Source: Candidatus Nanohalarchaeota archaeon QJJ-7 (lineage in GTDB: Archaea; Nanohalarchaeota; Nanosalinia; Nanosalinales; Nanohalalkaliarchaeaceae). From it: a stretch of DNA of 64,000 nt. The notes beneath the pieces are model-generated. The model searched no databases and had not been told where the DNA came from. It worked only from the letters and a program-made list of their open reading frames with translations. Every line of letters begins with the position of its first letter. Position 1 is the first letter of the stretch. The DNA is taken from positions 334 to 64,333 of the forward strand of contig JALIDP010000001.1 in assembly GCA_022865215.1 (NCBI GenBank), given 5' to 3'. Positions 1 through 64,000 of this stretch are shown in pieces. The position numbers and the translations under genes were made by a program.

Positions 1-194
1 TGGGTAGAAAGCAGGAAGTAAGCAAAGAAGCCTATTTTGAGTTCCATAGGTTACTAGAAATGGTTCTTAAAGAGACAGAGGAAGTAAGGTTTTCCTGGAG
101 AGATGTAGGGATTAATGGAATACAAAAGCAGGAATCAGATTTAATTAGATTCGTTACTAAAGATGATATACTCAAGGCTCTGGAGAAAGGATGA
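1..194 (+). CDS. hypothetical protein, C-terminal part (gene begins left of the window)
   Basis: Frame 3 is open from the window edge to TGA at 192-194 (63 codons, ...KDDILKALEKG*). The segment is AT-rich like the next gene. No recognisable motif. Confidence 0.3.
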   Translation, partial: GRKQEVSKEAYFEFHRLLEMVLKETEEVRFSWRDVGINGIQKQESDLIRFVTKDDILKALEKG

Positions 195-286
195 TGAAAC
201 AAGCTCCAGAAATAAAAGAATAGCGACCTACTTATTTGACGCCCACCGGATTTAATGGTTCAGGCGGATTCCTGGGGGGGCTAAAA

Positions 287-1108
287 ATGTATAAGGAGAA
301 TAATAACATTCCGATAGGCCTATCCAATTTTGTTGGTGTCAAATATGATGTTAAACCTGTTTCCCGATCAGGATACGATCGAAAGGATGAACTTGGACCC
401 CTTAAAAAGTTGTGCGAAAGAGCCTCTATTAATCTGAAAACTGTTAAGACTCCAATTTACGACGTAGATGAGGAAACTAAGCTTGTATACATCAGCAAAG
501 ACCAAGATAAGATAGAAGAAGCTATAAAAGCCGAACATAAGGGAGATAGAAATAGAATTGGAAGTTTACTTGGTTACCCTTCTTGTTGTATTGATAAATT
601 TCAGGAAAAATTAGGAAAAAAGGATCTTCTCAAAGAACTCTGGAAGCAAAAAGGAGAGACGTCTTACCTGATGAACACGCTGTATAATTTTTCAGGGAGG
701 AAAATTCCTGAGAAAGATTCTATAAAAAAACATTTTGCTTCTTCTACCTTCTATCTACCGCATCAGCCTTGTTCTTTAGACTGTAAAAAAAGCCTTAAAA
801 TGGCAAAAGAAATAAGAAACGGTCTAAAAAAGGATTTTCCAGAACAAGAGGGATCAATAAGGAAGAAACTTCAGGGAACATTTCTATATTTTGATGACTT
901 GAACTTCGCTACGTTTACAGGACGGAAAACGGAAAGCGGCATAGCTTATGATGAAGTATTAACCGAACTATCCAATATCGAAGATGAAAAGATTATGAGA
1001 GCAATTGACGAGGGAGATAATATCATTGAAGATGAAGGTCTTCATATACGCAGAGGAAACGATTCAATCCTCAATCAAGAGGACGGCACAACAATATTTT
1101 TCGAATAG
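287..1108 (+). CDS. hypothetical protein with paired cysteine motifs (LGYPSCC ... HQPCSLDC), possibly DUF483-like
   Basis: Long ORF ending in TAG at 1106-1108. ATG at 287 follows a G-rich RBS-like run; the ORF track starts at an alternative TTG at 236. Two Cys pairs (GYPSCC, HQPCSLDCKKS). GC is visibly lower than in downstream DNA. The family name is recalled from the motif only. Confidence 0.55.
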   Translation: MYKENNNIPIGLSNFVGVKYDVKPVSRSGYDRKDELGPLKKLCERASINLKTVKTPIYDVDEETKLVYISKDQDKIEEAIKAEHKGDRNRIGSLLGYPSCCIDKFQEKLGKKDLLKELWKQKGETSYLMNTLYNFSGRKIPEKDSIKKHFASSTFYLPHQPCSLDCKKSLKMAKEIRNGLKKDFPEQEGSIRKKLQGTFLYFDDLNFATFTGRKTESGIAYDEVLTELSNIEDEKIMRAIDEGDNIIEDEGLHIRRGNDSILNQEDGTTIFFE

Positions 1109-1384
1109 GGCCAAGAAGTGACCGGGACTCCCTGCATCTATGAGCTATCGAAGTTCACGCAGTTCGATGTCGAGTAATTTCTCGAGGGCAAGGAGTTGCT
1201 CGAGTTCACCAAATATGACGCGGAAAACGCAGGGAACATCTATTACCAATTAGAGGGGGAAGAAGTCAGAATAGGAGAGATAGACATAGTAATAGCTGGG
1301 GTGGTGAAGCGGATAAATCTTACACTCGTCACCCTCGACCACGACTTCGAGAAGCTATCCAGTTTAGACACAAAATTCTATTAA
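1109..1384 (+). pseudogene. truncated PIN-domain (VapC-like) toxin remnant
   Basis: Translation in the frame of the upstream gene gives ...VTGTPCIYELSKFTQFDVE*FLEGKELLEFTKYDAENAGNIYYQLEGEEVRIGEIDIVIAGVVKRINLTLVTLDHDFEKL. This is typical central and C-terminal PIN sequence (E, IGxxD, LVTxDxDF). The N-terminal part with the first Asp is missing. There is an in-frame TAA at 1175-1177. Confidence 0.55.
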
Positions 1385-1428
1385 CCACAGAACTGGATTA
1401 TAAATATTTCTAGCCCTGTACCCCTCTC

Positions 1429-2193
1429 ATGGAACACCTCCTCTGGATCTTCGGGAGTGTGGTGGCGGTCAGCCTGGTCGCTTTCATCGGTGTGGTAACG
1501 CTCAGCTTTCGGGAGAGCTTCCTCCACCGCCTCGTGTTCGTCCTTGTGAGCTTCGCCGCGGGAGGTCTCTTCGGTGGCGCGTTCATCCATCTACTCCCGA
1601 GGACTGCACAGCAGTTCGGCTTCTCTACTCTGACAGGTGTTTACGTCCTGGGAGGCATAGCCTCGTTCTTCACAATAGACAAGTATATCCACTGGCACCA
1701 TCATCACTTCCGTGAGGAAGAAGAGTGTGAAGAGTGTGCTGAACCGTTATCATACATGATCCTCCTCGGCGATGGTTTCCACAACCTCATAGATGGAATG
1801 GTCATCGCCGCCGCCTATCTTTCCTCTCTTTCTGTCGGAATAGCCACGACGCTCGCGGTGGTACTCCACGAGATCCCGCAGGAGATAGGAGACTTCGGAG
1901 TACTCGTGCACGGCGGGCTCTCTGTCAGGCGCGCCCTGATCTATAACTTCCTCTCCGCCCTGACAGCTGTACTTGGTGCGGTCGTTGTCGTGCTCCTGGC
2001 TACCGGTACCGGGATTACAAGAATCCTGGTTCCGTTCGCCGCGGGCGGATTCATCTACATCGCGGGTACGGACCTACTTCCAGAGTTCAAGGAAGAGACC
2101 GACGTCCAGAAATCTACCATCCAGATGGTAACGTTCCTTCTCGGGATCGGGGTCATGTGGGGGTTGAAACTGGTGGTCCAGACATACCTCTAG
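1429..2193 (+). CDS. ZIP family divalent metal (zinc) transporter
   Basis: Polytopic membrane ORF with a His/Cys-rich loop (HWHHHHFREEEECEECAEP). ZIP signatures GDGFHNLIDGMVIAAAY and LHEIPQEIGDFGVL. A TATA-like ATTATAAATATT lies about 27 nt upstream of the ATG. Confidence 0.85.
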   Translation: MEHLLWIFGSVVAVSLVAFIGVVTLSFRESFLHRLVFVLVSFAAGGLFGGAFIHLLPRTAQQFGFSTLTGVYVLGGIASFFTIDKYIHWHHHHFREEEECEECAEPLSYMILLGDGFHNLIDGMVIAAAYLSSLSVGIATTLAVVLHEIPQEIGDFGVLVHGGLSVRRALIYNFLSALTAVLGAVVVVLLATGTGITRILVPFAAGGFIYIAGTDLLPEFKEETDVQKSTIQMVTFLLGIGVMWGLKLVVQTYL

Positions 2194-2201
2194 AGATTCC
2201 T

Positions 2202-3599
2202 TCAGTGTTGGTGCCCGTGGTCAAGGTGCTCAGGATGCCTTAAGGATGAGAAAGTGCGCTGCACGACCTCGTTCAGCGCTGGGTGTATATGGACAGTTCT
2301 CCGGATATCGTCGACTGTTCCCGATCCAGATTTCATCGCTACAATAACTTCGTGGATGATGCTGGACGCGTTTGGCCCTATAACGTGGAATCCCAGGATT
2401 TCTCCGGAATCATGGTCCGCCAGCACCTTAGCGAACCCGGCCTCCTCCTTCAGCGCAAGGCCCATAGCAGTATCGGCGTAATCGTGCTTTCCGACCAGGT
2501 ACTCTATACCTTCCTCCTTCAGCTCTCCTTCCGTTTTACCAACACCAGCGACCTGCGGAGAGGAGAAGACTGCATGAGGCATCGCAGTGAAATCGGCTTC
2601 GTGCTCGTGCTCAGTCAGCATGTTCACAGTAGCGTACTGTGCCTCGTGGTTCGCTGAGTGCTTGAACATGTAGTTGTCCGCGATGTCACCTAGCGCGTAG
2701 ACCCCTCCCACGTTCGTCTCCAGGTGTTCATCCGTCTTCACAAATCCGTTTTCGTCCGTCTCGATACCTACCTCCTCGACCTTCAGTCTGTCCGAGTTGG
2801 GCTCCCTACCTGCGGCGACGAAAAGCCTGTCTCCCGACACCTCGACCGTTTCACCGCCCTCACTCTCTGCCTCCACTTTGACTGTACTGTCCTCTTCCGA
2901 CACCTCAGAGGCCCTGTAACCTGTATAGACATCGTATTTCTCCGAGAAAATTTCAGTGAACTTCTCCCGCACTTCTTCGTCCTCGTTCCCTAGCATCGTG
3001 TCCGACATCTCGAGGATGGTGATATCGGTTTCCAGAGTTCCGTAGAAGTGGGCAAGCTCCGCCGCTATGTAACCTCCCCCGATGATGACAAGGTGGTCGG
3101 GCTGCTCCTCCGGATTCAACGCGTCTCTGGAGGTCCAGTAATCCACTTCCTCGATACCATCGATAGGAGGTACGATAGGACGGGAACCTGCAGCGATCAG
3201 GATCCTCGGTGCAGTTATCTTCTCTCCACCGACCTCCAGAACCTTCTCGTCGACGAACTTCCCCCTCTCCTGGTAGAGGGTGTGACGGTCCGAGTCTCGG
3301 AGCCCCTGCACTATATTTTCAGACTCTTCTTCCACATGGTCGTTCACCTCTTCCACGATCTCCTGGAACCTGATACCCTCGATATCTGCCTCTATCCCGA
3401 ACTTCCCAGACTCCTGTACAGTCTCTGCCACGTCCGCTCTATGGATAAGCATCTTGGACGGGATGCAACCACGGGTGAGACAGGTCCCTCCTATCGAGTG
3501 ATCGTCCACCACCGCAACGTCCATGCCGCGTTTTACTGCGTTAGAAGCTATCTGGAGGCCTGTACCGGAACCGATAACTATGAGGTCGAACTCCTTCAT
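2202..3599 (-). CDS. class I pyridine nucleotide-disulfide oxidoreductase (dihydrolipoamide dehydrogenase / glutathione-reductase family)
   Basis: N-terminal FAD fold (VIGSGTGL). Redox-active disulfide motif GGTCLTRGCIPSK. Second dinucleotide fold (IIGGGYIAAELA). C-terminal interface motif HIHPALNEVV. The specific substrate cannot be assigned. Confidence 0.8.
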   Translation of the reverse strand: MKEFDLIVIGSGTGLQIASNAVKRGMDVAVVDDHSIGGTCLTRGCIPSKMLIHRADVAETVQESGKFGIEADIEGIRFQEIVEEVNDHVEEESENIVQGLRDSDRHTLYQERGKFVDEKVLEVGGEKITAPRILIAAGSRPIVPPIDGIEEVDYWTSRDALNPEEQPDHLVIIGGGYIAAELAHFYGTLETDITILEMSDTMLGNEDEEVREKFTEIFSEKYDVYTGYRASEVSEEDSTVKVEAESEGGETVEVSGDRLFVAAGREPNSDRLKVEEVGIETDENGFVKTDEHLETNVGGVYALGDIADNYMFKHSANHEAQYATVNMLTEHEHEADFTAMPHAVFSSPQVAGVGKTEGELKEEGIEYLVGKHDYADTAMGLALKEEAGFAKVLADHDSGEILGFHVIGPNASSIIHEVIVAMKSGSGTVDDIRRTVHIHPALNEVVQRTFSSLRHPEHLDHGHQH

Positions 3600-3784
3600 A
3601 CCCTTCCTATTCCTATCTCTTTTTTAATTAGATGACGTCCGAACGTTCGGATTCGATGGTTTTATATGGTGTGGCAGGAAATGATGAGTTGCCATGGACC
3701 CCGACAACGATGAGGACAAAAAGGAAGAAGTAAGGAGCATGCTGGGGGACAGAGCAGCTGACCTCCTGGAAGACGAGGACTGAC

Positions 3785-5203
3785 TCACTCCTTCAGCCAG
3801 ATGGCGCCTTCTCCAGTATCCTCAACTATAAACCCGGCGTCCTCTAGGGTCTGACGTATCTCGTCAGCTTTCCCGTACCTCTCCTCTTCCCTGTACCTCT
3901 CTCTTAGAGTCACAAGGAGGTCTGCAAACAGTCTATCTTCCTCTGATATCTCCGGATCGACATCCACTCCCAGAACCTTGAAAAGATCTATCAACCTGGA
4001 TCTGACCTCTTCTCTCACAGATCCACCTTTCTCCAGTACAGAGTTCACCTCCCCCACAAAGTCCACCAGCACCTGCTTCGCCTTCGCAGTGTTCAGGTCA
4101 TCGTCCATGTACTCCTCGAACCTCTCTTCAAGCCCCTCAACGTCTATATCGGTTTCTTCCCCGCCTTCAACCTTCTCCATCCTCTGGACGGTTTTCCGGA
4201 CCTTTTTCAGCTCCTTCTCTGCCTGTTCCAATCCCTCGAGAGAGAAGTCCATCTCGGAGCGGTAATGAGAAGATATCAGATATAGACGGATGGCGTCCCC
4301 GTCATGCTTCTCCAGCAGTTCGCGGACCGTATAGAAATTACCCTCGGACTTGGACATCTTCTCTCCTTCAACAGTTACAAACTCGTTGTGGAGCCAGTAG
4401 TTAGCCTGTCCAGTTCCACAGCCCGCGAAACTCTGTGCCCGCTCGTTCGGATGGTGCGGGAAGATGTGGTCCTTACCTCCTGTGTGGATGTCGAACAGGT
4501 CTCCGAGGTACTCTTCGGACATCACAGTACATTCGATATGCCATCCCGGGTAACCGACGCTCCAGGGAGACTCCCACTTCATGAGGTGTCCTTCATCGGC
4601 TTCCAGCCAGAGAGCGAAGTCGAACTGGTTCTTCTTGTTCTCGTCCGGCTCCACACGCGACTCTGCCTCCTCTTTCAAATCCTGTAAATCCTTCTTCGCC
4701 ATCTCTCCGTACTCGAACTTTTCTGCGGCCTTCTCGACGTCCATATAGACGTTTCCGTCGACTTCATAGGCGTACCCGTTCTCCACTATCTGTTTCACGT
4801 ACTCGATCATCTCGTGGATGTGTCCAGTCGCTCTCGGCACGATATCCTGCCTCTCCACGTTCAAAGCTGCAGTGTCCTCGAAGTACCGTTCGATCTGTTC
4901 CTCGACCAGTTCCATCGGTTCCAGCCCTAGCTCCTCCGCACGCTTCAGGACCTTGTCCTCCCCCTGGTCCGCGTCGTCCGTCAGGTGTCCCACGTCGGTT
5001 ATATTCTGTACGTGCCTGACAGTGTATCCTTTCCACTCCATGTAACGCCTCAGAGTGTCCCAGGCAACGTAAGCCCGCGCGTTCCCAACGTGAAGATCAT
5101 CGTAGATGGTCTGACCACAGCTGTAGAGCCTTACCTTTCCCTCCTCGATAGGTTCGAACTCTTCCTTCTCTCGTTCCAGAGTGTTGAACAATCTCAGCGT
5201 CAT
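3785..5203 (-). CDS. cysS: cysteinyl-tRNA synthetase
   Basis: HIGH-type motif (LHVGNARAY), KMSKS motif (GEKMSKSEGNF) and WHIEC. The start is set at the ATG at 5203 (MTLRLFNTLE...), preceded by GGAGGT. The longer track ORF (to 5365) would run through a tRNA gene. Confidence 0.9.
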   Translation of the reverse strand: MTLRLFNTLEREKEEFEPIEEGKVRLYSCGQTIYDDLHVGNARAYVAWDTLRRYMEWKGYTVRHVQNITDVGHLTDDADQGEDKVLKRAEELGLEPMELVEEQIERYFEDTAALNVERQDIVPRATGHIHEMIEYVKQIVENGYAYEVDGNVYMDVEKAAEKFEYGEMAKKDLQDLKEEAESRVEPDENKKNQFDFALWLEADEGHLMKWESPWSVGYPGWHIECTVMSEEYLGDLFDIHTGGKDHIFPHHPNERAQSFAGCGTGQANYWLHNEFVTVEGEKMSKSEGNFYTVRELLEKHDGDAIRLYLISSHYRSEMDFSLEGLEQAEKELKKVRKTVQRMEKVEGGEETDIDVEGLEERFEEYMDDDLNTAKAKQVLVDFVGEVNSVLEKGGSVREEVRSRLIDLFKVLGVDVDPEISEEDRLFADLLVTLRERYREEERYGKADEIRQTLEDAGFIVEDTGEGAIWLKE

Positions 5204-5232
5204 GTTACCTCCCTCAGTTTCAAGGAATAAAT

Positions 5233-5387
5233 AGCCGGGGTCGGGATTCGAACCCGAGTAAGCCGCTGTCTGCCGTCCTTCTTCCAGGATCCGAGACGGA
5301 GTCGAGGATGGAACCTGGTGGACCCTTCCAGTGGAAGGGCTTCCTCTACGGCTGCAGGCGGCCACATAACCACTCTGTCACCCCGGC
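5233..5387 (-). tRNA. tRNA-Cys(GCA) with an 84-nt intron at the canonical 37/38 position
   Basis: Folded by hand on the minus strand. Acceptor GCCGGGG/CCCCGGC. 3-bp D stem ACA/TGT. Anticodon stem GCCGC/GCGGC with loop CTGCAG..A (anticodon GCA = 5355-5353). Intron 5351-5268. T arm TCGGG-TTCGAAT-CCCGA. Discriminator U, as expected for Cys. CCA is not encoded. Confidence 0.8.
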
Positions 5388-5429
5388 ACGGAGTGACGGG
5401 TGCGCAGATTGAGCACCGTAAGGTGCGAC

Positions 5430-5444
5430 CTCTGTCACCCCGGC
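5430..5444 (-). repeat. exact 15-nt copy of the tRNA-Cys 5' end (GCCGGGGTGACAGAG), 57 nt upstream of the tRNA copy at 5373-5387
   Basis: Direct comparison of the two 15-mers shows identity. The flanking bases differ on both sides. Confidence 0.9.
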
Positions 5445-5696
5445 CTGCATAGGATAGAATTCCGGAAAACTCGGATATAGAAACGTCTATCGGAGAGAAC
5501 TCAGTTACAACGGGCCGGACAAAAACGTCCACCCTTCATACCACAGTATTCCACGCCGATATTTTAAAAGAGCGACGGTTAATCTTCACGGAAAAACAAA
5601 ACGGCATTATTAGTTCCAAAAGACTCTCTTTCCATGATTTTATGGATATTATAAAAGAATCGATATACGAGAAGATCAGTATAAGAGGTGACCAAG

Positions 5697-5939
5697 ATGA
5701 CAGATCTAGAAGATGAAGATGAACCGATCGAGTTCGAAAATGGACAGAATCCCCCGCCACTGTTCGAGAACGAGGACCACGGCGTGACAGCGTGGGCTGA
5801 AGAAGACAAGAACGGCAACTTCTTCCTCCGGATACGGCTCCCGCTCGGCCTCGGAACCGTCCCGCTGTTCGTCAACGACAGCGGATACGACAACATCCAC
5901 GATGCGTTCAACCGTCTCGTGGAGCATGTCCAGGACTGA
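5697..5939 (+). CDS. small acidic hypothetical protein
   Basis: 80-codon ORF from the ATG at 5697, preceded by AAGAGGTGA. The track begins at GTG 5688. No recognisable motif. A TATA-like ATTATAAAAG lies upstream. Confidence 0.45.
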   Translation: MTDLEDEDEPIEFENGQNPPPLFENEDHGVTAWAEEDKNGNFFLRIRLPLGLGTVPLFVNDSGYDNIHDAFNRLVEHVQD

Positions 5940-5967
5940 AAGGTCGGTATTAGAGGCCTTGTAACAC

Positions 5968-5977
5968 GTTTAAAAGC
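5968..5977 (+). promoter_or_regulatory. TATA box (GTTTAAAAGC) of the SRP RNA gene
   Basis: AT-rich box about 21 nt upstream of the GC-rich RNA. The identical 10-mer sits at the same spacing upstream of tRNA-Val (32792-32801). Confidence 0.6.
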
Positions 5978-5998
5978 TTCCCAGACCAGTTCTCAAGC

Positions 5999-6263
5999 GG
6001 GATAGCCCGGCCGCCTCGGGGACGGCTGTAACCACGAATCCTCGATAGCGGGGGCGAAGCCTCGGGGGCGCGGGACCCTGGCAGGTCGGCCCGTGCCCGG
6101 ACGTCGACCCGCCGTCCTCCGGGGCCTTCCCTGCGGTGAACCGGGTCAGGCCTTGACGGGAGCAGCCCTAAGCCGTGGTGGTAGGCGTTCGGAGGGTCGC
6201 GGCGGCGAGGAAGGGCCCGGATCACTGCCCTGTCAGGACTCCCGCCACCCTGGGCGTTCCCAC
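5999..6263 (+). ncRNA. signal recognition particle RNA (7S / SRP RNA)
   Basis: GC-rich block without credible coding. It contains the conserved SRP helix-5/8 sequence GGTGAACCGGGTCAGGCC..GACGGGAGCAGCC. The 5' GGGATAGC can pair with the 3' GCGTTCCC. A T-run follows. The ends are approximate (+/-5 nt). Confidence 0.85.
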
Positions 6264-6271
6264 TTCTTTTT
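6264..6271 (+). terminator. oligo-T archaeal terminator after the SRP RNA
   Basis: TTCTTTTT lies immediately after the predicted 3' end of the RNA. Confidence 0.5.
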
Positions 6272-6328
6272 ACCTGGATATCGGAAACCGGCTTTAACGG
6301 TAAAAGGGTTCAGACCAAAAACCTAGGC

Positions 6329-6940
6329 ATGATAGAGCTGAGAGGTACATCCCATATAGCCGGAGAAGACCTGGAGAGTATAGGTAGAGAGGTACAGGAT
6401 AAACAGCCTGATGTAGTAGCAATTGAGCTGGACAGAGTCCGTTTAAAAGCCCTGATGAACGATAAACAGGGAAGGAGGCCTGGAAACCCTTTCTTCCTTT
6501 TCCTCAAGTATATCCAGGAACTTTTAGGAAGACGGACAGGTGTCGCTCCCGGATCCGACATGCTGGAAGCCTTCCGGGCTGCTGAAAAGGAAGGTATCGA
6601 TGTCGCACTGATAGACCAGAACATCGCATTTACACTCCAGAAGCTGAAAGATGCCCCTGTCAGGGAGAAGATCAAGTTTGTGGGCTATATCCTTGTCGCT
6701 CCCCTCATAATGCCGGGTATGAATATCGATCTGGAAAATGTTCCTGGAGAGGAACTGGTAGAAGATATGCTTCTAAGGTTCGAGGTCGGTTTCCCCGAGA
6801 TGTATAACGTCCTAGTAAAGGAGAGGAACCAGATAATGGCGGAACGCCTCATCTCTCTAGAGAAGGAGTACGATGAGGTCCTGGCATTCGTGGGGGCGGG
6901 ACATGTCCAGGGGCTGGAAGATATCCTTCACCGCGCATAA
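6329..6940 (+). CDS. TraB/PrgY (pheromone-shutdown-like) family protein
   Basis: N-terminal [12 protein letters not shown] ... DVVAIELD pattern and C-terminal [11 protein letters not shown], both typical of the TraB family. Confidence 0.7.
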
Positions 6941-6972
6941 TCCTATTAAACTCGGAGAACCAACTCTCCTCT

Positions 6973-7452
6973 ATGACTGAGTTCGAGCGGGAGCTCGTCA
7001 ATGCTTTCAACCGGTACTTCGGGGACAGCAACGAGAAGGGTATAGCTTACCGGAGGAAACAGCACCGGTTCTCCTCGCAGTTTGTCGACATCCTGGTAGA
7101 CTCTATACGTCCGGATTTCTACCTGGCTATAGAGAACAAATCTATAAGCACGAATGCAACGAACAAACTCTACTTCTCCCAGCATTTCTCCGAGAGCAAG
7201 GACGGTCACCAGGTGGACAGGATTTCCGAATTTCTACAGAAATCAGGTAGGAAGGGTTTCCTGGCCGTTGAAGTGAAACGGGGAAGAGGCAAACAGAGGA
7301 AAGCTTTCTTCGTACCCTGGAAGAATCTGGAGTATAGATACAGGGAGGGGGAACCAGGTATAGCTATCGATGAACTGGAAGATTTCATGGAGATAGAACG
7401 TACCTCCGATTATTACGACGTCAGACCTGTCTTCGAAGGTGTTACAGCATGA
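6973..7452 (+). CDS. Hjc-like Holliday-junction-resolvase / restriction-endonuclease-fold protein
   Basis: [10 protein letters not shown] ... VDILVD ... LAIENKS ... GFLAVEVK follows the order of Hjc-type nuclease motifs (ExxL, D, E-x-K). The assignment rests on motif order only. Confidence 0.45.
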
Positions 7453-8063
7453 ACATCACCAGAGAACTCAGGGGCCTCGGGATCTCAATCCTCGGTCTGG
7501 GTTTCGCTTTCGCAGTACTCTTTTTCGGAGACAGCAGTCCGCGCTTCCTTTTGCAACCAGAGTTCCTGCCCGCTCTTGTGGTTGCCACAGGACTAGCGGC
7601 AGCCTCTTTCACACCACACGAGGCCATGCACAGGGTCACTGCCCGTGCACTCAACGCTTACGCGGAGTACAGGATTTGGAAACCAGGAGTGGTCCTCGCA
7701 GTGCTCAGCTCGTTCCTCGGAGTTGTCTTCGCCGCGCCAGGGGGAGTTAAGATGCATACGAAGAGGGGAGAGAGATACGGTTACTGGGCTCCCACCCTAG
7801 ATATAGACCAGACAGGGGTTATCGCCGTAGTCGGACCCCTTATCAACGTGATGATCGCCGTTATACTGGCTTTCCTCGCAGGTTCCTACACCATCATGTT
7901 CCAGGGAACGAACCTCTTAACCGTAGGAAGCAACATTAACGCCTTCCTCGCAGTATCCAACCTCCTTCCGTTCTACCCCATGGACGGGTACAAGGTACTC
8001 AGGTGGAACACCTTCATCTGGGCTGTCGTGATAACCCTCTCGATCCTACTCTTCTTCCTCTGA
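7449..8063 (+). CDS. M50-type (site-2 protease-like) membrane metalloprotease
   Basis: Polytopic membrane ORF with HEAMH (HExxH) in a TM segment and [14 protein letters not shown] (the NxxPxxxxDG motif of the S2P family). Confidence 0.7.
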
Positions 8064-8101
8064 AAGACAGGAAACTTAAACAAGGAGACGAATTATTGAC
8101 C

Positions 8102-8410
8102 ATGAGCGAGGTTCTTGACCCTGCGTATATCTACATCCTCCTGTTCATCGGACTGCTAATTGTGGGTCTCGGTCTCGGCTACAATGCATCTGATGCTATC
8201 GGAGGTACAGGCAGTATCGCTCTTACGGTTATACTTGGGTTCTTGGCCGGTATATATAGTTCCCGAGAAGAGAACCAGCTCTTCGGTAGCCTCGCTCTCA
8301 CCACAGGATTCACATTAATAGTTGTCTGGCTCCTGCCCCTCGGACTCGAATGGGGTATAGCAATATTTCTCATAGGTTTCATAATCGGGATGAAGACAGA
8401 AAGGAGATAG
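8102..8410 (+). CDS. small integral membrane protein
   Basis: 102 codons from the ATG at 8102, preceded by CAAGGAGA. Three to four hydrophobic segments. The track ORF starts further upstream at 8003, inside the previous gene. Confidence 0.5.
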   Translation: MSEVLDPAYIYILLFIGLLIVGLGLGYNASDAIGGTGSIALTVILGFLAGIYSSREENQLFGSLALTTGFTLIVVWLLPLGLEWGIAIFLIGFIIGMKTERR

Positions 8411-8447
8411 GGAAGGACTTTTTATTCGGGATGTCGAAGAACTGTAC

Positions 8448-9734
8448 ATGCCCGAGATCACTGTTGGCAGGGATGACTCCGACCTTGAAGAGTATGGAGA
8501 GGAGTTCGCAACCGCATTCATAGGCAAGCACATCGTCGGGGAGCAACAGGAGGCTCACACTGCCAACCCTCTACATCTCGATATCGCGAGGCCTCACGTT
8601 ATGGGGATATTCGGGAAGAGGGGTACAGGTAAATCCTACACCATGGGCGTACTCGCGGAAGAACTGAAACAGTCGGAAGAGAAGGTGAAAGACAACCTCT
8701 CCACGCTCATGATAGATTCCATGGGGATATTCTGGTCGATGAAGAACCCTAACGAGGATGATGCAGTTATCCTGGACCACTGGGATCTCAACCCCCAACA
8801 GATAGATATCGACCTTTACGTCCCTGAAGGCCATGTTGATACATTCAGGGAGAAGGACATCCAGTTCGACAGGACTTTCGCCATAAAACCCGGGGACCTG
8901 AACCCGGGGGACTGGGCACTCGCCTTCGACCTAGATATCACCGAACCTATGGGTGTACTACTGGAAAGGATAATCAATGATATAAGAGATGACAAAGGGA
9001 AAACATACACAATAGAGAACCTTATAGACTACGCATATAGCCATGACGACTTCGAAGACAACGTTCGTAGAGCGCTGATAAACCGGTTCGAGAGAGCATT
9101 GGACTGGGGGATATTCTCAGTAGACGCTCCCGATGTTGAGGAGCTTACCGGTAGAGGGAACCTTACTGTGTTAGATGTCAGCATGTTCGAGGATCTGAGT
9201 GGTGGCTGGTCAGCAAGGACGCTCATAGTTGGTCTCCTCTCCCGCAAGATCTTGAGGAAGAGGATGGAATCGAAGCGGGTGGAGGAGATAGAGGAGATGG
9301 AAGGCATAAGGACTACAGAGTCTCCTATAGTATGGATGCTTATCGACGAGGCACACCAGTTCGCGCCAGAAGAAGGAGAGACAGCTGCTACGAATCCTCT
9401 CCTCCAGTGGGCGAAGATCGGGAGAGAACCAGGTGTTTCGATGGTGCTCGCAACCCAGCAGCCGAACAAACTGGACTCGCGGATCCTCTCGCAGATGGAC
9501 ATCCTCCTGACCCACCGTCTCACCGCCCAGAACGATATCGATGCCCTGGGCAACATAATGCAGACCTATATGCAGTACGATATCACTGAATACATCGACA
9601 ACCTTCCCAGGCAGGACGGGGCAGGGATAATCCTGGACGACAACTCAGAGCGCGTCTACACGGTCCAGATCAGACCACGTCTCTCCTGGCACGCCGGAGG
9701 AACTCCTTCCGCAGTAAAGCAGGAGAGGACTTGA
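8448..9734 (+). CDS. HerA/FtsK-superfamily P-loop ATPase (DUF87/COG0433-like) without a HAS-barrel
   Basis: Walker A GIFGKRGTGKSYTMG. Walker B WMLIDEAHQFAP. ATQQPNKLDSRILSQMDILLTHRL sensor region. Confidence 0.8.
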   Translation: MPEITVGRDDSDLEEYGEEFATAFIGKHIVGEQQEAHTANPLHLDIARPHVMGIFGKRGTGKSYTMGVLAEELKQSEEKVKDNLSTLMIDSMGIFWSMKNPNEDDAVILDHWDLNPQQIDIDLYVPEGHVDTFREKDIQFDRTFAIKPGDLNPGDWALAFDLDITEPMGVLLERIINDIRDDKGKTYTIENLIDYAYSHDDFEDNVRRALINRFERALDWGIFSVDAPDVEELTGRGNLTVLDVSMFEDLSGGWSARTLIVGLLSRKILRKRMESKRVEEIEEMEGIRTTESPIVWMLIDEAHQFAPEEGETAATNPLLQWAKIGREPGVSMVLATQQPNKLDSRILSQMDILLTHRLTAQNDIDALGNIMQTYMQYDITEYIDNLPRQDGAGIILDDNSERVYTVQIRPRLSWHAGGTPSAVKQERT

Positions 9735-9739
9735 TACCT

Positions 9740-10282
9740 ATGTTTCTGGAGTCCTTGACGTCTGAAATCGTGTTACAAAGGTTCCTCTCGATCTTGCTTT
9801 TCCCTGTAAACAATCCTGAATTCCTGCCATCTCTCATCCCAATATTCCTTGGTCTTGCGGTTATAGAGCTTTACTTCGGCAAGTACTCGTTCGAACAGCT
9901 AGGGTGGAACTCCGCGGTATCGAACGCGGTTCTGATCCTGGCGACCGCTCTGACCCTCATAGTCAGGCTGAATCTCCTAGGTGCACCATCCGGCCCTCGC
10001 TACACGGTAGCGTACGGAGTCCTTTTACTCGGCCTTTTCATCCTTATCATGGACTTCTACCATGTCTGGCCGGCGAGTATTGCGTTCGTTGTATCTTCAG
10101 GATTCGCCACATATACCTCCGTGTATATCTCTATCGCCTGGGTGTATGATGGGCTCCCCTTGGACGCGAATACCTTAGCCGCCTCGGCCCTGTTCATGAT
10201 ATCTTTCTACCTGTTATTCGAAGTTATACAGCACATGGAGGAGGAAGTTCTACCTGAGCAGATATACCGGCCGAGAGATTGA
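9740..10282 (+). CDS. integral membrane protein (5-6 TM)
   Basis: Hydrophobic ORF directly after the ATPase. AGGAGAGGA lies 11 nt upstream of the ATG at 9740. An alternative TTG at 9731 overlaps the ATPase stop. Confidence 0.55.
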   Translation: MFLESLTSEIVLQRFLSILLFPVNNPEFLPSLIPIFLGLAVIELYFGKYSFEQLGWNSAVSNAVLILATALTLIVRLNLLGAPSGPRYTVAYGVLLLGLFILIMDFYHVWPASIAFVVSSGFATYTSVYISIAWVYDGLPLDANTLAASALFMISFYLLFEVIQHMEEEVLPEQIYRPRD

Positions 10283-10313
10283 ATCTTATCAAGCTTCATC
10301 GCTACAGCATCAC

Positions 10314-12551
10314 ATGTCGCAGGAAACTCTTCAGGAAGACTCCTTCATCCAGCATCCCCGGATAGTGGAAGGTTCCCTTGAAGCACGCACATACCAGGAG
10401 GTTATCGCCGCGGAGGCCCTCGATCAGAACACCATCGTGGTCCTTCCAACTGGTCTTGGGAAGACTGCCGTCGGGATACTGGTCGCCGCGCAGAGGCTGG
10501 AAGAACGTCCGAACTCGAAGATTCTGATGCTGGCGCCTACGAAGCCTCTAGCCGAGCAGCACAAAAAGGAGTTCTCGCGCTGTCTAGAGATAGATACAGA
10601 CGTCTTCGAAGTATTGACAGGTGAGACAGGTCCGGAGAAGAGGGAAGATATATGGAAGGAAGTGGGTGCCTTCTTCGGCACCCCTCAGACGGTTGAGAAC
10701 GATATCATCAACGGTCGTTTAGACCTATCCGACTTCTCACTGGTCATCTTCGACGAGGTGCACAGGGCGACAGGCGACTATCCCTACAGCTTTATAGCCG
10801 ATAAATACGTGGATTCGTCAGATGATCCGAGGATCCTGGGTCTCACCGCATCACCGGGTGGGGATAGGGAGAAGATCGAGAGGGTCGCGGATAACCTTTA
10901 CGTGGACAACTTCGAGACCAGGACTGAAGACGATGCCGACGTGGAACCCTACGTGGAGGAGAAGGAGACCAACTGGGTCAAAGTCCAGCTGGACCGGAAC
11001 TTCGAGAGGGTGAAGAAGCAGCTGGAAAAGGCAGAGAGGAAGAGGCTCAGCAAGCTGAAAGGGCTCGGACTTCTGGATTCCACTTCCCGGGTTCAGAAGT
11101 CAGACCTGTTGAAGCTGAGAGGTGAGATAGGTTCCAAACTGGGGGAACAGGATGACCCGAAACTATACCAGGGCATGTCACACGTCGCGGCCTGCATGAA
11201 GATAGAGCACGCACTGGAACTTCTTGAGACGCAAGGAGTGAAACCGCTCTACCAGTTCTTCGAGAAGATGGAGAAGGATCCAGGGAGCAAGGCTGCGAAG
11301 AGTCTTCTGGATGACGAGAACTTCAGGAACGCGATGTCCGTGACTGAATGGATGGTGAACAACGGGAAAGAGCACCCGAAACTGGAGGAGCTCGAGAAAC
11401 TTCTGAACGAGAAGATAGAAGACGATAAGAACGCTATAGTCTTCACACAGTACAGGGATACGGTAGATCTCATCCACGAGAAGATGGATGAGAAGGCAGA
11501 TCTGGAACCTGTAAAGTTCAAGGGTCAGAAGGAGAACTTCACGCAGAAGAGGCAGATAGAGATCCTGGACGAGTTCAGGGACGGCGATTACAACATCCTT
11601 GTGAGCACGAGTGTGGGAGAGGAAGGGCTCGACATCCCTTCCGTCGACTACGTGTTCTTCTATGAACCTATTCCTTCAGAGATACGGACCATCCAGAGGC
11701 GTGGTCGTACCGGTCGCCAGGAGAGCGGCGAGATCTACGTCCTTATGGCAGAAGATACCCGGGACGAGGGACATTACTGGAGCGCGAAGCACAAGGAGGA
11801 GAGCATGAAGGAGGTGGTCGAGGACCTGAAGGGGGAGGGTTCGAATGGCGTGGAGGTCGAATCTTCCAAGGAATCGAAGGAGGGACAGAAGACACTGGAC
11901 GGTTTTTCTGGAGGAGAGGAACTCGTCATCATCGCTGACGACCGGGAGAACAAGGTTATGAAGGAACTTTCCCGTAAAGATGTGAAGGTTAGGAGTCAGA
12001 GGCTCGAGGTCGGTGATTTCTTGGTATCCGACCGGGCGGCGGTTGAGAGGAAGAAAGCGGAAGACTTCGTCTCATCTATAATCGACAACAGGCTCTTCCC
12101 CCAGTTGAGGTCTCTGGCAGGCCAGTTCGAGAGGCCTGTCCTCCTCCTGGAAGGAGAAGACCTCCACGGCCACAGGGATATACACCCGAACGCGGTCCGC
12201 GGTGCTCTCTCCTCCGCGGTCCTGGACTTCGACATCCCGGTGCTCTGGAGTTCAGGGCTCGAGGAGACCTCAGAGCTTCTCATCTCTCTGGCGAGGAGGG
12301 AACAGGAGGACCAGGACAGGAGCGTTGACCTGAGAGGTGAGAGGAGTCCGAAGACAGAGAAAGAGCTTCAGGAATACCTTGTCGCAGGACTTCCGAAAGT
12401 TTCGAACACCCTGGCGGAAAGGCTTCTGGAACGCTTCGGCAGTGTAAAAGAAGTTTTCTCAGCCTCCGAGACCGATCTGAAGGACGTGGAGGGGATAGGT
12501 GAGGAGAAGGCTTCTAGGATAGTGGACATCCTGGGGAGGGAGTACGAGTGA
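10314..12551 (+). CDS. hef: Hef: FANCM-like helicase fused to an XPF/ERCC4 nuclease and HhH2
   Basis: Helicase motifs VLPTGLGKT, DEVH, TASPG and QRRGRTGR. C-terminal ERCC4 nuclease motif GDFLVSDRAAVERK. (HhH)2 region LPKVSNTLAERLLERFGSVKEVFSAS...GIGEEKASRI. Confidence 0.9.
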   Translation: MSQETLQEDSFIQHPRIVEGSLEARTYQEVIAAEALDQNTIVVLPTGLGKTAVGILVAAQRLEERPNSKILMLAPTKPLAEQHKKEFSRCLEIDTDVFEVLTGETGPEKREDIWKEVGAFFGTPQTVENDIINGRLDLSDFSLVIFDEVHRATGDYPYSFIADKYVDSSDDPRILGLTASPGGDREKIERVADNLYVDNFETRTEDDADVEPYVEEKETNWVKVQLDRNFERVKKQLEKAERKRLSKLKGLGLLDSTSRVQKSDLLKLRGEIGSKLGEQDDPKLYQGMSHVAACMKIEHALELLETQGVKPLYQFFEKMEKDPGSKAAKSLLDDENFRNAMSVTEWMVNNGKEHPKLEELEKLLNEKIEDDKNAIVFTQYRDTVDLIHEKMDEKADLEPVKFKGQKENFTQKRQIEILDEFRDGDYNILVSTSVGEEGLDIPSVDYVFFYEPIPSEIRTIQRRGRTGRQESGEIYVLMAEDTRDEGHYWSAKHKEESMKEVVEDLKGEGSNGVEVESSKESKEGQKTLDGFSGGEELVIIADDRENKVMKELSRKDVKVRSQRLEVGDFLVSDRAAVERKKAEDFVSSIIDNRLFPQLRSLAGQFERPVLLLEGEDLHGHRDIHPNAVRGALSSAVLDFDIPVLWSSGLEETSELLISLARREQEDQDRSVDLRGERSPKTEKELQEYLVAGLPKVSNTLAERLLERFGSVKEVFSASETDLKDVEGIGEEKASRIVDILGREYE

Positions 12552-13615
12552 CCAGGAATGAACTCGTGATCGTCGGGATCGACCCCGGAACTACCTCTGC
12601 TGCCGGTTTAATGAGTCTGGACGGGGAACTGGTGAACTATACAAGCAGGAGAGAGTTCTCGAAGGACCGGATAATACAGTTCATCGTGGAAAACGGTAAG
12701 CCTCTTATCGTGGCTTCAGACGTCTTTCCTGCACCTTCTCTCGTGGAAGAGATAGCTTCCAACACCGGTTCGGTACTCCTCTCGCCTGATAGAGACCTGG
12801 AAGCAGATTACAAGGACAGGCTCGTTTCAGATCTCGGTGTGGAAGGAGAGGACTCTCATATCAGGGATGCGCTCGCATCGGCAGAGTATGCCAGGAGAGA
12901 GTACGAGGACAAGCTGGAAGAGATAGAGAAAAGGGTAAGAGAGGAAGGGGTGTGGGAAGACATGGAAGATGTTGTAGAGCTGGTTATCAAAGGCTCACTA
13001 TCTATATCTCAGGCCGTTAAAGAGGTCAAAAAGGTCGACCCAGGGGCAGAAGAACCGGGGGAAGAAAAGGTCGATAGAGACTGGGAGAGGATAGCTGAGA
13101 AACGTAAAGACCGGATAGACCTTCTTGAGGGAAAAATAGATAATCTGGAGAAGTATATCGGGGAGGATGATGAAGATGAAGGAGATAGCCCGGTATTACC
13201 AGAAGAACTGGAGAAGAGGAACCGGACCATCCAGGAGCTCAGAGAAGAGCTGGAGCTGAAATCTGCGGAGAACGATCGGCTGAAAGAGGAGATAGATAGA
13301 CTCAGGGAAGGTATCCGGAGGCTGGACGAGGGATGGGTAAAAGTGCCTAAGGTGGAAAAATTAGCAGATTCAGGCCAGGAGGCTGTATACGTGGAAAGCT
13401 ACAGTGGAGGAGAGATATCCGGAGAGGTAAAGAAGGTGATAAGCCCCAAATACCACGAGGAACTCTCAGATAAAGGGATCCTGTCTATCCTTGTGGGAGA
13501 AGTCGAAAGGAAAGTTGATACAGGAGACTCTTACATCGTTCATCCAGAAGAGCTCGAAACAGAAGAAGATACTGAGGGGTTCATGGAATGGCTAGAGAGC
13601 TACCAGCAGAGGTGA
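12548..13615 (+). CDS. DUF460/COG2433-like protein (RNase H-fold N-terminus plus coiled coil)
   Basis: N-terminus VIVGIDPGTTSAAGLMSLDGE...IVASDV resembles RuvC/RNase H-like DUF460 proteins. The central part is a long E/K/R coiled coil. The GTG start overlaps the hef stop (GTGA). Confidence 0.55.
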   Translation: MTRNELVIVGIDPGTTSAAGLMSLDGELVNYTSRREFSKDRIIQFIVENGKPLIVASDVFPAPSLVEEIASNTGSVLLSPDRDLEADYKDRLVSDLGVEGEDSHIRDALASAEYARREYEDKLEEIEKRVREEGVWEDMEDVVELVIKGSLSISQAVKEVKKVDPGAEEPGEEKVDRDWERIAEKRKDRIDLLEGKIDNLEKYIGEDDEDEGDSPVLPEELEKRNRTIQELREELELKSAENDRLKEEIDRLREGIRRLDEGWVKVPKVEKLADSGQEAVYVESYSGGEISGEVKKVISPKYHEELSDKGILSILVGEVERKVDTGDSYIVHPEELETEEDTEGFMEWLESYQQR

Positions 13616-14184
13616 AAGAGAAGTTTCAGGACTACCGGGAAGAATACAGGGAGTTGATCGAAGGGATGAACAGCCGCCAGGAAGGGCTCTATAGCGCCCT
13701 CATCTTCCTGGTAAAATTCAGTTTGCTAGCCGCCCCTTTCTACATCGTCCTGGGAACGGGATGGGAACTGGAAGGATTGAGAGCCTGGAACGCACACGCT
13801 TCCGCCTACATCCTAGAAATTATCGGTATCGATGCCTCATCCACAGGTAGTTTTGTCCTTACAGGGGACATGGTTCTCGATGTCACCTGGGACAGCACTG
13901 CATGGAAATCGGCAGCAGTCTTTATAGGACTTATATTAGCTTCTCCAGGCCGTCTCGGTGCAAAGATGAAAGGGATCCTACTAGGAATCCCTATACTCCT
14001 GGGAGTGAACCTCCTGAGGATATCCTCGATGGTCTACGCTGTACGGGTTCTGGGTCTCGACTACGAGTTCATCCACACCTTCCTCTGGAGATGGGGTCTC
14101 ACGGTCGCTGTACTTGCATCCTGGCTCCTTTGGTGGTATCGAACAGATATATCACGGCGAATCCGGAAAATAGGGAGATTATAG
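13588..14184 (+). CDS. exosortase/archaeosortase-family (EpsH-like) membrane protein lacking any cysteine
   Basis: Polytopic membrane ORF with the family order of motifs: VTWDSTAWKSAAVFIGL (position of CSGxRS), GVNLLRIS (NxxR) and FIHTFLWRWG (His motif). The protein contains no Cys residue. Confidence 0.55.
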   Translation: MARELPAEVKEKFQDYREEYRELIEGMNSRQEGLYSALIFLVKFSLLAAPFYIVLGTGWELEGLRAWNAHASAYILEIIGIDASSTGSFVLTGDMVLDVTWDSTAWKSAAVFIGLILASPGRLGAKMKGILLGIPILLGVNLLRISSMVYAVRVLGLDYEFIHTFLWRWGLTVAVLASWLLWWYRTDISRRIRKIGRL

Positions 14185-14221
14185 GTAATTTTTATATTCC
14201 GCCCACCCGGTTGTAAGCATT

Positions 14222-16222
14222 ATGGCAGATTCTGAAGAAGAAAGATCAGTAGAGGAGATAGTCAGTGAACTAGAATCCCGGATCGATACCCTGGAAGACA
14301 AAGTGATGATGGAACGTCTGGAGGACCTCGCCCTGGAGGATAAGCTAAAGATCGTGCAGGATCTGGTCGAGAGAGATGAGGAAACAGTCAAGGAAAAGCT
14401 GGAGATGCTAGACCAGATCGAAGAGGAGTACGAGGAGACACAGGTGGAAGAGAAGCTCCAGTATCTCTACAAAGAGCTGAAATCTCTCAAGAGTAATGTG
14501 GAGGAACTGAGCGAGGGACAGGTCCAAGAAGACGATTTGAACGAGTTAAGGGGACGTATAGACCGCCTGCAATCTAGGCTGGATGAAGAGAGTGGAACCG
14601 ATGAGGAGGAACTCGATGATATATACGATAAAATCTACACCCTCAGGGACAGATTGAAAGAACTGACCGAGGAAATGGAGGAGTCAGAATACAGTCTTTC
14701 AGATTCCGAGATCGACGATCTAGTCAGCAAGGTCGAATCTCGCGTAGATACAGGAGATTCGGACGGTTCAGATGCTTCAGCTATAGAGATAAAAGAAGAA
14801 GTTCTTGAAGAGATAGATACTTCATATGTCTCCGAGAAGGCATTAGATGATCTGAGGGAAGAAATAAACAGTCTCAGCAGCAGGATAGATACTCACGAAG
14901 AACTGGAGGATGGTGGAGATATACTGGGGGATGTCCGTTCCCGTATCGCCGAGCTAGAAGATAAGGTGGAGGAACTTGAAAACTCTGGCCTAGAGGGGTC
15001 CGGAGATACCTCCGATATAGATTCTGGGGCGATCGAGGAACTGCGGAGCGAGCTGGAAGAACTCCAGGATGAGATCTCAGAATCAGCGAAAGAAGACCTT
15101 AAGGCGGAGATAGAAGCCATTAAGGAGAAAGTAGAAGAACACGATGAACGGCTTTCCGGCGATATAACACCGGAAATCAGGGAAGACCTCAGTGAAACAC
15201 AGGAAAGGGTTGAAGCTATCCAGCAGTCCCTGGAAGAAGAGATATCACATCTGAAAGAGGAAGATATCCAGCCCCTGAAAGAACGGCTTGAAGATGTAGA
15301 AACAGAAGATATAGACGATATAGAAGACCGTATAGACGAGATAAACGAAAGGGCTGATGATATAGAGGAGAGGCTTGAGATCAATGCCGATGAACTCCTT
15401 GAAGCACTCGAATATAACGGAGACGAGCTTGAGGACCGGTTCAAAAATATACTGGTCCAGATAGAACAACTCAGGGAGATGATCGGACGTCAAGGAGAAC
15501 GTATAGACAGTCTCAGCCACGCCCAGAACATATTCGAGAGCAATATCGGCGGGATGATGCAGGAGCACCGGGATTTTACAGAGCAGCTCCAGAGGGAGGA
15601 CAGGAAGCTCGATAGGAAGACCGATCTGCTTCTAGAGGCATTGGAAGAGGGTATAGATATAGAAGCCGAAGAACTGAAAGAAAAGATAGAGGATCACAAA
15701 GATAGGGTCTATATCCGAAGGAAGGAATTCAAAGAGGCTATGCAACAGGAACTGGAACAGCTCGAAGAGGAGATAGAGGCCGGCCAGTTAGGATTAGATA
15801 GACAGACAGACCTGCTTCTGGAAGCCCTAGAGAACGTTGTCGAGGAAGGAGACGTGGATACGCGTCTGGAGCAGGACATAGAGCAAGTTGCTTTCCAGAG
15901 TGATGCAGGCCTCGAGAGGGTAAAGGAGAAGATCTCAGAGATGCAGGGCGAACAGGAGGCCGAATCATTGGACCACGAAAGGAGGGTGGATATGCTTGTG
16001 GAAGCTATAGAAGAAGTTATAACGAAACAAGGAGAAGAGATAGAGGAACTGAAAAGAAGTAAAAACCTGGAACTTCCTGATGACCGGAGGGAGGAGCTAG
16101 GTATAGAGGAAAGAGATATAGATGCGATAGCCGAGATAGCTGCCCGGAACCAGGAGAGGGTACAGGAACTCCAGGAGAAGCTGGAGGACATGGAGAGACA
16201 CGCCCCTACCATCGTTGAATGA
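14222..16222 (+). CDS. very acidic coiled-coil protein, 666 aa
   Basis: Continuous ORF of E/D/L/K/R heptad-like sequence. Internal repeats include DRKTDLLLEALEEG, DRQTDLLLEALENV and ERRVDMLVEAIEEV. No enzymatic motif. Confidence 0.7.
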   Translation: MADSEEERSVEEIVSELESRIDTLEDKVMMERLEDLALEDKLKIVQDLVERDEETVKEKLEMLDQIEEEYEETQVEEKLQYLYKELKSLKSNVEELSEGQVQEDDLNELRGRIDRLQSRLDEESGTDEEELDDIYDKIYTLRDRLKELTEEMEESEYSLSDSEIDDLVSKVESRVDTGDSDGSDASAIEIKEEVLEEIDTSYVSEKALDDLREEINSLSSRIDTHEELEDGGDILGDVRSRIAELEDKVEELENSGLEGSGDTSDIDSGAIEELRSELEELQDEISESAKEDLKAEIEAIKEKVEEHDERLSGDITPEIREDLSETQERVEAIQQSLEEEISHLKEEDIQPLKERLEDVETEDIDDIEDRIDEINERADDIEERLEINADELLEALEYNGDELEDRFKNILVQIEQLREMIGRQGERIDSLSHAQNIFESNIGGMMQEHRDFTEQLQREDRKLDRKTDLLLEALEEGIDIEAEELKEKIEDHKDRVYIRRKEFKEAMQQELEQLEEEIEAGQLGLDRQTDLLLEALENVVEEGDVDTRLEQDIEQVAFQSDAGLERVKEKISEMQGEQEAESLDHERRVDMLVEAIEEVITKQGEEIEELKRSKNLELPDDRREELGIEERDIDAIAEIAARNQERVQELQEKLEDMERHAPTIVE

Positions 16223-16256
16223 GATCGGGAGATTGTCCACTAGCATCCATGGACTT

Positions 16257-16475
16257 TCATTCCTTCAATCTCTCCAGGATCCTAAGTTCTATTATAGCCA
16301 CCAGGATATTTACCCCGATAAGGATCATCATAAGGATGGAGAGTAACACGAAGCCGCTCTGCTGCTCGAAACCTATACCCGCCAGAGTCACATATACTGC
16401 GATCGTCAGTATAAAGATCGCTACAGCCAGGTAGGACTCCAGAACCTTCCTCCCGAATAGGTTCTCGATCTCCAT
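16257..16475 (-). CDS. small membrane protein (2 TM)
   Basis: MEIENLFGRKVLESYLAVAIFILTIAVYVTLAG...LLSILMMILIGVNILVAII has two clear hydrophobic helices. The opposite-strand ORF is not protein-like. Confidence 0.45.
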   Translation of the reverse strand: MEIENLFGRKVLESYLAVAIFILTIAVYVTLAGIGFEQQSGFVLLSILMMILIGVNILVAIIELRILERLKE

Positions 16476-16531
16476 AATGGTCACACCAGTTAAGTATCCT
16501 ATCTCCTATATAAACCTGTCCCTTATGGAGC

Positions 16532-17506
16532 CTAAATCAACTGTAGAACCACGAAATAGACAGGATCACCTAAAAGGATCAGCAGGAGAAGAGCGACAGG
16601 GAAGACGGGTACGAACCTCACTCCGGTCCTAACCTTGACCTCCTCTCTCATTTCCCCCAGTTCCTGGACTTGTTCTGATGTAAGACCTGCCACCCTTCCC
16701 CCTTCACTACCGAAGCCTGGAATTTCGAAGGGTAAAGGAGATAGAATCCTGTCTAATATCTTATCAGTGAGACCTTCTATGGGGTCTTCACGGACGTTCT
16801 GGAGCTCTATATCTTCTGCAAGGACGTCTCCCTCTTCCAGTTTGTCTACAGGTATCTTCGACTGCATCGCCCTCGATTCCACAGTCCTCAAGAAAAGAGA
16901 GAGAACGAGGAAACCTGTAAGAACTAATATGAACGCAGCTAGATTACTGACCACTGTCTTCAATGGCGGCGATACTACTGTATATACTGCAAAAGTTCCT
17001 GCAACCATCATCCCCGTAAAAAGGACTATTATCCTGGAATAGTGGTGACGACGCGTCTCGAACTCTTCCTCTAAAGCGGTAAGGAAATCCCCGTGACGTG
17101 AAGCCACATATACCGCATATGAAACACTATAGACTGATCCAACGAGGAAAACCGTCATCAAGAAGGAGAACTGTTCAGGCCATGGCGCACTGTAAACCGG
17201 TTCGAAAGCCGCCACCAGTGCGGGCAACGAGAAGCCTGCAGCCCCGAGTACGAAGGCATCCGCTCCTCCCCACATCCCGGTAAGGTACAGCAGCCATCCG
17301 AAGACGAACAACCCTATACCAGATGCCAGAGAAGCAGCCAAAGGGTCTGGGGAACCGGAAATAAAACTCCTGTAACCATGGAAAAACAGGGCTCCCCCTC
17401 CTATGACGAGTGAGACAGAGTCAGGAACCTCAGTGGTTTCCAGGTCATGGTAGGCTGCATAGGAGAGACCCCCAAGGACGAACACAGCGAACACTTCCAC
17501 CAGCAT
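16532..17506 (-). CDS. archaeal prepilin/preflagellin peptidase (A24 family, PibD/FlaK-like) with extra domain
   Basis: Polytopic membrane protein with two catalytic Asp contexts, AAYHDLETTEVPD and MWGGADAFVLG. It lies divergently next to a pilus operon. Confidence 0.75.
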   Translation of the reverse strand: MLVEVFAVFVLGGLSYAAYHDLETTEVPDSVSLVIGGGALFFHGYRSFISGSPDPLAASLASGIGLFVFGWLLYLTGMWGGADAFVLGAAGFSLPALVAAFEPVYSAPWPEQFSFLMTVFLVGSVYSVSYAVYVASRHGDFLTALEEEFETRRHHYSRIIVLFTGMMVAGTFAVYTVVSPPLKTVVSNLAAFILVLTGFLVLSLFLRTVESRAMQSKIPVDKLEEGDVLAEDIELQNVREDPIEGLTDKILDRILSPLPFEIPGFGSEGGRVAGLTSEQVQELGEMREEVKVRTGVRFVPVFPVALLLLILLGDPVYFVVLQLI

Positions 17507-17581
17507 GTAACTGCCTAGACTCCGGAACTTTTTATCACAACCGTCCGAAGAAGTATAAATGAGGATAGTGAAGGTTTCAAT

Positions 17582-18259
17582 ATGGTAGAGGGCTCTCTTA
17601 TAGAGACAGGGGTGGACAGACTCCTGAACTATGTACAGGATAACGGTAAAGTCGAGCTGAAAGAGGCTTCGAAGGCTCTAGGCGTTGAAAGGGATACAGC
17701 TATGAAATGGGCTTCCGCCCTGGAAGATTCAGGACTCCTGGAGATCCGTTACTCCGTAAGAAGAGGAAGGATACTAGTCCCGATGGAAGGAGAGGTTACG
17801 GAAGAGAAAGTGGAGGAGGCCCGTCAGGAAACTGCTGATGAGATATCTGAAAGAGGTATCCTGGAAAGGGAAGAGTCTGAACTTGAGCAGTATAAAGATA
17901 TGCTTGAAACTGTGGAGGAAAGCCTGAAGGAAGACGAGAAAGAAGCTGAGGATCTGAAATCCGAGCTTGAAGGGGGAAACCTCCAGAGGTTGCGGGGATA
18001 TCTCGAAGAACTTCAGGAAACGGAGAGCGAGATCGAAGAGATAGAATCCGATATCGAGGATATCCTGGCGTCTCTCAGGGTCCTGGAAAAGATGGAGGAA
18101 GAATCCGTAAAGGAGCCTAATAGCGAGCGAAGAGGTCTTAAATACAGGATAAAGTCCCTATTCTCGGGGAAAAACCGAACTTTCAAATGTGAGGAGTGCG
18201 GGAGAGAGTTTGACACGGAACGCGGGTTAAAGACCCATCAGGGGATGATCCATGACTGA
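17582..18259 (+). CDS. winged-helix, coiled-coil and C-terminal C2H2 zinc-finger protein
   Basis: N-terminus VELKEASKALGVERDTAMKWASALEDSGLLEI (wHTH-like). Acidic coiled coil. C-terminus FKCEECGREFDTERGLKTHQGMIH (C-x2-C-x12-H-x4-H). Confidence 0.6.
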   Translation: MVEGSLIETGVDRLLNYVQDNGKVELKEASKALGVERDTAMKWASALEDSGLLEIRYSVRRGRILVPMEGEVTEEKVEEARQETADEISERGILEREESELEQYKDMLETVEESLKEDEKEAEDLKSELEGGNLQRLRGYLEELQETESEIEEIESDIEDILASLRVLEKMEEESVKEPNSERRGLKYRIKSLFSGKNRTFKCEECGREFDTERGLKTHQGMIHD

Positions 18260-19757
18260 AGAGATCGACAGCTACGAGGTGGTATCGGACAAGGTACCTG
18301 CACAGATAACTATAGAGAGAACTGAAGACGAATATGTGCCGGTCTACGAGGTGGATAGACCTAAGACAGAAGAGGCGACGCAGGCCCTCCTCTCGAACGT
18401 CCGGCAGGAGCTTACTTCAACGGTCCAGCTATCATCGAAAGAGTTCATAGATCCTGGAGAGCTGGAAGAAGTAAAAGAAAAGTTTGAGGATAAAGCGGAT
18501 GAGATTCTGGAAGATGAACTCCCCTCCCTGGACGCGGACGAGCGGCAGATAGTGGTCGGAAACCTCCTGCACGAGATGCTCGGACTTGGAGATATCGAGA
18601 TCGTTCTGGACGACGATAACCTTGAGGAAGTGGTGGTCAACGGTGCACAGGAGCCTCTCTGGGTCTACCACAAGGAGCAGGGCTGGCTGAAGACCAATAT
18701 CGCGTTCGAATCCGACGAGGATATCCGGAACAAGGCCTCGGTGGTGGCGAGGAGAGTGGGAAAGCAGATATCTTCACTCCACCCTCTCCTGGATGCGCAC
18801 CTCCCTTCAGGTGACAGGACCAACGCTACCATCTTCCCTATATCGACAGAAGGTAACACCATAACAATCAGGAAGTTCGCACGGAGCCCGTGGACCATCA
18901 CCGATTTCATAGAGAACAACACGCTAAACAAGGATATATCTGCGCTTCTATGGATGGCTATCCAGTACGAGATGAACATAATAATCTCAGGAGGTACAGG
19001 TTCAGGTAAGACCTCACTGCTCAACGTCCTCACTCCATTCATACCCCCCAATCACCGTATCGTGTCCATCGAAGATACCCGGGAGATCTCACTTCCAGAG
19101 TTCCTGCACTGGGTACCTCTCACGACTCGAGAACCCAACCCTGAAGGGAAAGGCGGGGTTTCCATGCTTGACCTACTAGTCAACTCTCTCAGGATGCGCC
19201 CTGACAGGATAATCGTGGGAGAGATAAGGAGAGAAAGGCAGGCAGAAGTACTTTTCGAGGCTATGCATACAGGCCACTCAGTATATTCCACACTCCACGC
19301 GGACACAGCGGAGCAGACTATCAGGAGGTTAATCAACCCGCCGATAAACGTTCCGGAAACCCTGATGGAATCCGTAGACCTGAACGTGGTCATGTTCCGT
19401 GACCGGCAGAAGAACATCAGGAGGGCTATGCAGGTCTCAGAAGTTATGGCCGAACACCGCGGAGGGGAGACCGACATCTCGCCCAACGTTATCTACCGAT
19501 GGAGGTCTTCAGATGACGAGATCGTGAAGCAGAACCCGAGTTCGAAAATGTTCGACCAGCTTAAAATGCATACAGGTCTCTCGGACAGCGGGATAGAAGA
19601 AGGTCTTGAGGATCGGAAACAGGTACTCGACTGGATGCTGGAGCATGAAGTGAATAACGTCGACAGAGTGGGCAAGGTCATCGCAGAGTTCTATAAGGAC
19701 CAGGACAAGATAATAGATGCGGTAAAAGACGGTGAAGAACCGGAAAACGTGCTGTAA
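18252..19757 (+). CDS. type IV pilus/archaellum-type secretion ATPase (PilB/FlaI/TadA family)
   Basis: Walker A SGGTGSGKTSLLN. Asp box and Walker B RPDRIIVGEIRRE. His box TGHSVYSTLHA. Confidence 0.9.
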   Translation: MTEEIDSYEVVSDKVPAQITIERTEDEYVPVYEVDRPKTEEATQALLSNVRQELTSTVQLSSKEFIDPGELEEVKEKFEDKADEILEDELPSLDADERQIVVGNLLHEMLGLGDIEIVLDDDNLEEVVVNGAQEPLWVYHKEQGWLKTNIAFESDEDIRNKASVVARRVGKQISSLHPLLDAHLPSGDRTNATIFPISTEGNTITIRKFARSPWTITDFIENNTLNKDISALLWMAIQYEMNIIISGGTGSGKTSLLNVLTPFIPPNHRIVSIEDTREISLPEFLHWVPLTTREPNPEGKGGVSMLDLLVNSLRMRPDRIIVGEIRRERQAEVLFEAMHTGHSVYSTLHADTAEQTIRRLINPPINVPETLMESVDLNVVMFRDRQKNIRRAMQVSEVMAEHRGGETDISPNVIYRWRSSDDEIVKQNPSSKMFDQLKMHTGLSDSGIEEGLEDRKQVLDWMLEHEVNNVDRVGKVIAEFYKDQDKIIDAVKDGEEPENVL

Positions 19758-19775
19758 AAAAGTTGGTACAGTGTC

Positions 19776-20618
19776 ATGAAAGACAAAATCAGCGAACCGT
19801 TTCTCCCTGCGGCCGAGCGGTTGACATCCCTCTTCCCGGACATGGAAAGGAAGCTCCTACAGGCACAGATGGATACCACTCCAGTACGCCATCTCGCTGA
19901 ATCGGTAGTTATGGGGATCGGAACCATGATATTCTTCGGATCGATATTCGTCATACTCGGGAGCAACTTCGGGACAACATCACTCCTCAGGCTCTCAGTT
20001 CTCATAGCGCCTGCTGCAGGCGTCCTGGGATTTCTAATCTACGCAAAGTATCCCGACATGAAAGCAAGGAGAAGAGTCCAAAAATTGGAGCGCGACCTCC
20101 CTTACGCACTACGTCACCTCCTGATAGAGGTCCAGTCCGGTATGAACCTTTACGAGGCTATGGTCTCGATATCTGAAGGTTACGGAGAGGCCTCGGTGGA
20201 GTTCCAGCGGATAGTCAAAGACATAAACGCAGGGGTTTCGGAGATGGAAGCTTTGGAAAAGGCAGTTATAAGGAACCCCTCTCTCCAGTTTCGTCGTTCA
20301 CTCTGGCAGATGATAAACACTATCAAGGCAGGATCTGACCTGGGTAACACCCTAGAATCCCTGGTTGACGCGATAATGACGCAGCAGATGACTGAAGTGA
20401 AACGGTACGGACAGGAACTCAACCCATACATACTCTTCTACCTCATAGTTGCAGTCATCGTACCTTCTCTTGGAGCGTCATTCCTCGTCATCTTCTCAAC
20501 ATTCACAGGGGGTAATGTCTCCAAGCCGATGTTCTACATGATACTGGTATCTATAATCGGATTCCAGATAATGTTCCTCCAGGTGGTACGGACCAAGCGT
20601 CCGGAGGTGAAGATCTGA
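19776..20618 (+). CDS. T2SF-domain membrane protein (TadB/EpdJ-like half of a FlaJ/PilC platform)
   Basis: Single T2SSF-like domain (LPYALRHLLIEVQSGMNLYEAM...) with flanking TM helices. It follows the ATPase. Confidence 0.75.
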   Translation: MKDKISEPFLPAAERLTSLFPDMERKLLQAQMDTTPVRHLAESVVMGIGTMIFFGSIFVILGSNFGTTSLLRLSVLIAPAAGVLGFLIYAKYPDMKARRRVQKLERDLPYALRHLLIEVQSGMNLYEAMVSISEGYGEASVEFQRIVKDINAGVSEMEALEKAVIRNPSLQFRRSLWQMINTIKAGSDLGNTLESLVDAIMTQQMTEVKRYGQELNPYILFYLIVAVIVPSLGASFLVIFSTFTGGNVSKPMFYMILVSIIGFQIMFLQVVRTKRPEVKI

Positions 20619-21571
20619 TGCACCTGCTGGAGAGGCTGGCATCAATACTTCCACAGAGTTACTTGGATAGTATAGAGAAACAGGCCTATTACGCCCATTT
20701 CCCGGGTTACAGGGATACGACTTCACTGATACTGGTGATCGGGACTCTCGCAATCTTGGCGACTGCTTTCCTCCTTCCAGTATCGAACGCTATCAGGGCA
20801 TTGGTAGCTCTCGGAGGATTCGTAATCGTGGCAGCGTTCCCCTATATCCTCTTCTCACTTATGGCGGAAAGGAGACGCCGAGCAATCGAGAACGTGTTAC
20901 CTGACGCCCTGTTGCTCATCAGCGCGAACATAGAGTCAGGTCTCACCGTTGACAAGGCATTCCTGGTCAGTGCGAGGGACGAGTTCGGTCCTCTAGCAGA
21001 TGATATCCGTCTCACCGCGATGAAGATGTTCGGCGGGATGCCTGTGGAAGAAGCACTGGATGAACTGGCGGAGTCGACCAATTCCGAGCTCTTCGAAGAG
21101 ACCCTGAAACTCCTGGTAGATGGTATAAGTTCTGGAGGTGAGGTTTCCAGCCTCCTGGAGAGTTCAGCTAACGATATCCGCACATCGCTACAGCTCAGGG
21201 AGGAGATAGCGACCAACGTCCGGATGTACTCCATGTTCATAATGATAGCCGCAGTCGTTGGAGCACCTCTCCTCTTCGGAGTCTCCACCTACCTGACAGA
21301 AACTACATCGCAGCTCTGGGCTTCCGCGGATGTCGGGGGCGTCCCCTCTCAAGGGTTCGTCTCTCTGAGCGAGCCTGAGATCGATATCGAGTTCTTCAGA
21401 CAGTTCGCGATGGCAGCGATAGCTATAACCAACATCTTTGCAGCTCTCCTCATGTCTGAGATAAAGCGCGGTAGCATGAAGGAAGGACTGAAGAAAGTCC
21501 CTCTGTTCGTCATCGTTTCTCTTGGAATCTTTTACGCCAGTCTGAAAGTGATAGTGATATTCCTAGGCTAG
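20618..21571 (+). CDS. T2SF-domain membrane protein (TadC/EpdK-like second half)
   Basis: Second single T2SSF-like domain (LPDALLLISANIESGLTVDKAF...). The ATG overlaps the previous stop (TGATG). Confidence 0.75.
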   Translation: MHLLERLASILPQSYLDSIEKQAYYAHFPGYRDTTSLILVIGTLAILATAFLLPVSNAIRALVALGGFVIVAAFPYILFSLMAERRRRAIENVLPDALLLISANIESGLTVDKAFLVSARDEFGPLADDIRLTAMKMFGGMPVEEALDELAESTNSELFEETLKLLVDGISSGGEVSSLLESSANDIRTSLQLREEIATNVRMYSMFIMIAAVVGAPLLFGVSTYLTETTSQLWASADVGGVPSQGFVSLSEPEIDIEFFRQFAMAAIAITNIFAALLMSEIKRGSMKEGLKKVPLFVIVSLGIFYASLKVIVIFLG

Positions 21572-21611
21572 CATTACTTATTTAAACTAGCCGAAAAGAA
21601 ATAGGGCTTGT

Positions 21612-22070
21612 ATGAGACGCGGACAAGTATCTGTAGAGTACCTAGCAATCTTTGGCCTGGTACTTCTGGCGATCGTAGGTGCCGTGTCCTTCATCTCGGG
21701 TACGGGTTTCCTGAACCCGTGTCAGGCTACGACCCCGAGCTTCACAGGACAGCCTTTCACCCTTGAGGAGGTAAGGTTCACCGGCACCAACGAGATCACC
21801 GCCAGTGTCAGCGCGACCACGCAGGACCTCAACAACGTGGGAATCCGGGTTGACACAGACGGTGACGGCGCATCCGAACATGACAGCACTAATGTCGTCT
21901 CTTCACTGAGCGCTGGTGCCTCTGGTGACACGATCACGCTTTCCACCGGAGATGCATTTGCCAGTGGAGAGTGTGCGAGTGTGACATTCGGGGTCAACTA
22001 CTCGACCGAGGACATCACACAGGAATCGGTCGCATGGGGCTCCACATCACTCACCCGCACAGCGCCGTAA
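21612..22070 (+). CDS. archaeal type IV pilin-like protein (class III signal peptide, DUF361 motif)
   Basis: N-terminus MRRGQVSVEYLAIFGLVLLAIVGAV: basic residues, G/Q cleavage context, then a hydrophobic helix. Confidence 0.75.
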   Translation: MRRGQVSVEYLAIFGLVLLAIVGAVSFISGTGFLNPCQATTPSFTGQPFTLEEVRFTGTNEITASVSATTQDLNNVGIRVDTDGDGASEHDSTNVVSSLSAGASGDTITLSTGDAFASGECASVTFGVNYSTEDITQESVAWGSTSLTRTAP

Positions 22071-22123
22071 GGAGACCTCCCCCACAGGCCACTGATTTAA
22101 GTGAGTAGCTGTAATCAGGGCCT

Positions 22124-22531
22124 ATGAGAAAGGGACAGGTAGCGCTGGAGTACATGGCCATAATAGGTCTTGCGCTGTTAGTCTCGACGCCTCTTATCAT
22201 AGAGGTACAGACGTCATCGCAGGACCTCAGGGATTCCTTCCAGAACGGGCTCGCGAAGAATGCCCTTAACAACGCAGAAGAAGCTGCTTCGCTAGTTAAC
22301 TCTCAGGGGCCTCCTGCCAAAGTGACCTTCAGGATACGTCTCCCTGACGGTATCACCCAGACGAACGTTTCAGATAGCTATCTCTACATCCAGCGACGGA
22401 TGGGGGCTACGGAAACAGATTTCTACAATACAGTCGATTTCAACGTTAAAGGAGATCTGCCCGAAACGTCAGGAGTCCACACCATGGTAGCGGAGGCCGA
22501 ACCAAATCATGTCAATATCACCGAGAAGTAA
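22124..22531 (+). CDS. archaeal type IV pilin-like protein (class III signal peptide)
   Basis: N-terminus MRKGQVALEYMAIIGLALLV. Confidence 0.75.
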   Translation: MRKGQVALEYMAIIGLALLVSTPLIIEVQTSSQDLRDSFQNGLAKNALNNAEEAASLVNSQGPPAKVTFRIRLPDGITQTNVSDSYLYIQRRMGATETDFYNTVDFNVKGDLPETSGVHTMVAEAEPNHVNITEK

Positions 22532-22919
22532 AGGACAGTCCTCCCTGGAGTTCGTAACCATGACGGTGCTCCTGCTCCTTATCTTCACCATCTTCGTATC
22601 CCTTTTCTCAGGTAACCAGGCCGAGGCTGTCAAAGAGGAGCGGGCCAGGATCGCACTAGCAGTGGCGGATCAGATAGCTTTCGAACTGGACCTCGCGTTC
22701 ACTGAAGATCAAGGTTTCTCCCGGACATTTGACCTCAGGGACAGTATCGGCGGCCAGGAGTACAATGTTATTGTGAACGGAAGTACTGTCCACCTCTCCT
22801 ACGGAGATAACCGGAGCGTGGTCTCCACCACTGCCGCGGACAACGTCACAGGAGAAGTGAAACCCGGAGAGAACACGGTCGATAACGAGGGAGGTGTGAT
22901 ATATGTCACGCAGCCGTAA
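22509..22919 (+). CDS. archaeal type IV pilin-like protein (class III signal peptide)
   Basis: N-terminus MSISPRSKGQSSLEFVTMTVLLLLIF. It overlaps the previous gene by 23 nt. Confidence 0.7.
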   Translation: MSISPRSKGQSSLEFVTMTVLLLLIFTIFVSLFSGNQAEAVKEERARIALAVADQIAFELDLAFTEDQGFSRTFDLRDSIGGQEYNVIVNGSTVHLSYGDNRSVVSTTAADNVTGEVKPGENTVDNEGGVIYVTQP

Positions 22920-23433
22920 GGGGCAGATGTTCACTGTCGATATGATAGCTAGCGTTCTAATATTCATTCTTATCGTGAACCTTTCCATGATGACCTGGAA
23001 CATCGCACAGAGGAACAGCGTGATGTTCAACGAGGAACGTTCTTTGCGTGATCGTGCAGCCCAGATATCTGATATACTAATCCGTACGCCGGGCCACCCG
23101 GAGGACTGGAACGCCGATAACGTGGAGATTATCGGTCTGACCGCTCCAGATCACGTACTTTCCAGGGAGAAATTGGAGGAGTTCGATTCCCTGTCCTATT
23201 CCGAACAGTCCAAACTTCTCAGGATCCGTCAGAACGATTTCCAACTGGAAATCTCTAAAGAGGGTCAGCTGGTCAACGTGAGTTCGGATGGGGGAAACCT
23301 TACACTATCCTTCGGTCAGCCTCCTTCGGAAAGCTCCGGTACCGTCGTCGTTGACGAACGCCGGGTGCTGGTAAATGAATCAGAAAAACGAGGATACAGC
23401 CCTGCTATACTTCGTACGGTGTTATGGAGATGA
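22903..23433 (+). CDS. pilin-like protein (class III signal peptide)
   Basis: N-terminus MSRSRKGQMFTVDMIASVLIFILIV. Operon overlap with both neighbours. Confidence 0.65.
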   Translation: MSRSRKGQMFTVDMIASVLIFILIVNLSMMTWNIAQRNSVMFNEERSLRDRAAQISDILIRTPGHPEDWNADNVEIIGLTAPDHVLSREKLEEFDSLSYSEQSKLLRIRQNDFQLEISKEGQLVNVSSDGGNLTLSFGQPPSESSGTVVVDERRVLVNESEKRGYSPAILRTVLWR

Positions 23434-25364
23434 GAAAAGGATTCTACTTCTCGTTCGATGCCATAGTGGCTCTGACCCTCCTAGGGTTCACCACGGTTCT
23501 ACTCCTCTGGAGCTCGGCTCCCACGCAGTCAACAGGAGATATAACCACAGAGACTTTCCGGAAAACTAACACCCTTGCCGAAGATTCGGTACAGATGGCT
23601 TCCCGCAGCAGTCTAGGTCAGGCCTTCACTCAGGAAGAGGTCGAGCATTATATCAACGATACCGAACTGGAGAAGGAGGACTCGGAGAAAAGCGTGATGG
23701 ATGTTATATCGGTTCTCTGGGCTTCGAAAGACACTGAGGCCGCAAAGAACATCTCGAAAGAATTCTTTGACGGCATCATCTCCGACGGCTATGGATACAG
23801 GGTTTCCATCTCAGGTGATGAGGACACGCTCATTTTCAACTCCTCCCGACTGAACACCTCAGAGGCACTGGCCAAGTCCCAGCGGATCGTCTCAGGGGTC
23901 CAGAAGAATCAGCCGCAGGAAGGCTACCTTTCACGGGCCCGCGCGGAACAGGTTGACAAGAACACTACCGAGGTTTTCGAGATACCGATGGGAGGATCAG
24001 CAGTGAGCGGCGGGACTTCGAACTCTCTGGACCTGACACGACATTTCGAACTGGATGCGGAGGATATCCAGAACGCGACACTGTTCCTTTCGATCCGTAC
24101 CGGGGGTTCGGACCCGAACTCGATCGATGTTCAGGTCAACGGACAGGATGCCGATTTCCCAAGTACCTGGGACTACGAGGTAGACAAGGAGGGGAACCAT
24201 TTGTTGTTCCACAAGGAGCAGGTGACGGATATGCTGCAGAAGGGGTGGAACTCCATCTATGTGTCGGCGAAGAACACCGCTTCGAACAAGGAGGTGGACG
24301 GTGCAGTGCAGCTGAACCCTGGATCCCGGGTTTCAGTCACGTACCGGAGCAATCAGACAGGCAACATTTCAACCATGTTCAGCGACCGGAAGTATTTCAC
24401 CAATATCGAGACCGAAGGGCACCAGAACACTCCGCATGGCGTTTGGCAGGTGATGTCCTACTACGTGCCAGACGATGCGGATGTGAAAGATGTCGCGCTA
24501 CAGCTGAGTGCAAGGGACGTGGACGAGATCAGTAACCGGAACGAGACACAGGTCTGGCTGAACGATGAACTGGTGAACGCGACCTCGATCTGTACCTCTG
24601 AGGCACCGGGTCAGTGCGACGGGGAGCAGGACATCGACTTCAGGTATAACCTGACGAACCACACAGATACCGGTACAAACGTGGTCACTGTATACATCGA
24701 CACGTTCCTGAACGATAACGGAAGTATCAGCGGGTTCGGGGACGATAACCATATCGAACTTTATTCCGATCCAGAAACTTCTCCTTCTGAGTCCTCCTAT
24801 CTTGAATACGAGTACGAGCGGTCTCGCTCCAACCTTGTATTCGGTAAGATAGAGCTGGCCCGTACTGAGAGGTTCGGTGGGATACGTTCCAACCCGAAGA
24901 CTTACAACACAACGTTCCAGAAGAACGTATCGTTACTCAGCACTTTCACCCATCTCGCACAGCTCGACAGCCAGAATGTGACCGTTAAAGCTGAATATGG
25001 GGGGGAACAGGTAGCGTTCCAATCTCCCCGCGAGTTCATTACTCCGACAGATATCTCCATTCCCCCTGAATTTTTCGACATCACGACCGAGAACAACGTT
25101 ACGATCTCGGATGAGTGCACTAACAAGTGCGACGTGTTACCAGAGACAACATTCGAGCGCCGGCTCCTTATCAAGTCCCAGGTACCTTATGGAGATACTT
25201 TCCAGAACAGGAGCTCGGCGCAGGAGGATGCGGAAGAACGGCTCAACAAGACTCTGGGAGAGTTCGTCGACGCCACGGAGATAGCTTCAGACACTCTCAG
25301 CATTAACAACGTGCCCTGGCTCTTCGGGCCTGTAACGTTCGAACTTGAGGTGTGGAAAGAATGA
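23424..25364 (+). CDS. large pilin-like / putative pilus-associated adhesin, 646 aa
   Basis: N-terminus MEMRKGFYFSFDAIVALTLLGF (prepilin-like). The large extracellular part has many N-x-S/T sequons. No other recognisable domain. Confidence 0.6.
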   Translation: MEMRKGFYFSFDAIVALTLLGFTTVLLLWSSAPTQSTGDITTETFRKTNTLAEDSVQMASRSSLGQAFTQEEVEHYINDTELEKEDSEKSVMDVISVLWASKDTEAAKNISKEFFDGIISDGYGYRVSISGDEDTLIFNSSRLNTSEALAKSQRIVSGVQKNQPQEGYLSRARAEQVDKNTTEVFEIPMGGSAVSGGTSNSLDLTRHFELDAEDIQNATLFLSIRTGGSDPNSIDVQVNGQDADFPSTWDYEVDKEGNHLLFHKEQVTDMLQKGWNSIYVSAKNTASNKEVDGAVQLNPGSRVSVTYRSNQTGNISTMFSDRKYFTNIETEGHQNTPHGVWQVMSYYVPDDADVKDVALQLSARDVDEISNRNETQVWLNDELVNATSICTSEAPGQCDGEQDIDFRYNLTNHTDTGTNVVTVYIDTFLNDNGSISGFGDDNHIELYSDPETSPSESSYLEYEYERSRSNLVFGKIELARTERFGGIRSNPKTYNTTFQKNVSLLSTFTHLAQLDSQNVTVKAEYGGEQVAFQSPREFITPTDISIPPEFFDITTENNVTISDECTNKCDVLPETTFERRLLIKSQVPYGDTFQNRSSAQEDAEERLNKTLGEFVDATEIASDTLSINNVPWLFGPVTFELEVWKE

Positions 25365-26650
25365 AGGTCAGAAGGACACGTAACGGGTTCATATACAGCC
25401 TTTTCGCTCTGCTTATGATGGGGCTCGCTCTGAACCTCACACTCCTCCCTCTAGCTGTTGAAGATCCTTCAGGAACCGGGGAGAAGCTGCGTGTGGACGA
25501 GGTATTCTACTTCCTGCAGAGCGTTGAAAGTGATTTCGACCGCGCGACAGACATAATCGGGAGACGTTCGATGACGGCTATGGGAAACAGGATAGTGAAC
25601 AACGGCTCCTACCTCGACGATTCACAGGAGGCTTTCAGCGAGGCGTTCATTAACGGGACTATAAACGGAACTTTGGCACCTCTTATGAACCGCTCCTCGT
25701 TCAGCGACTGGTCCGAATCGATGGAGGAACAGGCAGAAGATTCTGGTTACAACCTCACCGCTTCGATCGAGTCGATCGAGGTGGGGTCCGAACCCCCGGT
25801 CACCGCCCTCATCAATGCAACCTACCAGTTCAACCTTTCAGATGATATCACGGATACGAGGTTCGAAAGGACCAAGAACGTCTCTCAGGAAATCTCTTTC
25901 GAGGGAGTGGAAGACTCGATCATCCTGATCGAGAGCGCAGGGAGGTACACGAACTTCTTCAGTTCATGCCGAACGGATACTCCCGCAGAGCAGCTTTCCA
26001 CGGGAGGCAACTGGTTCTACCAGGAGATACGGAACTGGACTTCTGGAAACGCCGTTTTGAGACCAGGCAACAGTCCTGTTACAGATATCGATAACACTGG
26101 AGAGAAGGTCGCGGTAGTAGATGACCTGTGTAGCTACAGCGACCTGACTGACTTATCCGGGTTCGCAGGAGTGGTCTCGGGATCGAACGCTATAGACGCG
26201 AAGAGGCCGAACAATGGTATCGATGCCTGTGGCGAGGACGACGTGAACCTGGAAGCTGTAGTCGACGACTCTCCAGGAGCCCTATCAGCGGGAAACGACT
26301 CGATGATAGTGATGACTGAGGATGAGGTCTGGCAGAACAATTTGCGGGACAGGACCGAGGAGGGTTGCTATTTCTCCGATCCCTGGGCCCCGACGGTCTG
26401 GGAACGGATGGAGGGAAGGCTCTCGAACAGCGGAGGTGAAGGGACTGCATTCCTGCTAACCGTTCCGGATCTACCTAACGAGCTTCAGGAAGATTCAAAA
26501 AGTGCTGTCGCCTACGTCTACTTCAACGACTCTTCCGATTTCGGTGAAACTTCCCGTATCAAGGGAGTGACGAACGAGGATCTGGACTGGTTCCGCCTGG
26601 ATCAGCAGCACGTGGACGAGTGGGGTATAAATGCGTTGACGTACGAGTGA
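25361..26650 (+). CDS. large pilin-like protein, about 430 aa
   Basis: N-terminus MKVRRTRNGFIYSLFALLMMGLAL. The ATG at 25361 overlaps the previous stop (ATGA); the track start is GTG at 25352. The remainder is acidic with many N-x-S/T sequons. Confidence 0.6.
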   Translation: MKVRRTRNGFIYSLFALLMMGLALNLTLLPLAVEDPSGTGEKLRVDEVFYFLQSVESDFDRATDIIGRRSMTAMGNRIVNNGSYLDDSQEAFSEAFINGTINGTLAPLMNRSSFSDWSESMEEQAEDSGYNLTASIESIEVGSEPPVTALINATYQFNLSDDITDTRFERTKNVSQEISFEGVEDSIILIESAGRYTNFFSSCRTDTPAEQLSTGGNWFYQEIRNWTSGNAVLRPGNSPVTDIDNTGEKVAVVDDLCSYSDLTDLSGFAGVVSGSNAIDAKRPNNGIDACGEDDVNLEAVVDDSPGALSAGNDSMIVMTEDEVWQNNLRDRTEEGCYFSDPWAPTVWERMEGRLSNSGGEGTAFLLTVPDLPNELQEDSKSAVAYVYFNDSSDFGETSRIKGVTNEDLDWFRLDQQHVDEWGINALTYE

Positions 26651-26655
26651 ATCGC

Positions 26656-27438
26656 ATGGAAATCCTGATACCTTCAACCTTCGGACTTGACGAACGCGAT
26701 GAGAAGCTTAAAGTCTACAAGTTCGGGGAACTGGCACGCGCTATCTCCATCTTCGGGGTTGAACAGGTCACGATCTACAGGGACGAGGACCCGAAATCGG
26801 ACGAGGAGGGGAACGCGGAACTCCTGAAGAAGCATCTAGAATACGCGGAGACCCCGCCGTACCTGAGGAAAGCATTGATACCGCACGACGAGGACCTGTC
26901 GAACGCTAGCATCCTTCCCGCTCTGCAGATAATCTCCCACGGTTACAGCGACAGGTTCCGGGAGGCTGTGGTGGACGAATCTGGAGGAGGAACATCTGTA
27001 TTGAACGCGGGTCTGGATGAACCTGTAGAGCTCGATGAAGACCTCACAGAAGGAGAAAGGCTGACGCTGTCTACGGAGGAGGAACCGCACGTCATAGATA
27101 GGGATTCCATCGAGGGGTTCTGGACCTTCGATGTGAGGAACGAGAGGAAGGACCTGGGAGAGGTAGTCGAAGATCTCGACAATCCTGTAGTCGGTACCTC
27201 GAGACAGGGAGATCCTCTAACCTCGTTTATCTACGGCCGGGGGATGGACGAGGACTTCGCACTCGCGTTCGGGAGCGCATGGCGCGGGCTTTACGACCTG
27301 GAGGAACGCGGAGACCTGGATACAGACAATCTCGAGGGAACTTACAATTTCGCACCAGGTCAGCACACGAAGACGGTGAGAACATCAGAGGCTGTCCCGA
27401 TAGTACTCGGGGTCATCAACGCATTGAGACAGCTCTAG
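26656..27438 (+). CDS. SPOUT-superfamily putative RNA methyltransferase (DUF171/COG2106-like)
   Basis: MEILIPSTFG...KVYKFGELARAISIFGVEQVTIY...LEYAETPPYLRKALIP matches the remembered DUF171 pattern (Y.ETPqYLRK). Confidence 0.55.
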   Translation: MEILIPSTFGLDERDEKLKVYKFGELARAISIFGVEQVTIYRDEDPKSDEEGNAELLKKHLEYAETPPYLRKALIPHDEDLSNASILPALQIISHGYSDRFREAVVDESGGGTSVLNAGLDEPVELDEDLTEGERLTLSTEEEPHVIDRDSIEGFWTFDVRNERKDLGEVVEDLDNPVVGTSRQGDPLTSFIYGRGMDEDFALAFGSAWRGLYDLEERGDLDTDNLEGTYNFAPGQHTKTVRTSEAVPIVLGVINALRQL

Positions 27439-27890
27439 TCCGAATATCCCAGTGTGATTACCGCCACAGGTCGCAGCTGGTTACCTGTGATCTCGCTCAC
27501 TCCTTCCTCGTCAAAGGCTCCGACCCAGCAGTTCGCGATCCCTAGATCGGTTGCTGCGAGCTGGGCGTACGCAGCCGCGATCGTCGCATCCTGCAACGAA
27601 TAGAGATCCCTGCCTCTATCCCCGTATTTACGGCCGGACCTCTCTCTGTCCTGGAAGAACACGAGGTCGACAGAAGCCTCTCTCACATGGTCCTGCCCTC
27701 TCGCGGCCAGGGAAAGCTCTTCTTTCTTATCCTCTTCTCTCACGACTTCGATATCGTACGCTTTAAGGTTTCCCGCGGAAGGAGCCGTTCTCGCGGCCTC
27801 GAGGATCTCCTCTACCTTTCCTCCCTCTACTTCTTCGTCTGAGTAGTTCCTCACCGACTGCCGTCTATCGATAAGATCCCGGAACTCCAT
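27435..27890 (-). CDS. nitroreductase family protein
   Basis: RRQSVRNYSDEEV ... AARTAPSAGNLKAY ... signature. Start set at the ATG at 27890 (MEFRDLI); the track GTG is at 27899. Confidence 0.75.
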   Translation of the reverse strand: MEFRDLIDRRQSVRNYSDEEVEGGKVEEILEAARTAPSAGNLKAYDIEVVREEDKKEELSLAARGQDHVREASVDLVFFQDRERSGRKYGDRGRDLYSLQDATIAAAYAQLAATDLGIANCWVGAFDEEGVSEITGNQLRPVAVITLGYSD

Positions 27891-27936
27891 GATTTCCACC
27901 TCTGATATAATAAATGAAGCTTCTCATTCAAAAAGC

Positions 27937-28779
27937 ATGGAAGTCGCTGTCATCGGCGGACGGGGATTCGTGGGAAGAGAGGTGACAAGGAAGCTCAGAG
28001 AGGAACACGATGTCACTACGCTTGATCCGAAAGTAGGTGGTAAACACCATATCTCTACGGATATAACTGTATCAGGATCTATCAAGAAAGCCCTAGGGAA
28101 GAGAGATTTCGATACAGTCGTGAACCTGGCAGGCCTTACTCCTATGAAAGAACCACGAGGTGTCTCCTACGGGGAAGTCCATTCAGAAGGCGTGAAGAAC
28201 GTGATAGACGGGTGCGAGGCTAAAGGTATCGAGAGGCTGGTCCAAATGTCCGCACTCGGTGCGGATCCAGAAGCAGAGATGGACTATCTGAGGACCAAAG
28301 GAGAGGGGAAGAAAAAAGTCCTTGATTCCGATCTGGAGGTCACTGTAATCGAGCCCTCGATAATCTTCGATGACGGGAACGAACTGGTGCATCAGGCACG
28401 AATGTTAGCGTCTACCAGAGTCTTCCCTCACCTGAAGACGAGGATCCAACCCGTGTATCGAGGCGATGTGGCGGAGCTTTTCAGGCTCTCGGTCGAAGGC
28501 GAAGTGGGGGAGGAAGTGGTTGAAGCGGGAGGCCCGGATGAGATGTCTCTATTCGAGTTCGTGAAGAAGATCTACCGTTCAGAGGGTTACAGATGCCATC
28601 CGCTCCCGTTCCAGACCGTTATGAGCCTCGGTCTACAGATAACTGAGTTCCTTCCCTTAGTCCCTTACGGTGTGGACCAGGCCCGTTTCCTGAAATTTGA
28701 CAACACGACAGAAGAGAACGATGCGGAAGAATACGTGGTACTTCGCTCAGTGGACAGGTGGCTATCCGAAGAGTTCTGA
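27937..28779 (+). CDS. NAD(P)-binding atypical SDR (epimerase/NmrA/NDUFA9-like)
   Basis: MEVAVIGGRGFVGREV Rossmann motif at the N-terminus. Start chosen at the ATG at 27937 rather than the track start at 27889. Confidence 0.7.
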   Translation: MEVAVIGGRGFVGREVTRKLREEHDVTTLDPKVGGKHHISTDITVSGSIKKALGKRDFDTVVNLAGLTPMKEPRGVSYGEVHSEGVKNVIDGCEAKGIERLVQMSALGADPEAEMDYLRTKGEGKKKVLDSDLEVTVIEPSIIFDDGNELVHQARMLASTRVFPHLKTRIQPVYRGDVAELFRLSVEGEVGEEVVEAGGPDEMSLFEFVKKIYRSEGYRCHPLPFQTVMSLGLQITEFLPLVPYGVDQARFLKFDNTTEENDAEEYVVLRSVDRWLSEEF

Positions 28780-28944
28780 AAACTTCTCAACGAAAACTTC
28801 CCTCTTCCATACCGCTCCAAGGATCAGTGCCAGGATGATGATGTAGACTGTTATCCCTGAAAGGGGCGGCGAGCATCCTTCAGGTATGAAGCACTGCTTC
28901 CCTGTTATCCAGCCGAAAAGAAGATTCCAGGTTGATTGATCCAT
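28762..28944 (-). CDS. small single-TM protein (tentative)
   Basis: 60-codon ORF 5 nt downstream of ndk on the same strand, with one hydrophobic helix (ITVYIIILALILGAVW). It overlaps the convergent SDR gene end by 18 nt. Confidence 0.3.
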   Translation of the reverse strand: MDQSTWNLLFGWITGKQCFIPEGCSPPLSGITVYIIILALILGAVWKREVFVEKFSELFG

Positions 28945-28948
28945 CCTA

Positions 28949-29446
28949 TCACGCTATATGGAAGTCGTCCACGCGCTCGTACTGGTGGATCTCTTCTTCG
29001 TCGAACCAGATGGAGATCTCTTCCTCCGCTTCTTCCGGATTCCCTGCCGCATGGATGATGTTCTTGACAGCTTTCCCTCTCTCATCCGCGTGCTCCATGC
29101 TCATATGTGAGAAGTCCCCCCTGATCGTTCCGGGAGCGGCCTCGTAAGGTTCTGTAGCTCCGACTATCTTCCTGACCACGGCAACGGCCTCGACACCCTC
29201 CACGACCCCTGCGATGACAGGGCCTTCCTTCATAAATTCTGCGAGAGAATCATAGAAATCCTTGTCCACGTGTTCAGAATAGTGCTCCTCCAGGACCTCA
29301 TCAGAGGCCTGGACCATCTTTAGCGCCGCGATACGAAGTCCAGCACGCTCCAGTCGGTCCATCACCTCCCCGACGATACCTCTCTGGACCGCGTCAGGTT
29401 TCAGCGCGATAAAAGTCCTCTCGATCTTACCTTCCATAGTCATCAC
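28949..29446 (-). CDS. ndk: nucleoside diphosphate kinase (with an insertion near the active-site His)
   Basis: ERTFIALKPDAVQRGIVGEV, GPVIAGVVEG, APGTIRGDF ... NIIHAAGN ... EISIWF. Confidence 0.85.
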   Translation of the reverse strand: MMTMEGKIERTFIALKPDAVQRGIVGEVMDRLERAGLRIAALKMVQASDEVLEEHYSEHVDKDFYDSLAEFMKEGPVIAGVVEGVEAVAVVRKIVGATEPYEAAPGTIRGDFSHMSMEHADERGKAVKNIIHAAGNPEEAEEEISIWFDEEEIHQYERVDDFHIA

Positions 29447-29864
29447 TCCACTGGGTTATGTCATTGGAGGTCTGTTCACATTTTAAAAGGTCTATCCTCT
29501 CGTCCTGCTCCGCCCAGTCGCTGCAACTTGTACCGTCATAGGACGCGTTCGGGTTATCTGTCCATTCTAGCCCCTCAAGAGAGGGATCCTCATTGCAGAT
29601 GGCCTGCGCGTCCAGTCCGCATTCCGCCTCCACCCTACGGTATTCGGAAGCGTTGGAGGGATCGACACAGGACACCGCTCTCTTTTCTATACCGAGACAC
29701 GTATTTCCGGCTTCAAACCCCTGGCACTCTATAGATATGTCGCACATGGCGAATGAACGCTCCTCGCCCTCCACGGCCAGATTGTGGGCTGCCGCGATCG
29801 GGATGAGGATCAGAACGGTAAGAATCAAGTATTTCAAATTCGTATCTATATCTTGGAACTGCAT
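29427..29864 (-). CDS. secreted cysteine-rich acidic protein
   Basis: N-terminal hydrophobic signal-like helix (YLILTVLILIPIAAA) followed by about 10 Cys residues in an acidic domain. ATG at 29864; the track GTG is at 29873. Confidence 0.5.
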   Translation of the reverse strand: MQFQDIDTNLKYLILTVLILIPIAAAHNLAVEGEERSFAMCDISIECQGFEAGNTCLGIEKRAVSCVDPSNASEYRRVEAECGLDAQAICNEDPSLEGLEWTDNPNASYDGTSCSDWAEQDERIDLLKCEQTSNDITQWSDDYGR

Positions 29865-29906
29865 ATTTCCCACCTTCCGAGAAGCTTCAAAAATGTACTG
29901 GGCCCG

Positions 29907-30662
29907 ATGAACCTCGATGATGAACTAAAGGAACTGGATGAGAATCCTGAATGGTATCAGGAATACGTTGAAGGCGACCTATCTCTCCATCTCGGGATCA
30001 TACCGGACGGGAACCGCAGGTACGCTGATTCTAGAGGTCTAGGGCGCGGGGAGGGCCACCTTCATGGGGCGGAACGTGCAGTCGAGCTTCTGGACTGGGT
30101 TTCCGAATATCCGTTCATAACTGAGGTGACAGCATGGGCCCTATCCCCTGCAAACTATCGCAAGAGATCTGATAGAGAAGTTCGGAACCTTAACCGTGTC
30201 TACGCGGAGATAGCCCAGAAAATGGAGGAGGACGGTTCACGTATCCACGAGAACGAGATCAGGGTGGAAACCATCGGAGACCTCTCCGTTCTGGAAGAAA
30301 ATACCCGGGAATCGATCAGGGACCTGAAACAGGGGACCTCTGATTACGGTGAGAGAACTCTGAACCTCGCGTTCCACTATGACTCTGATTACGAGATAGA
30401 CCAGGCCCTCGAATCTGCCAGAGAGGAAGGGATCGAGGCCCCTTCCCATGAAGACCTGAGAGAGCGCTACGAGATTTCAGAGGTCGATATACTGATGAGA
30501 TACGGGAGCGACAGTTCCCACCTGTCCAACTTCGCACCTATGGACAGGATGCGGCAGGCCACCATCGTCTTCCCGGGGAAGAACTTTCCTGAGGCAGAAA
30601 AAAGCGATATAGACCGCGCTCTGGAAAGGCATTATAAGAGAGATAGAACCGAAGGCGCCTAA
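29907..30662 (+). CDS. uppS: cis-prenyltransferase (undecaprenyl/dolichyl diphosphate synthase)
   Basis: HLGIIPDGNRRYA motif and the later RYGSDSSHLSNF motif. Start set at the ATG at 29907 (MNLDDE...); the upstream part of the track ORF overlaps the divergent gene. Confidence 0.85.
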   Translation: MNLDDELKELDENPEWYQEYVEGDLSLHLGIIPDGNRRYADSRGLGRGEGHLHGAERAVELLDWVSEYPFITEVTAWALSPANYRKRSDREVRNLNRVYAEIAQKMEEDGSRIHENEIRVETIGDLSVLEENTRESIRDLKQGTSDYGERTLNLAFHYDSDYEIDQALESAREEGIEAPSHEDLRERYEISEVDILMRYGSDSSHLSNFAPMDRMRQATIVFPGKNFPEAEKSDIDRALERHYKRDRTEGA

Positions 30663-30703
30663 CCTTTAAACGTTGCATTCAGGTTCATTACTAGGTTCTG
30701 CGG

Positions 30704-32788
30704 ATGCTAGTAGGAGAGCTCGAAGGCAAGGTTTCCACCGATAGACTCAAGTTCGAGGCGTTCAAGGAGGTCGAGAAGTTCGACTTTGTGACTGTGAAGA
30801 ACCCGAAGGAAGGGCAGGAATGGATACTGGCACAGGTCGACGAGATCATAAAACAGCAGGACGGGAAGATGGAATCAGAAGCCCAGGTCATAGGTTATCG
30901 GGAGAACGGAATGCTGAAGCAGCCGCGGCACGTCGTAGACCCGGACGCGATGGTGTACCGTGCGGACGAAGAGGTGATCGCGAAGACTCTCGGCCTCACG
31001 CAGGAAGGACTTTACCTCGGGAGACTGGACACCAACCCCGACATCAGCATCTACCTCGATCCCGAGGATCTTTACAAGCACATCGCGGTCCTTGCGAAGA
31101 CAGGAGCCGGTAAGTCCTACTTCACTGGCGTTATGATAGAGGAACTTCTGGAGGCAGACTACCCTGTTATAATAATCGACCCACACGGCGAGTACCACAC
31201 CCTAGCGAGGGAGAATCAGGTCTCGGACGAACAATCAGATAAGTACGGCATCGATCCGGAAGGGTACGATATCATCGAATACTCGACCAACACCGAGGTG
31301 AACCCTTCCGCGGAAGAACTTTCTTTCTCTTCCCGGAACCTGGATGCAAAGGAGATAGAGCAGGTGGTTCCGACCAACCTGACCAACGCACAACTGGAGG
31401 TCCTATATAACGCATTGAAGGACCTGGAGAAGAGGGACTCGTACAGCCTCCAGGACGTTGTCGACCGGTGCATGGAAGGAGATTCTAAAGCCAAGTGGAA
31501 CCTGGTGAGCATGCTCGAGGTAGTGCAGGATTCCAACCTTTTCGCGGACGATCCGACAGACCTGGAGCAGTTCGTGGAGCCTGGGCAGGCATCGATAGTC
31601 AACCTGAAGGGTTCGGATCCCGAGATGCAGGAGATGGCTGTCTACAAGCTTGCGAAGGAGCTGTTCGAGAAGCGGAAGCGCGGCGGACTCGAACCTTTCG
31701 TGATGGTCATGGAGGAGGCCCACAACTTCGTTCCGGAGAGGAACTTCGGAAAAGCTGTCTGTTCGGATATCCTGAGAACCATCGCCTCAGAAGGCCGCAA
31801 GTTCGGTCTCGGTCTCGGAGTGGTCTCACAGAGACCTGCAAGGGTGGACAAGAACGTCCTCTCCCAGTGCAACACCCAGTTCATATTAAGGGTTACGAAC
31901 CCGAACGATCTGAACGCGATAAGCCGTTCATTCGAGGGAGTAACCTCTGAAGTCAAAGACTTTATCACCTCTCTACCTCCAGGAACAGGACTCCTTCTAG
32001 GGAAAGAATACCCTGTAATGACTGATGTCCGTACCAGGAGGAGCAGCCACGGCGGTGAGGCGAAAGAGCTCTCGGAGGGGGAGACTTCCGTAGACCGGTC
32101 TGATCAAGAGGAAATAGAGAAAGATGTAACCGGTATAGACGATAAAGAACCTTCTCCAGAACCTCGACCGGGACCAGAAGTAGAAAAGGATTCCGATAGT
32201 GAAGTAGAGACAAATAGACCTGAAAGTGGGGATAGAGACGTAAAGAGTGACGAGGATTTCATGCGAGTCGCTCCTTCTATCAGTTTCGAGAAGTTCAAAG
32301 AGAAGGCAGGTACAGGGAAGGTAGCCTATTATCCGCTCCACCTCGTCGATACAGGCAAAGGAGAAGCGGTAGTGGATGCGACTGACGGAGAGTTGAAAGG
32401 TGTGGAGCCTCAAATTGGAGGCGAAACGGGGAACGCTCTGGAAATCCTGAAGAGAGGGGATAGAACCCGGGGCGAGCTTCTAGAGGCTCTGGACATCTCT
32501 CTTGGGAAACTGCAGAGGATACTGGAGACTCTTGAAGACAAGGACCTGATAGAAGAGAGAGAAGACCATTACCGGTATTCGGGCCACCCTGCACTCGTAA
32601 CAGAGACTGAGAAGTTCGAACCAAGTGAAGTTGAATCCGTCATAGAAGAAGATATAAGCCCGGGAGAGGCATCTAGGATGGTTGAGGAGGAGATAGGAGG
32701 AGAAGAGAGTTCGGTCGAAACGGTCTATTATCCCTATTACACGGCCGGAGAACAGGTCTTTGATGCGGTCAGGGCGGAAGAGGTATAG
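30704..32788 (+). CDS. herA: HerA-type ATPase (HAS-barrel plus FtsK/HerA core) with a roughly 240-aa C-terminal extension containing a winged helix
   Basis: N-terminal barrel-like FDFVTVKNPKEGQEWILAQVDEI. Walker A VLAKTGAGKSYFTG. Walker B VMVMEEAHNFVPE. VVSQRPARVDKNVLSQCNTQFILRVTNPND. The C-terminus has an acidic linker, then GNALEILKRGDRTRGELLEALDISLGKLQRILETLEDKDLIE. Confidence 0.8.
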   Translation: MLVGELEGKVSTDRLKFEAFKEVEKFDFVTVKNPKEGQEWILAQVDEIIKQQDGKMESEAQVIGYRENGMLKQPRHVVDPDAMVYRADEEVIAKTLGLTQEGLYLGRLDTNPDISIYLDPEDLYKHIAVLAKTGAGKSYFTGVMIEELLEADYPVIIIDPHGEYHTLARENQVSDEQSDKYGIDPEGYDIIEYSTNTEVNPSAEELSFSSRNLDAKEIEQVVPTNLTNAQLEVLYNALKDLEKRDSYSLQDVVDRCMEGDSKAKWNLVSMLEVVQDSNLFADDPTDLEQFVEPGQASIVNLKGSDPEMQEMAVYKLAKELFEKRKRGGLEPFVMVMEEAHNFVPERNFGKAVCSDILRTIASEGRKFGLGLGVVSQRPARVDKNVLSQCNTQFILRVTNPNDLNAISRSFEGVTSEVKDFITSLPPGTGLLLGKEYPVMTDVRTRRSSHGGEAKELSEGETSVDRSDQEEIEKDVTGIDDKEPSPEPRPGPEVEKDSDSEVETNRPESGDRDVKSDEDFMRVAPSISFEKFKEKAGTGKVAYYPLHLVDTGKGEAVVDATDGELKGVEPQIGGETGNALEILKRGDRTRGELLEALDISLGKLQRILETLEDKDLIEEREDHYRYSGHPALVTETEKFEPSEVESVIEEDISPGEASRMVEEEIGGEESSVETVYYPYYTAGEQVFDAVRAEEV

Positions 32789-32791
32789 AAG

Positions 32792-32801
32792 GTTTAAAAG
32801 C
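32792..32801 (+). promoter_or_regulatory. TATA box (GTTTAAAAGC) of tRNA-Val
   Basis: Identical to the SRP RNA box. It ends 21 nt before tRNA position +1. Confidence 0.6.
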
Positions 32802-32822
32802 TCTCTCCAGAAGTTCTGGACA

Positions 32823-32981
32823 GGGTCCGTGGTCTAGCCTGGTTTGTTTCTGGGATTCCCAGAGGCACATAAAGGACACCACCCTTACAACCGCACCGTA
32901 TGCGGAGCAACGGTGCTCCGATCAAACACGCGGGGCGAGTTTGAGAGGTGGTAATCGGCGGTTCGAATCCGCCCGGACCCA
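32823..32981 (+). tRNA. tRNA-Val(UAC) with two introns (D-loop, about 27 nt; anticodon loop 37/38, 56 nt)
   Basis: Hand fold. Acceptor GGGTCCG/CGGACCC plus discriminator A. D stem GTCT (32832-35)/GGAC (32874-77), interrupted after AGCCTGGTT by a hairpin-containing insert (TCTGG-GATTC-CCAGA). Anticodon stem CCACC (32879-83)/GGTGG (32947-51), loop CTTACA|A with anticodon TAC at 32886-88. Insert 32890-32945. T arm GGCGG-TTCGAAT-CCGCC. Confidence 0.7.
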
Positions 32982-32984
32982 TAT
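32961..32984 (+). repeat. 24-nt direct repeat, copy 1 (tRNA-Val T loop to 3' end plus 3 nt: GTTCGAATCCGCCCGGACCCATAT)
   Basis: Exact match to 33036-33059. Confidence 0.9.
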
Positions 32985-33035
32985 CGGAGATATGCTTGGA
33001 GGCGGTTTCGAACCCGAGAAACCGCAGGTTTCGAT

Positions 33036-33059
33036 GTTCGAATCCGCCCGGACCCATAT
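33036..33059 (+). repeat. 24-nt direct repeat, copy 2 (orphan tRNA 3'-end fragment)
   Basis: Exact match to 32961-32984. It is preceded by a degenerate T-arm-like GGCGGTTTCGAACC and an 8-bp hairpin (GCGGTTTC/GAAACCGC, 33002-33025). Confidence 0.9.
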
Positions 33060-33139
33060 AGAAGATGCCGTTCTGGGAAAGGGACTCACTTTAAATACAT
33101 TTTTAATATAAACTTCCACATTAAGGGAGGTGGAGTAAA

Positions 33140-33478
33140 ATGAAGCAGATTATAGCCATAAGGAAAGATATCAACATGAGCGAAGGTAAAAGAGTGGCAC
33201 AGGCCTGCCACGCTTCTCTAGGAGCCTACAACAACTCCGCAGACTCTGCAAAGAATCTCTGGGAAGCAGACGGGGCTAAAAAGATAGCCGTGGGGATAGA
33301 CGGTGAGAAGGAGCTGAAGGAGAAGTTCAAGAACGCGAAGATAGAAGATTTACCTGCGTATATCGTCCGGGATGCGGGAGAGACCGAGCTGGAGGAGGGT
33401 ACAGTCACAGCTCTGGGTATAGGACCGGCGGAAGATGAAACAGTTGACAGGATCACTGAAGACCTCCCTCTTCTCTAG
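33140..33478 (+). CDS. pth2: archaeal peptidyl-tRNA hydrolase (Pth2)
   Basis: IAIRKDINMSEGKRVAQACHASLGAY ... YIVRDAGETELEEGTVTALGIGP. Typical Pth2 length of 112 aa. Confidence 0.85.
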   Translation: MKQIIAIRKDINMSEGKRVAQACHASLGAYNNSADSAKNLWEADGAKKIAVGIDGEKELKEKFKNAKIEDLPAYIVRDAGETELEEGTVTALGIGPAEDETVDRITEDLPLL

Positions 33479-33487
33479 GTGCAAAAG

Positions 33488-34639
33488 ATGTCGGAACTAC
33501 CAACATGGGAATATTATTCTGATACAGAGGGTATAGGAGGCACTATCAAGGAGCAGATAGACGACTTCGTCGTGGAGGAGAAAGCCGACCCGGATACGGA
33601 AAGCGGGGATTCGGTCATCGTGAAGATGAAGAAGTTCAACATGACCACTATGGAGGCTATCCGCGAGCTTTCCAACATCTTGCACGTTTCAAGGAAAAGG
33701 TTCGGTTACGCAGGTAACAAGGATAAAAGGGCTATAACCACGCAGTACGTCTCCGTTGAAGGACTGGACGAGGAGGATCTGCAACACGTGTTCATCCCGG
33801 ACCTGGAGATAGAGGTCGTGGGGAAGGGAGAACCCGTCGGCCTCGGTAACCTCGAGGGCAACGGATTCGAGATAGTGGTTAGGAACATCCCTCTACCGAA
33901 AGACGAGATAGAGGACCGTATAGATACGATAGTCGAGGAACTGGACGGACAGATACCGAACTATTTCGGGAGCCAGAGGTTCGGGAGTCAGAGGAGTATC
34001 ACCCACGAGGTTGGGAGAGAGATGCTGAAAGGGGACTACGAACAGGCCGTCTGGACCTATATAGCCAAACCCTCAGAACAGGAACATGAGAAGATAAAGA
34101 AGGTGAGAGAAGATCTCTGGGAGTCGCGGGAAGTTGAGAGAGCTGCGGAGAAGTTCCCGGAACAGTACAGGTACGAGAAGATCCTCCTCTACCACCTCGC
34201 CAAGAACCCTGAAGACTATTCCGGGGCTATAAAGCGGCTTCCGGAAGGTCTACAGCAGCTATTTATCCACGCATACCAGTCCTACGTCTTCAACCACGCT
34301 CTTTCTTCCCTCCTTGCCGACGGTTTCGAGGACTTCTCCGCCGAACTCCCTCTCGCAGGTTACAAGACCTCTCTGCGGGACGAGGAAGGCGGCAGGAAGA
34401 TAGAGGAACTTATGGAAGAGGACGGTATAGATCAGCAGGACTTCAAGCTACCTGACTTCCCACACCTGAGGAGCGAGGGAGATTATCGCAAGTGTTTCGT
34501 TCCTTTCCGGGATTTCGATCTAAAAAATATAGAGGACGACGAGTTGAACATGAACAAAAGGTTCGCTGAGGTCAGTTTCGAGCTGGATAGCGGGAGCTAC
34601 GCGACAGTGTTCCTCAGGGAACTGATGAAGAACGAGTGA
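33488..34639 (+). CDS. truD: tRNA pseudouridine synthase TruD/Pus7 family
   Basis: Catalytic motif FGYAGNKDKRAITTQYVS, NYFGSQRFG and the overall length. ATG at 33488; the track GTG is at 33479. Confidence 0.85.
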   Translation: MSELPTWEYYSDTEGIGGTIKEQIDDFVVEEKADPDTESGDSVIVKMKKFNMTTMEAIRELSNILHVSRKRFGYAGNKDKRAITTQYVSVEGLDEEDLQHVFIPDLEIEVVGKGEPVGLGNLEGNGFEIVVRNIPLPKDEIEDRIDTIVEELDGQIPNYFGSQRFGSQRSITHEVGREMLKGDYEQAVWTYIAKPSEQEHEKIKKVREDLWESREVERAAEKFPEQYRYEKILLYHLAKNPEDYSGAIKRLPEGLQQLFIHAYQSYVFNHALSSLLADGFEDFSAELPLAGYKTSLRDEEGGRKIEELMEEDGIDQQDFKLPDFPHLRSEGDYRKCFVPFRDFDLKNIEDDELNMNKRFAEVSFELDSGSYATVFLRELMKNE

Positions 34640-34643
34640 GCCT

Positions 34644-35873
34644 ATGAATCACTCCCGAGCCTATCTAGTCCTGACACTCATACTGGCTATCTTCCTCACC
34701 ATCACTGTTACAGGCGCTCTGGCATCTCCTTTAGAGTGGGACGAAGGATCTTTTCTCCTTAATGCTGAACACCTCCAGGGAACGGACGTGAACTCGGAAC
34801 CTAGCCGACCGATGGCTATATCTCTAGCGGTATCCGGCATCTGGTCTTTGACAGGGGAGAGCACGGTCGCGGCACGTCTCCTCATAGTCCTGACAGGACT
34901 GCTGACTGTCCTGATCTTCCACCGACTTGCCGAACTCGAGTTCGATAATCCTCTCCCTCTCACAGCAGCTTTCGCGTTCGCCCCTCTCCTGCTCTACTGG
35001 TCTTTCCACGTCCACACAGACGTTCCCGCACTTGCCCTTTTACTGATTTCTATCTACCTATACCGCAGAGATAAACACCTACCGGCAGGAGTGGCGATGG
35101 CCGCAGCAGTGACCGTCAGGTACATCTTCGCGCTCTTCGCTGCCGGCATGGCTCTCTCCTATCTCTGGGATCGGCGCGAATTCCTCAAGTACGCTTTAGG
35201 AGGATTCATCGGGGCTATACCGTTCTTCCTCCACAGCACTATAGCCCACGGCGGTCCTTTCGCCAAGGCAGTGATGTACATCTCCCGCGTGTCCAGGTGG
35301 TCAGGGTCCGGACCCTTCGCAGCTACTGTAGAAAGTCTAGGCACCCTCATCCATACTGTTTCTCCTCTGATCGTTGCCGCTGTTCCGGGCTGGAAGGAGA
35401 GTCCGACGGTGGAAAAGTCCATGATAGTCCTCTATACCGTTTTCATCCTGTTCATCTCCGGAAACTACTTCCACAGATACTGGCTCCCTCTCATCCCTCT
35501 CCTCTTACTGATAACCTACAGAGGTTCGAACCTCAGGATATTCAGCCTGGCAGCCGGCCTTATGATACTTTTCTCCGGATCCGCAGTATGGGCCGGTCAC
35601 TCCCAGACAGTAAGGTGCAACCCTCCGCTAGATCAGTCTCTCGATCACCTGCAGGAGAAAGAGGGTGCTGTGGTCAGCGACCAATGGGCTGTAGCAGGAT
35701 ACACGCTCGACACGAAAGTGTATTCCCCCTGGACAAATTACGAGGAGTTACGCAGAGATTACGGTGTCGAATATGTTCACACCACTTCCAACCTGTCCTA
35801 CCCCCTCGAGGCCTCGTTCTCCAACGACTGCTGGACCTGGAATATCTACAGGCTCAACACTTCCGAGACCTGA
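34644..35873 (+). CDS. GT-C fold membrane glycosyltransferase (ArnT/PMT, family 39-like)
   Basis: At least 9 TM segments with an acidic first-loop motif (WDEGSFLLNAEH) and a C-terminal soluble domain. Family assignment rests on topology and motif only. Confidence 0.5.
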   Translation: MNHSRAYLVLTLILAIFLTITVTGALASPLEWDEGSFLLNAEHLQGTDVNSEPSRPMAISLAVSGIWSLTGESTVAARLLIVLTGLLTVLIFHRLAELEFDNPLPLTAAFAFAPLLLYWSFHVHTDVPALALLLISIYLYRRDKHLPAGVAMAAAVTVRYIFALFAAGMALSYLWDRREFLKYALGGFIGAIPFFLHSTIAHGGPFAKAVMYISRVSRWSGSGPFAATVESLGTLIHTVSPLIVAAVPGWKESPTVEKSMIVLYTVFILFISGNYFHRYWLPLIPLLLLITYRGSNLRIFSLAAGLMILFSGSAVWAGHSQTVRCNPPLDQSLDHLQEKEGAVVSDQWAVAGYTLDTKVYSPWTNYEELRRDYGVEYVHTTSNLSYPLEASFSNDCWTWNIYRLNTSET

Positions 35874-35939
35874 ACCGGGCCCCGATCCCGACCTTAAGAC
35901 CAACCTACATTTTAAAGAAGTACGTAAAATATCTGTGCT

Positions 35940-37157
35940 ATGGAAATCATCGATATAGTTTACCTTTTCTTCTTCACGATAATGATATTCTCATCGGTCC
36001 TGTGGCTCCTCGTCTACATCGTACACCGCGATGAGGTCTACCTCTCCCCAGAACCGTCAGAACTACCTTCAGTAACTTTCCTGGTCCCTGCATACAACGA
36101 AGAAGAGTACATATCTGATACGATATCATCCATCCTGGACGTCGACTACCCGGATGAAAAGTTCGAAGTGATAGCTATAAACGACGGATCCACAGATTCC
36201 ACCCTCTCCAAGCTCAAGGAGTTCAAAAACCGTATAACAATCATTGACAAAGAGAATACAGGAAAAGCAGACTCGATGAACCAGGCGCTTGCGCAGGTGG
36301 AAACCGACCTCCTCGTATCGATGGATGCGGACTCCTACCCCGAAAAGGACTTCCTCCGGCAGATCGTCGGTTACTTCGAGCGGGAAGGTGTGAAAGCCGT
36401 AACACCTGCACTCAAGGTCAGGAACCCCTCAAACTGGGTCGAAAAGGTCCAGTGGACAGAGTACATATTCCAGATATTCCTCAGGAAGATCTTCGCGATG
36501 TTCGACGTGCAGTACGTCCTTCCAGGACCCGGAAGCATCTACAAAGCAGACTATGTCAAGGAGATCGGTGGCTGGAACGAAGACACCCTGACAGAGGACA
36601 TGGAGATAGCTTTCCGTATCTTCAGCAAGGGATGGAGACTCGACAATACCACTAACGCTTACGTGCATACCGAACCGGAGCCTACACTCAGACAGCTTTT
36701 CCGGCAGCGGATACGGTGGTACCGGGGATATATCGAGAACCTGTGGAAGTACACCGGACTTATCGGGGACCGAAGACACGGAAATCTCGGGATGTTCTTC
36801 CTCCCGTTCAGCGTCTCGTGGATCCTTCTCGTGGTGTTCTTCACCGGACACTTCCTCTATAACACGGCAAATATCTTCTGGAGTGTTATCCAGACTTACA
36901 TGCTGACAGGTGAACTGATGCTTTCGATGAACCTCGGCATCCAATCACTCACATTTTTCCACCTCTTCGTCGTCTACTTTGTTCTGATCGGTATCGGCAT
37001 CATACTTTTGAGTCTTCGCGTGACAGAAGAGCCTATCAGGCCATGGAAACGGAAAACGCATTACGCAATGTTCCTCGCGATCTACGCGATGCTGTTCGCG
37101 GGCTTCTGGATGGCAGCGATCGGGGAACACCTCCTGTCTGGTGACCGTCAATGGTAG
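35940..37157 (+). CDS. processive family-2 glycosyltransferase (synthase type)
   Basis: VPAYNEEEYI, INDGSTDST, MDADS (DxD), TEDMEIAFR (TED) and QRIRWYRG (QxxRW), plus N- and C-terminal TM helices. Confidence 0.8.
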   Translation: MEIIDIVYLFFFTIMIFSSVLWLLVYIVHRDEVYLSPEPSELPSVTFLVPAYNEEEYISDTISSILDVDYPDEKFEVIAINDGSTDSTLSKLKEFKNRITIIDKENTGKADSMNQALAQVETDLLVSMDADSYPEKDFLRQIVGYFEREGVKAVTPALKVRNPSNWVEKVQWTEYIFQIFLRKIFAMFDVQYVLPGPGSIYKADYVKEIGGWNEDTLTEDMEIAFRIFSKGWRLDNTTNAYVHTEPEPTLRQLFRQRIRWYRGYIENLWKYTGLIGDRRHGNLGMFFLPFSVSWILLVVFFTGHFLYNTANIFWSVIQTYMLTGELMLSMNLGIQSLTFFHLFVVYFVLIGIGIILLSLRVTEEPIRPWKRKTHYAMFLAIYAMLFAGFWMAAIGEHLLSGDRQW

Positions 37158-37819
37158 AAAGAAGATTGAGCTGGGAGTTCATATTCATAGCGATCATCAT
37201 CACGGGAGCGATCATGGCCGGCATGTTCTTCCTCGGGCTTAACCTGAGCGAGATCAAGGTTAACGAACTTGAGGAGGACGTGGAACGTTTCCAGATCGAG
37301 CAAAAATCGCAGGACCTGACCTTGCAGATGTCAGAAAACCTCCTAAAGCAGGACTGCCAGGCGATGGAGGCGATGGTGCAAGAGACCACGAAAGAGGTGG
37401 GAGACCTCCAGCAGCAGGTGGCAACGTACGAGCAGACCAACCGTTTAGGGAATAACGGCTTCCTCCTCAAGGAGAGGTACATGAACGCGTTGATAGAATA
37501 CTGGACTATGGTGGAAAGAGTTAACGAGGAATGCGGCTCAGAAGTTCTTTCTGTCGCCTACATATACCATGATTCCGATAAATGCCCACGGTGTGAGGAC
37601 CAGGGAACTCTCCTGTCCTCTTACAAGCAACAGTATGGAGAAAACCTCCTGGTGTTCCCTCTTGACGCGAGTCTGGACATGAAACATATAAACACGCTTA
37701 TCGAGGCCTACGATGTTGAAAGGTATCCTGCCCTGATAATAAACGATACAGCCTACGAGGGCTTCAAGGACAGGGAGGCCCTCGGGAACATACTGGAAAC
37801 ACATATGGAGGAGAACTGA
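37151..37819 (+). CDS. membrane-anchored thioredoxin-fold protein (CPRC motif)
   Basis: N-terminal TM helix, coiled coil, then VAYIYHDSDKCPRCEDQG...VFPLD...RYPALIIND (CxxC thioredoxin-like pattern). The ATG overlaps the GT2 stop. Confidence 0.55.
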   Translation: MVERRLSWEFIFIAIIITGAIMAGMFFLGLNLSEIKVNELEEDVERFQIEQKSQDLTLQMSENLLKQDCQAMEAMVQETTKEVGDLQQQVATYEQTNRLGNNGFLLKERYMNALIEYWTMVERVNEECGSEVLSVAYIYHDSDKCPRCEDQGTLLSSYKQQYGENLLVFPLDASLDMKHINTLIEAYDVERYPALIINDTAYEGFKDREALGNILETHMEEN

Positions 37820-37821
37820 GT

Positions 37822-38202
37822 ATGGAGTTAGGAAGGGAGGACTGGATCCTGGTGGTGCTGGCGATAACGGCAGCTATACCTATAGCTAGCTCTGTTCTCG
37901 GGTCAGACGACTTCACACCTGAAACAGAGGTGGAGAAGTACTGCGTGGACTTAGCTTCTGATATCGAGACCAACACAACTTTCGCCGGTCAGATAAAAGA
38001 ATGTAGCTGTGTGCCTCCTGATAAGGTTGAAGAGAGCAATTTCCAGGCACCGGACAAGGTCAGGAACGCCACTGAACTCTTCCTCATCAGCTGTGAGATG
38101 GAGCAGGGAGAAGACCAGATATTCCCCATCAGAAGGATGAAAGAGGACTATACTGGCGACCTTAACCGGAGCAACGTTTCTACCCTCAGAGGTAATCCTT
38201 GA
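37822..38202 (+). CDS. small secreted or membrane-anchored Cys-containing protein
   Basis: N-terminal hydrophobic helix (WILVVLAITAAIPIASS) and 4 Cys in the mature part. It starts 2 nt after the previous gene. Confidence 0.45.
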   Translation: MELGREDWILVVLAITAAIPIASSVLGSDDFTPETEVEKYCVDLASDIETNTTFAGQIKECSCVPPDKVEESNFQAPDKVRNATELFLISCEMEQGEDQIFPIRRMKEDYTGDLNRSNVSTLRGNP

Positions 38203-38527
38203 CGAGCCCGTAAAATCCGATAAATACAAGTATAGACGCCGCTACCAGCATCAGACTGAGTATAACGACCAGATACCAGGGATAGCCTAAAACACGGCTC
38301 TGGTTGACCAAGTCTTGGCCTAGTATATTGGAAGCGACAGTGAAATGGGTCTTGATAGCGATATAGAACGCGAACCCGATGGTTATCAGCTTCCAGTCCT
38401 TCAGCTCGGAAATACCTACCTCAAGATATTCTTGATAGAACTTGGCCATGAGGATGAGGGCAGCAAGGAGTATTATGGCGGATACAACGTCAGCAAGATT
38501 CCAAACCACCACAGGGTCAATGACCAT
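38186..38527 (-). CDS. integral membrane protein (3-4 TM)
   Basis: Hydrophobic 113-codon ORF. No motif. Confidence 0.45.
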   Translation of the reverse strand: MVIDPVVVWNLADVVSAIILLAALILMAKFYQEYLEVGISELKDWKLITIGFAFYIAIKTHFTVASNILGQDLVNQSRVLGYPWYLVVILSLMLVAASILVFIGFYGLVKDYL

Positions 38528-38560
38528 ATAATCAGATTTTAACGGCCTGCGTAATAAATA

Positions 38561-39466
38561 TTACCCTTCGATGTCTCCCACATCTCTCGCCAGCTCGACC
38601 ACGTTTACTCTCCCTCTCTTCTCCTTTATGACCAGTTTCCGGTCCTCTAGATCCGATATAAGCCTGGATATCTTAGCTTTCGAATAATCCAGGTTGTCTA
38701 CTATCGCTCTCTGTTCTGCCTCCCCTTCGTTCTCTATGATATATCGGAGAACATCCTTCTCATCCTCTTTCAGGACAGGGAAAACGGACGCTATGGTCTT
38801 CTCCCCGCCGTACTTCCTCCTCAGATAGACTACCAGGAACCCCATAGCGATAAGAGAGATAGCAAGTATAAACGTCAACTGACGGAGAGCCAGAGATTCG
38901 AAAACACTGAGACTCTCGTAGTTTACATTGTAACGTAGAGTATCTCCTATAGATACGTTCCTGTTCCTCCATTGTAGGAATATCTTCCTACCGCTGCTTC
39001 CGACGGAAGCGTTCGTCGGACTGTAAGACCCCTCACCTTCGACCACGCCATAACCTTCAGGAAGAACGACACGGACAGCTACTTCATCTGTAGGAGCAAA
39101 TACACGGTTTAAGAATGATAAAGACCTTTCTTCCCCGTTTTTCTCTGAGAAATCAGCGATATACGATATCTCAACAGTGTAGTTAGATTCGTGTCTAGGG
39201 TTACAGAGCAATTCACTTCCTATGGCTAAGGACTCTACTTCACAGTCCAGTTCTCCCTGATCGTCCATCGCGGTAAGGTTTTGCGGGTTGTAACGACCCA
39301 TAACAAGGTAAGAGATCCTCTCAGTGGTTATAGAGTCATAATGCCTTTCGACCGAGACTTTGTCAGGTTCCCCTAACTCTATCTTTACTTCTTCTGAAGC
39401 CACTTCAGTTGCAGAAACCAGTGGCACAATGGCTAGCAGTATCAATATCAGGGTCAGACGTCTCAT
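38561..39466 (-). CDS. membrane-anchored protein with an extracellular N-domain and a cytoplasmic C-terminal winged-helix (MarR-like) domain
   Basis: Signal-like N-terminus (LTLILILLAIVPLVSA). Central TM (LTFILAISLIAMGFLVVYL). C-terminus EKDVLRYIIENEGEAEQRAIVDNLDYSKAKISRLISDLEDRKLVIKEKRGRVNVV. Confidence 0.6.
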   Translation of the reverse strand: MRRLTLILILLAIVPLVSATEVASEEVKIELGEPDKVSVERHYDSITTERISYLVMGRYNPQNLTAMDDQGELDCEVESLAIGSELLCNPRHESNYTVEISYIADFSEKNGEERSLSFLNRVFAPTDEVAVRVVLPEGYGVVEGEGSYSPTNASVGSSGRKIFLQWRNRNVSIGDTLRYNVNYESLSVFESLALRQLTFILAISLIAMGFLVVYLRRKYGGEKTIASVFPVLKEDEKDVLRYIIENEGEAEQRAIVDNLDYSKAKISRLISDLEDRKLVIKEKRGRVNVVELARDVGDIEG

Positions 39467-39502
39467 ACCCGTTAAACGGTGATGAAGCCTAATATAAAAA
39501 CT

Positions 39503-39907
39503 CTACTCGTTGGGTCGAGAAACCATCATCCCGCCTGGCCCGGACTGGAGGAACTGGTGCATTATCTGGGCTACTGAGTTGAGAGAGTTACGGATCTCCG
39601 AAAGATCCATATCTACGCGTTCTGGAGACTTGACATCCACCGAGGTCGGGCCGTAGTTGATAACCATATCGACCAGTTCAGAGAAGCTGTTAATCTCCAT
39701 CTCGACCTCTGCTACCTGGGAATATCCTTCATCTAGATCGGGTGAAGGGTTTTCCAACCTGGTAATCTCGTCAACTTCTGCAGAGAAGGATTTCACACTC
39801 TTCTCGTCTTCAAGCTTCTCCAGATGGTTCTCCAGAGACTCTCTAGCCGCTTCCTCAGAGGAAGCCATCACATCGAAAACCATCCAGACCTCGAGATATT
39901 CCTCCAT
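39503..39907 (-). CDS. acidic hypothetical protein
   Basis: 134-codon ORF with typical acidic composition. No motif. Divergent from the second pilus ATPase gene. Confidence 0.45.
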   Translation of the reverse strand: MEEYLEVWMVFDVMASSEEAARESLENHLEKLEDEKSVKSFSAEVDEITRLENPSPDLDEGYSQVAEVEMEINSFSELVDMVINYGPTSVDVKSPERVDMDLSEIRNSLNSVAQIMHQFLQSGPGGMMVSRPNE

Positions 39908-39992
39908 AGAAGCTTCCTCCTCTCTTTACTTTTTAAATCTGCTGACGCCTCCTCCATAAACCTATTTATTGGAAGAACCTCAAACTTTCCCC

Positions 39993-41975
39993 ATGGCTCG
40001 TCTAAAGGGGCTCCTGCATGACGATGCGGTGCGTGCTTGGAGCGCTATCAAGGATTTCCTCCCTCTGATCGGCTCAGAAGACAAGGAAGAGGAGGATATT
40101 TATGGGGAATTCCAGATACAGAGCGCCTCCTCCGATCTGGTAGTAGTTCCAGAAAGCGATGATATCACAGAGATCGATATCCGTTACCCTCTTCTTGAGC
40201 CCTTTGCAGACGCCCATATCTACTGGGACGATGACGAGGAGGAACTCATCTATGAGGTAGAGGAGCCCAGCCTCAGCGAGCGAGAAAAAGAGATATTCAA
40301 AAGAGCTAAGGCGGCTATGGAGAAGAAGATATCTGTCCCTCTCAGCAAACTAGAGGGCTCGGAGGAGATAGTGAATTACCTTAGAGAAGAGTTCAGTGAA
40401 GTCCTGAAAGAGCTCGGATACCACCTGAACACGTCCGAAGAAAACAAACTGATGTACTACATCTACAGGAACTTCGGAGGTCTGAACGAGATAGAACCAC
40501 TCATGAACGACCCGTATATAGAAGATATCGGCTGTTCAGGCACCGATATCCCTGTATACGTCATCCACACCAAGTTCGGCTCTATCAAGACCGATATGGA
40601 GTTCGAGAGCAAGGACAACCTCAGTAATTTAGTCGTCAAACTGGCTGAACGCGCCAACAAGTACGTATCTTATTCCGACCCATTGCTCGACGGGACGCTA
40701 CCGGATGGTTCTCGTGTGAACGCCTCGCTCACCGCGGATGTGACGACGAAAGGACCTACATTCTCTATAAGGAAGTTCCAGGAAGTACCGTTCTCTGCAG
40801 TCGACCTACTGGATCTGGGAACAGTTAGCTCTGATATCATGGCCTACATGTGGATGTGTCTCCAATACCAGAAGAGTGGTCTCATCATCGGAGGTACTGC
40901 GACCGGGAAGACGACATTCCTGAACTCTATAGTGTCGTTCATCCCGCCGGAGATGAAGATAACCTCTATCGAGGATACACGAGAACTCCAGTTACCGCAC
41001 CAGAACTGGATCCCTTCCGTTACCCGTTCCAGCATGGGAGGAGAACAGGAGAATATCACCATGTTCGAGCTTTTGAGGGAGAGTTTCAGGCAGAACCCGG
41101 ACTACGTAGTTGTGGGGGAAGTAAGAGGTGAGGAGGCTTCAGTACTCTTCCAGGGAATGGCTTCAGGCCACCCTTCACTCTCCACAATGCACGCATCCAC
41201 ACCTGCAGATGTTGTATCCCGCCTCACAACTCCACCTATAGACCTTTCACCCGCACTAGTTGAGACCCTGGATATGATAGTCAGCATGACTCACGCGAGA
41301 GAATGGGGAGAGAACTCGAGGAGAGTTCAAGCGGTATACGAGATAGAGGACATCAGCGATGAAGGCACTGCCCGGACCAACGAGTATTTCTCCTGGACTT
41401 CGGTCGATGACACCTTCTCCCAGAAGGCCAGCAGCACAATCCTCGATAACATCCAGCAGCAGTACGGTCTGGATGAGCATGAGATACAACAGGAACTGGA
41501 GGACAGGAAAAAGGTGCTTGAATGGTTACAGAGCCAGGGCTTCGCCCACTTCAAGAAAGTATCGAGCGTCGTATCAGAATATTACAAGGATAAGGAAAAA
41601 GTCATGGAAATGATCACAGCGGATAAAGCCGCAGGTTTAGAAGAGTTAGTTGAGGAAGGAGAGGAGAGTATGCCCTCCCAGATAGAACAGAAGATGAAAG
41701 AGATCGAAGGTGCTGCGAGTGCGCCCCAAGCACAAAAAGGAGATAGAATCGAAGATGAGTCCGGAACAGAGACCTCGGTTAATGGGAATGAACCTGTAGA
41801 TAGGGAAAGACCAGAACGAGAAGAAGTAGGAGAGATGGAAGAAAGAGATGAAATAGAAAAGAAAGAAGTCGAAGATACCGATGAAGTGCAAGATGAAGAT
41901 AAAGATATAGATATAGAAGAGGATGAAAAAATTTTCGATGAATCTGAGATGGAGGAAAACCCGTTCGAACAGTGA
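39993..41975 (+). CDS. second type IV pilus/archaellum-type ATPase (FlaI/PilB family) with an acidic C-terminal tail
   Basis: Walker A IGGTATGKTTFLN. NPDYVVVGEVRGEEA. SGHPSLSTMHA. About 110 aa of E/D-rich tail. ATG at 39993; the track TTG is at 39969. Confidence 0.9.
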   Translation: MARLKGLLHDDAVRAWSAIKDFLPLIGSEDKEEEDIYGEFQIQSASSDLVVVPESDDITEIDIRYPLLEPFADAHIYWDDDEEELIYEVEEPSLSEREKEIFKRAKAAMEKKISVPLSKLEGSEEIVNYLREEFSEVLKELGYHLNTSEENKLMYYIYRNFGGLNEIEPLMNDPYIEDIGCSGTDIPVYVIHTKFGSIKTDMEFESKDNLSNLVVKLAERANKYVSYSDPLLDGTLPDGSRVNASLTADVTTKGPTFSIRKFQEVPFSAVDLLDLGTVSSDIMAYMWMCLQYQKSGLIIGGTATGKTTFLNSIVSFIPPEMKITSIEDTRELQLPHQNWIPSVTRSSMGGEQENITMFELLRESFRQNPDYVVVGEVRGEEASVLFQGMASGHPSLSTMHASTPADVVSRLTTPPIDLSPALVETLDMIVSMTHAREWGENSRRVQAVYEIEDISDEGTARTNEYFSWTSVDDTFSQKASSTILDNIQQQYGLDEHEIQQELEDRKKVLEWLQSQGFAHFKKVSSVVSEYYKDKEKVMEMITADKAAGLEELVEEGEESMPSQIEQKMKEIEGAASAPQAQKGDRIEDESGTETSVNGNEPVDRERPEREEVGEMEERDEIEKKEVEDTDEVQDEDKDIDIEEDEKIFDESEMEENPFEQ

Positions 41976-42090
41976 TCAGAGTTTCACTAGCTTCAAAAAC
42001 CGAGATATCCCTGAATAATCAGTAGCACATAGTCCTCCCTGATTCGGTCTGCGAACAGGAGGGCCTATTTTGAAATTATAAGGCCGATAA

Positions 42091-42810
42091 TCATATCTTG
42101 GCCTCTACTTCCCCTTTCGCCTTTATACCGGCATCGCCTTCTATCTCAAATTCTGTCCAGTCACGGCTATGCTCTGTCTTGATCATCCTCTGGATAGAAA
42201 ACATCCGGCGTTCTTCCTCCCTCCTCATCTTCATCAGACCGTCTGAAACATAGTTGAGGGTTGATATAGTCTTCTGTTCATGCACCCCTTCTTCGAGAGA
42301 CATCAGAAGATTGCTATCCGAGGCCTTGCTCTTGGCACTCACCACCTGAAGAAATTTAACGGCTGAACTTGGGTCAGTGTAGAGTATAAGGGTCGAGACA
42401 GAGTCCATAACTATCCTCTTCCTACCCTGACCCACCTTCTTCATAGCATCGGCCAGTGTTATATTCATCTGGTTGAGGTCGGACGGCCCTTCTATCGCGA
42501 ACTCACTTTCGGGTTCACCGCCTTCACGCCAGGAGTAGCCGTCTATGAATACGAGGTCATCTCCGAAATCATCGAAATCCCAACCGAAGTAAAGTGCGGT
42601 CTCTTTCACTTCTTCAGGAGGGCTATCCAGGGTTATGTAGATACCTTTTTCTCCTTTCTGTAATCCGGTATAGAGAAACTGGTTCAGGAAAGTGGTCTTC
42701 CCAGTACCCGGAGGACCTACCAGTAATACCGATGCGTTCCTGGGAATCCCGCCAGAAAGCTTCCTGTCGAATCCCTCTATACCGGTAGTCTCACGTTCTA
42801 CTACAGGCAT
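42091..42810 (-). CDS. KaiC/RecA-superfamily ATPase (ArlH/FlaH-like)
   Basis: GIEGFDRKLSGGIPRNASVLLVGPPGTGKTTFLNQF... with Walker B-like RIVMDSVS. About 240 aa, single domain. Confidence 0.75.
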   Translation of the reverse strand: MPVVERETTGIEGFDRKLSGGIPRNASVLLVGPPGTGKTTFLNQFLYTGLQKGEKGIYITLDSPPEEVKETALYFGWDFDDFGDDLVFIDGYSWREGGEPESEFAIEGPSDLNQMNITLADAMKKVGQGRKRIVMDSVSTLILYTDPSSAVKFLQVVSAKSKASDSNLLMSLEEGVHEQKTISTLNYVSDGLMKMRREEERRMFSIQRMIKTEHSRDWTEFEIEGDAGIKAKGEVEAKI

Positions 42811-42889
42811 TACAGTCTTCTCACGTCTCCTCTTTTCCCTCCTGTCATTTATTAGTTGCGGGCTTTGAAATGGAGAAAAGATATTTATT

Positions 42890-43645
42890 ATGACGACCCA
42901 AAAACAGGGCTGTGAGATTTTGATGGTCCAGAAAAGACTAGAGACTGGTGTTAATGGACTGGATGAGCTCCTCCAGGGGGGTATACCTCATAACAATACA
43001 GTTCTTCTGGCGGGTCCTGCCGGATCAGGGAAGACTACCTTTGCGCTCGAATACCTATACCGGGGAGCAACAGAACACAATCAGACCGGCCTGTATGTCT
43101 CATTCGAGGAGACCAAGGACGAGCTAATTAACAATCTCCCCTTCGACTGGGACCTTCAGGGGCTTATAGACGAAGAGAAACTCCACTTCGTGAAGTACGA
43201 CCCCTACCAGTACGAGGATATCATCGATCTGATACGGACGAACATCAAACAGGAAGATGTAGATAGGGTTGTCATCGACTCCATAACCGCGATAAGTCTC
43301 TACGTTGAGAACGTCAAGGATGTAAGAAAACTCCTCCTGGATATGAACGAGGAGCTGAAAAAGAACGATGTCACCACTATATATACAGGTGAAATAAAGA
43401 GCGATAAACCCGAGGAGATATCTCGTTTCGGTGTCGAGGCCTTTATATCCGACGGAGTTATAACCTTGATACTCGGAGAACAGGGGGCCGAACTCACTAA
43501 CCAGATACTTATACGAAAGATGAGGGGGACTGACCATGACAAGAAGATTCACCCGTTTGAATTCAAGGATGACGGCCTGAAGGTATATGCAGAAGAGACC
43601 TCCCTCTCTTCCGAAGGAAGCGGAGGATCAGAAGAGCTCTTCTGA
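42890..43645 (+). CDS. KaiC/RecA-superfamily ATPase (ArlH/FlaH-like), second copy
   Basis: GVNGLDELLQGGIPHNNTVLLAGPAGSGKTTFALEY...RVVIDSITA. Divergent from the first copy. Confidence 0.75.
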   Translation: MTTQKQGCEILMVQKRLETGVNGLDELLQGGIPHNNTVLLAGPAGSGKTTFALEYLYRGATEHNQTGLYVSFEETKDELINNLPFDWDLQGLIDEEKLHFVKYDPYQYEDIIDLIRTNIKQEDVDRVVIDSITAISLYVENVKDVRKLLLDMNEELKKNDVTTIYTGEIKSDKPEEISRFGVEAFISDGVITLILGEQGAELTNQILIRKMRGTDHDKKIHPFEFKDDGLKVYAEETSLSSEGSGGSEELF

Positions 43646-43651
43646 AATACG

Positions 43652-44629
43652 ATGAAACCGTCCAAAAAACTGTTCAGACAGATACTCGAAAGAATACATC
43701 GTTCACTGAAAGCTGAGACCTTTCCCGGCGCCTCCAACGCCCTTTTCGGAGGGGTCTCCGATATTCTGATCGATTATCTGGACGACCTGGAGGAAGACCT
43801 CCAGCGGGCTAATTCTGATATACTCCACAGGACATACATCTCGGAGATCCTTATGGGCGGCCTACTAGCTTTAATGGCAGGTCTAGGGATCTCTCTGGTA
43901 GTTACCTTCACCTACAGCCCTCCCATAGTTTTTGGCCTCCTATTGATATTGCTTTTACCTTGGGTACTTGCTCTCATAGTTACAGCCTTCATGTACGTTT
44001 ATCCCAGCTGGAAAGCCAGGAACCGGGCCAGAGATATAAACCGCAACCTTCCTTTCGCACTCAACCACATGAGCGCTATCGCTGGTTCAGGTGTACCTCC
44101 GTCCTCTCTGTTCGAGCTTCTCGTTAAATTCGAAGAATACGGTGAGATAGCGACTGAGGCAGATGAGATGGTTACACGGGTAAAGGTCTTCGGGGACGAT
44201 GCCACCACCGCACTCAGAGACGTAGCACAGATGACTCCTTCAGACGACCTCAGGGAAGTTTTCTATGGGATGGTATCCACCATGGAAACTGGCGGGAGCC
44301 TCAAAGACTTCCTGGATGAAAGGTCGGACAGAGCCCTTTTCAACTACAGGATGAGGAGGGAGAAAGAGATAGACAGGCTATCAACCTTCGCAAGCTTCTA
44401 CACCGCCCTGCTCGTCGCCGCACCGCTCTTCCTGGTGACGATACTCGCGGTGCTCGAAACCATCGGCGGAGGCCTCTTCGGATATCCTATCAAGTCAAGG
44501 TGCGGGTTTATCGGTGCACTTATGGGTCAATGCCCGATGGGCGTGATAGACGTGGGAGCCTTCATCGCCATCCCTATAGCAAACATCCTGTTCATAATCG
44601 TGCTCGAGGTGACCCAGCCTGAGATCTAG
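43652..44629 (+). CDS. T2SF-domain membrane protein (FlaJ/TadB-like half)
   Basis: LPFALNHMSAIAGSGVPPSSLFELL... single T2SSF-like domain plus TM helices. Confidence 0.7.
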   Translation: MKPSKKLFRQILERIHRSLKAETFPGASNALFGGVSDILIDYLDDLEEDLQRANSDILHRTYISEILMGGLLALMAGLGISLVVTFTYSPPIVFGLLLILLLPWVLALIVTAFMYVYPSWKARNRARDINRNLPFALNHMSAIAGSGVPPSSLFELLVKFEEYGEIATEADEMVTRVKVFGDDATTALRDVAQMTPSDDLREVFYGMVSTMETGGSLKDFLDERSDRALFNYRMRREKEIDRLSTFASFYTALLVAAPLFLVTILAVLETIGGGLFGYPIKSRCGFIGALMGQCPMGVIDVGAFIAIPIANILFIIVLEVTQPEI

Positions 44630-44690
44630 AATCCTCTCCCGGATCCAAGAGAAGCTGGTCGATATTACCGGCATTCACAGGCAGGACTTG

Positions 44691-45845
44691 ATGATCATCT
44701 TCATCTCGATAATCATAGGAGGAGGAATGATAGGCGTCAATTTCATGCAGTACAATTCCGCCAATGAAAAATACAGTATCACCTACCAGGAGGCACCTGA
44801 CGTCCTAACCATCGAGGGAGGCGATTCGGTAAAATTAAACTTCGATCTGGAAGATCCTGAGAAGCTGGAGAACCTCCAGCTAAGCATCGCTTTCAGTGAG
44901 ATCACTCCTCAGACCGAGATAACTTTACAGTTCAACAGCTATGAACCAGAGGCGCTGAGCGGTCTTAGCAGCGGTAGCAGCCATCTTATGTCGATTCCTA
45001 CAGAAAATCTCCAGGAGACGAATACCCTGGAGATGACAGGACAATTCAGTTTCACAAGGAGTGCCACGATAAAGAGTATAACGGCTAAAGGCGTAACTGG
45101 ATTCCAGAGGATATCTTTCCTCCTGATCAACATCCTCGGACTTATAGTCATCATAGGTCCCATCCTTATCAAGAAATACATCCAGTACTCAAAACAGCAA
45201 GAGCTGGAAGATGAATTCCCCAACTTTCTCCGGGACGTTGTGGAGGGAGTAAGGGCCGGGATGCCTCTCCCTCAGGCTATACAGAACACAAGCAACAACA
45301 ACTACGGTCAACTGACACCTTACGTGAAGGACATGTCCGCCAAGTTGGAATGGGGGATACCTTTCGAGAAGGCAGTACTCCAGTTCGGTAAGAACACAAA
45401 ATCCCCGATAGTGCAGCGATCTATAAACACCATCATCCAGACATACCAGGCCGGGGGAGACGTTGGAGGAGTACTCGAAGCCGTAGGTAACAATCTCGAA
45501 GAGATACGGAAACTAAGGAAAGAGAGGAGGAGCCAGATCTACAGTGAGATGGTCACAGGATATATAATCTACTTCGTCTTCCTTGGAGTCCTGGTCGTAC
45601 TCATACGGTTCCTACTACCCTCACTCTCCTTCCAGGGAGATATCGGACCCCTCCAGGGTTCAGGTCTTTCTCCTGAAGAACTTCTCACCACTTACAGGTC
45701 TGTTTTCCGGTTCCTGGTAATAATACAGTCGATATTCTCCGGTCTCGTGATCGGGAGGTTAAGTGAGGGAGAACTGAAAGCTGGGGCGAAACACGTCGGT
45801 ATCCTCCTCGGTGTAGGATACACAGTAGCGGCGGTCTTCATGTGA
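44691..45845 (+). CDS. T2SF-domain membrane protein (FlaJ/TadC-like half) with an extra N-terminal extracytoplasmic domain
   Basis: N-terminal TM plus a roughly 130-aa domain, then FPNFLRDVVEGVRAGMPLPQAI... T2SSF-like domain and C-terminal TMs. Confidence 0.7.
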   Translation: MIIFISIIIGGGMIGVNFMQYNSANEKYSITYQEAPDVLTIEGGDSVKLNFDLEDPEKLENLQLSIAFSEITPQTEITLQFNSYEPEALSGLSSGSSHLMSIPTENLQETNTLEMTGQFSFTRSATIKSITAKGVTGFQRISFLLINILGLIVIIGPILIKKYIQYSKQQELEDEFPNFLRDVVEGVRAGMPLPQAIQNTSNNNYGQLTPYVKDMSAKLEWGIPFEKAVLQFGKNTKSPIVQRSINTIIQTYQAGGDVGGVLEAVGNNLEEIRKLRKERRSQIYSEMVTGYIIYFVFLGVLVVLIRFLLPSLSFQGDIGPLQGSGLSPEELLTTYRSVFRFLVIIQSIFSGLVIGRLSEGELKAGAKHVGILLGVGYTVAAVFM

Positions 45846-45883
45846 GAAGTTTTATATAGAACTAGACGTCTTTTCAGGTGTAT

Positions 45884-46324
45884 ATGGCCTCCTTTCGTAA
45901 AGGTGTCTCGCCTCTCATAGCTGCCGTACTACTGATAGCCTTCACCATGGCTGTCGCTGCAATCTTGACTAGCTGGTTTACAACTTTCACCGAGGACCAG
46001 AGCCAGCAACTCAGTAACCAGAGCGAACAGATGATCCAGTGTTCCTACGCGGGTATAGATATTTCAAATGTAGCTTACGATTCAGAAAACTCACTAACAG
46101 AATTCAGTATAGATAACACGGGTACAGTTGATTTTAACAATATCTCGGTCGTTAGTTTTCAGGGTTCACAGGTTCAGGGACGGACTTACATAAACAGTCT
46201 CAGTGCAGGACAGACAAAGAGCGGTATTATATCAGGAACAGAACAGAAACCTGATAGTCTCAAGGCCTCATCGAAACAGTGTCCTGAGATCTCCTCAACG
46301 GAGACACAGGTCAGCACCTTTTAG
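45884..46324 (+). CDS. archaeal type IV pilin-like protein (Pilin_N/DUF1628-type N-terminus)
   Basis: MASFRKGVSPLIAAVLLIAFTMAVAAIL matches the R/K-G-V-S-P-(V/L)-I-x-x-x-L-L-I pattern. The TATA-like TTTTATATAG is centred about 27 nt before the ATG. Confidence 0.7.
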   Translation: MASFRKGVSPLIAAVLLIAFTMAVAAILTSWFTTFTEDQSQQLSNQSEQMIQCSYAGIDISNVAYDSENSLTEFSIDNTGTVDFNNISVVSFQGSQVQGRTYINSLSAGQTKSGIISGTEQKPDSLKASSKQCPEISSTETQVSTF

Positions 46325-46362
46325 GGAATATCTTTTAATCTTTGATAACTGTCTTCAACTCC

Positions 46363-47685
46363 ATGTATAACAAAGATATCAAGGAGGCGCTCGAGAGAGA
46401 AGGGATAGAAGAGGGAGACCTTATCCGGATCGAGAAAGATGAGGGCGAATACGAAGGAAGGTTGATGCCGCGCTCCTCTCAGGGCGATACAGGTGTTCTG
46501 GTTCTCAAGCTGGACAACGGATACAACATCGGTGTGGAGTTTATAGAAGACCTTGAAATCGAGAAGCTATCCGGTCACAAGGATGGAGAGGCCGAAAAAC
46601 CGGAGATACCGGATCCCGACTCCGAAAAGCCCGACATCGCGATTCTGCACACTGGAGGGACGATAGCATCGAAGGTGAGCTACGAGAAAGGAGGAGTCAT
46701 CCCGGCCTTCGAGCCCGAAGAACTAGTCCGACTCTACCCTGAGGTATTTGAGCAGGCGAACGTGACCAGCGAGGTCCTAGGCCAGATTCACTCGGGAGAC
46801 ATGGAACCCCAACACTGGCAGGAGTTCGCGGAGGTGGTCGCGGAGCACCGGGACAAGGACGGCATCATCATCGGTCACGGAACCGACACGATGCAGTACA
46901 CTGCCGCAGCTCTCTCCTTCATGCTCGAGAACATTGACGTTCCTGTCGTTCTGGTCGGAGCGCAGAGGAGCAGTGACCGGCCCTCAAGCGACTCCGCTAT
47001 GAACCTGAGTTCGGCGGTTCGGTTCGCTCTGGAGGGGGAACCAGGGGTTTACGTTTGCATGCACGCAGGTACTTCGGACGAGGAAGCGGCTATCCACCCG
47101 GGTACGCGCGTAAGAAAGATGCATACCTCCCGGAGGGATGCTTTCAGGAGCATTGATACCTCACCGGTCGCGCGGGTCAACTACTCTTCCGGCGAGGTCG
47201 AGTTCCTCAGAGAGGTGGAAGAACCCCAGGGAGAGTTCAATCTGAGGACGGAGATGAACACCGATGTAAGCATGATCAAAAGCAGGCCGGGAATCGATGC
47301 CGAGAGGATCGAGGCACTGAAGGTGAAGGACGGTTTAGTGCTTGAAGGTACCGGCCTCGGCCATTTCCCGGTCAACTCTTTCGACGAATATACGGAACAT
47401 CACGATGATATTCTCAAAGCTATAGGAGATCTGGCCGAAGATGGGATCGCGGTTATGACCTCTCAATGCATCAACGGCCGTGTGAACATGAACGTATACG
47501 AGTACGGTGTCAAGATCCAGGAAAGAGGTGTAATATCAGCTGAGAACATGCTAACCGAAGTAGCTTACGTCAAGCTGATGTGGGTGCTTGGACAGTCTGA
47601 TTCAACGGAAGAGGCGGAGGAACTGTTCCGTACAAACCTGGCGGGAGAGATACTGGATAGGGAGGAAAACGATGGCTTCTTATGA
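46363..47685 (+). CDS. gatD: Glu-tRNA(Gln) amidotransferase subunit D
   Basis: Asparaginase-type motifs ILHTGGTIAS and HGTDTM. N-terminal GatD-specific domain. It lies directly upstream of gatE. ATG at 46363; the track TTG is at 46342. Confidence 0.9.
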   Translation: MYNKDIKEALEREGIEEGDLIRIEKDEGEYEGRLMPRSSQGDTGVLVLKLDNGYNIGVEFIEDLEIEKLSGHKDGEAEKPEIPDPDSEKPDIAILHTGGTIASKVSYEKGGVIPAFEPEELVRLYPEVFEQANVTSEVLGQIHSGDMEPQHWQEFAEVVAEHRDKDGIIIGHGTDTMQYTAAALSFMLENIDVPVVLVGAQRSSDRPSSDSAMNLSSAVRFALEGEPGVYVCMHAGTSDEEAAIHPGTRVRKMHTSRRDAFRSIDTSPVARVNYSSGEVEFLREVEEPQGEFNLRTEMNTDVSMIKSRPGIDAERIEALKVKDGLVLEGTGLGHFPVNSFDEYTEHHDDILKAIGDLAEDGIAVMTSQCINGRVNMNVYEYGVKIQERGVISAENMLTEVAYVKLMWVLGQSDSTEEAEELFRTNLAGEILDREENDGFL

Positions 47686-47772
47686 CAGAGCGCTCCGACC
47701 TGAAGGTCACCTGCGGTCCACCCTCGCCTCCGGCTCGGGTCCGGAAAACCTGCAGGACTCAGGTCCTACTTC

Positions 47773-49650
47773 TTGCGGGGGTGGAAAATCATAACAGATT
47801 CACATGATTACGAGGAGCTCGGGTTCAGGTGCGGGATCGAGATCCACCAGCAGCTCGACACTTCTTCGAAGCTTTTCTGCGAATGCTCTACAGAGCCTGG
47901 CGAACATCCAGATGCGGAGGTCGAGCGAGAGCTACGGCCGGTACCATCGGAGATGGGCGAGGTGGACAGGGCGGCGCAGTTCGAGTTTCTGAAGGATAAG
48001 TGGTTCCGTTACAACGTTTTCAATGGTTCCTCCTGTCTGGTGGAGCTGGACGAGGAGCCTCCCCACCCTGTCGACGATGAAGCGTTCGAGACCGCTCTGG
48101 AGACCACATTGCTTCTCAACTGTGAGGTCCCGGACGAGATCCATTTCATGAGGAAGACTGTTATCGATGGTTCGAACACTGCAGGATTCCAGAGGACCGC
48201 TGTCGTGGGGCTGGAAGGTTCTATAGAGACGGAGGAGGGAGAGGTCGGTATCGAAGGAGTTCAGCTCGAGGAGGACTCCGCGGGCATCCACTCGAAGGAG
48301 AAATCCGCGGGCGTGTACGATCTCGACCGTCTCGGTGTTCCGCTCCTGGAGATCGGGACAGACGCGTCTATACAGTCTCCTTCGCATGCGAAAGAGGTGG
48401 CTGAAAAAATAGGGATGCTTTTACGTTCCACAGGAAAAGTCAAGCGAGGACTGGGAACGATAAGACAGGACGTGAACGTTTCGATCGAGGATGGAGCGAG
48501 GGTGGAGATAAAGGGTTTCCAGGAACTTGAACAGATGGATGAGCTTGTGAGGCGTGAGGTTGAGAGGCAGAAGTCGCTTGTCTCTCTAGCTGGAGACCTT
48601 GAAGGATCTGTGGCATCGGGCGTGGAGGAAGTCACGGATACCTTCGAAGACACAGATAGCGAGATATTCCAGAGGATACTGGAAAGCGAGGGAATAGTAC
48701 TGGGGTTCAAGCTTTCAGGGCTGGAAGGGCGGATGAACGAGGACCTGTGTGAAGGCCTCCACCTCGGTAAGGAGCTCTCCTCCTACGCGGAGGCGCAGGG
48801 CGTGAACGGTATCATCCACAGCGACGAGGACCTTGAAAGGTACGGGCTTGAGGAGGAGTTCGAGGAGCTGGAAGATGAGTTGGACAAGGAGGAGGACGAG
48901 GTGGTATGTATAGTAGCGGAGAAAGAGGAAGTAACGAGGAATGCAGCAGAGGCTGTTTCTAAAAGGGCTGAAAGGCTATTGGACGGTGTTCCTGAAGAGA
49001 CCCGAACAGCTGATGGAGTGGTCACAAGATACGCCAGACCTCTACCAGGGGAGGCCCGGATGTACCCGGAGACCGATATCCCGCCTATAGGGGTAGATGA
49101 GGAAAGGATCGATGAAGTGGAGGTACCTGAAACACTCGAGGAGAAGGAGGAACGTTATACTGAGGAGGTAGGGGAAGAACTGGCGGAACAGGTGATAAAC
49201 GCCGGAAGAACAGAGATCTTCGAGACTCTGATGGAAGGTACCGGGATTGCGGAGAGGACTGCTGCTAACATCGCCACCAACGTTCTTGGTAGACTGGAAG
49301 CGGAAGACGTTCCTGTAGAGAACCTTTCTGCCGGCCGGATAGCAGAAGCTGCCGATCTCCTTTCGGAAGGAGATATAGGAAAGGAGCAGATGGAGGAGTT
49401 GCTGGCCGAGGCTGCCAGTAAACCTGGCGAGGCGGTGGAGGAACTCGCAGAGCAGTTCGAGACGGCAGGAGCATCGGAGGTCCGGGAAGCGATTGAAGAA
49501 GTCATCGAGGAGAAGCAAGAGATGGTGGAAGAGCAGGGAGAGCACGCTAAAGGCGCTTTGATGGGTCTAGTTATGGAACGCGTGGAGAACGCTGAAGGTT
49601 CTACCGTGGCGGAAATCCTCGAGGAAGAGCTCAAGGAAAGACTCGAGTGA
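47773..49650 (+). CDS. gatE: Glu-tRNA(Gln) amidotransferase subunit E
   Basis: N-terminus DYEELGFRCGIEIHQQLDT...KLFC. GatB/E core. Acidic C-terminal YqeY-like tail. There is no in-frame ATG near the N-terminus, so the TTG at 47773 is the only candidate start seen. Confidence 0.85.
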   Translation: MRGWKIITDSHDYEELGFRCGIEIHQQLDTSSKLFCECSTEPGEHPDAEVERELRPVPSEMGEVDRAAQFEFLKDKWFRYNVFNGSSCLVELDEEPPHPVDDEAFETALETTLLLNCEVPDEIHFMRKTVIDGSNTAGFQRTAVVGLEGSIETEEGEVGIEGVQLEEDSAGIHSKEKSAGVYDLDRLGVPLLEIGTDASIQSPSHAKEVAEKIGMLLRSTGKVKRGLGTIRQDVNVSIEDGARVEIKGFQELEQMDELVRREVERQKSLVSLAGDLEGSVASGVEEVTDTFEDTDSEIFQRILESEGIVLGFKLSGLEGRMNEDLCEGLHLGKELSSYAEAQGVNGIIHSDEDLERYGLEEEFEELEDELDKEEDEVVCIVAEKEEVTRNAAEAVSKRAERLLDGVPEETRTADGVVTRYARPLPGEARMYPETDIPPIGVDEERIDEVEVPETLEEKEERYTEEVGEELAEQVINAGRTEIFETLMEGTGIAERTAANIATNVLGRLEAEDVPVENLSAGRIAEAADLLSEGDIGKEQMEELLAEAASKPGEAVEELAEQFETAGASEVREAIEEVIEEKQEMVEEQGEHAKGALMGLVMERVENAEGSTVAEILEEELKERLE

Positions 49651-49780
49651 GGAAAAATTTCTCTCCAGGAACTGGAACTTAATTTAAAAGCCTTTTTAAA
49701 GGTTATAGTTTATAAATGGGACGGGAATAGCCGGTTTTAGTAGGTTTCATCCGCCGAATCGGCCTCCTAAGGTGATTCAT

Positions 49781-50329
49781 ATGGAACAGGACATCAAAAT
49801 AGAAAACGTGGTCGCTTCTACCGAATTTGAAGGTCGAATACCGCTCGACCGGATAGCTATCGAACTTGAAAACACAGAATACGAACCGGAACAGTTCCCT
49901 GGGCTGGTCTACAGGCTCAAGGAACCGAAGGCTGCTGCACTGCTTTTCTCCTCCGGTAAAGTGGTCTGTACTGGAACGAAGAGCCCGGAACAGGCCAAGG
50001 AAGCAGTGATGAAGATAATCGACGAACTCGAAGAGACCGATGTCTACATCGATAACGAGCCCGAGATCGAGGTCCAGAACATCGTCGCTTCTTCCAATAT
50101 CGGCGAGAATTTGAACCTTAATCGGATAGCTTTCGATCTGGTCGGTACTGAGTACGAGCCAGAACAGTTCCCTGGACTGGTCTACTCGCTCGACGATCCG
50201 AAGGTCGCGTTCCTGCTCTTCAGTTCAGGCGAGATAGTCTGTACTGGAGGAAGGACTGTCGACGATGTGGAGAACGGTATCGAGAAACTGAAAGGGAATC
50301 TCCAAGAGATAGACGCGATATCAGGATAG
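49781..50329 (+). CDS. tbp: TATA-box binding protein
   Basis: Two direct repeats: IENVVAST...YEPEQFPGLVYRL...LLFSSGKVVCTG and VQNIVASS...YEPEQFPGLVYSL...LLFSSGEIVCTG. Confidence 0.95.
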   Translation: MEQDIKIENVVASTEFEGRIPLDRIAIELENTEYEPEQFPGLVYRLKEPKAAALLFSSGKVVCTGTKSPEQAKEAVMKIIDELEETDVYIDNEPEIEVQNIVASSNIGENLNLNRIAFDLVGTEYEPEQFPGLVYSLDDPKVAFLLFSSGEIVCTGGRTVDDVENGIEKLKGNLQEIDAISG

Positions 50330-50442
50330 GAGGTTTATCAAACCCTCTTAGGGGATCCCTCTTGATCCTTCCTATTTTCATTTCCCTTCATTTCCTTTAG
50401 TTTCACACATCGTTAAAATCTTTGACCTACGAGTAGTTCTCG

Positions 50443-52437
50443 ATGAGTTACACTGACATGGTCGACAGGTTCGAGGAGTTTCTCCGAGAGGTTTACGAGG
50501 ACGATCTTGGAAAGGCGGAATCAGAAGGTGATGAGGCAGTAGTTGTCGACTTCGAGGACCTGGAGAAGTTCGACCACGAGTTCGCTGATGAGATCACAGA
50601 GAAACCAGAAGATGCGCTGGAAGCTGCGGACGAAGCTGTGAGTCTTCTCAGCGTGGTAGACAAGGATCTCAAAATCCGGTTCGAAAACCTGCCCAAGAGG
50701 ACGGAGGTCAAGATCAGGGATCTCAGGAGCAATCATATCGGCAAGATGGTCGCGGTCAAGGGGATAGTCAAGCGCGCGTCCGAAGTGCGTCCGGAAGTTG
50801 TCAGTGCAGACTTTGAATGCACCTCCTGTGGAGATGTTTACACGAAGGAACAGGACTCTTCCAAGCTGAAGAGCCCCTACAAGTGCGACTGCGGTAACCG
50901 GAAGTTCGAGGTCGTGGAAAAAGATATGGTCGACATACAGGGAGTGAGTGTTGAGGAGAACCCGAGAGATATAGAGGGAAGCGAGCAGCCGAGAGATATC
51001 TCGGTTTATCTTAAAGAGGACTTGGTCGATCCCGAGTTCCAGAAGAACGTGACTCCGGGCAACCAGGTCATCGTTAACGGTATTTTACGTGAAGCTCCGC
51101 AGGACAACGACTCGAAACGGTACGACCTTTTCATGGAAGGGAACTACGTTGACCCGAAAGAGACCGAGTTCCAGGATATACAGATCGAAGAGGAGGAAGA
51201 GGAGGAGATTCTGGAGCTGGCTAAAGGGGACAAAGTCTTCCAGAGGATCGTGAACTCGATAGCTCCTTCCATCTACGGCCACGAGAAGATAAAGGAGGCT
51301 ATCGCGTTACAGCTGTTCAGCGGAGTGAGGAAGGAGCGGCCGGACGGTACGGTCACAAGGGGAGACATGCACATCCTTCTGATAGGAGAGCCCGGGACCG
51401 GCAAATCCCAGCTTCTCCAGTACGTGGGAGAGCTCGCACCGAAAGGCAAGTACGTGGTCGGCAAGTCGGCGACAGGTGCAGGCATCACCGCTACAGTAGT
51501 AAGAGACGAGATAACCGATTCCTGGTCTCTAGAGGCTGGTGCACTGGTGCTCGCTAACAAGGGTATGGCGACCATCGACGAGATAGACAAGATGAGTAAC
51601 GAGGACCGGAGCAGCTTGCACGAAGCCATGGAGCAGCAAACGATTAGCGTAAGTAAGGCCAACATACAGGCGACCTTACAGGCTCAGACGGCTATCCTTG
51701 CTGCAGGAAACCCCAAGTTCGGGAGGTTCGATCCCTACGAACCTATACCGGAGCAGATCAATATCGGGGACACCCTCCTCTCCCGGTTCGACCTGATATT
51801 CCCTGTGAAAGACCGCCCGGACGAGGAGAAGGACAAGAAACTGGCCGAACACGTCATGAACATGCACACCGAGCCCGGGGAATACAAGGGCGACATCGAG
51901 ACCGATCTTTTACGGAAGTATATCGCTTACGGGAAACAGAACGTGAAACCTGAGGTCACCGACGAGGCGAAGGAACGGTTGAAGGATTTCTACGTCAGGA
52001 TACGTGGGCAGGGCTCCGACCGTGAAGGTGAGAGGAGTGTTCCGATGACCGCTAGGCAGCTGGAGGCTTTGATCCGGCTAAGCGAGGCCTCCGCACGGGT
52101 GAGGCTCAGTGAAAAGGTGGAGGAGGAGGATGCCCAACGTGCCATCGACCTGTTAACGCATTCGCTCAAGCAGATCGGGACTGACCCGGAGACAGGAGAG
52201 TTCGACATCGACCGGGTGGAGACCGGTATGGCCTCGTCCGAGAGGGACCGGATCATGACCATAAGGAGGATAATATCAAGCATGCAGGATGATGATGAAC
52301 CTGTGCCGGTTGAGGACGTTTTGGCGGAGGCAGAGGAGCAGGGTATAGACGAGTCGGAGGCACAGGAAGCATTAAATAGGTTGGAACAGCAGGGCGAGGT
52401 GTACAGGCCCCAGCAAGGCGGGGTCTCCACACTGTGA
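50443..52437 (+). CDS. mcm: MCM replicative helicase
   Basis: Zn motif CTSCGDVY...CDCGN. Walker A LIGEPGTGKSQLL. Walker B TIDEIDKM. Arginine finger SRFDLIF. C-terminal winged helix. Confidence 0.95.
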   Translation: MSYTDMVDRFEEFLREVYEDDLGKAESEGDEAVVVDFEDLEKFDHEFADEITEKPEDALEAADEAVSLLSVVDKDLKIRFENLPKRTEVKIRDLRSNHIGKMVAVKGIVKRASEVRPEVVSADFECTSCGDVYTKEQDSSKLKSPYKCDCGNRKFEVVEKDMVDIQGVSVEENPRDIEGSEQPRDISVYLKEDLVDPEFQKNVTPGNQVIVNGILREAPQDNDSKRYDLFMEGNYVDPKETEFQDIQIEEEEEEEILELAKGDKVFQRIVNSIAPSIYGHEKIKEAIALQLFSGVRKERPDGTVTRGDMHILLIGEPGTGKSQLLQYVGELAPKGKYVVGKSATGAGITATVVRDEITDSWSLEAGALVLANKGMATIDEIDKMSNEDRSSLHEAMEQQTISVSKANIQATLQAQTAILAAGNPKFGRFDPYEPIPEQINIGDTLLSRFDLIFPVKDRPDEEKDKKLAEHVMNMHTEPGEYKGDIETDLLRKYIAYGKQNVKPEVTDEAKERLKDFYVRIRGQGSDREGERSVPMTARQLEALIRLSEASARVRLSEKVEEEDAQRAIDLLTHSLKQIGTDPETGEFDIDRVETGMASSERDRIMTIRRIISSMQDDDEPVPVEDVLAEAEEQGIDESEAQEALNRLEQQGEVYRPQQGGVSTL

Positions 52438-52443
52438 TACAAA

Positions 52444-53247
52444 ATGCCAGAATCACGAGAGAGACTTACGGCCCGGAAGACCCGGATAGAAGACATTATT
52501 GATGGGGAATACAACGAGCAGGAAGGTTTCGATCCTAACTACGTACTGACACCTCAGGGACTCGTGGTCTCCCGCGCTCGAGTGCTTGGAACTGTAGTCG
52601 ACACGTTCATCAACGATGACGAGTCTTACGGTGCAGTTACTGTGGACGATGGAAGCGGAACGATAAGAGGCAAGTTCTTCCAGGACCTCGGGATGATGGA
52701 GGATGTCGAGGAAGGAGACATCGTGGAGCTGATCGGGAAGGTGAAGGAGTACGAAGGTGAGCGTTACGTCAATCCTGAACTGATACTGGACCGTTCCCCT
52801 ACCTACGAACTCGTCAGGGCCCTTGAACTGGAACAGTTAGAGGAGGAGTGGGTGGAGTACGTGGAACTGGCAGAAGAGTTGAAGGAAGATGGAAAACCTG
52901 ACGAGAGTATAGTGCAGGAGCTCCAGGGTAAAGGTCTCAGTGAAGAGGATGCGGAAGGAGTACTCCAGTTCGTTGAGGACGGAATAGGAGAGAGGAGTCG
53001 GGAAATAGAGGCGGAATCGGACGAGGTTTCGACAGAAGAAACAGAAGATGATGAAGATGAGAACGATGACCTGAGGGAGTCAGTTATGGCCGCTATAGAG
53101 ACGCTGGACGAGGGAGAAGGTGTCGAGTATTCCGCCATACGTGAGGAGGCGGGTATCGACGAGGACACGCTGGAGGACGTGATAAACGACCTCCTTTCGG
53201 ATGGCACCTGTTACGAGCCCCGGCCGGGACGGATAAAGAAGCTTTAA
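52444..53247 (+). CDS. OB-fold protein with acidic linker and C-terminal winged helix (RPA2/Stn1-like architecture)
   Basis: VSRARVLGTVVDTF...GAVTVDDGSGTIRGKFF...GDIVELIGKVKEYEGERYVNPE is a typical OB (tRNA_anti-like) pattern. The C-terminus VEYSAIREEAGIDEDTLEDVINDLLSDGTCYEPRPGRI is wH-like. It starts 6 nt after mcm. Confidence 0.55.
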   Translation: MPESRERLTARKTRIEDIIDGEYNEQEGFDPNYVLTPQGLVVSRARVLGTVVDTFINDDESYGAVTVDDGSGTIRGKFFQDLGMMEDVEEGDIVELIGKVKEYEGERYVNPELILDRSPTYELVRALELEQLEEEWVEYVELAEELKEDGKPDESIVQELQGKGLSEEDAEGVLQFVEDGIGERSREIEAESDEVSTEETEDDEDENDDLRESVMAAIETLDEGEGVEYSAIREEAGIDEDTLEDVINDLLSDGTCYEPRPGRIKKL

Positions 53248-53290
53248 AGTCGATGGAAAACACATTCAAAACATAAGGAGGGCTCAAATT

Positions 53291-53671
53291 ATGAGCGACA
53301 TTTTCTGCCCTGACTGCGGCGGTATGTTGGATAAGGAGAAGGAAGACGGAGAAGTTGTCTATCAGGACTGTTCATCATGCGAGTATGAAGAAGATCTGGA
53401 CGGGGGAAAAAGTGATGTATCAGATGTGGTGTCTACATTAGAGCAGAAGGATTCCCCAGACCATTTTGAGGGTCTGGAAAAATCTGTTGAGGAGATTGCA
53501 GAGGAAGAACCGAACGTAATGAACGGATATGATTGTCCGGACTGTGATATGGAAGATGGATATGCTCGTCGAAAGGAAATTCCCGCCCTCTGGGCAGATG
53601 AAGATGCCATCGAGATCTATGAATGCCTGAACTGCAGATCCCGACAGCGTGAAGGAGGAGTCCATCTTTAA
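53291..53671 (+). CDS. tfs: transcription factor S / RpoM-like double zinc-ribbon protein
   Basis: N-terminal ribbon FCPDCGGML...CSSCEYE. C-terminal ribbon CPDCD...WADEDAIEIYECLNC. An unusually long acidic linker separates them. Confidence 0.5.
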   Translation: MSDIFCPDCGGMLDKEKEDGEVVYQDCSSCEYEEDLDGGKSDVSDVVSTLEQKDSPDHFEGLEKSVEEIAEEEPNVMNGYDCPDCDMEDGYARRKEIPALWADEDAIEIYECLNCRSRQREGGVHL

Positions 53672-53792
53672 ATTGGAACACTTACCCCGATAAACCCTAT
53701 CGATATATAGCCAAATAAGACGGCCACATTACCTGATAATCTCTTCATATCGGTCATAGATATAATAATTTTCGGTCTTTTACCCTCTCTAC

Positions 53793-54368
53793 ATGGGGGA
53801 GTTTTATCTGCTTGAAGGCGGCATGGCAACGGGTAAAACAAGTGTCTTAAACGAACTTTCGAAGATTGCTATTGAAGAAGATATTGACGCGTCTTTCAAC
53901 AAGAGTCCGATGGAGAAGTACAGCGGCCCCAGAAGCCATATAGATTCGCAGGAAAGCACGGATTCAAAAGCACTCTGGTATCTTTGGCATTCTCATCCTA
54001 TTTCTGAATGGGTGGAAGAGGAAGTAGGACAGGGAAAAGACGTTGTCCTAGACCGCTACTGGCCTACAACAGTAGCATACTATGATTCTCAAGTCGATAT
54101 CGATCTGGAAACCATCGTGGATGAAATGAACCTGGTTGATCCAGATAAAGTGTACTATTTAACCGCCTCCAAGCAAACTCGACGTGAACGTCTCCAGATG
54201 CGTGGTAGAGGGGATAACCGTGATGATGAGAGAGGATGGGAGAAAAACGCTATAGAGGCCTATGAACGTATTATGGGCAGGTTTAATACTGAAGAGATCA
54301 GTACTGACGATAAAACGGTGGAGGAAACAGGCAAAGAAATCGCTTATGACGCAGGTTGGTTTTCATAG
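53793..54368 (+). CDS. P-loop nucleotide kinase (thymidylate kinase / dNK-like)
   Basis: YLLEGGMATGKTSVLN (P-loop) and DRYWPTTVAYY (Tmk-like DRY..S..AY motif). Lid-like RRERLQMRGRGDNRDDER. Confidence 0.6.
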   Translation: MGEFYLLEGGMATGKTSVLNELSKIAIEEDIDASFNKSPMEKYSGPRSHIDSQESTDSKALWYLWHSHPISEWVEEEVGQGKDVVLDRYWPTTVAYYDSQVDIDLETIVDEMNLVDPDKVYYLTASKQTRRERLQMRGRGDNRDDERGWEKNAIEAYERIMGRFNTEEISTDDKTVEETGKEIAYDAGWFS

Positions 54369-54412
54369 GACTTGAAACGGTTCATCCTCAAATGCACAGG
54401 TCGGCCGATTCA

Positions 54413-54841
54413 TCAGAGCTGTGAATGGAGTTTCTCCGAACTGTACGTCTTAAGTGCCTGTCGAGTGGTGGGATGCAGTGGTTCCGGCAGGTTATCCATA
54501 TCGAACCACTCCAGAGATTCCCGTTTATTTGGTTCCAGACCTTGCTTTACTTCCCCCTCAATATCTCCACTGAAGACAGTTACAGTCCACCAGGCATCCC
54601 CGCCATGCCGGTCTTTATGATCAAGTAATCCGACGATATCATCGGGTATGAACTTGGCTCCGACCTCCTCTCTAACCTCTCTCTTCGCCGCATCTACAAC
54701 GGTCTCAGCAGATTTTTTCCCTCCTGCAATGAAGCTCCAGTATTTTTTATCCTCGTATTCAGAACACCTTTTCTCCATGAGGACCTTACCCTCCTGGAAT
54801 ATCATCATAACCACGCCGACTCGCACCTGATCTTCGGACAT
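54413..54841 (-). CDS. Nudix hydrolase
   Basis: Nudix box GGKKSAETVVDAAKREVREEVG. ATG at 54841; the track GTG is at 54859. Confidence 0.8.
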   Translation of the reverse strand: MSEDQVRVGVVMMIFQEGKVLMEKRCSEYEDKKYWSFIAGGKKSAETVVDAAKREVREEVGAKFIPDDIVGLLDHKDRHGGDAWWTVTVFSGDIEGEVKQGLEPNKRESLEWFDMDNLPEPLHPTTRQALKTYSSEKLHSQL

Positions 54842-54998
54842 GAAAATGGATTCAGTCACAGTTATTTAAAATTTCGTTACTTGGGGGTGGATATGAACGG
54901 GTCAAAAAAGAGACTTATGAAAAACAGAAAACATGACCCTGGGACTTCTTTGAAATATTTCATTCAGGGTACACCCCCCATCTTTGGAATATAGTAAC

Positions 54999-56273
54999 AT
55001 GTCCACCTATCCAGACTGGGATCTGACAGAGTCTAACCGACTTAATGCCAAACTCGCATTACTGACAAACGGCACTGACATAAACATCGAGGCGATGCAA
55101 GAACTGGAGGAAAAGCATTTAGAGGACCTCCAGGAAGCCCACAAGATAAACAGGATAAAGGTGTCGGATAGACATTTTATCGACCCTGAGTCAGTAGCAA
55201 GAGACTACATACCTGACGAACTGATCATCGAGGACAGTACCGGAAAATCTATCTCAAAGCTATATTACAAGGAAGAATCCCCTCTGGAGATAACGACACA
55301 AAACGATGAGATAGTTTTGAGGGACAAAGAAATCGATCGCACATTAAACGCCGATATCAGTCCCGCACCGGTCCAGCCATATTCTCTGGCGACCACGGAA
55401 GATGGACATGAAATAGAAGAATTCGTACCGGTGGTTGGGATAGACAGGATCTCCGTGCTCCCTTACGATGGCTGTGAAGAGTTCCGGGATGGTAAAGGGT
55501 GTAAATTCTGTGGCGCTAATCCTCAGAGACTCGGCCTTGATGAAGGGCCGCTTCCTAATGTACTTGAGATCAAGAATGACTACGACGGCGATGCGGAGGA
55601 ATGGTGGGGAGATTATCGAGAAGATGTGATATCCGGAGTTAGAGAAGGCCTCAAAGAGATGAAAAAAGATGATATAGGCCCTCATAAGCATTTTATCGTT
55701 ACCTCAGGAAATCTCTGGGACAAGGAAACCGAATGGGATCTGACGCTTGACGTTCTCCAGAGTACAACGGATATAATTTCATACGATGATATAGACAGCT
55801 ATTTCAATCTCGTACCTCCCGAGGACCGTTCGCAGATACAGGTTGCAAATGATCTCGGATTCCAGAACATACAGTTCAACCTTGAGGTTTTCGACAGAGA
55901 AACGTTTGAGGATGTATGCCCTGGAAAAAATGAGAGATATGGTTATGAAAACATGCGGGAGGCACTTCGTTATGCTGTGGACGTATTCGGAGAGGGAAAC
56001 GTCCGAAGCAATTTCGTACTAGGTGCGGAGCCTATCGAGGACTTCATCCGGGGCGCGGAAGAACTAGGAGAAGAAGGCGTGGTCGCAGACTACAGCGTAT
56101 TCTTCCCTCGACCTGCCTCGAAATGGTCGGAAAGAGATCCTCTAGAGCCACAAGAAGTGCTAGAAGCCGCCTACGCAATAGACGATATATACCAAGAACA
56201 CGGGTTTGAACCGATTTATTGCGCGCAGTCCTCGAGATCAAGTATAGCCAACGAGGTGAGAGAACTCCGATAA
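54999..56273 (+). CDS. radical-SAM-like TIM-barrel protein with CX8CX2C cluster spacing (tentative)
   Basis: Cys triad DGCEEFRDGKGCKFCG (nt 55473-55511), followed by a barrel-like pattern (HFIVTSGN ... NIQFNLEVFDRETFEDVCPGK ... NVRSNFVLGAEP ... VFFPRP). No canonical CX3CX2C. ATG at 54999. Confidence 0.4.
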   Translation: MSTYPDWDLTESNRLNAKLALLTNGTDINIEAMQELEEKHLEDLQEAHKINRIKVSDRHFIDPESVARDYIPDELIIEDSTGKSISKLYYKEESPLEITTQNDEIVLRDKEIDRTLNADISPAPVQPYSLATTEDGHEIEEFVPVVGIDRISVLPYDGCEEFRDGKGCKFCGANPQRLGLDEGPLPNVLEIKNDYDGDAEEWWGDYREDVISGVREGLKEMKKDDIGPHKHFIVTSGNLWDKETEWDLTLDVLQSTTDIISYDDIDSYFNLVPPEDRSQIQVANDLGFQNIQFNLEVFDRETFEDVCPGKNERYGYENMREALRYAVDVFGEGNVRSNFVLGAEPIEDFIRGAEELGEEGVVADYSVFFPRPASKWSERDPLEPQEVLEAAYAIDDIYQEHGFEPIYCAQSSRSSIANEVRELR

Positions 56274-57301
56274 TGAGTCATGACTCAGCGAAAGACGAGA
56301 TAAGGAAAGAATCTCTCGGAAGCCTGGAACCGTTCGCAGATGTTGAATTCGGAACTGTCTGCAGGAACAACGATCACAATATGGAGGATGTTGTCAAGCT
56401 TTCTACAGACCATAGGGAGATTAGAGAGAGGGCAAAAAAAGGTTGGCGAGTATATCCCGGTAGAAGTAAATATATCCTGAGGGCTCCAGAGACAACCCTG
56501 GTAGACCTTTCTGATCCGACCTCAAATCCTTCCAGAAACCCTGCAGAGGTCCTCGGATTTTTCGAATTTCTTGAAGATAATGGTGTTGACGACATCCTCG
56601 ATGAAGCAATAGAGGATCTAAAGGTAAGAGAACTCAAGGGGAAAACGATAGAGACGGAGAAAAGAATCGTGGGGGAGTCCAATAGTATCGAGGAAGTCCC
56701 GTACCAGATTTTTGAATACTACAAAGAAGCATCGGACGGACATGAAAGCAGTCGGGAACCGGTCTTGAGGACTGAGAGCATAGAAAATGCAGACCCTATG
56801 ACCTTCGATGTCTACGATGAAATAAGGGACTTCTATGATGTCGTTGCTGATACGAGTATCCCTCCTTGTATGACGGTGGGATCGTGGACTGGAAGCCCTG
56901 AGGCAGATGTGAATGTGTTTGTTGCCAAGGCTGCAATCCCCTATTTCCTAGGTTTTGTGGAGGAAACAGGTGAAAAACCTGTTCTCTGGGAGTACCATAA
57001 AGGATCACGGGATACGAAGGAGGTAAAAATGTTCGAAGAACCTCTGCGAAACCGTAAAGTGAATATCTATGATAAGAGCTATTCCGGAGAGACCTTAAAC
57101 GGTCTTGCCGCCGAGATAGAAGATGAAGGGGGCGACTCAAGTATCGTTGCAACCTTCCCAAAATCATCTCAAGCGGTTGATAATGCAGATTACATACTTT
57201 TCGGAGATACATTCTATGATACCGATTCGATTGAAAACGATGACAACTGGCACAAAGAGCTGTACTGTGAGACATTTAATCTGGAACCTAGAGAGATATG
57301 A
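56273..57301 (+). CDS. hypothetical protein with a C-terminal phosphoribosyltransferase-like motif
   Basis: The ATG overlaps the previous stop (TAATG). C-terminus KVNIYDKSYSGETLNGLAAEIEDEGG..IVATFP resembles the PRTase PRPP loop (hydrophobic-D-D/K-x-x-S/T-G-x-T). The N-terminal 200 aa have no recognised motif. Confidence 0.4.
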   Translation: MSHDSAKDEIRKESLGSLEPFADVEFGTVCRNNDHNMEDVVKLSTDHREIRERAKKGWRVYPGRSKYILRAPETTLVDLSDPTSNPSRNPAEVLGFFEFLEDNGVDDILDEAIEDLKVRELKGKTIETEKRIVGESNSIEEVPYQIFEYYKEASDGHESSREPVLRTESIENADPMTFDVYDEIRDFYDVVADTSIPPCMTVGSWTGSPEADVNVFVAKAAIPYFLGFVEETGEKPVLWEYHKGSRDTKEVKMFEEPLRNRKVNIYDKSYSGETLNGLAAEIEDEGGDSSIVATFPKSSQAVDNADYILFGDTFYDTDSIENDDNWHKELYCETFNLEPREI

Positions 57302-57912
57302 AACGATTCCTTATACTAAACGGTGTACACACTGCAGGTAAAACTTCTGTAGGGCGGTACCTTGAAGAATGTGGTTTCACCTACCAGTCCGAAATGGCAA
57401 CTCAACTGATTGAATCTGAAGGATACGATGCTGGTAAAGACGCGGATCATGAATTCCAGAAAGAGATATATAAAAGGGAGAGAGAACGTGATAGAGACCT
57501 TCTGGAATCCGAAATGAACAGTATCATTGAGACCTGGCATATAGGAAATATAGCTCACTCAAGAGAAGTTTCAGAAGACGGACTTGTGGAAGAGCATCAG
57601 GATTATCTCGGACGGTTACAAGAAAGAGAGGACCTCCAAATCGCGGCAATATATATCAACATATCGGTAACAGAAATTATGAACCGAACAGATTTCTTCT
57701 CCCAAGATGAAAAAGAAGAGGTTGAGGACTTCTTCGATTCGATACATCAGAACATCATGGAATTATATGAAACCTACGATATCCCGCATGTCAAGGTAGA
57801 CAATCCACCTGGAAGACTCCCAGAAACGAAGGAAACTGCCGAAGATATTGCAGAGAGCTTCTTCGATGAGAGTATAAATTTCGATAACTCTGATTTTCTC
57901 AACGACAGCTAG
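57298..57912 (+). CDS. P-loop NTPase/kinase (AAA_28 / nucleoside kinase-like)
   Basis: LILNGVHTAGKTSVGRYLEE P-loop at the N-terminus. About 200 aa. The ATG overlaps the previous stop (ATGA). Confidence 0.55.
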   Translation: MKRFLILNGVHTAGKTSVGRYLEECGFTYQSEMATQLIESEGYDAGKDADHEFQKEIYKRERERDRDLLESEMNSIIETWHIGNIAHSREVSEDGLVEEHQDYLGRLQEREDLQIAAIYINISVTEIMNRTDFFSQDEKEEVEDFFDSIHQNIMELYETYDIPHVKVDNPPGRLPETKETAEDIAESFFDESINFDNSDFLNDS

Positions 57913-58057
57913 ACCAGTGAAAAACCCCAAATTACCTCTCATTAAAGCCTCAAAAGACTTCCCAGGGTTTCGAATCACACACCTCACTGTATATACTGAT
58001 AGCCACTGAAATTCGGCCAGGAACCAGTTTTTAAGATTCGACCCACTATCTCCTTCC

Positions 58058-58459
58058 ATGGATTACGAAGAGATGCTCGATAAGGGTAGGGAAGAGGTCC
58101 CTGAAGACGTATCAGGGGGAGAAAGGTTTGAAATACCTGAAGCGGAGACGCAGAAAGACGGTAGTAAGACGATATTAAGGAACTTTGGGGCTCTCGCGGA
58201 CAGATTTAACCGGGACAGGGAGCACCTCTCCAAGTACCTCCTAGGAGAACTCGGGACCTCAGGACATGTAGAGGGGAACGAACTGGTCCTTAATGGTTCT
58301 TTCCGGAGAGGAAAGATAAACGGGAAGCTGGAGGATTATACTGAGAGGTACGTCATCTGTTCTGAGTGTGGCCGGCCGGACACCAAACTGGAGAAGGAGA
58401 AAGGTGTCGAGCTCCTGAAATGCGAGGCTTGTGGAGCTAGGACCCCGCTCGAAGACTGA
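58058..58459 (+). CDS. eif2b: translation initiation factor aIF2 beta subunit
   Basis: FEIPEAETQKDGSKTILRNF...HLSKYLLGELGTSG... and the C-terminal zinc ribbon CSECGRPDT...CEACGA. Confidence 0.9.
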   Translation: MDYEEMLDKGREEVPEDVSGGERFEIPEAETQKDGSKTILRNFGALADRFNRDREHLSKYLLGELGTSGHVEGNELVLNGSFRRGKINGKLEDYTERYVICSECGRPDTKLEKEKGVELLKCEACGARTPLED

Positions 58460-58752
58460 TGTATTCTTGCAGAACTGTGCAGACGGCCAAAGGGAAGATA
58501 GTTGCGGCCTGTGACCTCGAGATCCTCGGCGACAGTTATAGCGAGGACGGCGTAAAGTTAGATATCAAGGAAGATTTCTATGGGGGAGAGGAGGTCGATC
58601 TGGAAGGAGTCACGGACGCTCTGGAAAGGTTCTTTACTGCCAATCTTGCAGGTAACCAGCTGGTGGAGGCGCTGGTGGAAGCTGGAGTTGTGCAGGAAGA
58701 GGAGATCGAAACGGTGGACGGGGTCAAGCACGTGCAGCTCTTCAGGGTGTGA
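58459..58752 (+). CDS. DUF424 family protein
   Basis: IVAACDLEILGDSYSEDGVKLDIKEDFYGGE...ANLAGNQLVEALVEAG pattern. Conserved position after aIF2-beta. ATG overlaps the stop (TGATG). Confidence 0.6.
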   Translation: MYSCRTVQTAKGKIVAACDLEILGDSYSEDGVKLDIKEDFYGGEEVDLEGVTDALERFFTANLAGNQLVEALVEAGVVQEEEIETVDGVKHVQLFRV

Positions 58753-58754
58753 CA

Positions 58755-59492
58755 ATGGAAGCGCCATGTCCTAACTGTGGTAAGGATACTGAAGGTTACG
58801 GTCCAAGGAACCTCTGTAGAGACTGTTTTCTCCAGGAGGAGCAACTGCTGGAAGTTCCGGAAGAGATAGAAGTGGAGAGATGCCAGCACTGTGGAAGGAT
58901 AAGACAGGGCATGGACTGGGTGGAGGTCGGAGGCGAAGCTCGCAGCTCCGCTGGAGCTTCTGAGAGCACCAACGCGGAGCGATCGGTGCGAGGCGACAGG
59001 GAGATCATCTCGGAGGTGCTGGAGGACGAGATAGATACTGACAAGATCTCGGCGGTTTCCTTCGAGGAAAAGAGTAACGGTTACAGTCTGAGGTTGATGG
59101 TGGAGGATGAGGTGGAAAAAGAGGATCTTCAACAGGAAGTCGAGACCTTCCTCGAGGTAGAGAAGGTCCAGTGCCCGACGTGCGCGAGGTTCGAGGGAGG
59201 CTACTATGAATACGTGATACAGTTGAGAGGAGAACAGGTTGACGAGGCCCTGGACAGGATGATGGAACGTGCAGTGGAGGTGACAGGAGATGAGAGGGAG
59301 AACTTCGTCTCGGACGTGGAGAGGAGGGACGGGGGATACGACCTCTACGCCTCCAACCGCGAGACAGCGGAAGAGCTTTTAAAGGTACTCCGTGAGGGGT
59401 ACGACATGGAGGAAAAACGTTCGAAGGAGCTGGTCGGTAGAGAGGACGGCCAGGAGGTCTACCGCTCGGTTGTTTCTGCGAGGTTGGTATGA
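58755..59492 (+). CDS. NMD3 family protein (archaeal)
   Basis: Paired CxxC motifs CPNCG...CRDC, CQHCG and CPTCARFEGGYYEYVIQLRG, typical of the NMD3 N-terminal domain. ATG at 58755; the track GTG is at 58749. Confidence 0.75.
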   Translation: MEAPCPNCGKDTEGYGPRNLCRDCFLQEEQLLEVPEEIEVERCQHCGRIRQGMDWVEVGGEARSSAGASESTNAERSVRGDREIISEVLEDEIDTDKISAVSFEEKSNGYSLRLMVEDEVEKEDLQQEVETFLEVEKVQCPTCARFEGGYYEYVIQLRGEQVDEALDRMMERAVEVTGDERENFVSDVERRDGGYDLYASNRETAEELLKVLREGYDMEEKRSKELVGREDGQEVYRSVVSARLV

Positions 59493-59800
59493 TGCCAGAA
59501 GAGGAAGAAGATATCGGACGTGTCAGGACTCCTGAAGACGAGGAGGTTCTCGGAGTGGTTCTACAGAAGATGGGTCACGGCCGTTTCAAGGTCTACTGCA
59601 GCGATGGGAACGAGAGAACCTGTAGAATACCTGGAAGCAAGAGGAGGGGGATGTGGATCCAGAGGGATGATGTGGTACTGGTGGATAAATGGGATGTGCA
59701 GGGCGACGAGAAGGGAGATATAGTGGAGAAGTATTCAGCGGCACAGAGAGACTGGCTGGAGAGTAACGGTTTCCTGGACGAGTTGAACGAGTTCCTCTGA
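59489..59800 (+). CDS. eif1a: translation initiation factor aIF1A
   Basis: VLGVVLQKMGHGRFKVYCSDGNERTCRIPGSKRRGMWIQRDDVVLV S1/OB pattern. Confidence 0.9.
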   Translation: MMPEEEEDIGRVRTPEDEEVLGVVLQKMGHGRFKVYCSDGNERTCRIPGSKRRGMWIQRDDVVLVDKWDVQGDEKGDIVEKYSAAQRDWLESNGFLDELNEFL

Positions 59801-59838
59801 TGTTATCCGTTTAAAGACTCTTTCTTCTTTTCCAACCC

Positions 59839-60369
59839 ATGGAAAAGCGTAAAGTAGATGCCGAGATATGGATCCATCCTCACCCAGTTTACCTCGGAGA
59901 TGAAGGCTGGGAGGAAAAGATAGAAGGTTATCAGGACCTTTATGGCGGCGAGAAGATTGGTGTAGCAGTCTCAGATGAGGCTCTCCCCCGCCGGCAATCT
60001 ATGAGTGAAGACTATCTTCCTCTCTACGGGGAATATGACGATGTAGTCAGGGACCCCACCGGATACGCCGCTATGGAGCAGTCCAAAATCAGGGAGTGGG
60101 GGCAGAATTATAGCAATGTTCTCTTAGCCGGTATAGACCTGAACGAGTGCATCGGAAGTATAATAAACTCCTTCCTCTGGCTCGAAAATCCGCCTGAGAT
60201 AACGGTGGACCCTCAATCCACTTGGATATACGATGCCGGAGATCCTCTTGATAGAGGGCTGAAATCCCCTCCGAGTCCGGCGCCATCGGCGGCGGAAAGG
60301 TCAGAGGAGCTCGATCAGTTCGTTCAGCTCTACACCGATGGGGACCCGGTCACTCTACTGGAACCATAG
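59839..60369 (+). CDS. hypothetical protein
   Basis: 176-codon ORF with normal local composition. No motif recognised. Confidence 0.45.
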   Translation: MEKRKVDAEIWIHPHPVYLGDEGWEEKIEGYQDLYGGEKIGVAVSDEALPRRQSMSEDYLPLYGEYDDVVRDPTGYAAMEQSKIREWGQNYSNVLLAGIDLNECIGSIINSFLWLENPPEITVDPQSTWIYDAGDPLDRGLKSPPSPAPSAAERSEELDQFVQLYTDGDPVTLLEP

Positions 60370-60404
60370 AACTACTTTTCAATCTACAGCACTCACACTC
60401 TACC

Positions 60405-61121
60405 ATGGAACTGTTCGACTCGTCCGAGGCACGGAAGAACGTGGAGAACGTGTTGAACCGGGAGACCATGGAGGCGCTGTACGACCTTTCAGGCGACGGA
60501 CACTTCGACCTCCTCCACGGCTTCGTGAAGGACGGGAAGGAGTCGAAGATCGCGGTCGCGGAGAAGGACAGGGAGCTTCTGGCGGTGAAGCTTTACGTGA
60601 TAGAAGCGTCCAACTACCAGGATATGCAGCAGTACCTTGTCGGTGATCCGCGGTTCGAGGGGATAAAGACGGACAGGCGGAGCATCGTCCACAGTTGGGC
60701 GAGGAAGGAGTTCCGCAACCTGGACAAGACACGTGAACTCGGGATCCCTGCACCGGAACCTATCGCGGTAGAGAAGAACGTCCTCCTGATGGAATTCATC
60801 GGCCAGGAGTTCTCGCCCGCACCGAAGCTTCAGGAGGTGGATCTGGAGAATCCGGAAGTTGCGGCCGAGAGACTGTTCGACCACATGGAAACCTTATGGA
60901 AGGAAGGCGAACTGGTTCACGGAGACCTCAGTCCTTTCAACGTCCTTCTCTGGAAAGAAAGACTGAGACCGATAGACTTTTCCCAGGCTGTCTTGAAGGC
61001 GCATCCGAGAGCTGAGGAGTTCGTTGAGAGGGACGTGGAGAATCTATCGAACCATTTCGAGCGGAGATACGGGCTAGGGCTTGACAGGGAAAAAATCGTG
61101 GAAAATATTCTGGAGTCATAG
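60405..61121 (+). CDS. rio1: RIO-type serine protein kinase
   Basis: LAVKLY (VAIK-like), catalytic LVHGDLSPFNVLL and metal-binding IDFSQAV. Confidence 0.85.
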   Translation: MELFDSSEARKNVENVLNRETMEALYDLSGDGHFDLLHGFVKDGKESKIAVAEKDRELLAVKLYVIEASNYQDMQQYLVGDPRFEGIKTDRRSIVHSWARKEFRNLDKTRELGIPAPEPIAVEKNVLLMEFIGQEFSPAPKLQEVDLENPEVAAERLFDHMETLWKEGELVHGDLSPFNVLLWKERLRPIDFSQAVLKAHPRAEEFVERDVENLSNHFERRYGLGLDREKIVENILES

Positions 61122-61196
61122 AGGCTCTGAGCGGTTAAAACAAGAAGTAGAGCCGGAAACAAGGTATAAAAAGGTTCGGACGAACCCGTTTGTACA

Positions 61197-61700
61197 GTGA
61201 GGCACCTCAGGATACCGGAAGAGAGGGTCTCCGTTCTTATAGGTGAGGACGGCCAGACTCTAGAGGAGGTACAGGACCTCACCGGTACGGATATAGATCT
61301 CGACGATGGGAAGGTCGAGATCGAAGGTGAACCTCTCGAGGAGATACGGGCCTTCAACATCGTGAAGGCGATCGGCCGCGGCTTTTCACCCGACCGCGCT
61401 CTCCGGCTGCTGGAAGATAATACAGACCTTTGCGTGATAGACATGTCAGATTTCGCACCCACAGATAACGCGAAGGAGAGGCTGAAGGGGCGGGTGATAG
61501 GCAGGGACGGTGAGACGCGGGCGAAGATAGAGAACGATACAGATACTGAGATAGCTGTGTACGGTAAGACGGTCTCGATACTCGGGAACGTCCAGAACGT
61601 TCAGATAGCGCGGGAATCGATTCGGATGCTTCTGGACGGTCGGTCTCACAGCACCGCATACCAGTACATCGAGAAGAACCGCGGAAAGATAGTCGAGTGA
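61197..61700 (+). CDS. KH-domain RNA-binding protein (Dim2/Pno1-like)
   Basis: Two KH-like repeats (VLIGEDGQTLEEVQDLTGTDI; VIGRDGETRAKIENDTDTEI). Conserved position after the rio gene. GTG start. Confidence 0.75.
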   Translation: MRHLRIPEERVSVLIGEDGQTLEEVQDLTGTDIDLDDGKVEIEGEPLEEIRAFNIVKAIGRGFSPDRALRLLEDNTDLCVIDMSDFAPTDNAKERLKGRVIGRDGETRAKIENDTDTEIAVYGKTVSILGNVQNVQIARESIRMLLDGRSHSTAYQYIEKNRGKIVE

Positions 61701-61706
61701 TAGCAA

Positions 61707-63269
61707 ATGCCAAACGGAAAAGCGACAGTGGAAGAGGAACACAAGGAGATCTCTGTAGCAGAGTTCTTCGAGAAGAACCGGCACCTCCTAGGCTTCAACA
61801 ACCCCCAGAAAGCTATCATAACCTGTACCAAGGAGGCGATGGACAACGCGCTGGACGCGGCGGAGCAGGACCGTATCCTTCCGGAGGTCCATGTCACCAT
61901 CGAGGAGACGGGTGACGACAAGCTGAGGTTCCAGGTGAAAGACAACGCGATCGGGCTTTCGAAGGACAAGATACCGAACGTGTTCGGGAAGCTGCTTTAC
62001 GGTTCCAAGTTCCACAAGCTCCAGCAGAACAGGGGTCAGCAGGGGATCGGTATCTCTGCAGCAGGGCTCTACGCCCAGCTGACCACGGGAAACCCTGTGA
62101 AGATCTACTCGAAGCAGATGGGTTCTGAAGACACCCACATGTTCAAGGTACGTATCGATACCCAGGAGAACGAACCCGAGATCCTGGAGGACCGTGTGGT
62201 AGACGACTACGAGTTCGATCACGGGACTTCACTCGAGATGGAGATCGAGGCGAAATATACAGGCGGGCATCACTCAGTGAAGAACTACCTGAAGCATACA
62301 GCTATCATGAACCCCTACGCCCGTATAGTTCTCAACGAGCCGGACGGGAACACTATAGAGTATCCGCGTGTCACAGATACGATGCCGGAAAGGCCTGATG
62401 AGATCCGGCCTCACCCTCACGGCGTGGAACTGGGAGTTCTTATGAGGATGATAGACGATTCGAGCGCGAGGACTATCAAGTCTTTCCTGCAGAACGAGTT
62501 CACCCGAGTGGGGAGAACTTCAGCAGAAGACATAATCGAGAAGACAGACCTGGAAGGCGGAGACCGGCCGAACACTCTGGACAAGGACGAGGTCGAAGAC
62601 CTGTTGAGTGCTATGCAGGAGACCGACCTCCAGAACCCTCCGACCGACTGCATATCTCCCCTGGGAGAAGACCTTATACAGGAGGGTATGAAGAAGGAGT
62701 TGAACCCTGAATTCGTGACCTCTGTCACCAGGAAACCCGCAGTCTATAGAGGCAACCCGTTCCAGATCGAGGCAGGTATCGCTTACGGGGGAGACATCGA
62801 AACAGAAGGTAACTACAACGTTCTAAGATACGCGAACAAGGTTCCTCTGCTATACAAGAAGAACGCATGTGCGACGACCGAGGCGATAAGGGACGTGGAC
62901 TGGAGCCGTTACGGCCTGAGCGAGTCGGGCGAGAGGCCTTCCGGCCCGGTATACATCCTGGTCCACATGGCCTCCGTTTGGGTGCCTTTCACGTCAGAGG
63001 GAAAGGAAGCTATCGCCACTTACCCCGAGATCAAGAAGGAGATGAAGCTCGCCCTCCAGGAAGCGGGGAGAGACCTGAAGCGTCACCTAAGCCAGAAGCG
63101 GAAGAAGGAGATGCGGGAGAAGAAGGCGAAGAAATTGACAGCTTACTCGAAGGAGATGGTTCCCGCGCTGACGAAGCTGACCGATGAGGACGAGGAACAC
63201 ATACGTAAAAACATAGAGGAACTTCTGGAGGACAAGTACGAGGTAGAGGTGGAATCTGATGGAACTTGA
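61707..63269 (+). CDS. top6B: DNA topoisomerase VI subunit B
   Basis: GHKL ATPase motifs KEAMDNALDA, VKDNAIGL and NRGQQGIGISAA, followed by a transducer domain. Confidence 0.95.
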   Translation: MPNGKATVEEEHKEISVAEFFEKNRHLLGFNNPQKAIITCTKEAMDNALDAAEQDRILPEVHVTIEETGDDKLRFQVKDNAIGLSKDKIPNVFGKLLYGSKFHKLQQNRGQQGIGISAAGLYAQLTTGNPVKIYSKQMGSEDTHMFKVRIDTQENEPEILEDRVVDDYEFDHGTSLEMEIEAKYTGGHHSVKNYLKHTAIMNPYARIVLNEPDGNTIEYPRVTDTMPERPDEIRPHPHGVELGVLMRMIDDSSARTIKSFLQNEFTRVGRTSAEDIIEKTDLEGGDRPNTLDKDEVEDLLSAMQETDLQNPPTDCISPLGEDLIQEGMKKELNPEFVTSVTRKPAVYRGNPFQIEAGIAYGGDIETEGNYNVLRYANKVPLLYKKNACATTEAIRDVDWSRYGLSESGERPSGPVYILVHMASVWVPFTSEGKEAIATYPEIKKEMKLALQEAGRDLKRHLSQKRKKEMREKKAKKLTAYSKEMVPALTKLTDEDEEHIRKNIEELLEDKYEVEVESDGT

Positions 63270-64000
63270 AGAAGACAAGGAGACTATCGAGAAGTTAGAA
63301 GAACTGGGCAGGATGGTCCAGAACCAGATAGAGGAGGGTGAAAACCCGCATATAGAGAAGCCGGTCCGCTCCCGTTCCAACGTGGAATACGACGAGGAGG
63401 AAGGTGTTCTGACGCTGGGAGACTCCACCTCCAAGCGGTACTTCATGAACATCGGTCACGCGAGAAAGTTCATGCAGACGATGTTGATAGCTTCGAAGAC
63501 GAAGGAGCTCATCCAGGAGGGACGCACCGCGTCTATCAGAGAGCTCTATTACCAGTTGAAGCATACCATCCCTGGACTGGACGAGAACACTTTGAGAGAT
63601 CAGGATGAGTCGGACCCTGTTATCGTAGACCTGGAGACTACCATCAATGCATTGAGAGAGCAGTTACACCTCATAACTGAGAGGAAAGGTGCGCTCTTCG
63701 GACCTATCACTATCCGGGACCAAGGGGACGAGATCAACTGTCTGGAGCTCGGTAAGTCCGGGCTAGGGATCCCTGCGATCGTGGACGACTACGAGTTCGT
63801 GGAGCATGACGCTGATTACGTTCTCGTCGTGGAGACGGGTGCGATGGTGAACAGGCTGGTGGAGGAGGACTACCACAAGGAGAACGATGCTATAATCGTC
63901 GCGACTCAGGGGCAGCCGTCGAGAGGGATCAGGAGGCTGGTGAAGCTGTTCCAGACCCGGCTTGACCTCCCGATATACGTATTCACCGACGGGGACCCGT
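63259..64000 (+). CDS. top6A: DNA topoisomerase VI subunit A (Spo11 homologue), N-terminal part; continues beyond the window
   Basis: ATG at 63259 overlaps the top6B end. Frame 1 is open to the window end. SIRELYYQLKH (catalytic Tyr region) and VLVVETGAMVNRL (Toprim start). Confidence 0.9.
   Translation, partial: MELEEDKETIEKLEELGRMVQNQIEEGENPHIEKPVRSRSNVEYDEEEGVLTLGDSTSKRYFMNIGHARKFMQTMLIASKTKELIQEGRTASIRELYYQLKHTIPGLDENTLRDQDESDPVIVDLETTINALREQLHLITERKGALFGPITIRDQGDEINCLELGKSGLGIPAIVDDYEFVEHDADYVLVVETGAMVNRLVEEDYHKENDAIIVATQGQPSRGIRRLVKLFQTRLDLPIYVFTDGDP

Follow-up and report, generated by a model that had tools for sequence, protein, structure and literature searches.

A serine at the catalytic-cysteine position of a minimal archaeosortase/exosortase-family protein from the nanohaloarchaeon QJJ-7

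Candidatus Nanohalarchaeota archaeon QJJ-7 is a tiny, salt-loving, symbiotic archaeon. Analysis of a 64-kb stretch of its genome (here called the window, meaning the whole stretch of DNA analyzed) revealed a gene at positions 13588..14184 (+) that encodes a 198-aa protein of the archaeosortase/exosortase family, referred to below as the QJJ-7 sortase. This gene is part of a syntenic block on the plus strand. The block starts at 8448..10282 with a gene for a HerA-like DUF87 ATPase (8448-9734), which overlaps a gene for a 183-aa membrane protein (9731-10282). It continues with a Hef helicase/ERCC4 nuclease gene (10314..12551, +), recognized as a conserved upstream neighbor by its Pfam domains and by synteny, and with a gene for a DUF460 protein (12548..13615, +; PF04312, 109 bits), in which an RNase H-like nuclease fold is followed by a coiled coil. 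The end of the DUF460 gene, stop codon included, overlaps the start of the sortase gene by 28 nt, and this overlapping pair occurs in both Nanohaloarchaeota and Aenigmarchaeota. The conserved downstream partner is a gene for an acidic coiled-coil protein of 666 aa (14222..16222, +) that ends in P-T-I-V-E (16205-16219). On the opposite strand, the domain call identified a prepilin peptidase with an A24 domain and an archaeal C-terminal domain (16532..17506, -), and type IV pilus genes follow.

The protein had originally been predicted, from its sequence, to be a Cys-free exosortase/archaeosortase homolog. Both parts of this prediction held. The open reading frame and its translation agree, no Cys codon is present, and the protein sequence is identical to that of one NCBI protein from a metagenome-assembled genome. 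The QJJ-7 sortase scored 28.5 bits against PF09721 (curated cut-off, 25.7), which was its single Pfam match, and 42.6 bits against TIGR04178 (curated cut-off, 23); the latter cut-off was also passed by 54 of 54 sampled relatives. A second copy of the family was not found within the 64-kb window. The absence of Cys is unremarkable by itself, because Cys is rare in the proteins of the window (0.56% of residues; 23 of 65 proteins contain none), so that a 198-aa protein would be Cys free with a probability of about 0.33. What matters is the residue at the catalytic position.

The AF2 model of the QJJ-7 sortase (pLDDT, 85.9; pTM, 0.74) and the family-wide charge distribution were used to predict its layout. 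The N terminus is predicted to lie inside and to be followed by four transmembrane (TM) helices and a basic C-terminal tail, also inside; residues 57 to 104 are predicted to form an outer loop of helix-plus-sheet structure. Net charges across the family were +3.7 for the N terminus, +2.7 for the loop 119-127, +3.0 for the C-terminal tail, and -2.5 for the loop 57-104. Because of this positive-inside pattern and the modeled helices, S103, R144, and H163 are predicted to be located on the outer face of the membrane. A PDB sequence search with the QJJ-7 sortase gave a chance match only, and a Foldseek search against the PDB returned nothing below E = 0.4; neither search identified an experimentally determined structure of the fold.

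The putative active site is T100-W-D102-S103-T104-A-W106-K107-S108 (13885..13911, +), the counterpart of the family motif C-[ST]-G-x-[RK]-S. Codons 13894-13911 read AGC ACT GCA TGG AAA TCG and encode S-T-A-W-K-S, with S103 specified by AGC (13894-13896, +). The original prediction had placed this hexapeptide at the position of the catalytic CSGxRS motif, and comparison with the family agreed: in alignments of 158 and of 234 relatives, S103 shares a column with the catalytic Cys. This column contained Cys or Ser throughout; in the larger alignment Cys occurred 140 times and Ser 94 times, with no other residue, including Ala, Gly, and Thr, although the Ser:Cys ratio of the sample is biased because the search profile with which it was collected had been built from Ser forms. 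Most Cys forms possess exactly one Cys, located in this column, and the Cys of a bacterial protein named as an exosortase (P0243) was placed in the same column by hmmalign. The conserved Arg and His were likewise found where they had been expected. R144, in N141-L-L-R144 (NLLRIS; 14008..14019, +) close to where the third TM helix ends on the outer side, was present in 234 of 234 sequences; N141 of the same motif and H163 (FIHTFLWRWG; 14074..14076, +), where the last TM helix begins on the outer side, were each present in 232 of 234.

The surroundings of the nucleophile column were compared between the two forms. The motif [ST]100-x-D102-S-T104-[GA]-W106-K107 was kept in 93 of 94 Ser forms, and its counterpart in 29 of 140 Cys forms. 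This result indicates that the active-site surroundings of the Ser forms are under tighter, not looser, constraint. With respect to the superfamily defined by PF09721, TIGR04178, and MEROPS C106, the QJJ-7 sortase shows the profile score, the conserved Arg (in N-x-x-R) and His, and the polytopic architecture with predicted extracytoplasmic residues; at the aligned position of the catalytic Cys it carries Ser. Because of this Ser and because Cys is absent from the whole protein, the QJJ-7 sortase is a homolog of the family and not a cysteine peptidase.

The QJJ-7 sortase falls within a minimal subfamily that extends across DPANN archaea and has no name; its members are about 180 to 200 aa long, with four TM helices and the motif D-[C/S]-T-G-W-K-S. 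Among nanohaloarchaeal loci collected with the pattern of the narrower alignment, which reaches close relatives only, the same slot in the order DUF87-Hef-DUF460-[sortase]-coiled coil was occupied by a DSTxWKS protein in 17 loci and by a DCLGWKS protein in 3. The Ser gene of QJJ-7 is thus an ortholog, not a paralog, of the Cys-bearing genes in the shared syntenic slot. In an outgroup-rooted tree of the linked Hef gene, the Ser group was monophyletic (0.99) and sister to a Cys clade (1.0), and a clade with AGC codons that includes QJJ-7 (1.0) was nested among lineages with TCN codons. Trees of the family itself gave a Cys root and about 8 to 12 independent changes to Ser. Whether Cys-free homologs form a clade, a question raised by the original prediction, can therefore be answered in the affirmative for Nanohaloarchaeota; in Aenigmarchaeota and other DPANN archaea, Ser forms make up several more clades of independent origin. 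At the loci examined, the Ser codon at the S103 position was TCA, TCC, TCG, TCT, or AGC, so that both serine codon classes are represented; synonymous sites are saturated because protein identity between relatives is 40 to 50%. Brenner's "tale of two serines" reportedly proposed that one class of serine codons is reached from the other by way of Cys or Thr. The orthologs with Cys (TGY), Ser (TCN), and Ser (AGC) are a clean living example of such a route.

The downstream coiled-coil protein contains 34% Asp plus Glu and is devoid of any hydrophobic segment, signal peptide, or TM helix, as had been foreseen for its C-terminal end, where a TM anchor was noted to be missing. Searches of NCBIfam and Pfam with the coiled-coil neighbors revealed only coiled-coil-type similarity to the arms of SMC and Rad50. 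A C-terminal P-x-[IVL]-[IVL]-[EDH] motif was confined to the coiled-coil neighbor and was found at 15 loci across DPANN lineages. The possibility that this protein originated by separation of the C-terminal half from the long euryarchaeal DUF460 proteins was rejected, since those end in ..EYRxxR like the DUF460 protein of the window. In several DPANN loci, an A24 peptidase is again encoded close to the far side of the coiled-coil gene; it was called in two of them (L023 and L030), and two more (L001 and L024) encode similar N-terminal sequences without a domain call.

The original prediction had also stated that no obvious substrate of the PGF-CTERM type adjoins the sortase gene, and the search for substrates bore this out. 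Neither the open reading frames of the 64-kb window nor the flanking sequences of 20 related nanohaloarchaeal loci contained a tripartite C-terminal signal (motif, TM helix, and basic residues), and no PGF-CTERM-like tail was present among the open reading frames of the window. A scan for C-terminal hydrophobic segments in the window and in the first 26 loci yielded polytopic membrane proteins only. The open reading frame 1429-2193, which has an "LLPEF...TM" tail, was rejected as a candidate: the PEF is located 14 residues N-terminal to the helix, an N-terminal TM helix is present as well, and a basic tail is missing. The coiled-coil neighbor was rejected as a canonical substrate, as it has neither a signal peptide nor a TM helix and the predicted orientation of the sortase active site is outward. 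At one Cys-type DPANN locus (L023), a 3,707-aa protein with a C-terminal TM tail is encoded approximately 1.4 kb upstream of the sortase gene. Substrates, or a second, Cys-bearing member of the family, may be encoded elsewhere in the QJJ-7 genome.

Taken from the sequence comparisons, the most probable explanation is that the QJJ-7 sortase is a genuine member of the DPANN minimal subfamily in whose lineage the catalytic Cys was replaced by Ser, and that the enzyme still works. At the outer face of the membrane, S103 would attack a peptide bond in a substrate that is either secreted or held in the membrane, and an oxy-ester acyl-enzyme would form, as opposed to the thioester of the canonical enzymes. 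H163 or K107 could act as the general base, and R144 together with N141 could bind the substrate or stabilize the transition state. In a final step, water or a lipid amine might resolve the acyl-enzyme, following the mechanism proposed for ArtA. Compared with Cys, Ser is the weaker nucleophile, and aminolysis of an oxy-ester proceeds less easily; for these reasons, a change of the reaction to hydrolysis only is possible in the Ser form.

The original prediction had left the choice between a Ser-nucleophile variant and a non-catalytic paralogue. The former is favored by the restriction of the column to Cys and Ser, the invariant partner residues, and the stricter motif, which point to a probable Ser nucleophile; the latter has become less likely because the gene is an ortholog of the Cys genes in the slot and because the window holds no further copy. 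A related explanation is that the Ser form is a pseudoenzyme without peptidase activity, kept as a scaffold or substrate-binding protein. The description of the family as Cys dependent (MEROPS C106; Cys/Arg/His triad; essential Cys173 in ArtA) speaks for it, as do the lack of a substrate found nearby and the cytoplasmic nature of the conserved neighboring proteins. Against this, Ala, Gly, and Thr never occurred at the S103 position among the 234 sequences, Arg, His, and Asn are essentially invariant, and the residues around the nucleophile are better preserved among Ser forms than among Cys forms. Moreover, Ser was acquired repeatedly and has been retained across deep divergences, and the gene is the single copy in its syntenic slot, orthologous to Cys forms; we therefore regard a pseudoenzyme as quite improbable. 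An apparent Ser codon could also result from a miscalled frame or from errors in sequencing or assembly, which deserves consideration for a window taken from a metagenome-assembled genome, where single-base errors occur. However, Ser was found at this position in 94 independent sequences from many assemblies, and the use of TCA, TCC, TCG, TCT, and AGC is not consistent with one shared error; this explanation is refuted with near certainty.

A different role for the whole subfamily, whether Cys or Ser type, was also considered. Instead of being a classical sorting enzyme, it would be a membrane component of a module with the DUF460 and coiled-coil proteins, which, adjoining Hef, the HerA-like ATPase, and type IV pilus genes, could form a membrane-tethered apparatus for DNA uptake or processing. 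The overlap of the DUF460 and sortase genes in both Nanohaloarchaeota and Aenigmarchaeota is consistent with such a module, and at 5 of 7 loci from outside the Nanohaloarchaeota the gene immediately upstream was that of Hef or DUF460. In addition, the coiled-coil protein with the P-x-[IVL]-[IVL]-[EDH] ending accompanies the sortase even after rearrangement, the A24 peptidase and pilus genes adjoin, and deletion of ArtE abolishes natural transformation in Methanococcus maripaludis (PMC10133366). However, the predicted location of the active site is on the outer side, yet the DUF460 and coiled-coil proteins lack signal peptides, and adjacency of DUF460 and an exosortase was absent from the three contexts examined (Haloplanus, Archaeoglobaceae, and Woesearchaeota). 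The QJJ-7 sortase is not ArtE (26 bits; cut-off, 95), the effect of losing ArtE may be an indirect one, exerted via a processed pilus or surface protein, and reduced genomes can keep gene order without a functional link. A module of this kind is rather unlikely, and it is unlikely that the minimal DPANN archaeosortase is the membrane enzyme of an undescribed three-gene module for the uptake or processing of foreign DNA in host-dependent archaea. If it were, the module would provide a mechanistic context for the unexplained requirement for ArtE in Methanococcus natural transformation. The conserved DUF460-sortase-coiled-coil neighborhood is a concrete lead to the role of the enzyme in DPANN archaea.

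In the literature, exosortases and archaeosortases are regarded as cysteine peptidases or transpeptidases; no description of Ser-type exosortases was found in the literature searched, and the top-ranked nanohaloarchaeal papers do not contain the word "exosortase." The orthologous Cys/Ser set, in which the remainder of the site is intact, represents a natural experiment which, as judged from conservation, suggests that the exosortase/archaeosortase fold may be able to run on either nucleophile. With a Ser nucleophile, the intermediate is predicted to be an oxy-ester and the enzyme to withstand thiol reagents, and the covarying residues [ST]100, D102, T104, and K107 are candidate requirements for serine activation. 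Annotation pipelines name such proteins "archaeosortase/exosortase family protein" and leave the change from Cys to Ser unflagged, and searches for sorting signals that assume Cys enzymes would miss the Ser forms.

Comparison with known systems begins with ArtA from Haloferax volcanii (HVO_0915; TIGR04125; MEROPS C106), for which an acyl-enzyme mechanism has been proposed (PMC7157517, PMC9263693) and whose conserved catalytic residues lie at the outer membrane face (PMC9263693). Assignment of the Cys/Arg/His triad was based on the near-perfect conservation of these residues together with data on mutants of ArtA. Like ArtA, the QJJ-7 sortase is a polytopic member of the PF09721/TIGR04178 superfamily with its nucleophile, Arg, and His at the outer face (predicted in QJJ-7). 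ArtA is larger, uses Cys173 where the QJJ-7 protein has Ser, and has known PGF-CTERM substrates, e.g., the S-layer glycoprotein, whereas none was found near the QJJ-7 gene. The ArtA-type C-S-G-x-R-S motif corresponds to S-T-A-W-K-S in QJJ-7, with Lys replacing Arg, and the QJJ-7 sortase scored 24.1 bits against TIGR04125 (cut-off, 75).

The minimal exosortases and archaeosortases, with profiles of about 150 to 170 aa, are similar in size to the QJJ-7 sortase, share the common core, and gave the best subfamily scores: XrtH (TIGR04177), 48.3 bits; ArtB (TIGR04144), 42.3 bits; XrtX (NF046081), 41.9 bits; and pacearchaeosortase (NF033505), 17.8 bits. None of these approached the respective cut-offs of 86, 150, 170, and 80 bits, and a comparison of 54 relatives with the named subfamilies gave no strong match (best E, about 1e-17). 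The DPANN group differs from them in having a motif of its own, D-[C/S]-T-G-W-K-S, and a distinct gene neighborhood. ArtE (MMJJ_17200) resembles the QJJ-7 sortase in being a small archaeosortase-family protein without a known sorting signal (PMC10133366). Natural transformation in M. maripaludis requires ArtE, type IV pili, and nucleases (PMC10133366), which echoes the nuclease and pilus genes around the QJJ-7 sortase gene. The QJJ-7 sortase itself scored 26.3 bits against TIGR04124 (cut-off, 95), and the best E value among the 54 relatives was 2.4e-11.

Sortase A of Gram-positive bacteria employs the same residue types, Cys, His, and Arg, as the canonical exosortases and carries out transpeptidation via an acyl-enzyme; it differs in its unrelated fold, single-anchor topology, and Cys nucleophile. 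Rhombosortase is an intramembrane sorting protease with a Ser nucleophile that processes GlyGly-CTERM proteins and is linked to the attachment of an ethanolamine-containing lipid. It belongs to the rhomboid family, whose fold is unrelated, and the QJJ-7 sortase has no rhomboid match. Rhombosortase nevertheless shows that Ser chemistry can serve sorting, and the QJJ-7 protein is its analog by chemistry only.

Analysis of the ORF at 13588-14184 (+) revealed a protein of 198 amino acids with no Cys, in which nt 13894-13911 (AGC ACT GCA TGG AAA TCG) encode S-T-A-W-K-S, as the original prediction had stated. The identical database sequence is annotated as 'MAG: archaeosortase/exosortase family protein [Candidatus Nanohaloarchaeota archaeon QJJ-7]' (source study of the MAG, PMC9563170). 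The protein exceeded the curated thresholds of PF09721 (Exosortase_EpsH, Pfam; 28.5 bits versus 25.7) and of TIGR04178 (NCBIfam, exosortase/archaeosortase signature; 42.6 versus 23). By the curated cut-offs (in bits), it is not an XrtH (48 versus 86), ArtB (42 versus 150), XrtX (42 versus 170), ArtE (26 versus 95), ArtA (24 versus 75), or pacearchaeosortase (18 versus 80). Overall, Cys makes up 0.56% of the window proteins, and it is absent from 23 of the 65 ORFs with 100 aa or more, which indicates a very Cys-poor proteome; at this frequency, the probability of finding no Cys in 198 aa is ~0.33. A Cys-free protein is ordinary in the QJJ-7 genome, and the interest is confined to the single catalytic position.

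The ten closest homologs were used to build a profile, and its search of 1.84 billion representative proteins yielded 2250 relatives (E <= 1e-3). The best 150 of these were aligned with the first hits (MAFFT), and the S103 column contained Cys in 121 and Ser in 37 sequences; after addition of sequences (n=234), it contained Cys in 140, Ser in 94, and no other residue. R144 was conserved in 234/234 relatives and N141 and H163 in 232/234 each. Most proteins with Cys in this column (Cys forms) possess no further Cys. The subfamily-specific motif is D-[C/S]-T-G-W-K-S, and A-C-T-G-Y-R-S in more distant members links it to the textbook C-S-G-x-R-S. The column alignment supported the register proposed originally, in which S103, K107, and S108 correspond to the Cys, Arg, and Ser of C-S-G-x-R-S; a family HMM (an HMM alignment had been suggested as a check) placed the Cys of a bacterial protein named 'Transmembrane exosortase' onto S103. 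These results indicate that the protein is a homolog in the exosortase/archaeosortase superfamily, in which the defining features tested (profile score, predicted topology, conserved Arg and His) are present except the catalytic Cys. Because this Cys is absent, classification as a cysteine peptidase would be inappropriate.

A Ser at this position had been predicted to mark either a Ser-nucleophile variant or a non-catalytic protein. The extended motif [ST]100-x-D102-S-T104-[GA]-W106-K107 was present in 93 of 94 Ser forms versus 29 of 140 Cys forms. Every Ser form had Lys at position 107, whereas Arg was tolerated in Cys forms, and the other catalytic-site residues were invariant in Ser forms. 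Such a tighter motif would be expected if Ser were more demanding of its surroundings or could take the place of Cys only on a permissive background. Pseudoenzymes show active-site decay, and the Ser forms show the opposite. Because the column holds only the nucleophiles Cys and Ser, the other residues are invariant, and the surroundings are more constrained, a Ser-nucleophile enzyme, predicted to be active, is favoured and the non-catalytic option is disfavoured. In such an enzyme, the acyl-enzyme would be an oxy-ester on S103, and H163 or K107 would serve as base. Apart from the oxy-ester, this scheme would parallel the model proposed for ArtA, in which the amine of archaetidylethanolamine resolves a thioester intermediate (PMC7157517). 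Hydrolysis in place of transfer is possible.

The named relatives belonged to Nanohaloarchaeota, Aenigmarchaeota, or 'DPANN group archaeon'. TIGR04178 was passed by 54/54 sampled members, and the models of named subfamilies gave no strong match to any of them (best E about 1e-17). As judged from these sequences, the subfamily has no name of its own, spans DPANN, and consists of minimal enzymes (about 165-215 aa). PDB sequence and structure searches revealed no solved structure of this fold. The AF2 model of the 198-aa protein was confident (pLDDT 85.9, pTM 0.74). In it, a cytoplasmic helix at the N-terminus is followed by the first of four TM helices; residues 57-104 form an outer segment with one helix and a sheet of three strands, and the other three TM helices come after it. 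The family-averaged net charge was positive for the N-terminus (+3.7), loop 119-127 (+2.7), and the C-terminal tail (+3.0) and negative for loop 57-104 (-2.5) and loop 153-160 (-0.5). Because of this pattern and the positive-inside rule, S103, R144, and H163 are predicted at the outer membrane face, in agreement with the 'extracellular' active site of ArtA (PMC9263693).

A locus scan with one genome per species revealed 16 loci, nearly all Nanohaloarchaeota by label, and further loci were added by exact protein. The common gene order was DUF87/HerA-like ATPase, small membrane protein, Hef, DUF460, sortase-like gene, and long coiled-coil protein. DSTxWKS was found in 17 loci and DCLGWKS in the same syntenic slot of three (L018 to L020). 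Because they share this slot, the Ser gene is an ortholog of the Cys genes, not a paralog as originally considered. In the window, the HerA-like DUF87 ATPase gene overlaps the gene of a 183-aa polytopic membrane protein without a family match (8448-10282), and this pair is kept upstream of Hef in most nanohaloarchaeal loci. A second DUF87-type protein (694 aa) is encoded at 30704-32788. The gene at 7449-8063, immediately upstream of this block, encodes a membrane protein of 204 aa whose C-terminal motif is M50/site-2-protease-like; similar genes were present in L005, L011, L018, L020, and L024, and in Methanococcus maripaludis an M50 peptidase was likewise one of the hits with a transformation defect (PMC10133366). 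L018 (JBLGBK010000005.1), titled 'MAG: Colwellia polaris', has the nanohaloarchaeal block DUF87, membrane protein, Hef, and sortase, with no DUF460 detected in the ~1 kb between Hef and the sortase gene. It groups with Nanohaloarchaea in the Hef tree and was probably mis-binned into a bacterial MAG.

Cys loci use TGY as the nucleophile codon and most Ser loci TCN; AGC occurs in the window and in three close relatives, so that one phylum has two serine codon classes, with TGY in the sister clade. Neighbour-joining analysis of the linked Hef protein, with two other DPANN Hefs as the root and 200 bootstraps, showed the nanohaloarchaeal Ser group as monophyletic (0.99) with the Cys clade as sister (1.0). 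The AGC clade, likewise monophyletic (1.0), branched from within the TCN lineages, whose own monophyly reached only 0.17. The simplest history would be one change from Cys (TGY) to Ser (TCN) and a later change from TCN to AGC in the window lineage. The latter takes two base changes, with Thr or Cys as single-step intermediates. Rough NJ trees of the subfamily had a Cys root and needed about 8 to 12 changes to Ser. As to whether Cys-less homologues form a clade, a point raised originally, the nanohaloarchaeal group does so, and separate Ser clades exist in Aenigmarchaeota. Given the noisy trees, several independent Ser origins is the safe statement.

DUF460 has an RNase H-like, resolvase-related fold (PMC3985635). 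In the window, the DUF460 gene (12548-13615) stops 28 nt past the start of the sortase-like gene (13588-14184). This overlapping pair was found in Nanohaloarchaeota and Aenigmarchaeota, and Hef or DUF460 lay directly upstream in 5/7 non-nanohaloarchaeal loci. No exosortase was found beside DUF460 in the euryarchaeal (Haloplanus, Archaeoglobaceae) or woesearchaeal contexts inspected, which restricts the link to a part of the DPANN archaea. On the Woesearchaeota contig L029, DUF460 overlaps an LGT (lipoprotein diacylglyceryl transferase) family gene instead. The next gene downstream (14222-16222) encodes the long coiled-coil protein, which has no signal peptide. This 666-aa protein had been described as lacking a C-terminal TM anchor, and indeed no TM helix was found at all. 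Apart from a coiled-coil resemblance to the arms of SMC and Rad50, it matched no family. Its extreme C-terminus, P-x-[IVL]-[IVL]-[EDH]-COOH, is conserved across DPANN phyla: PTIVE in the window (16205-16219), PIILE in L021 (gene at 8530-9870), PIIIE in L023 (8624-10522), PLILE in L024 (7671-9653) and L026 (7541-8431), and PTVVD/H in other nanohaloarchaea. In L030, the gene lies 1.5 kb away on the other strand (4821-6443, -) and keeps the tail PVVVE. Inspection of every ORF of at least 150 aa in the loci examined for it revealed this terminus only in the coiled-coil neighbour, in 15 loci. The coiled-coil proteins of the Cys-type nanohaloarchaeal L019 and L020 end in ..DITIIS instead. Prepilin peptidase and type IV pilus genes come next in several loci, including the window (16532-26650), where they encode the prepilin peptidase (16532-17506, -), a T2SSE ATPase (18252-19757), two T2SSF proteins (19776-21571), and four small proteins with class III signal-peptide-like N-termini (for example, MRRGQVSVEY.. 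and MRKGQVALEY..; 21612-23433). After these come two larger proteins, each with a TM helix at the N-terminus.

A membrane DNA-handling module of the enzyme with its DUF460 and coiled-coil neighbours is conceivable because deletion of artE in M. maripaludis abolishes natural transformation, a phenotype complemented in trans (PMC10133366); this is the sole functional evidence on a small archaeosortase with no known signal. The unusual neighbourhood, with the DUF460 overlap, Hef, the tail-bearing coiled-coil protein, and pilus genes near the sortase gene, is consistent with such a role. However, an outward-facing active site is predicted, the 198-aa protein is no ArtE, and the effect of the artE deletion may be indirect; participation in a DNA-handling module is considered unlikely. 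With respect to classical sorting, no motif-TM-basic C-terminal signal typical of sortase substrates was found in the window or related nanohaloarchaeal flanks, in line with the predicted lack of an adjoining PGF-CTERM-type substrate, and the 64-kb window contained no second family member. In L023, a Cys-type DPANN locus, a 3707-aa protein (1-5555) with a single C-terminal TM helix, ending '...ATPGLSNIGILLIGLIGALFVYKGLA', is encoded ~1.4 kb upstream of the subfamily gene, with three small ORFs between. This protein is a candidate classical substrate, and the subfamily may have such substrates.

The exosortase/archaeosortase family has been described as Cys proteases with 'nearly perfect' triad conservation, and no description of Ser forms was found in the literature searched. 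The Ser form is a variant of a known family, of moderate interest to specialists; the DNA-handling module would be the more novel possibility. Rhombosortase, which has an unrelated fold, is an analog that already uses Ser for sorting chemistry.
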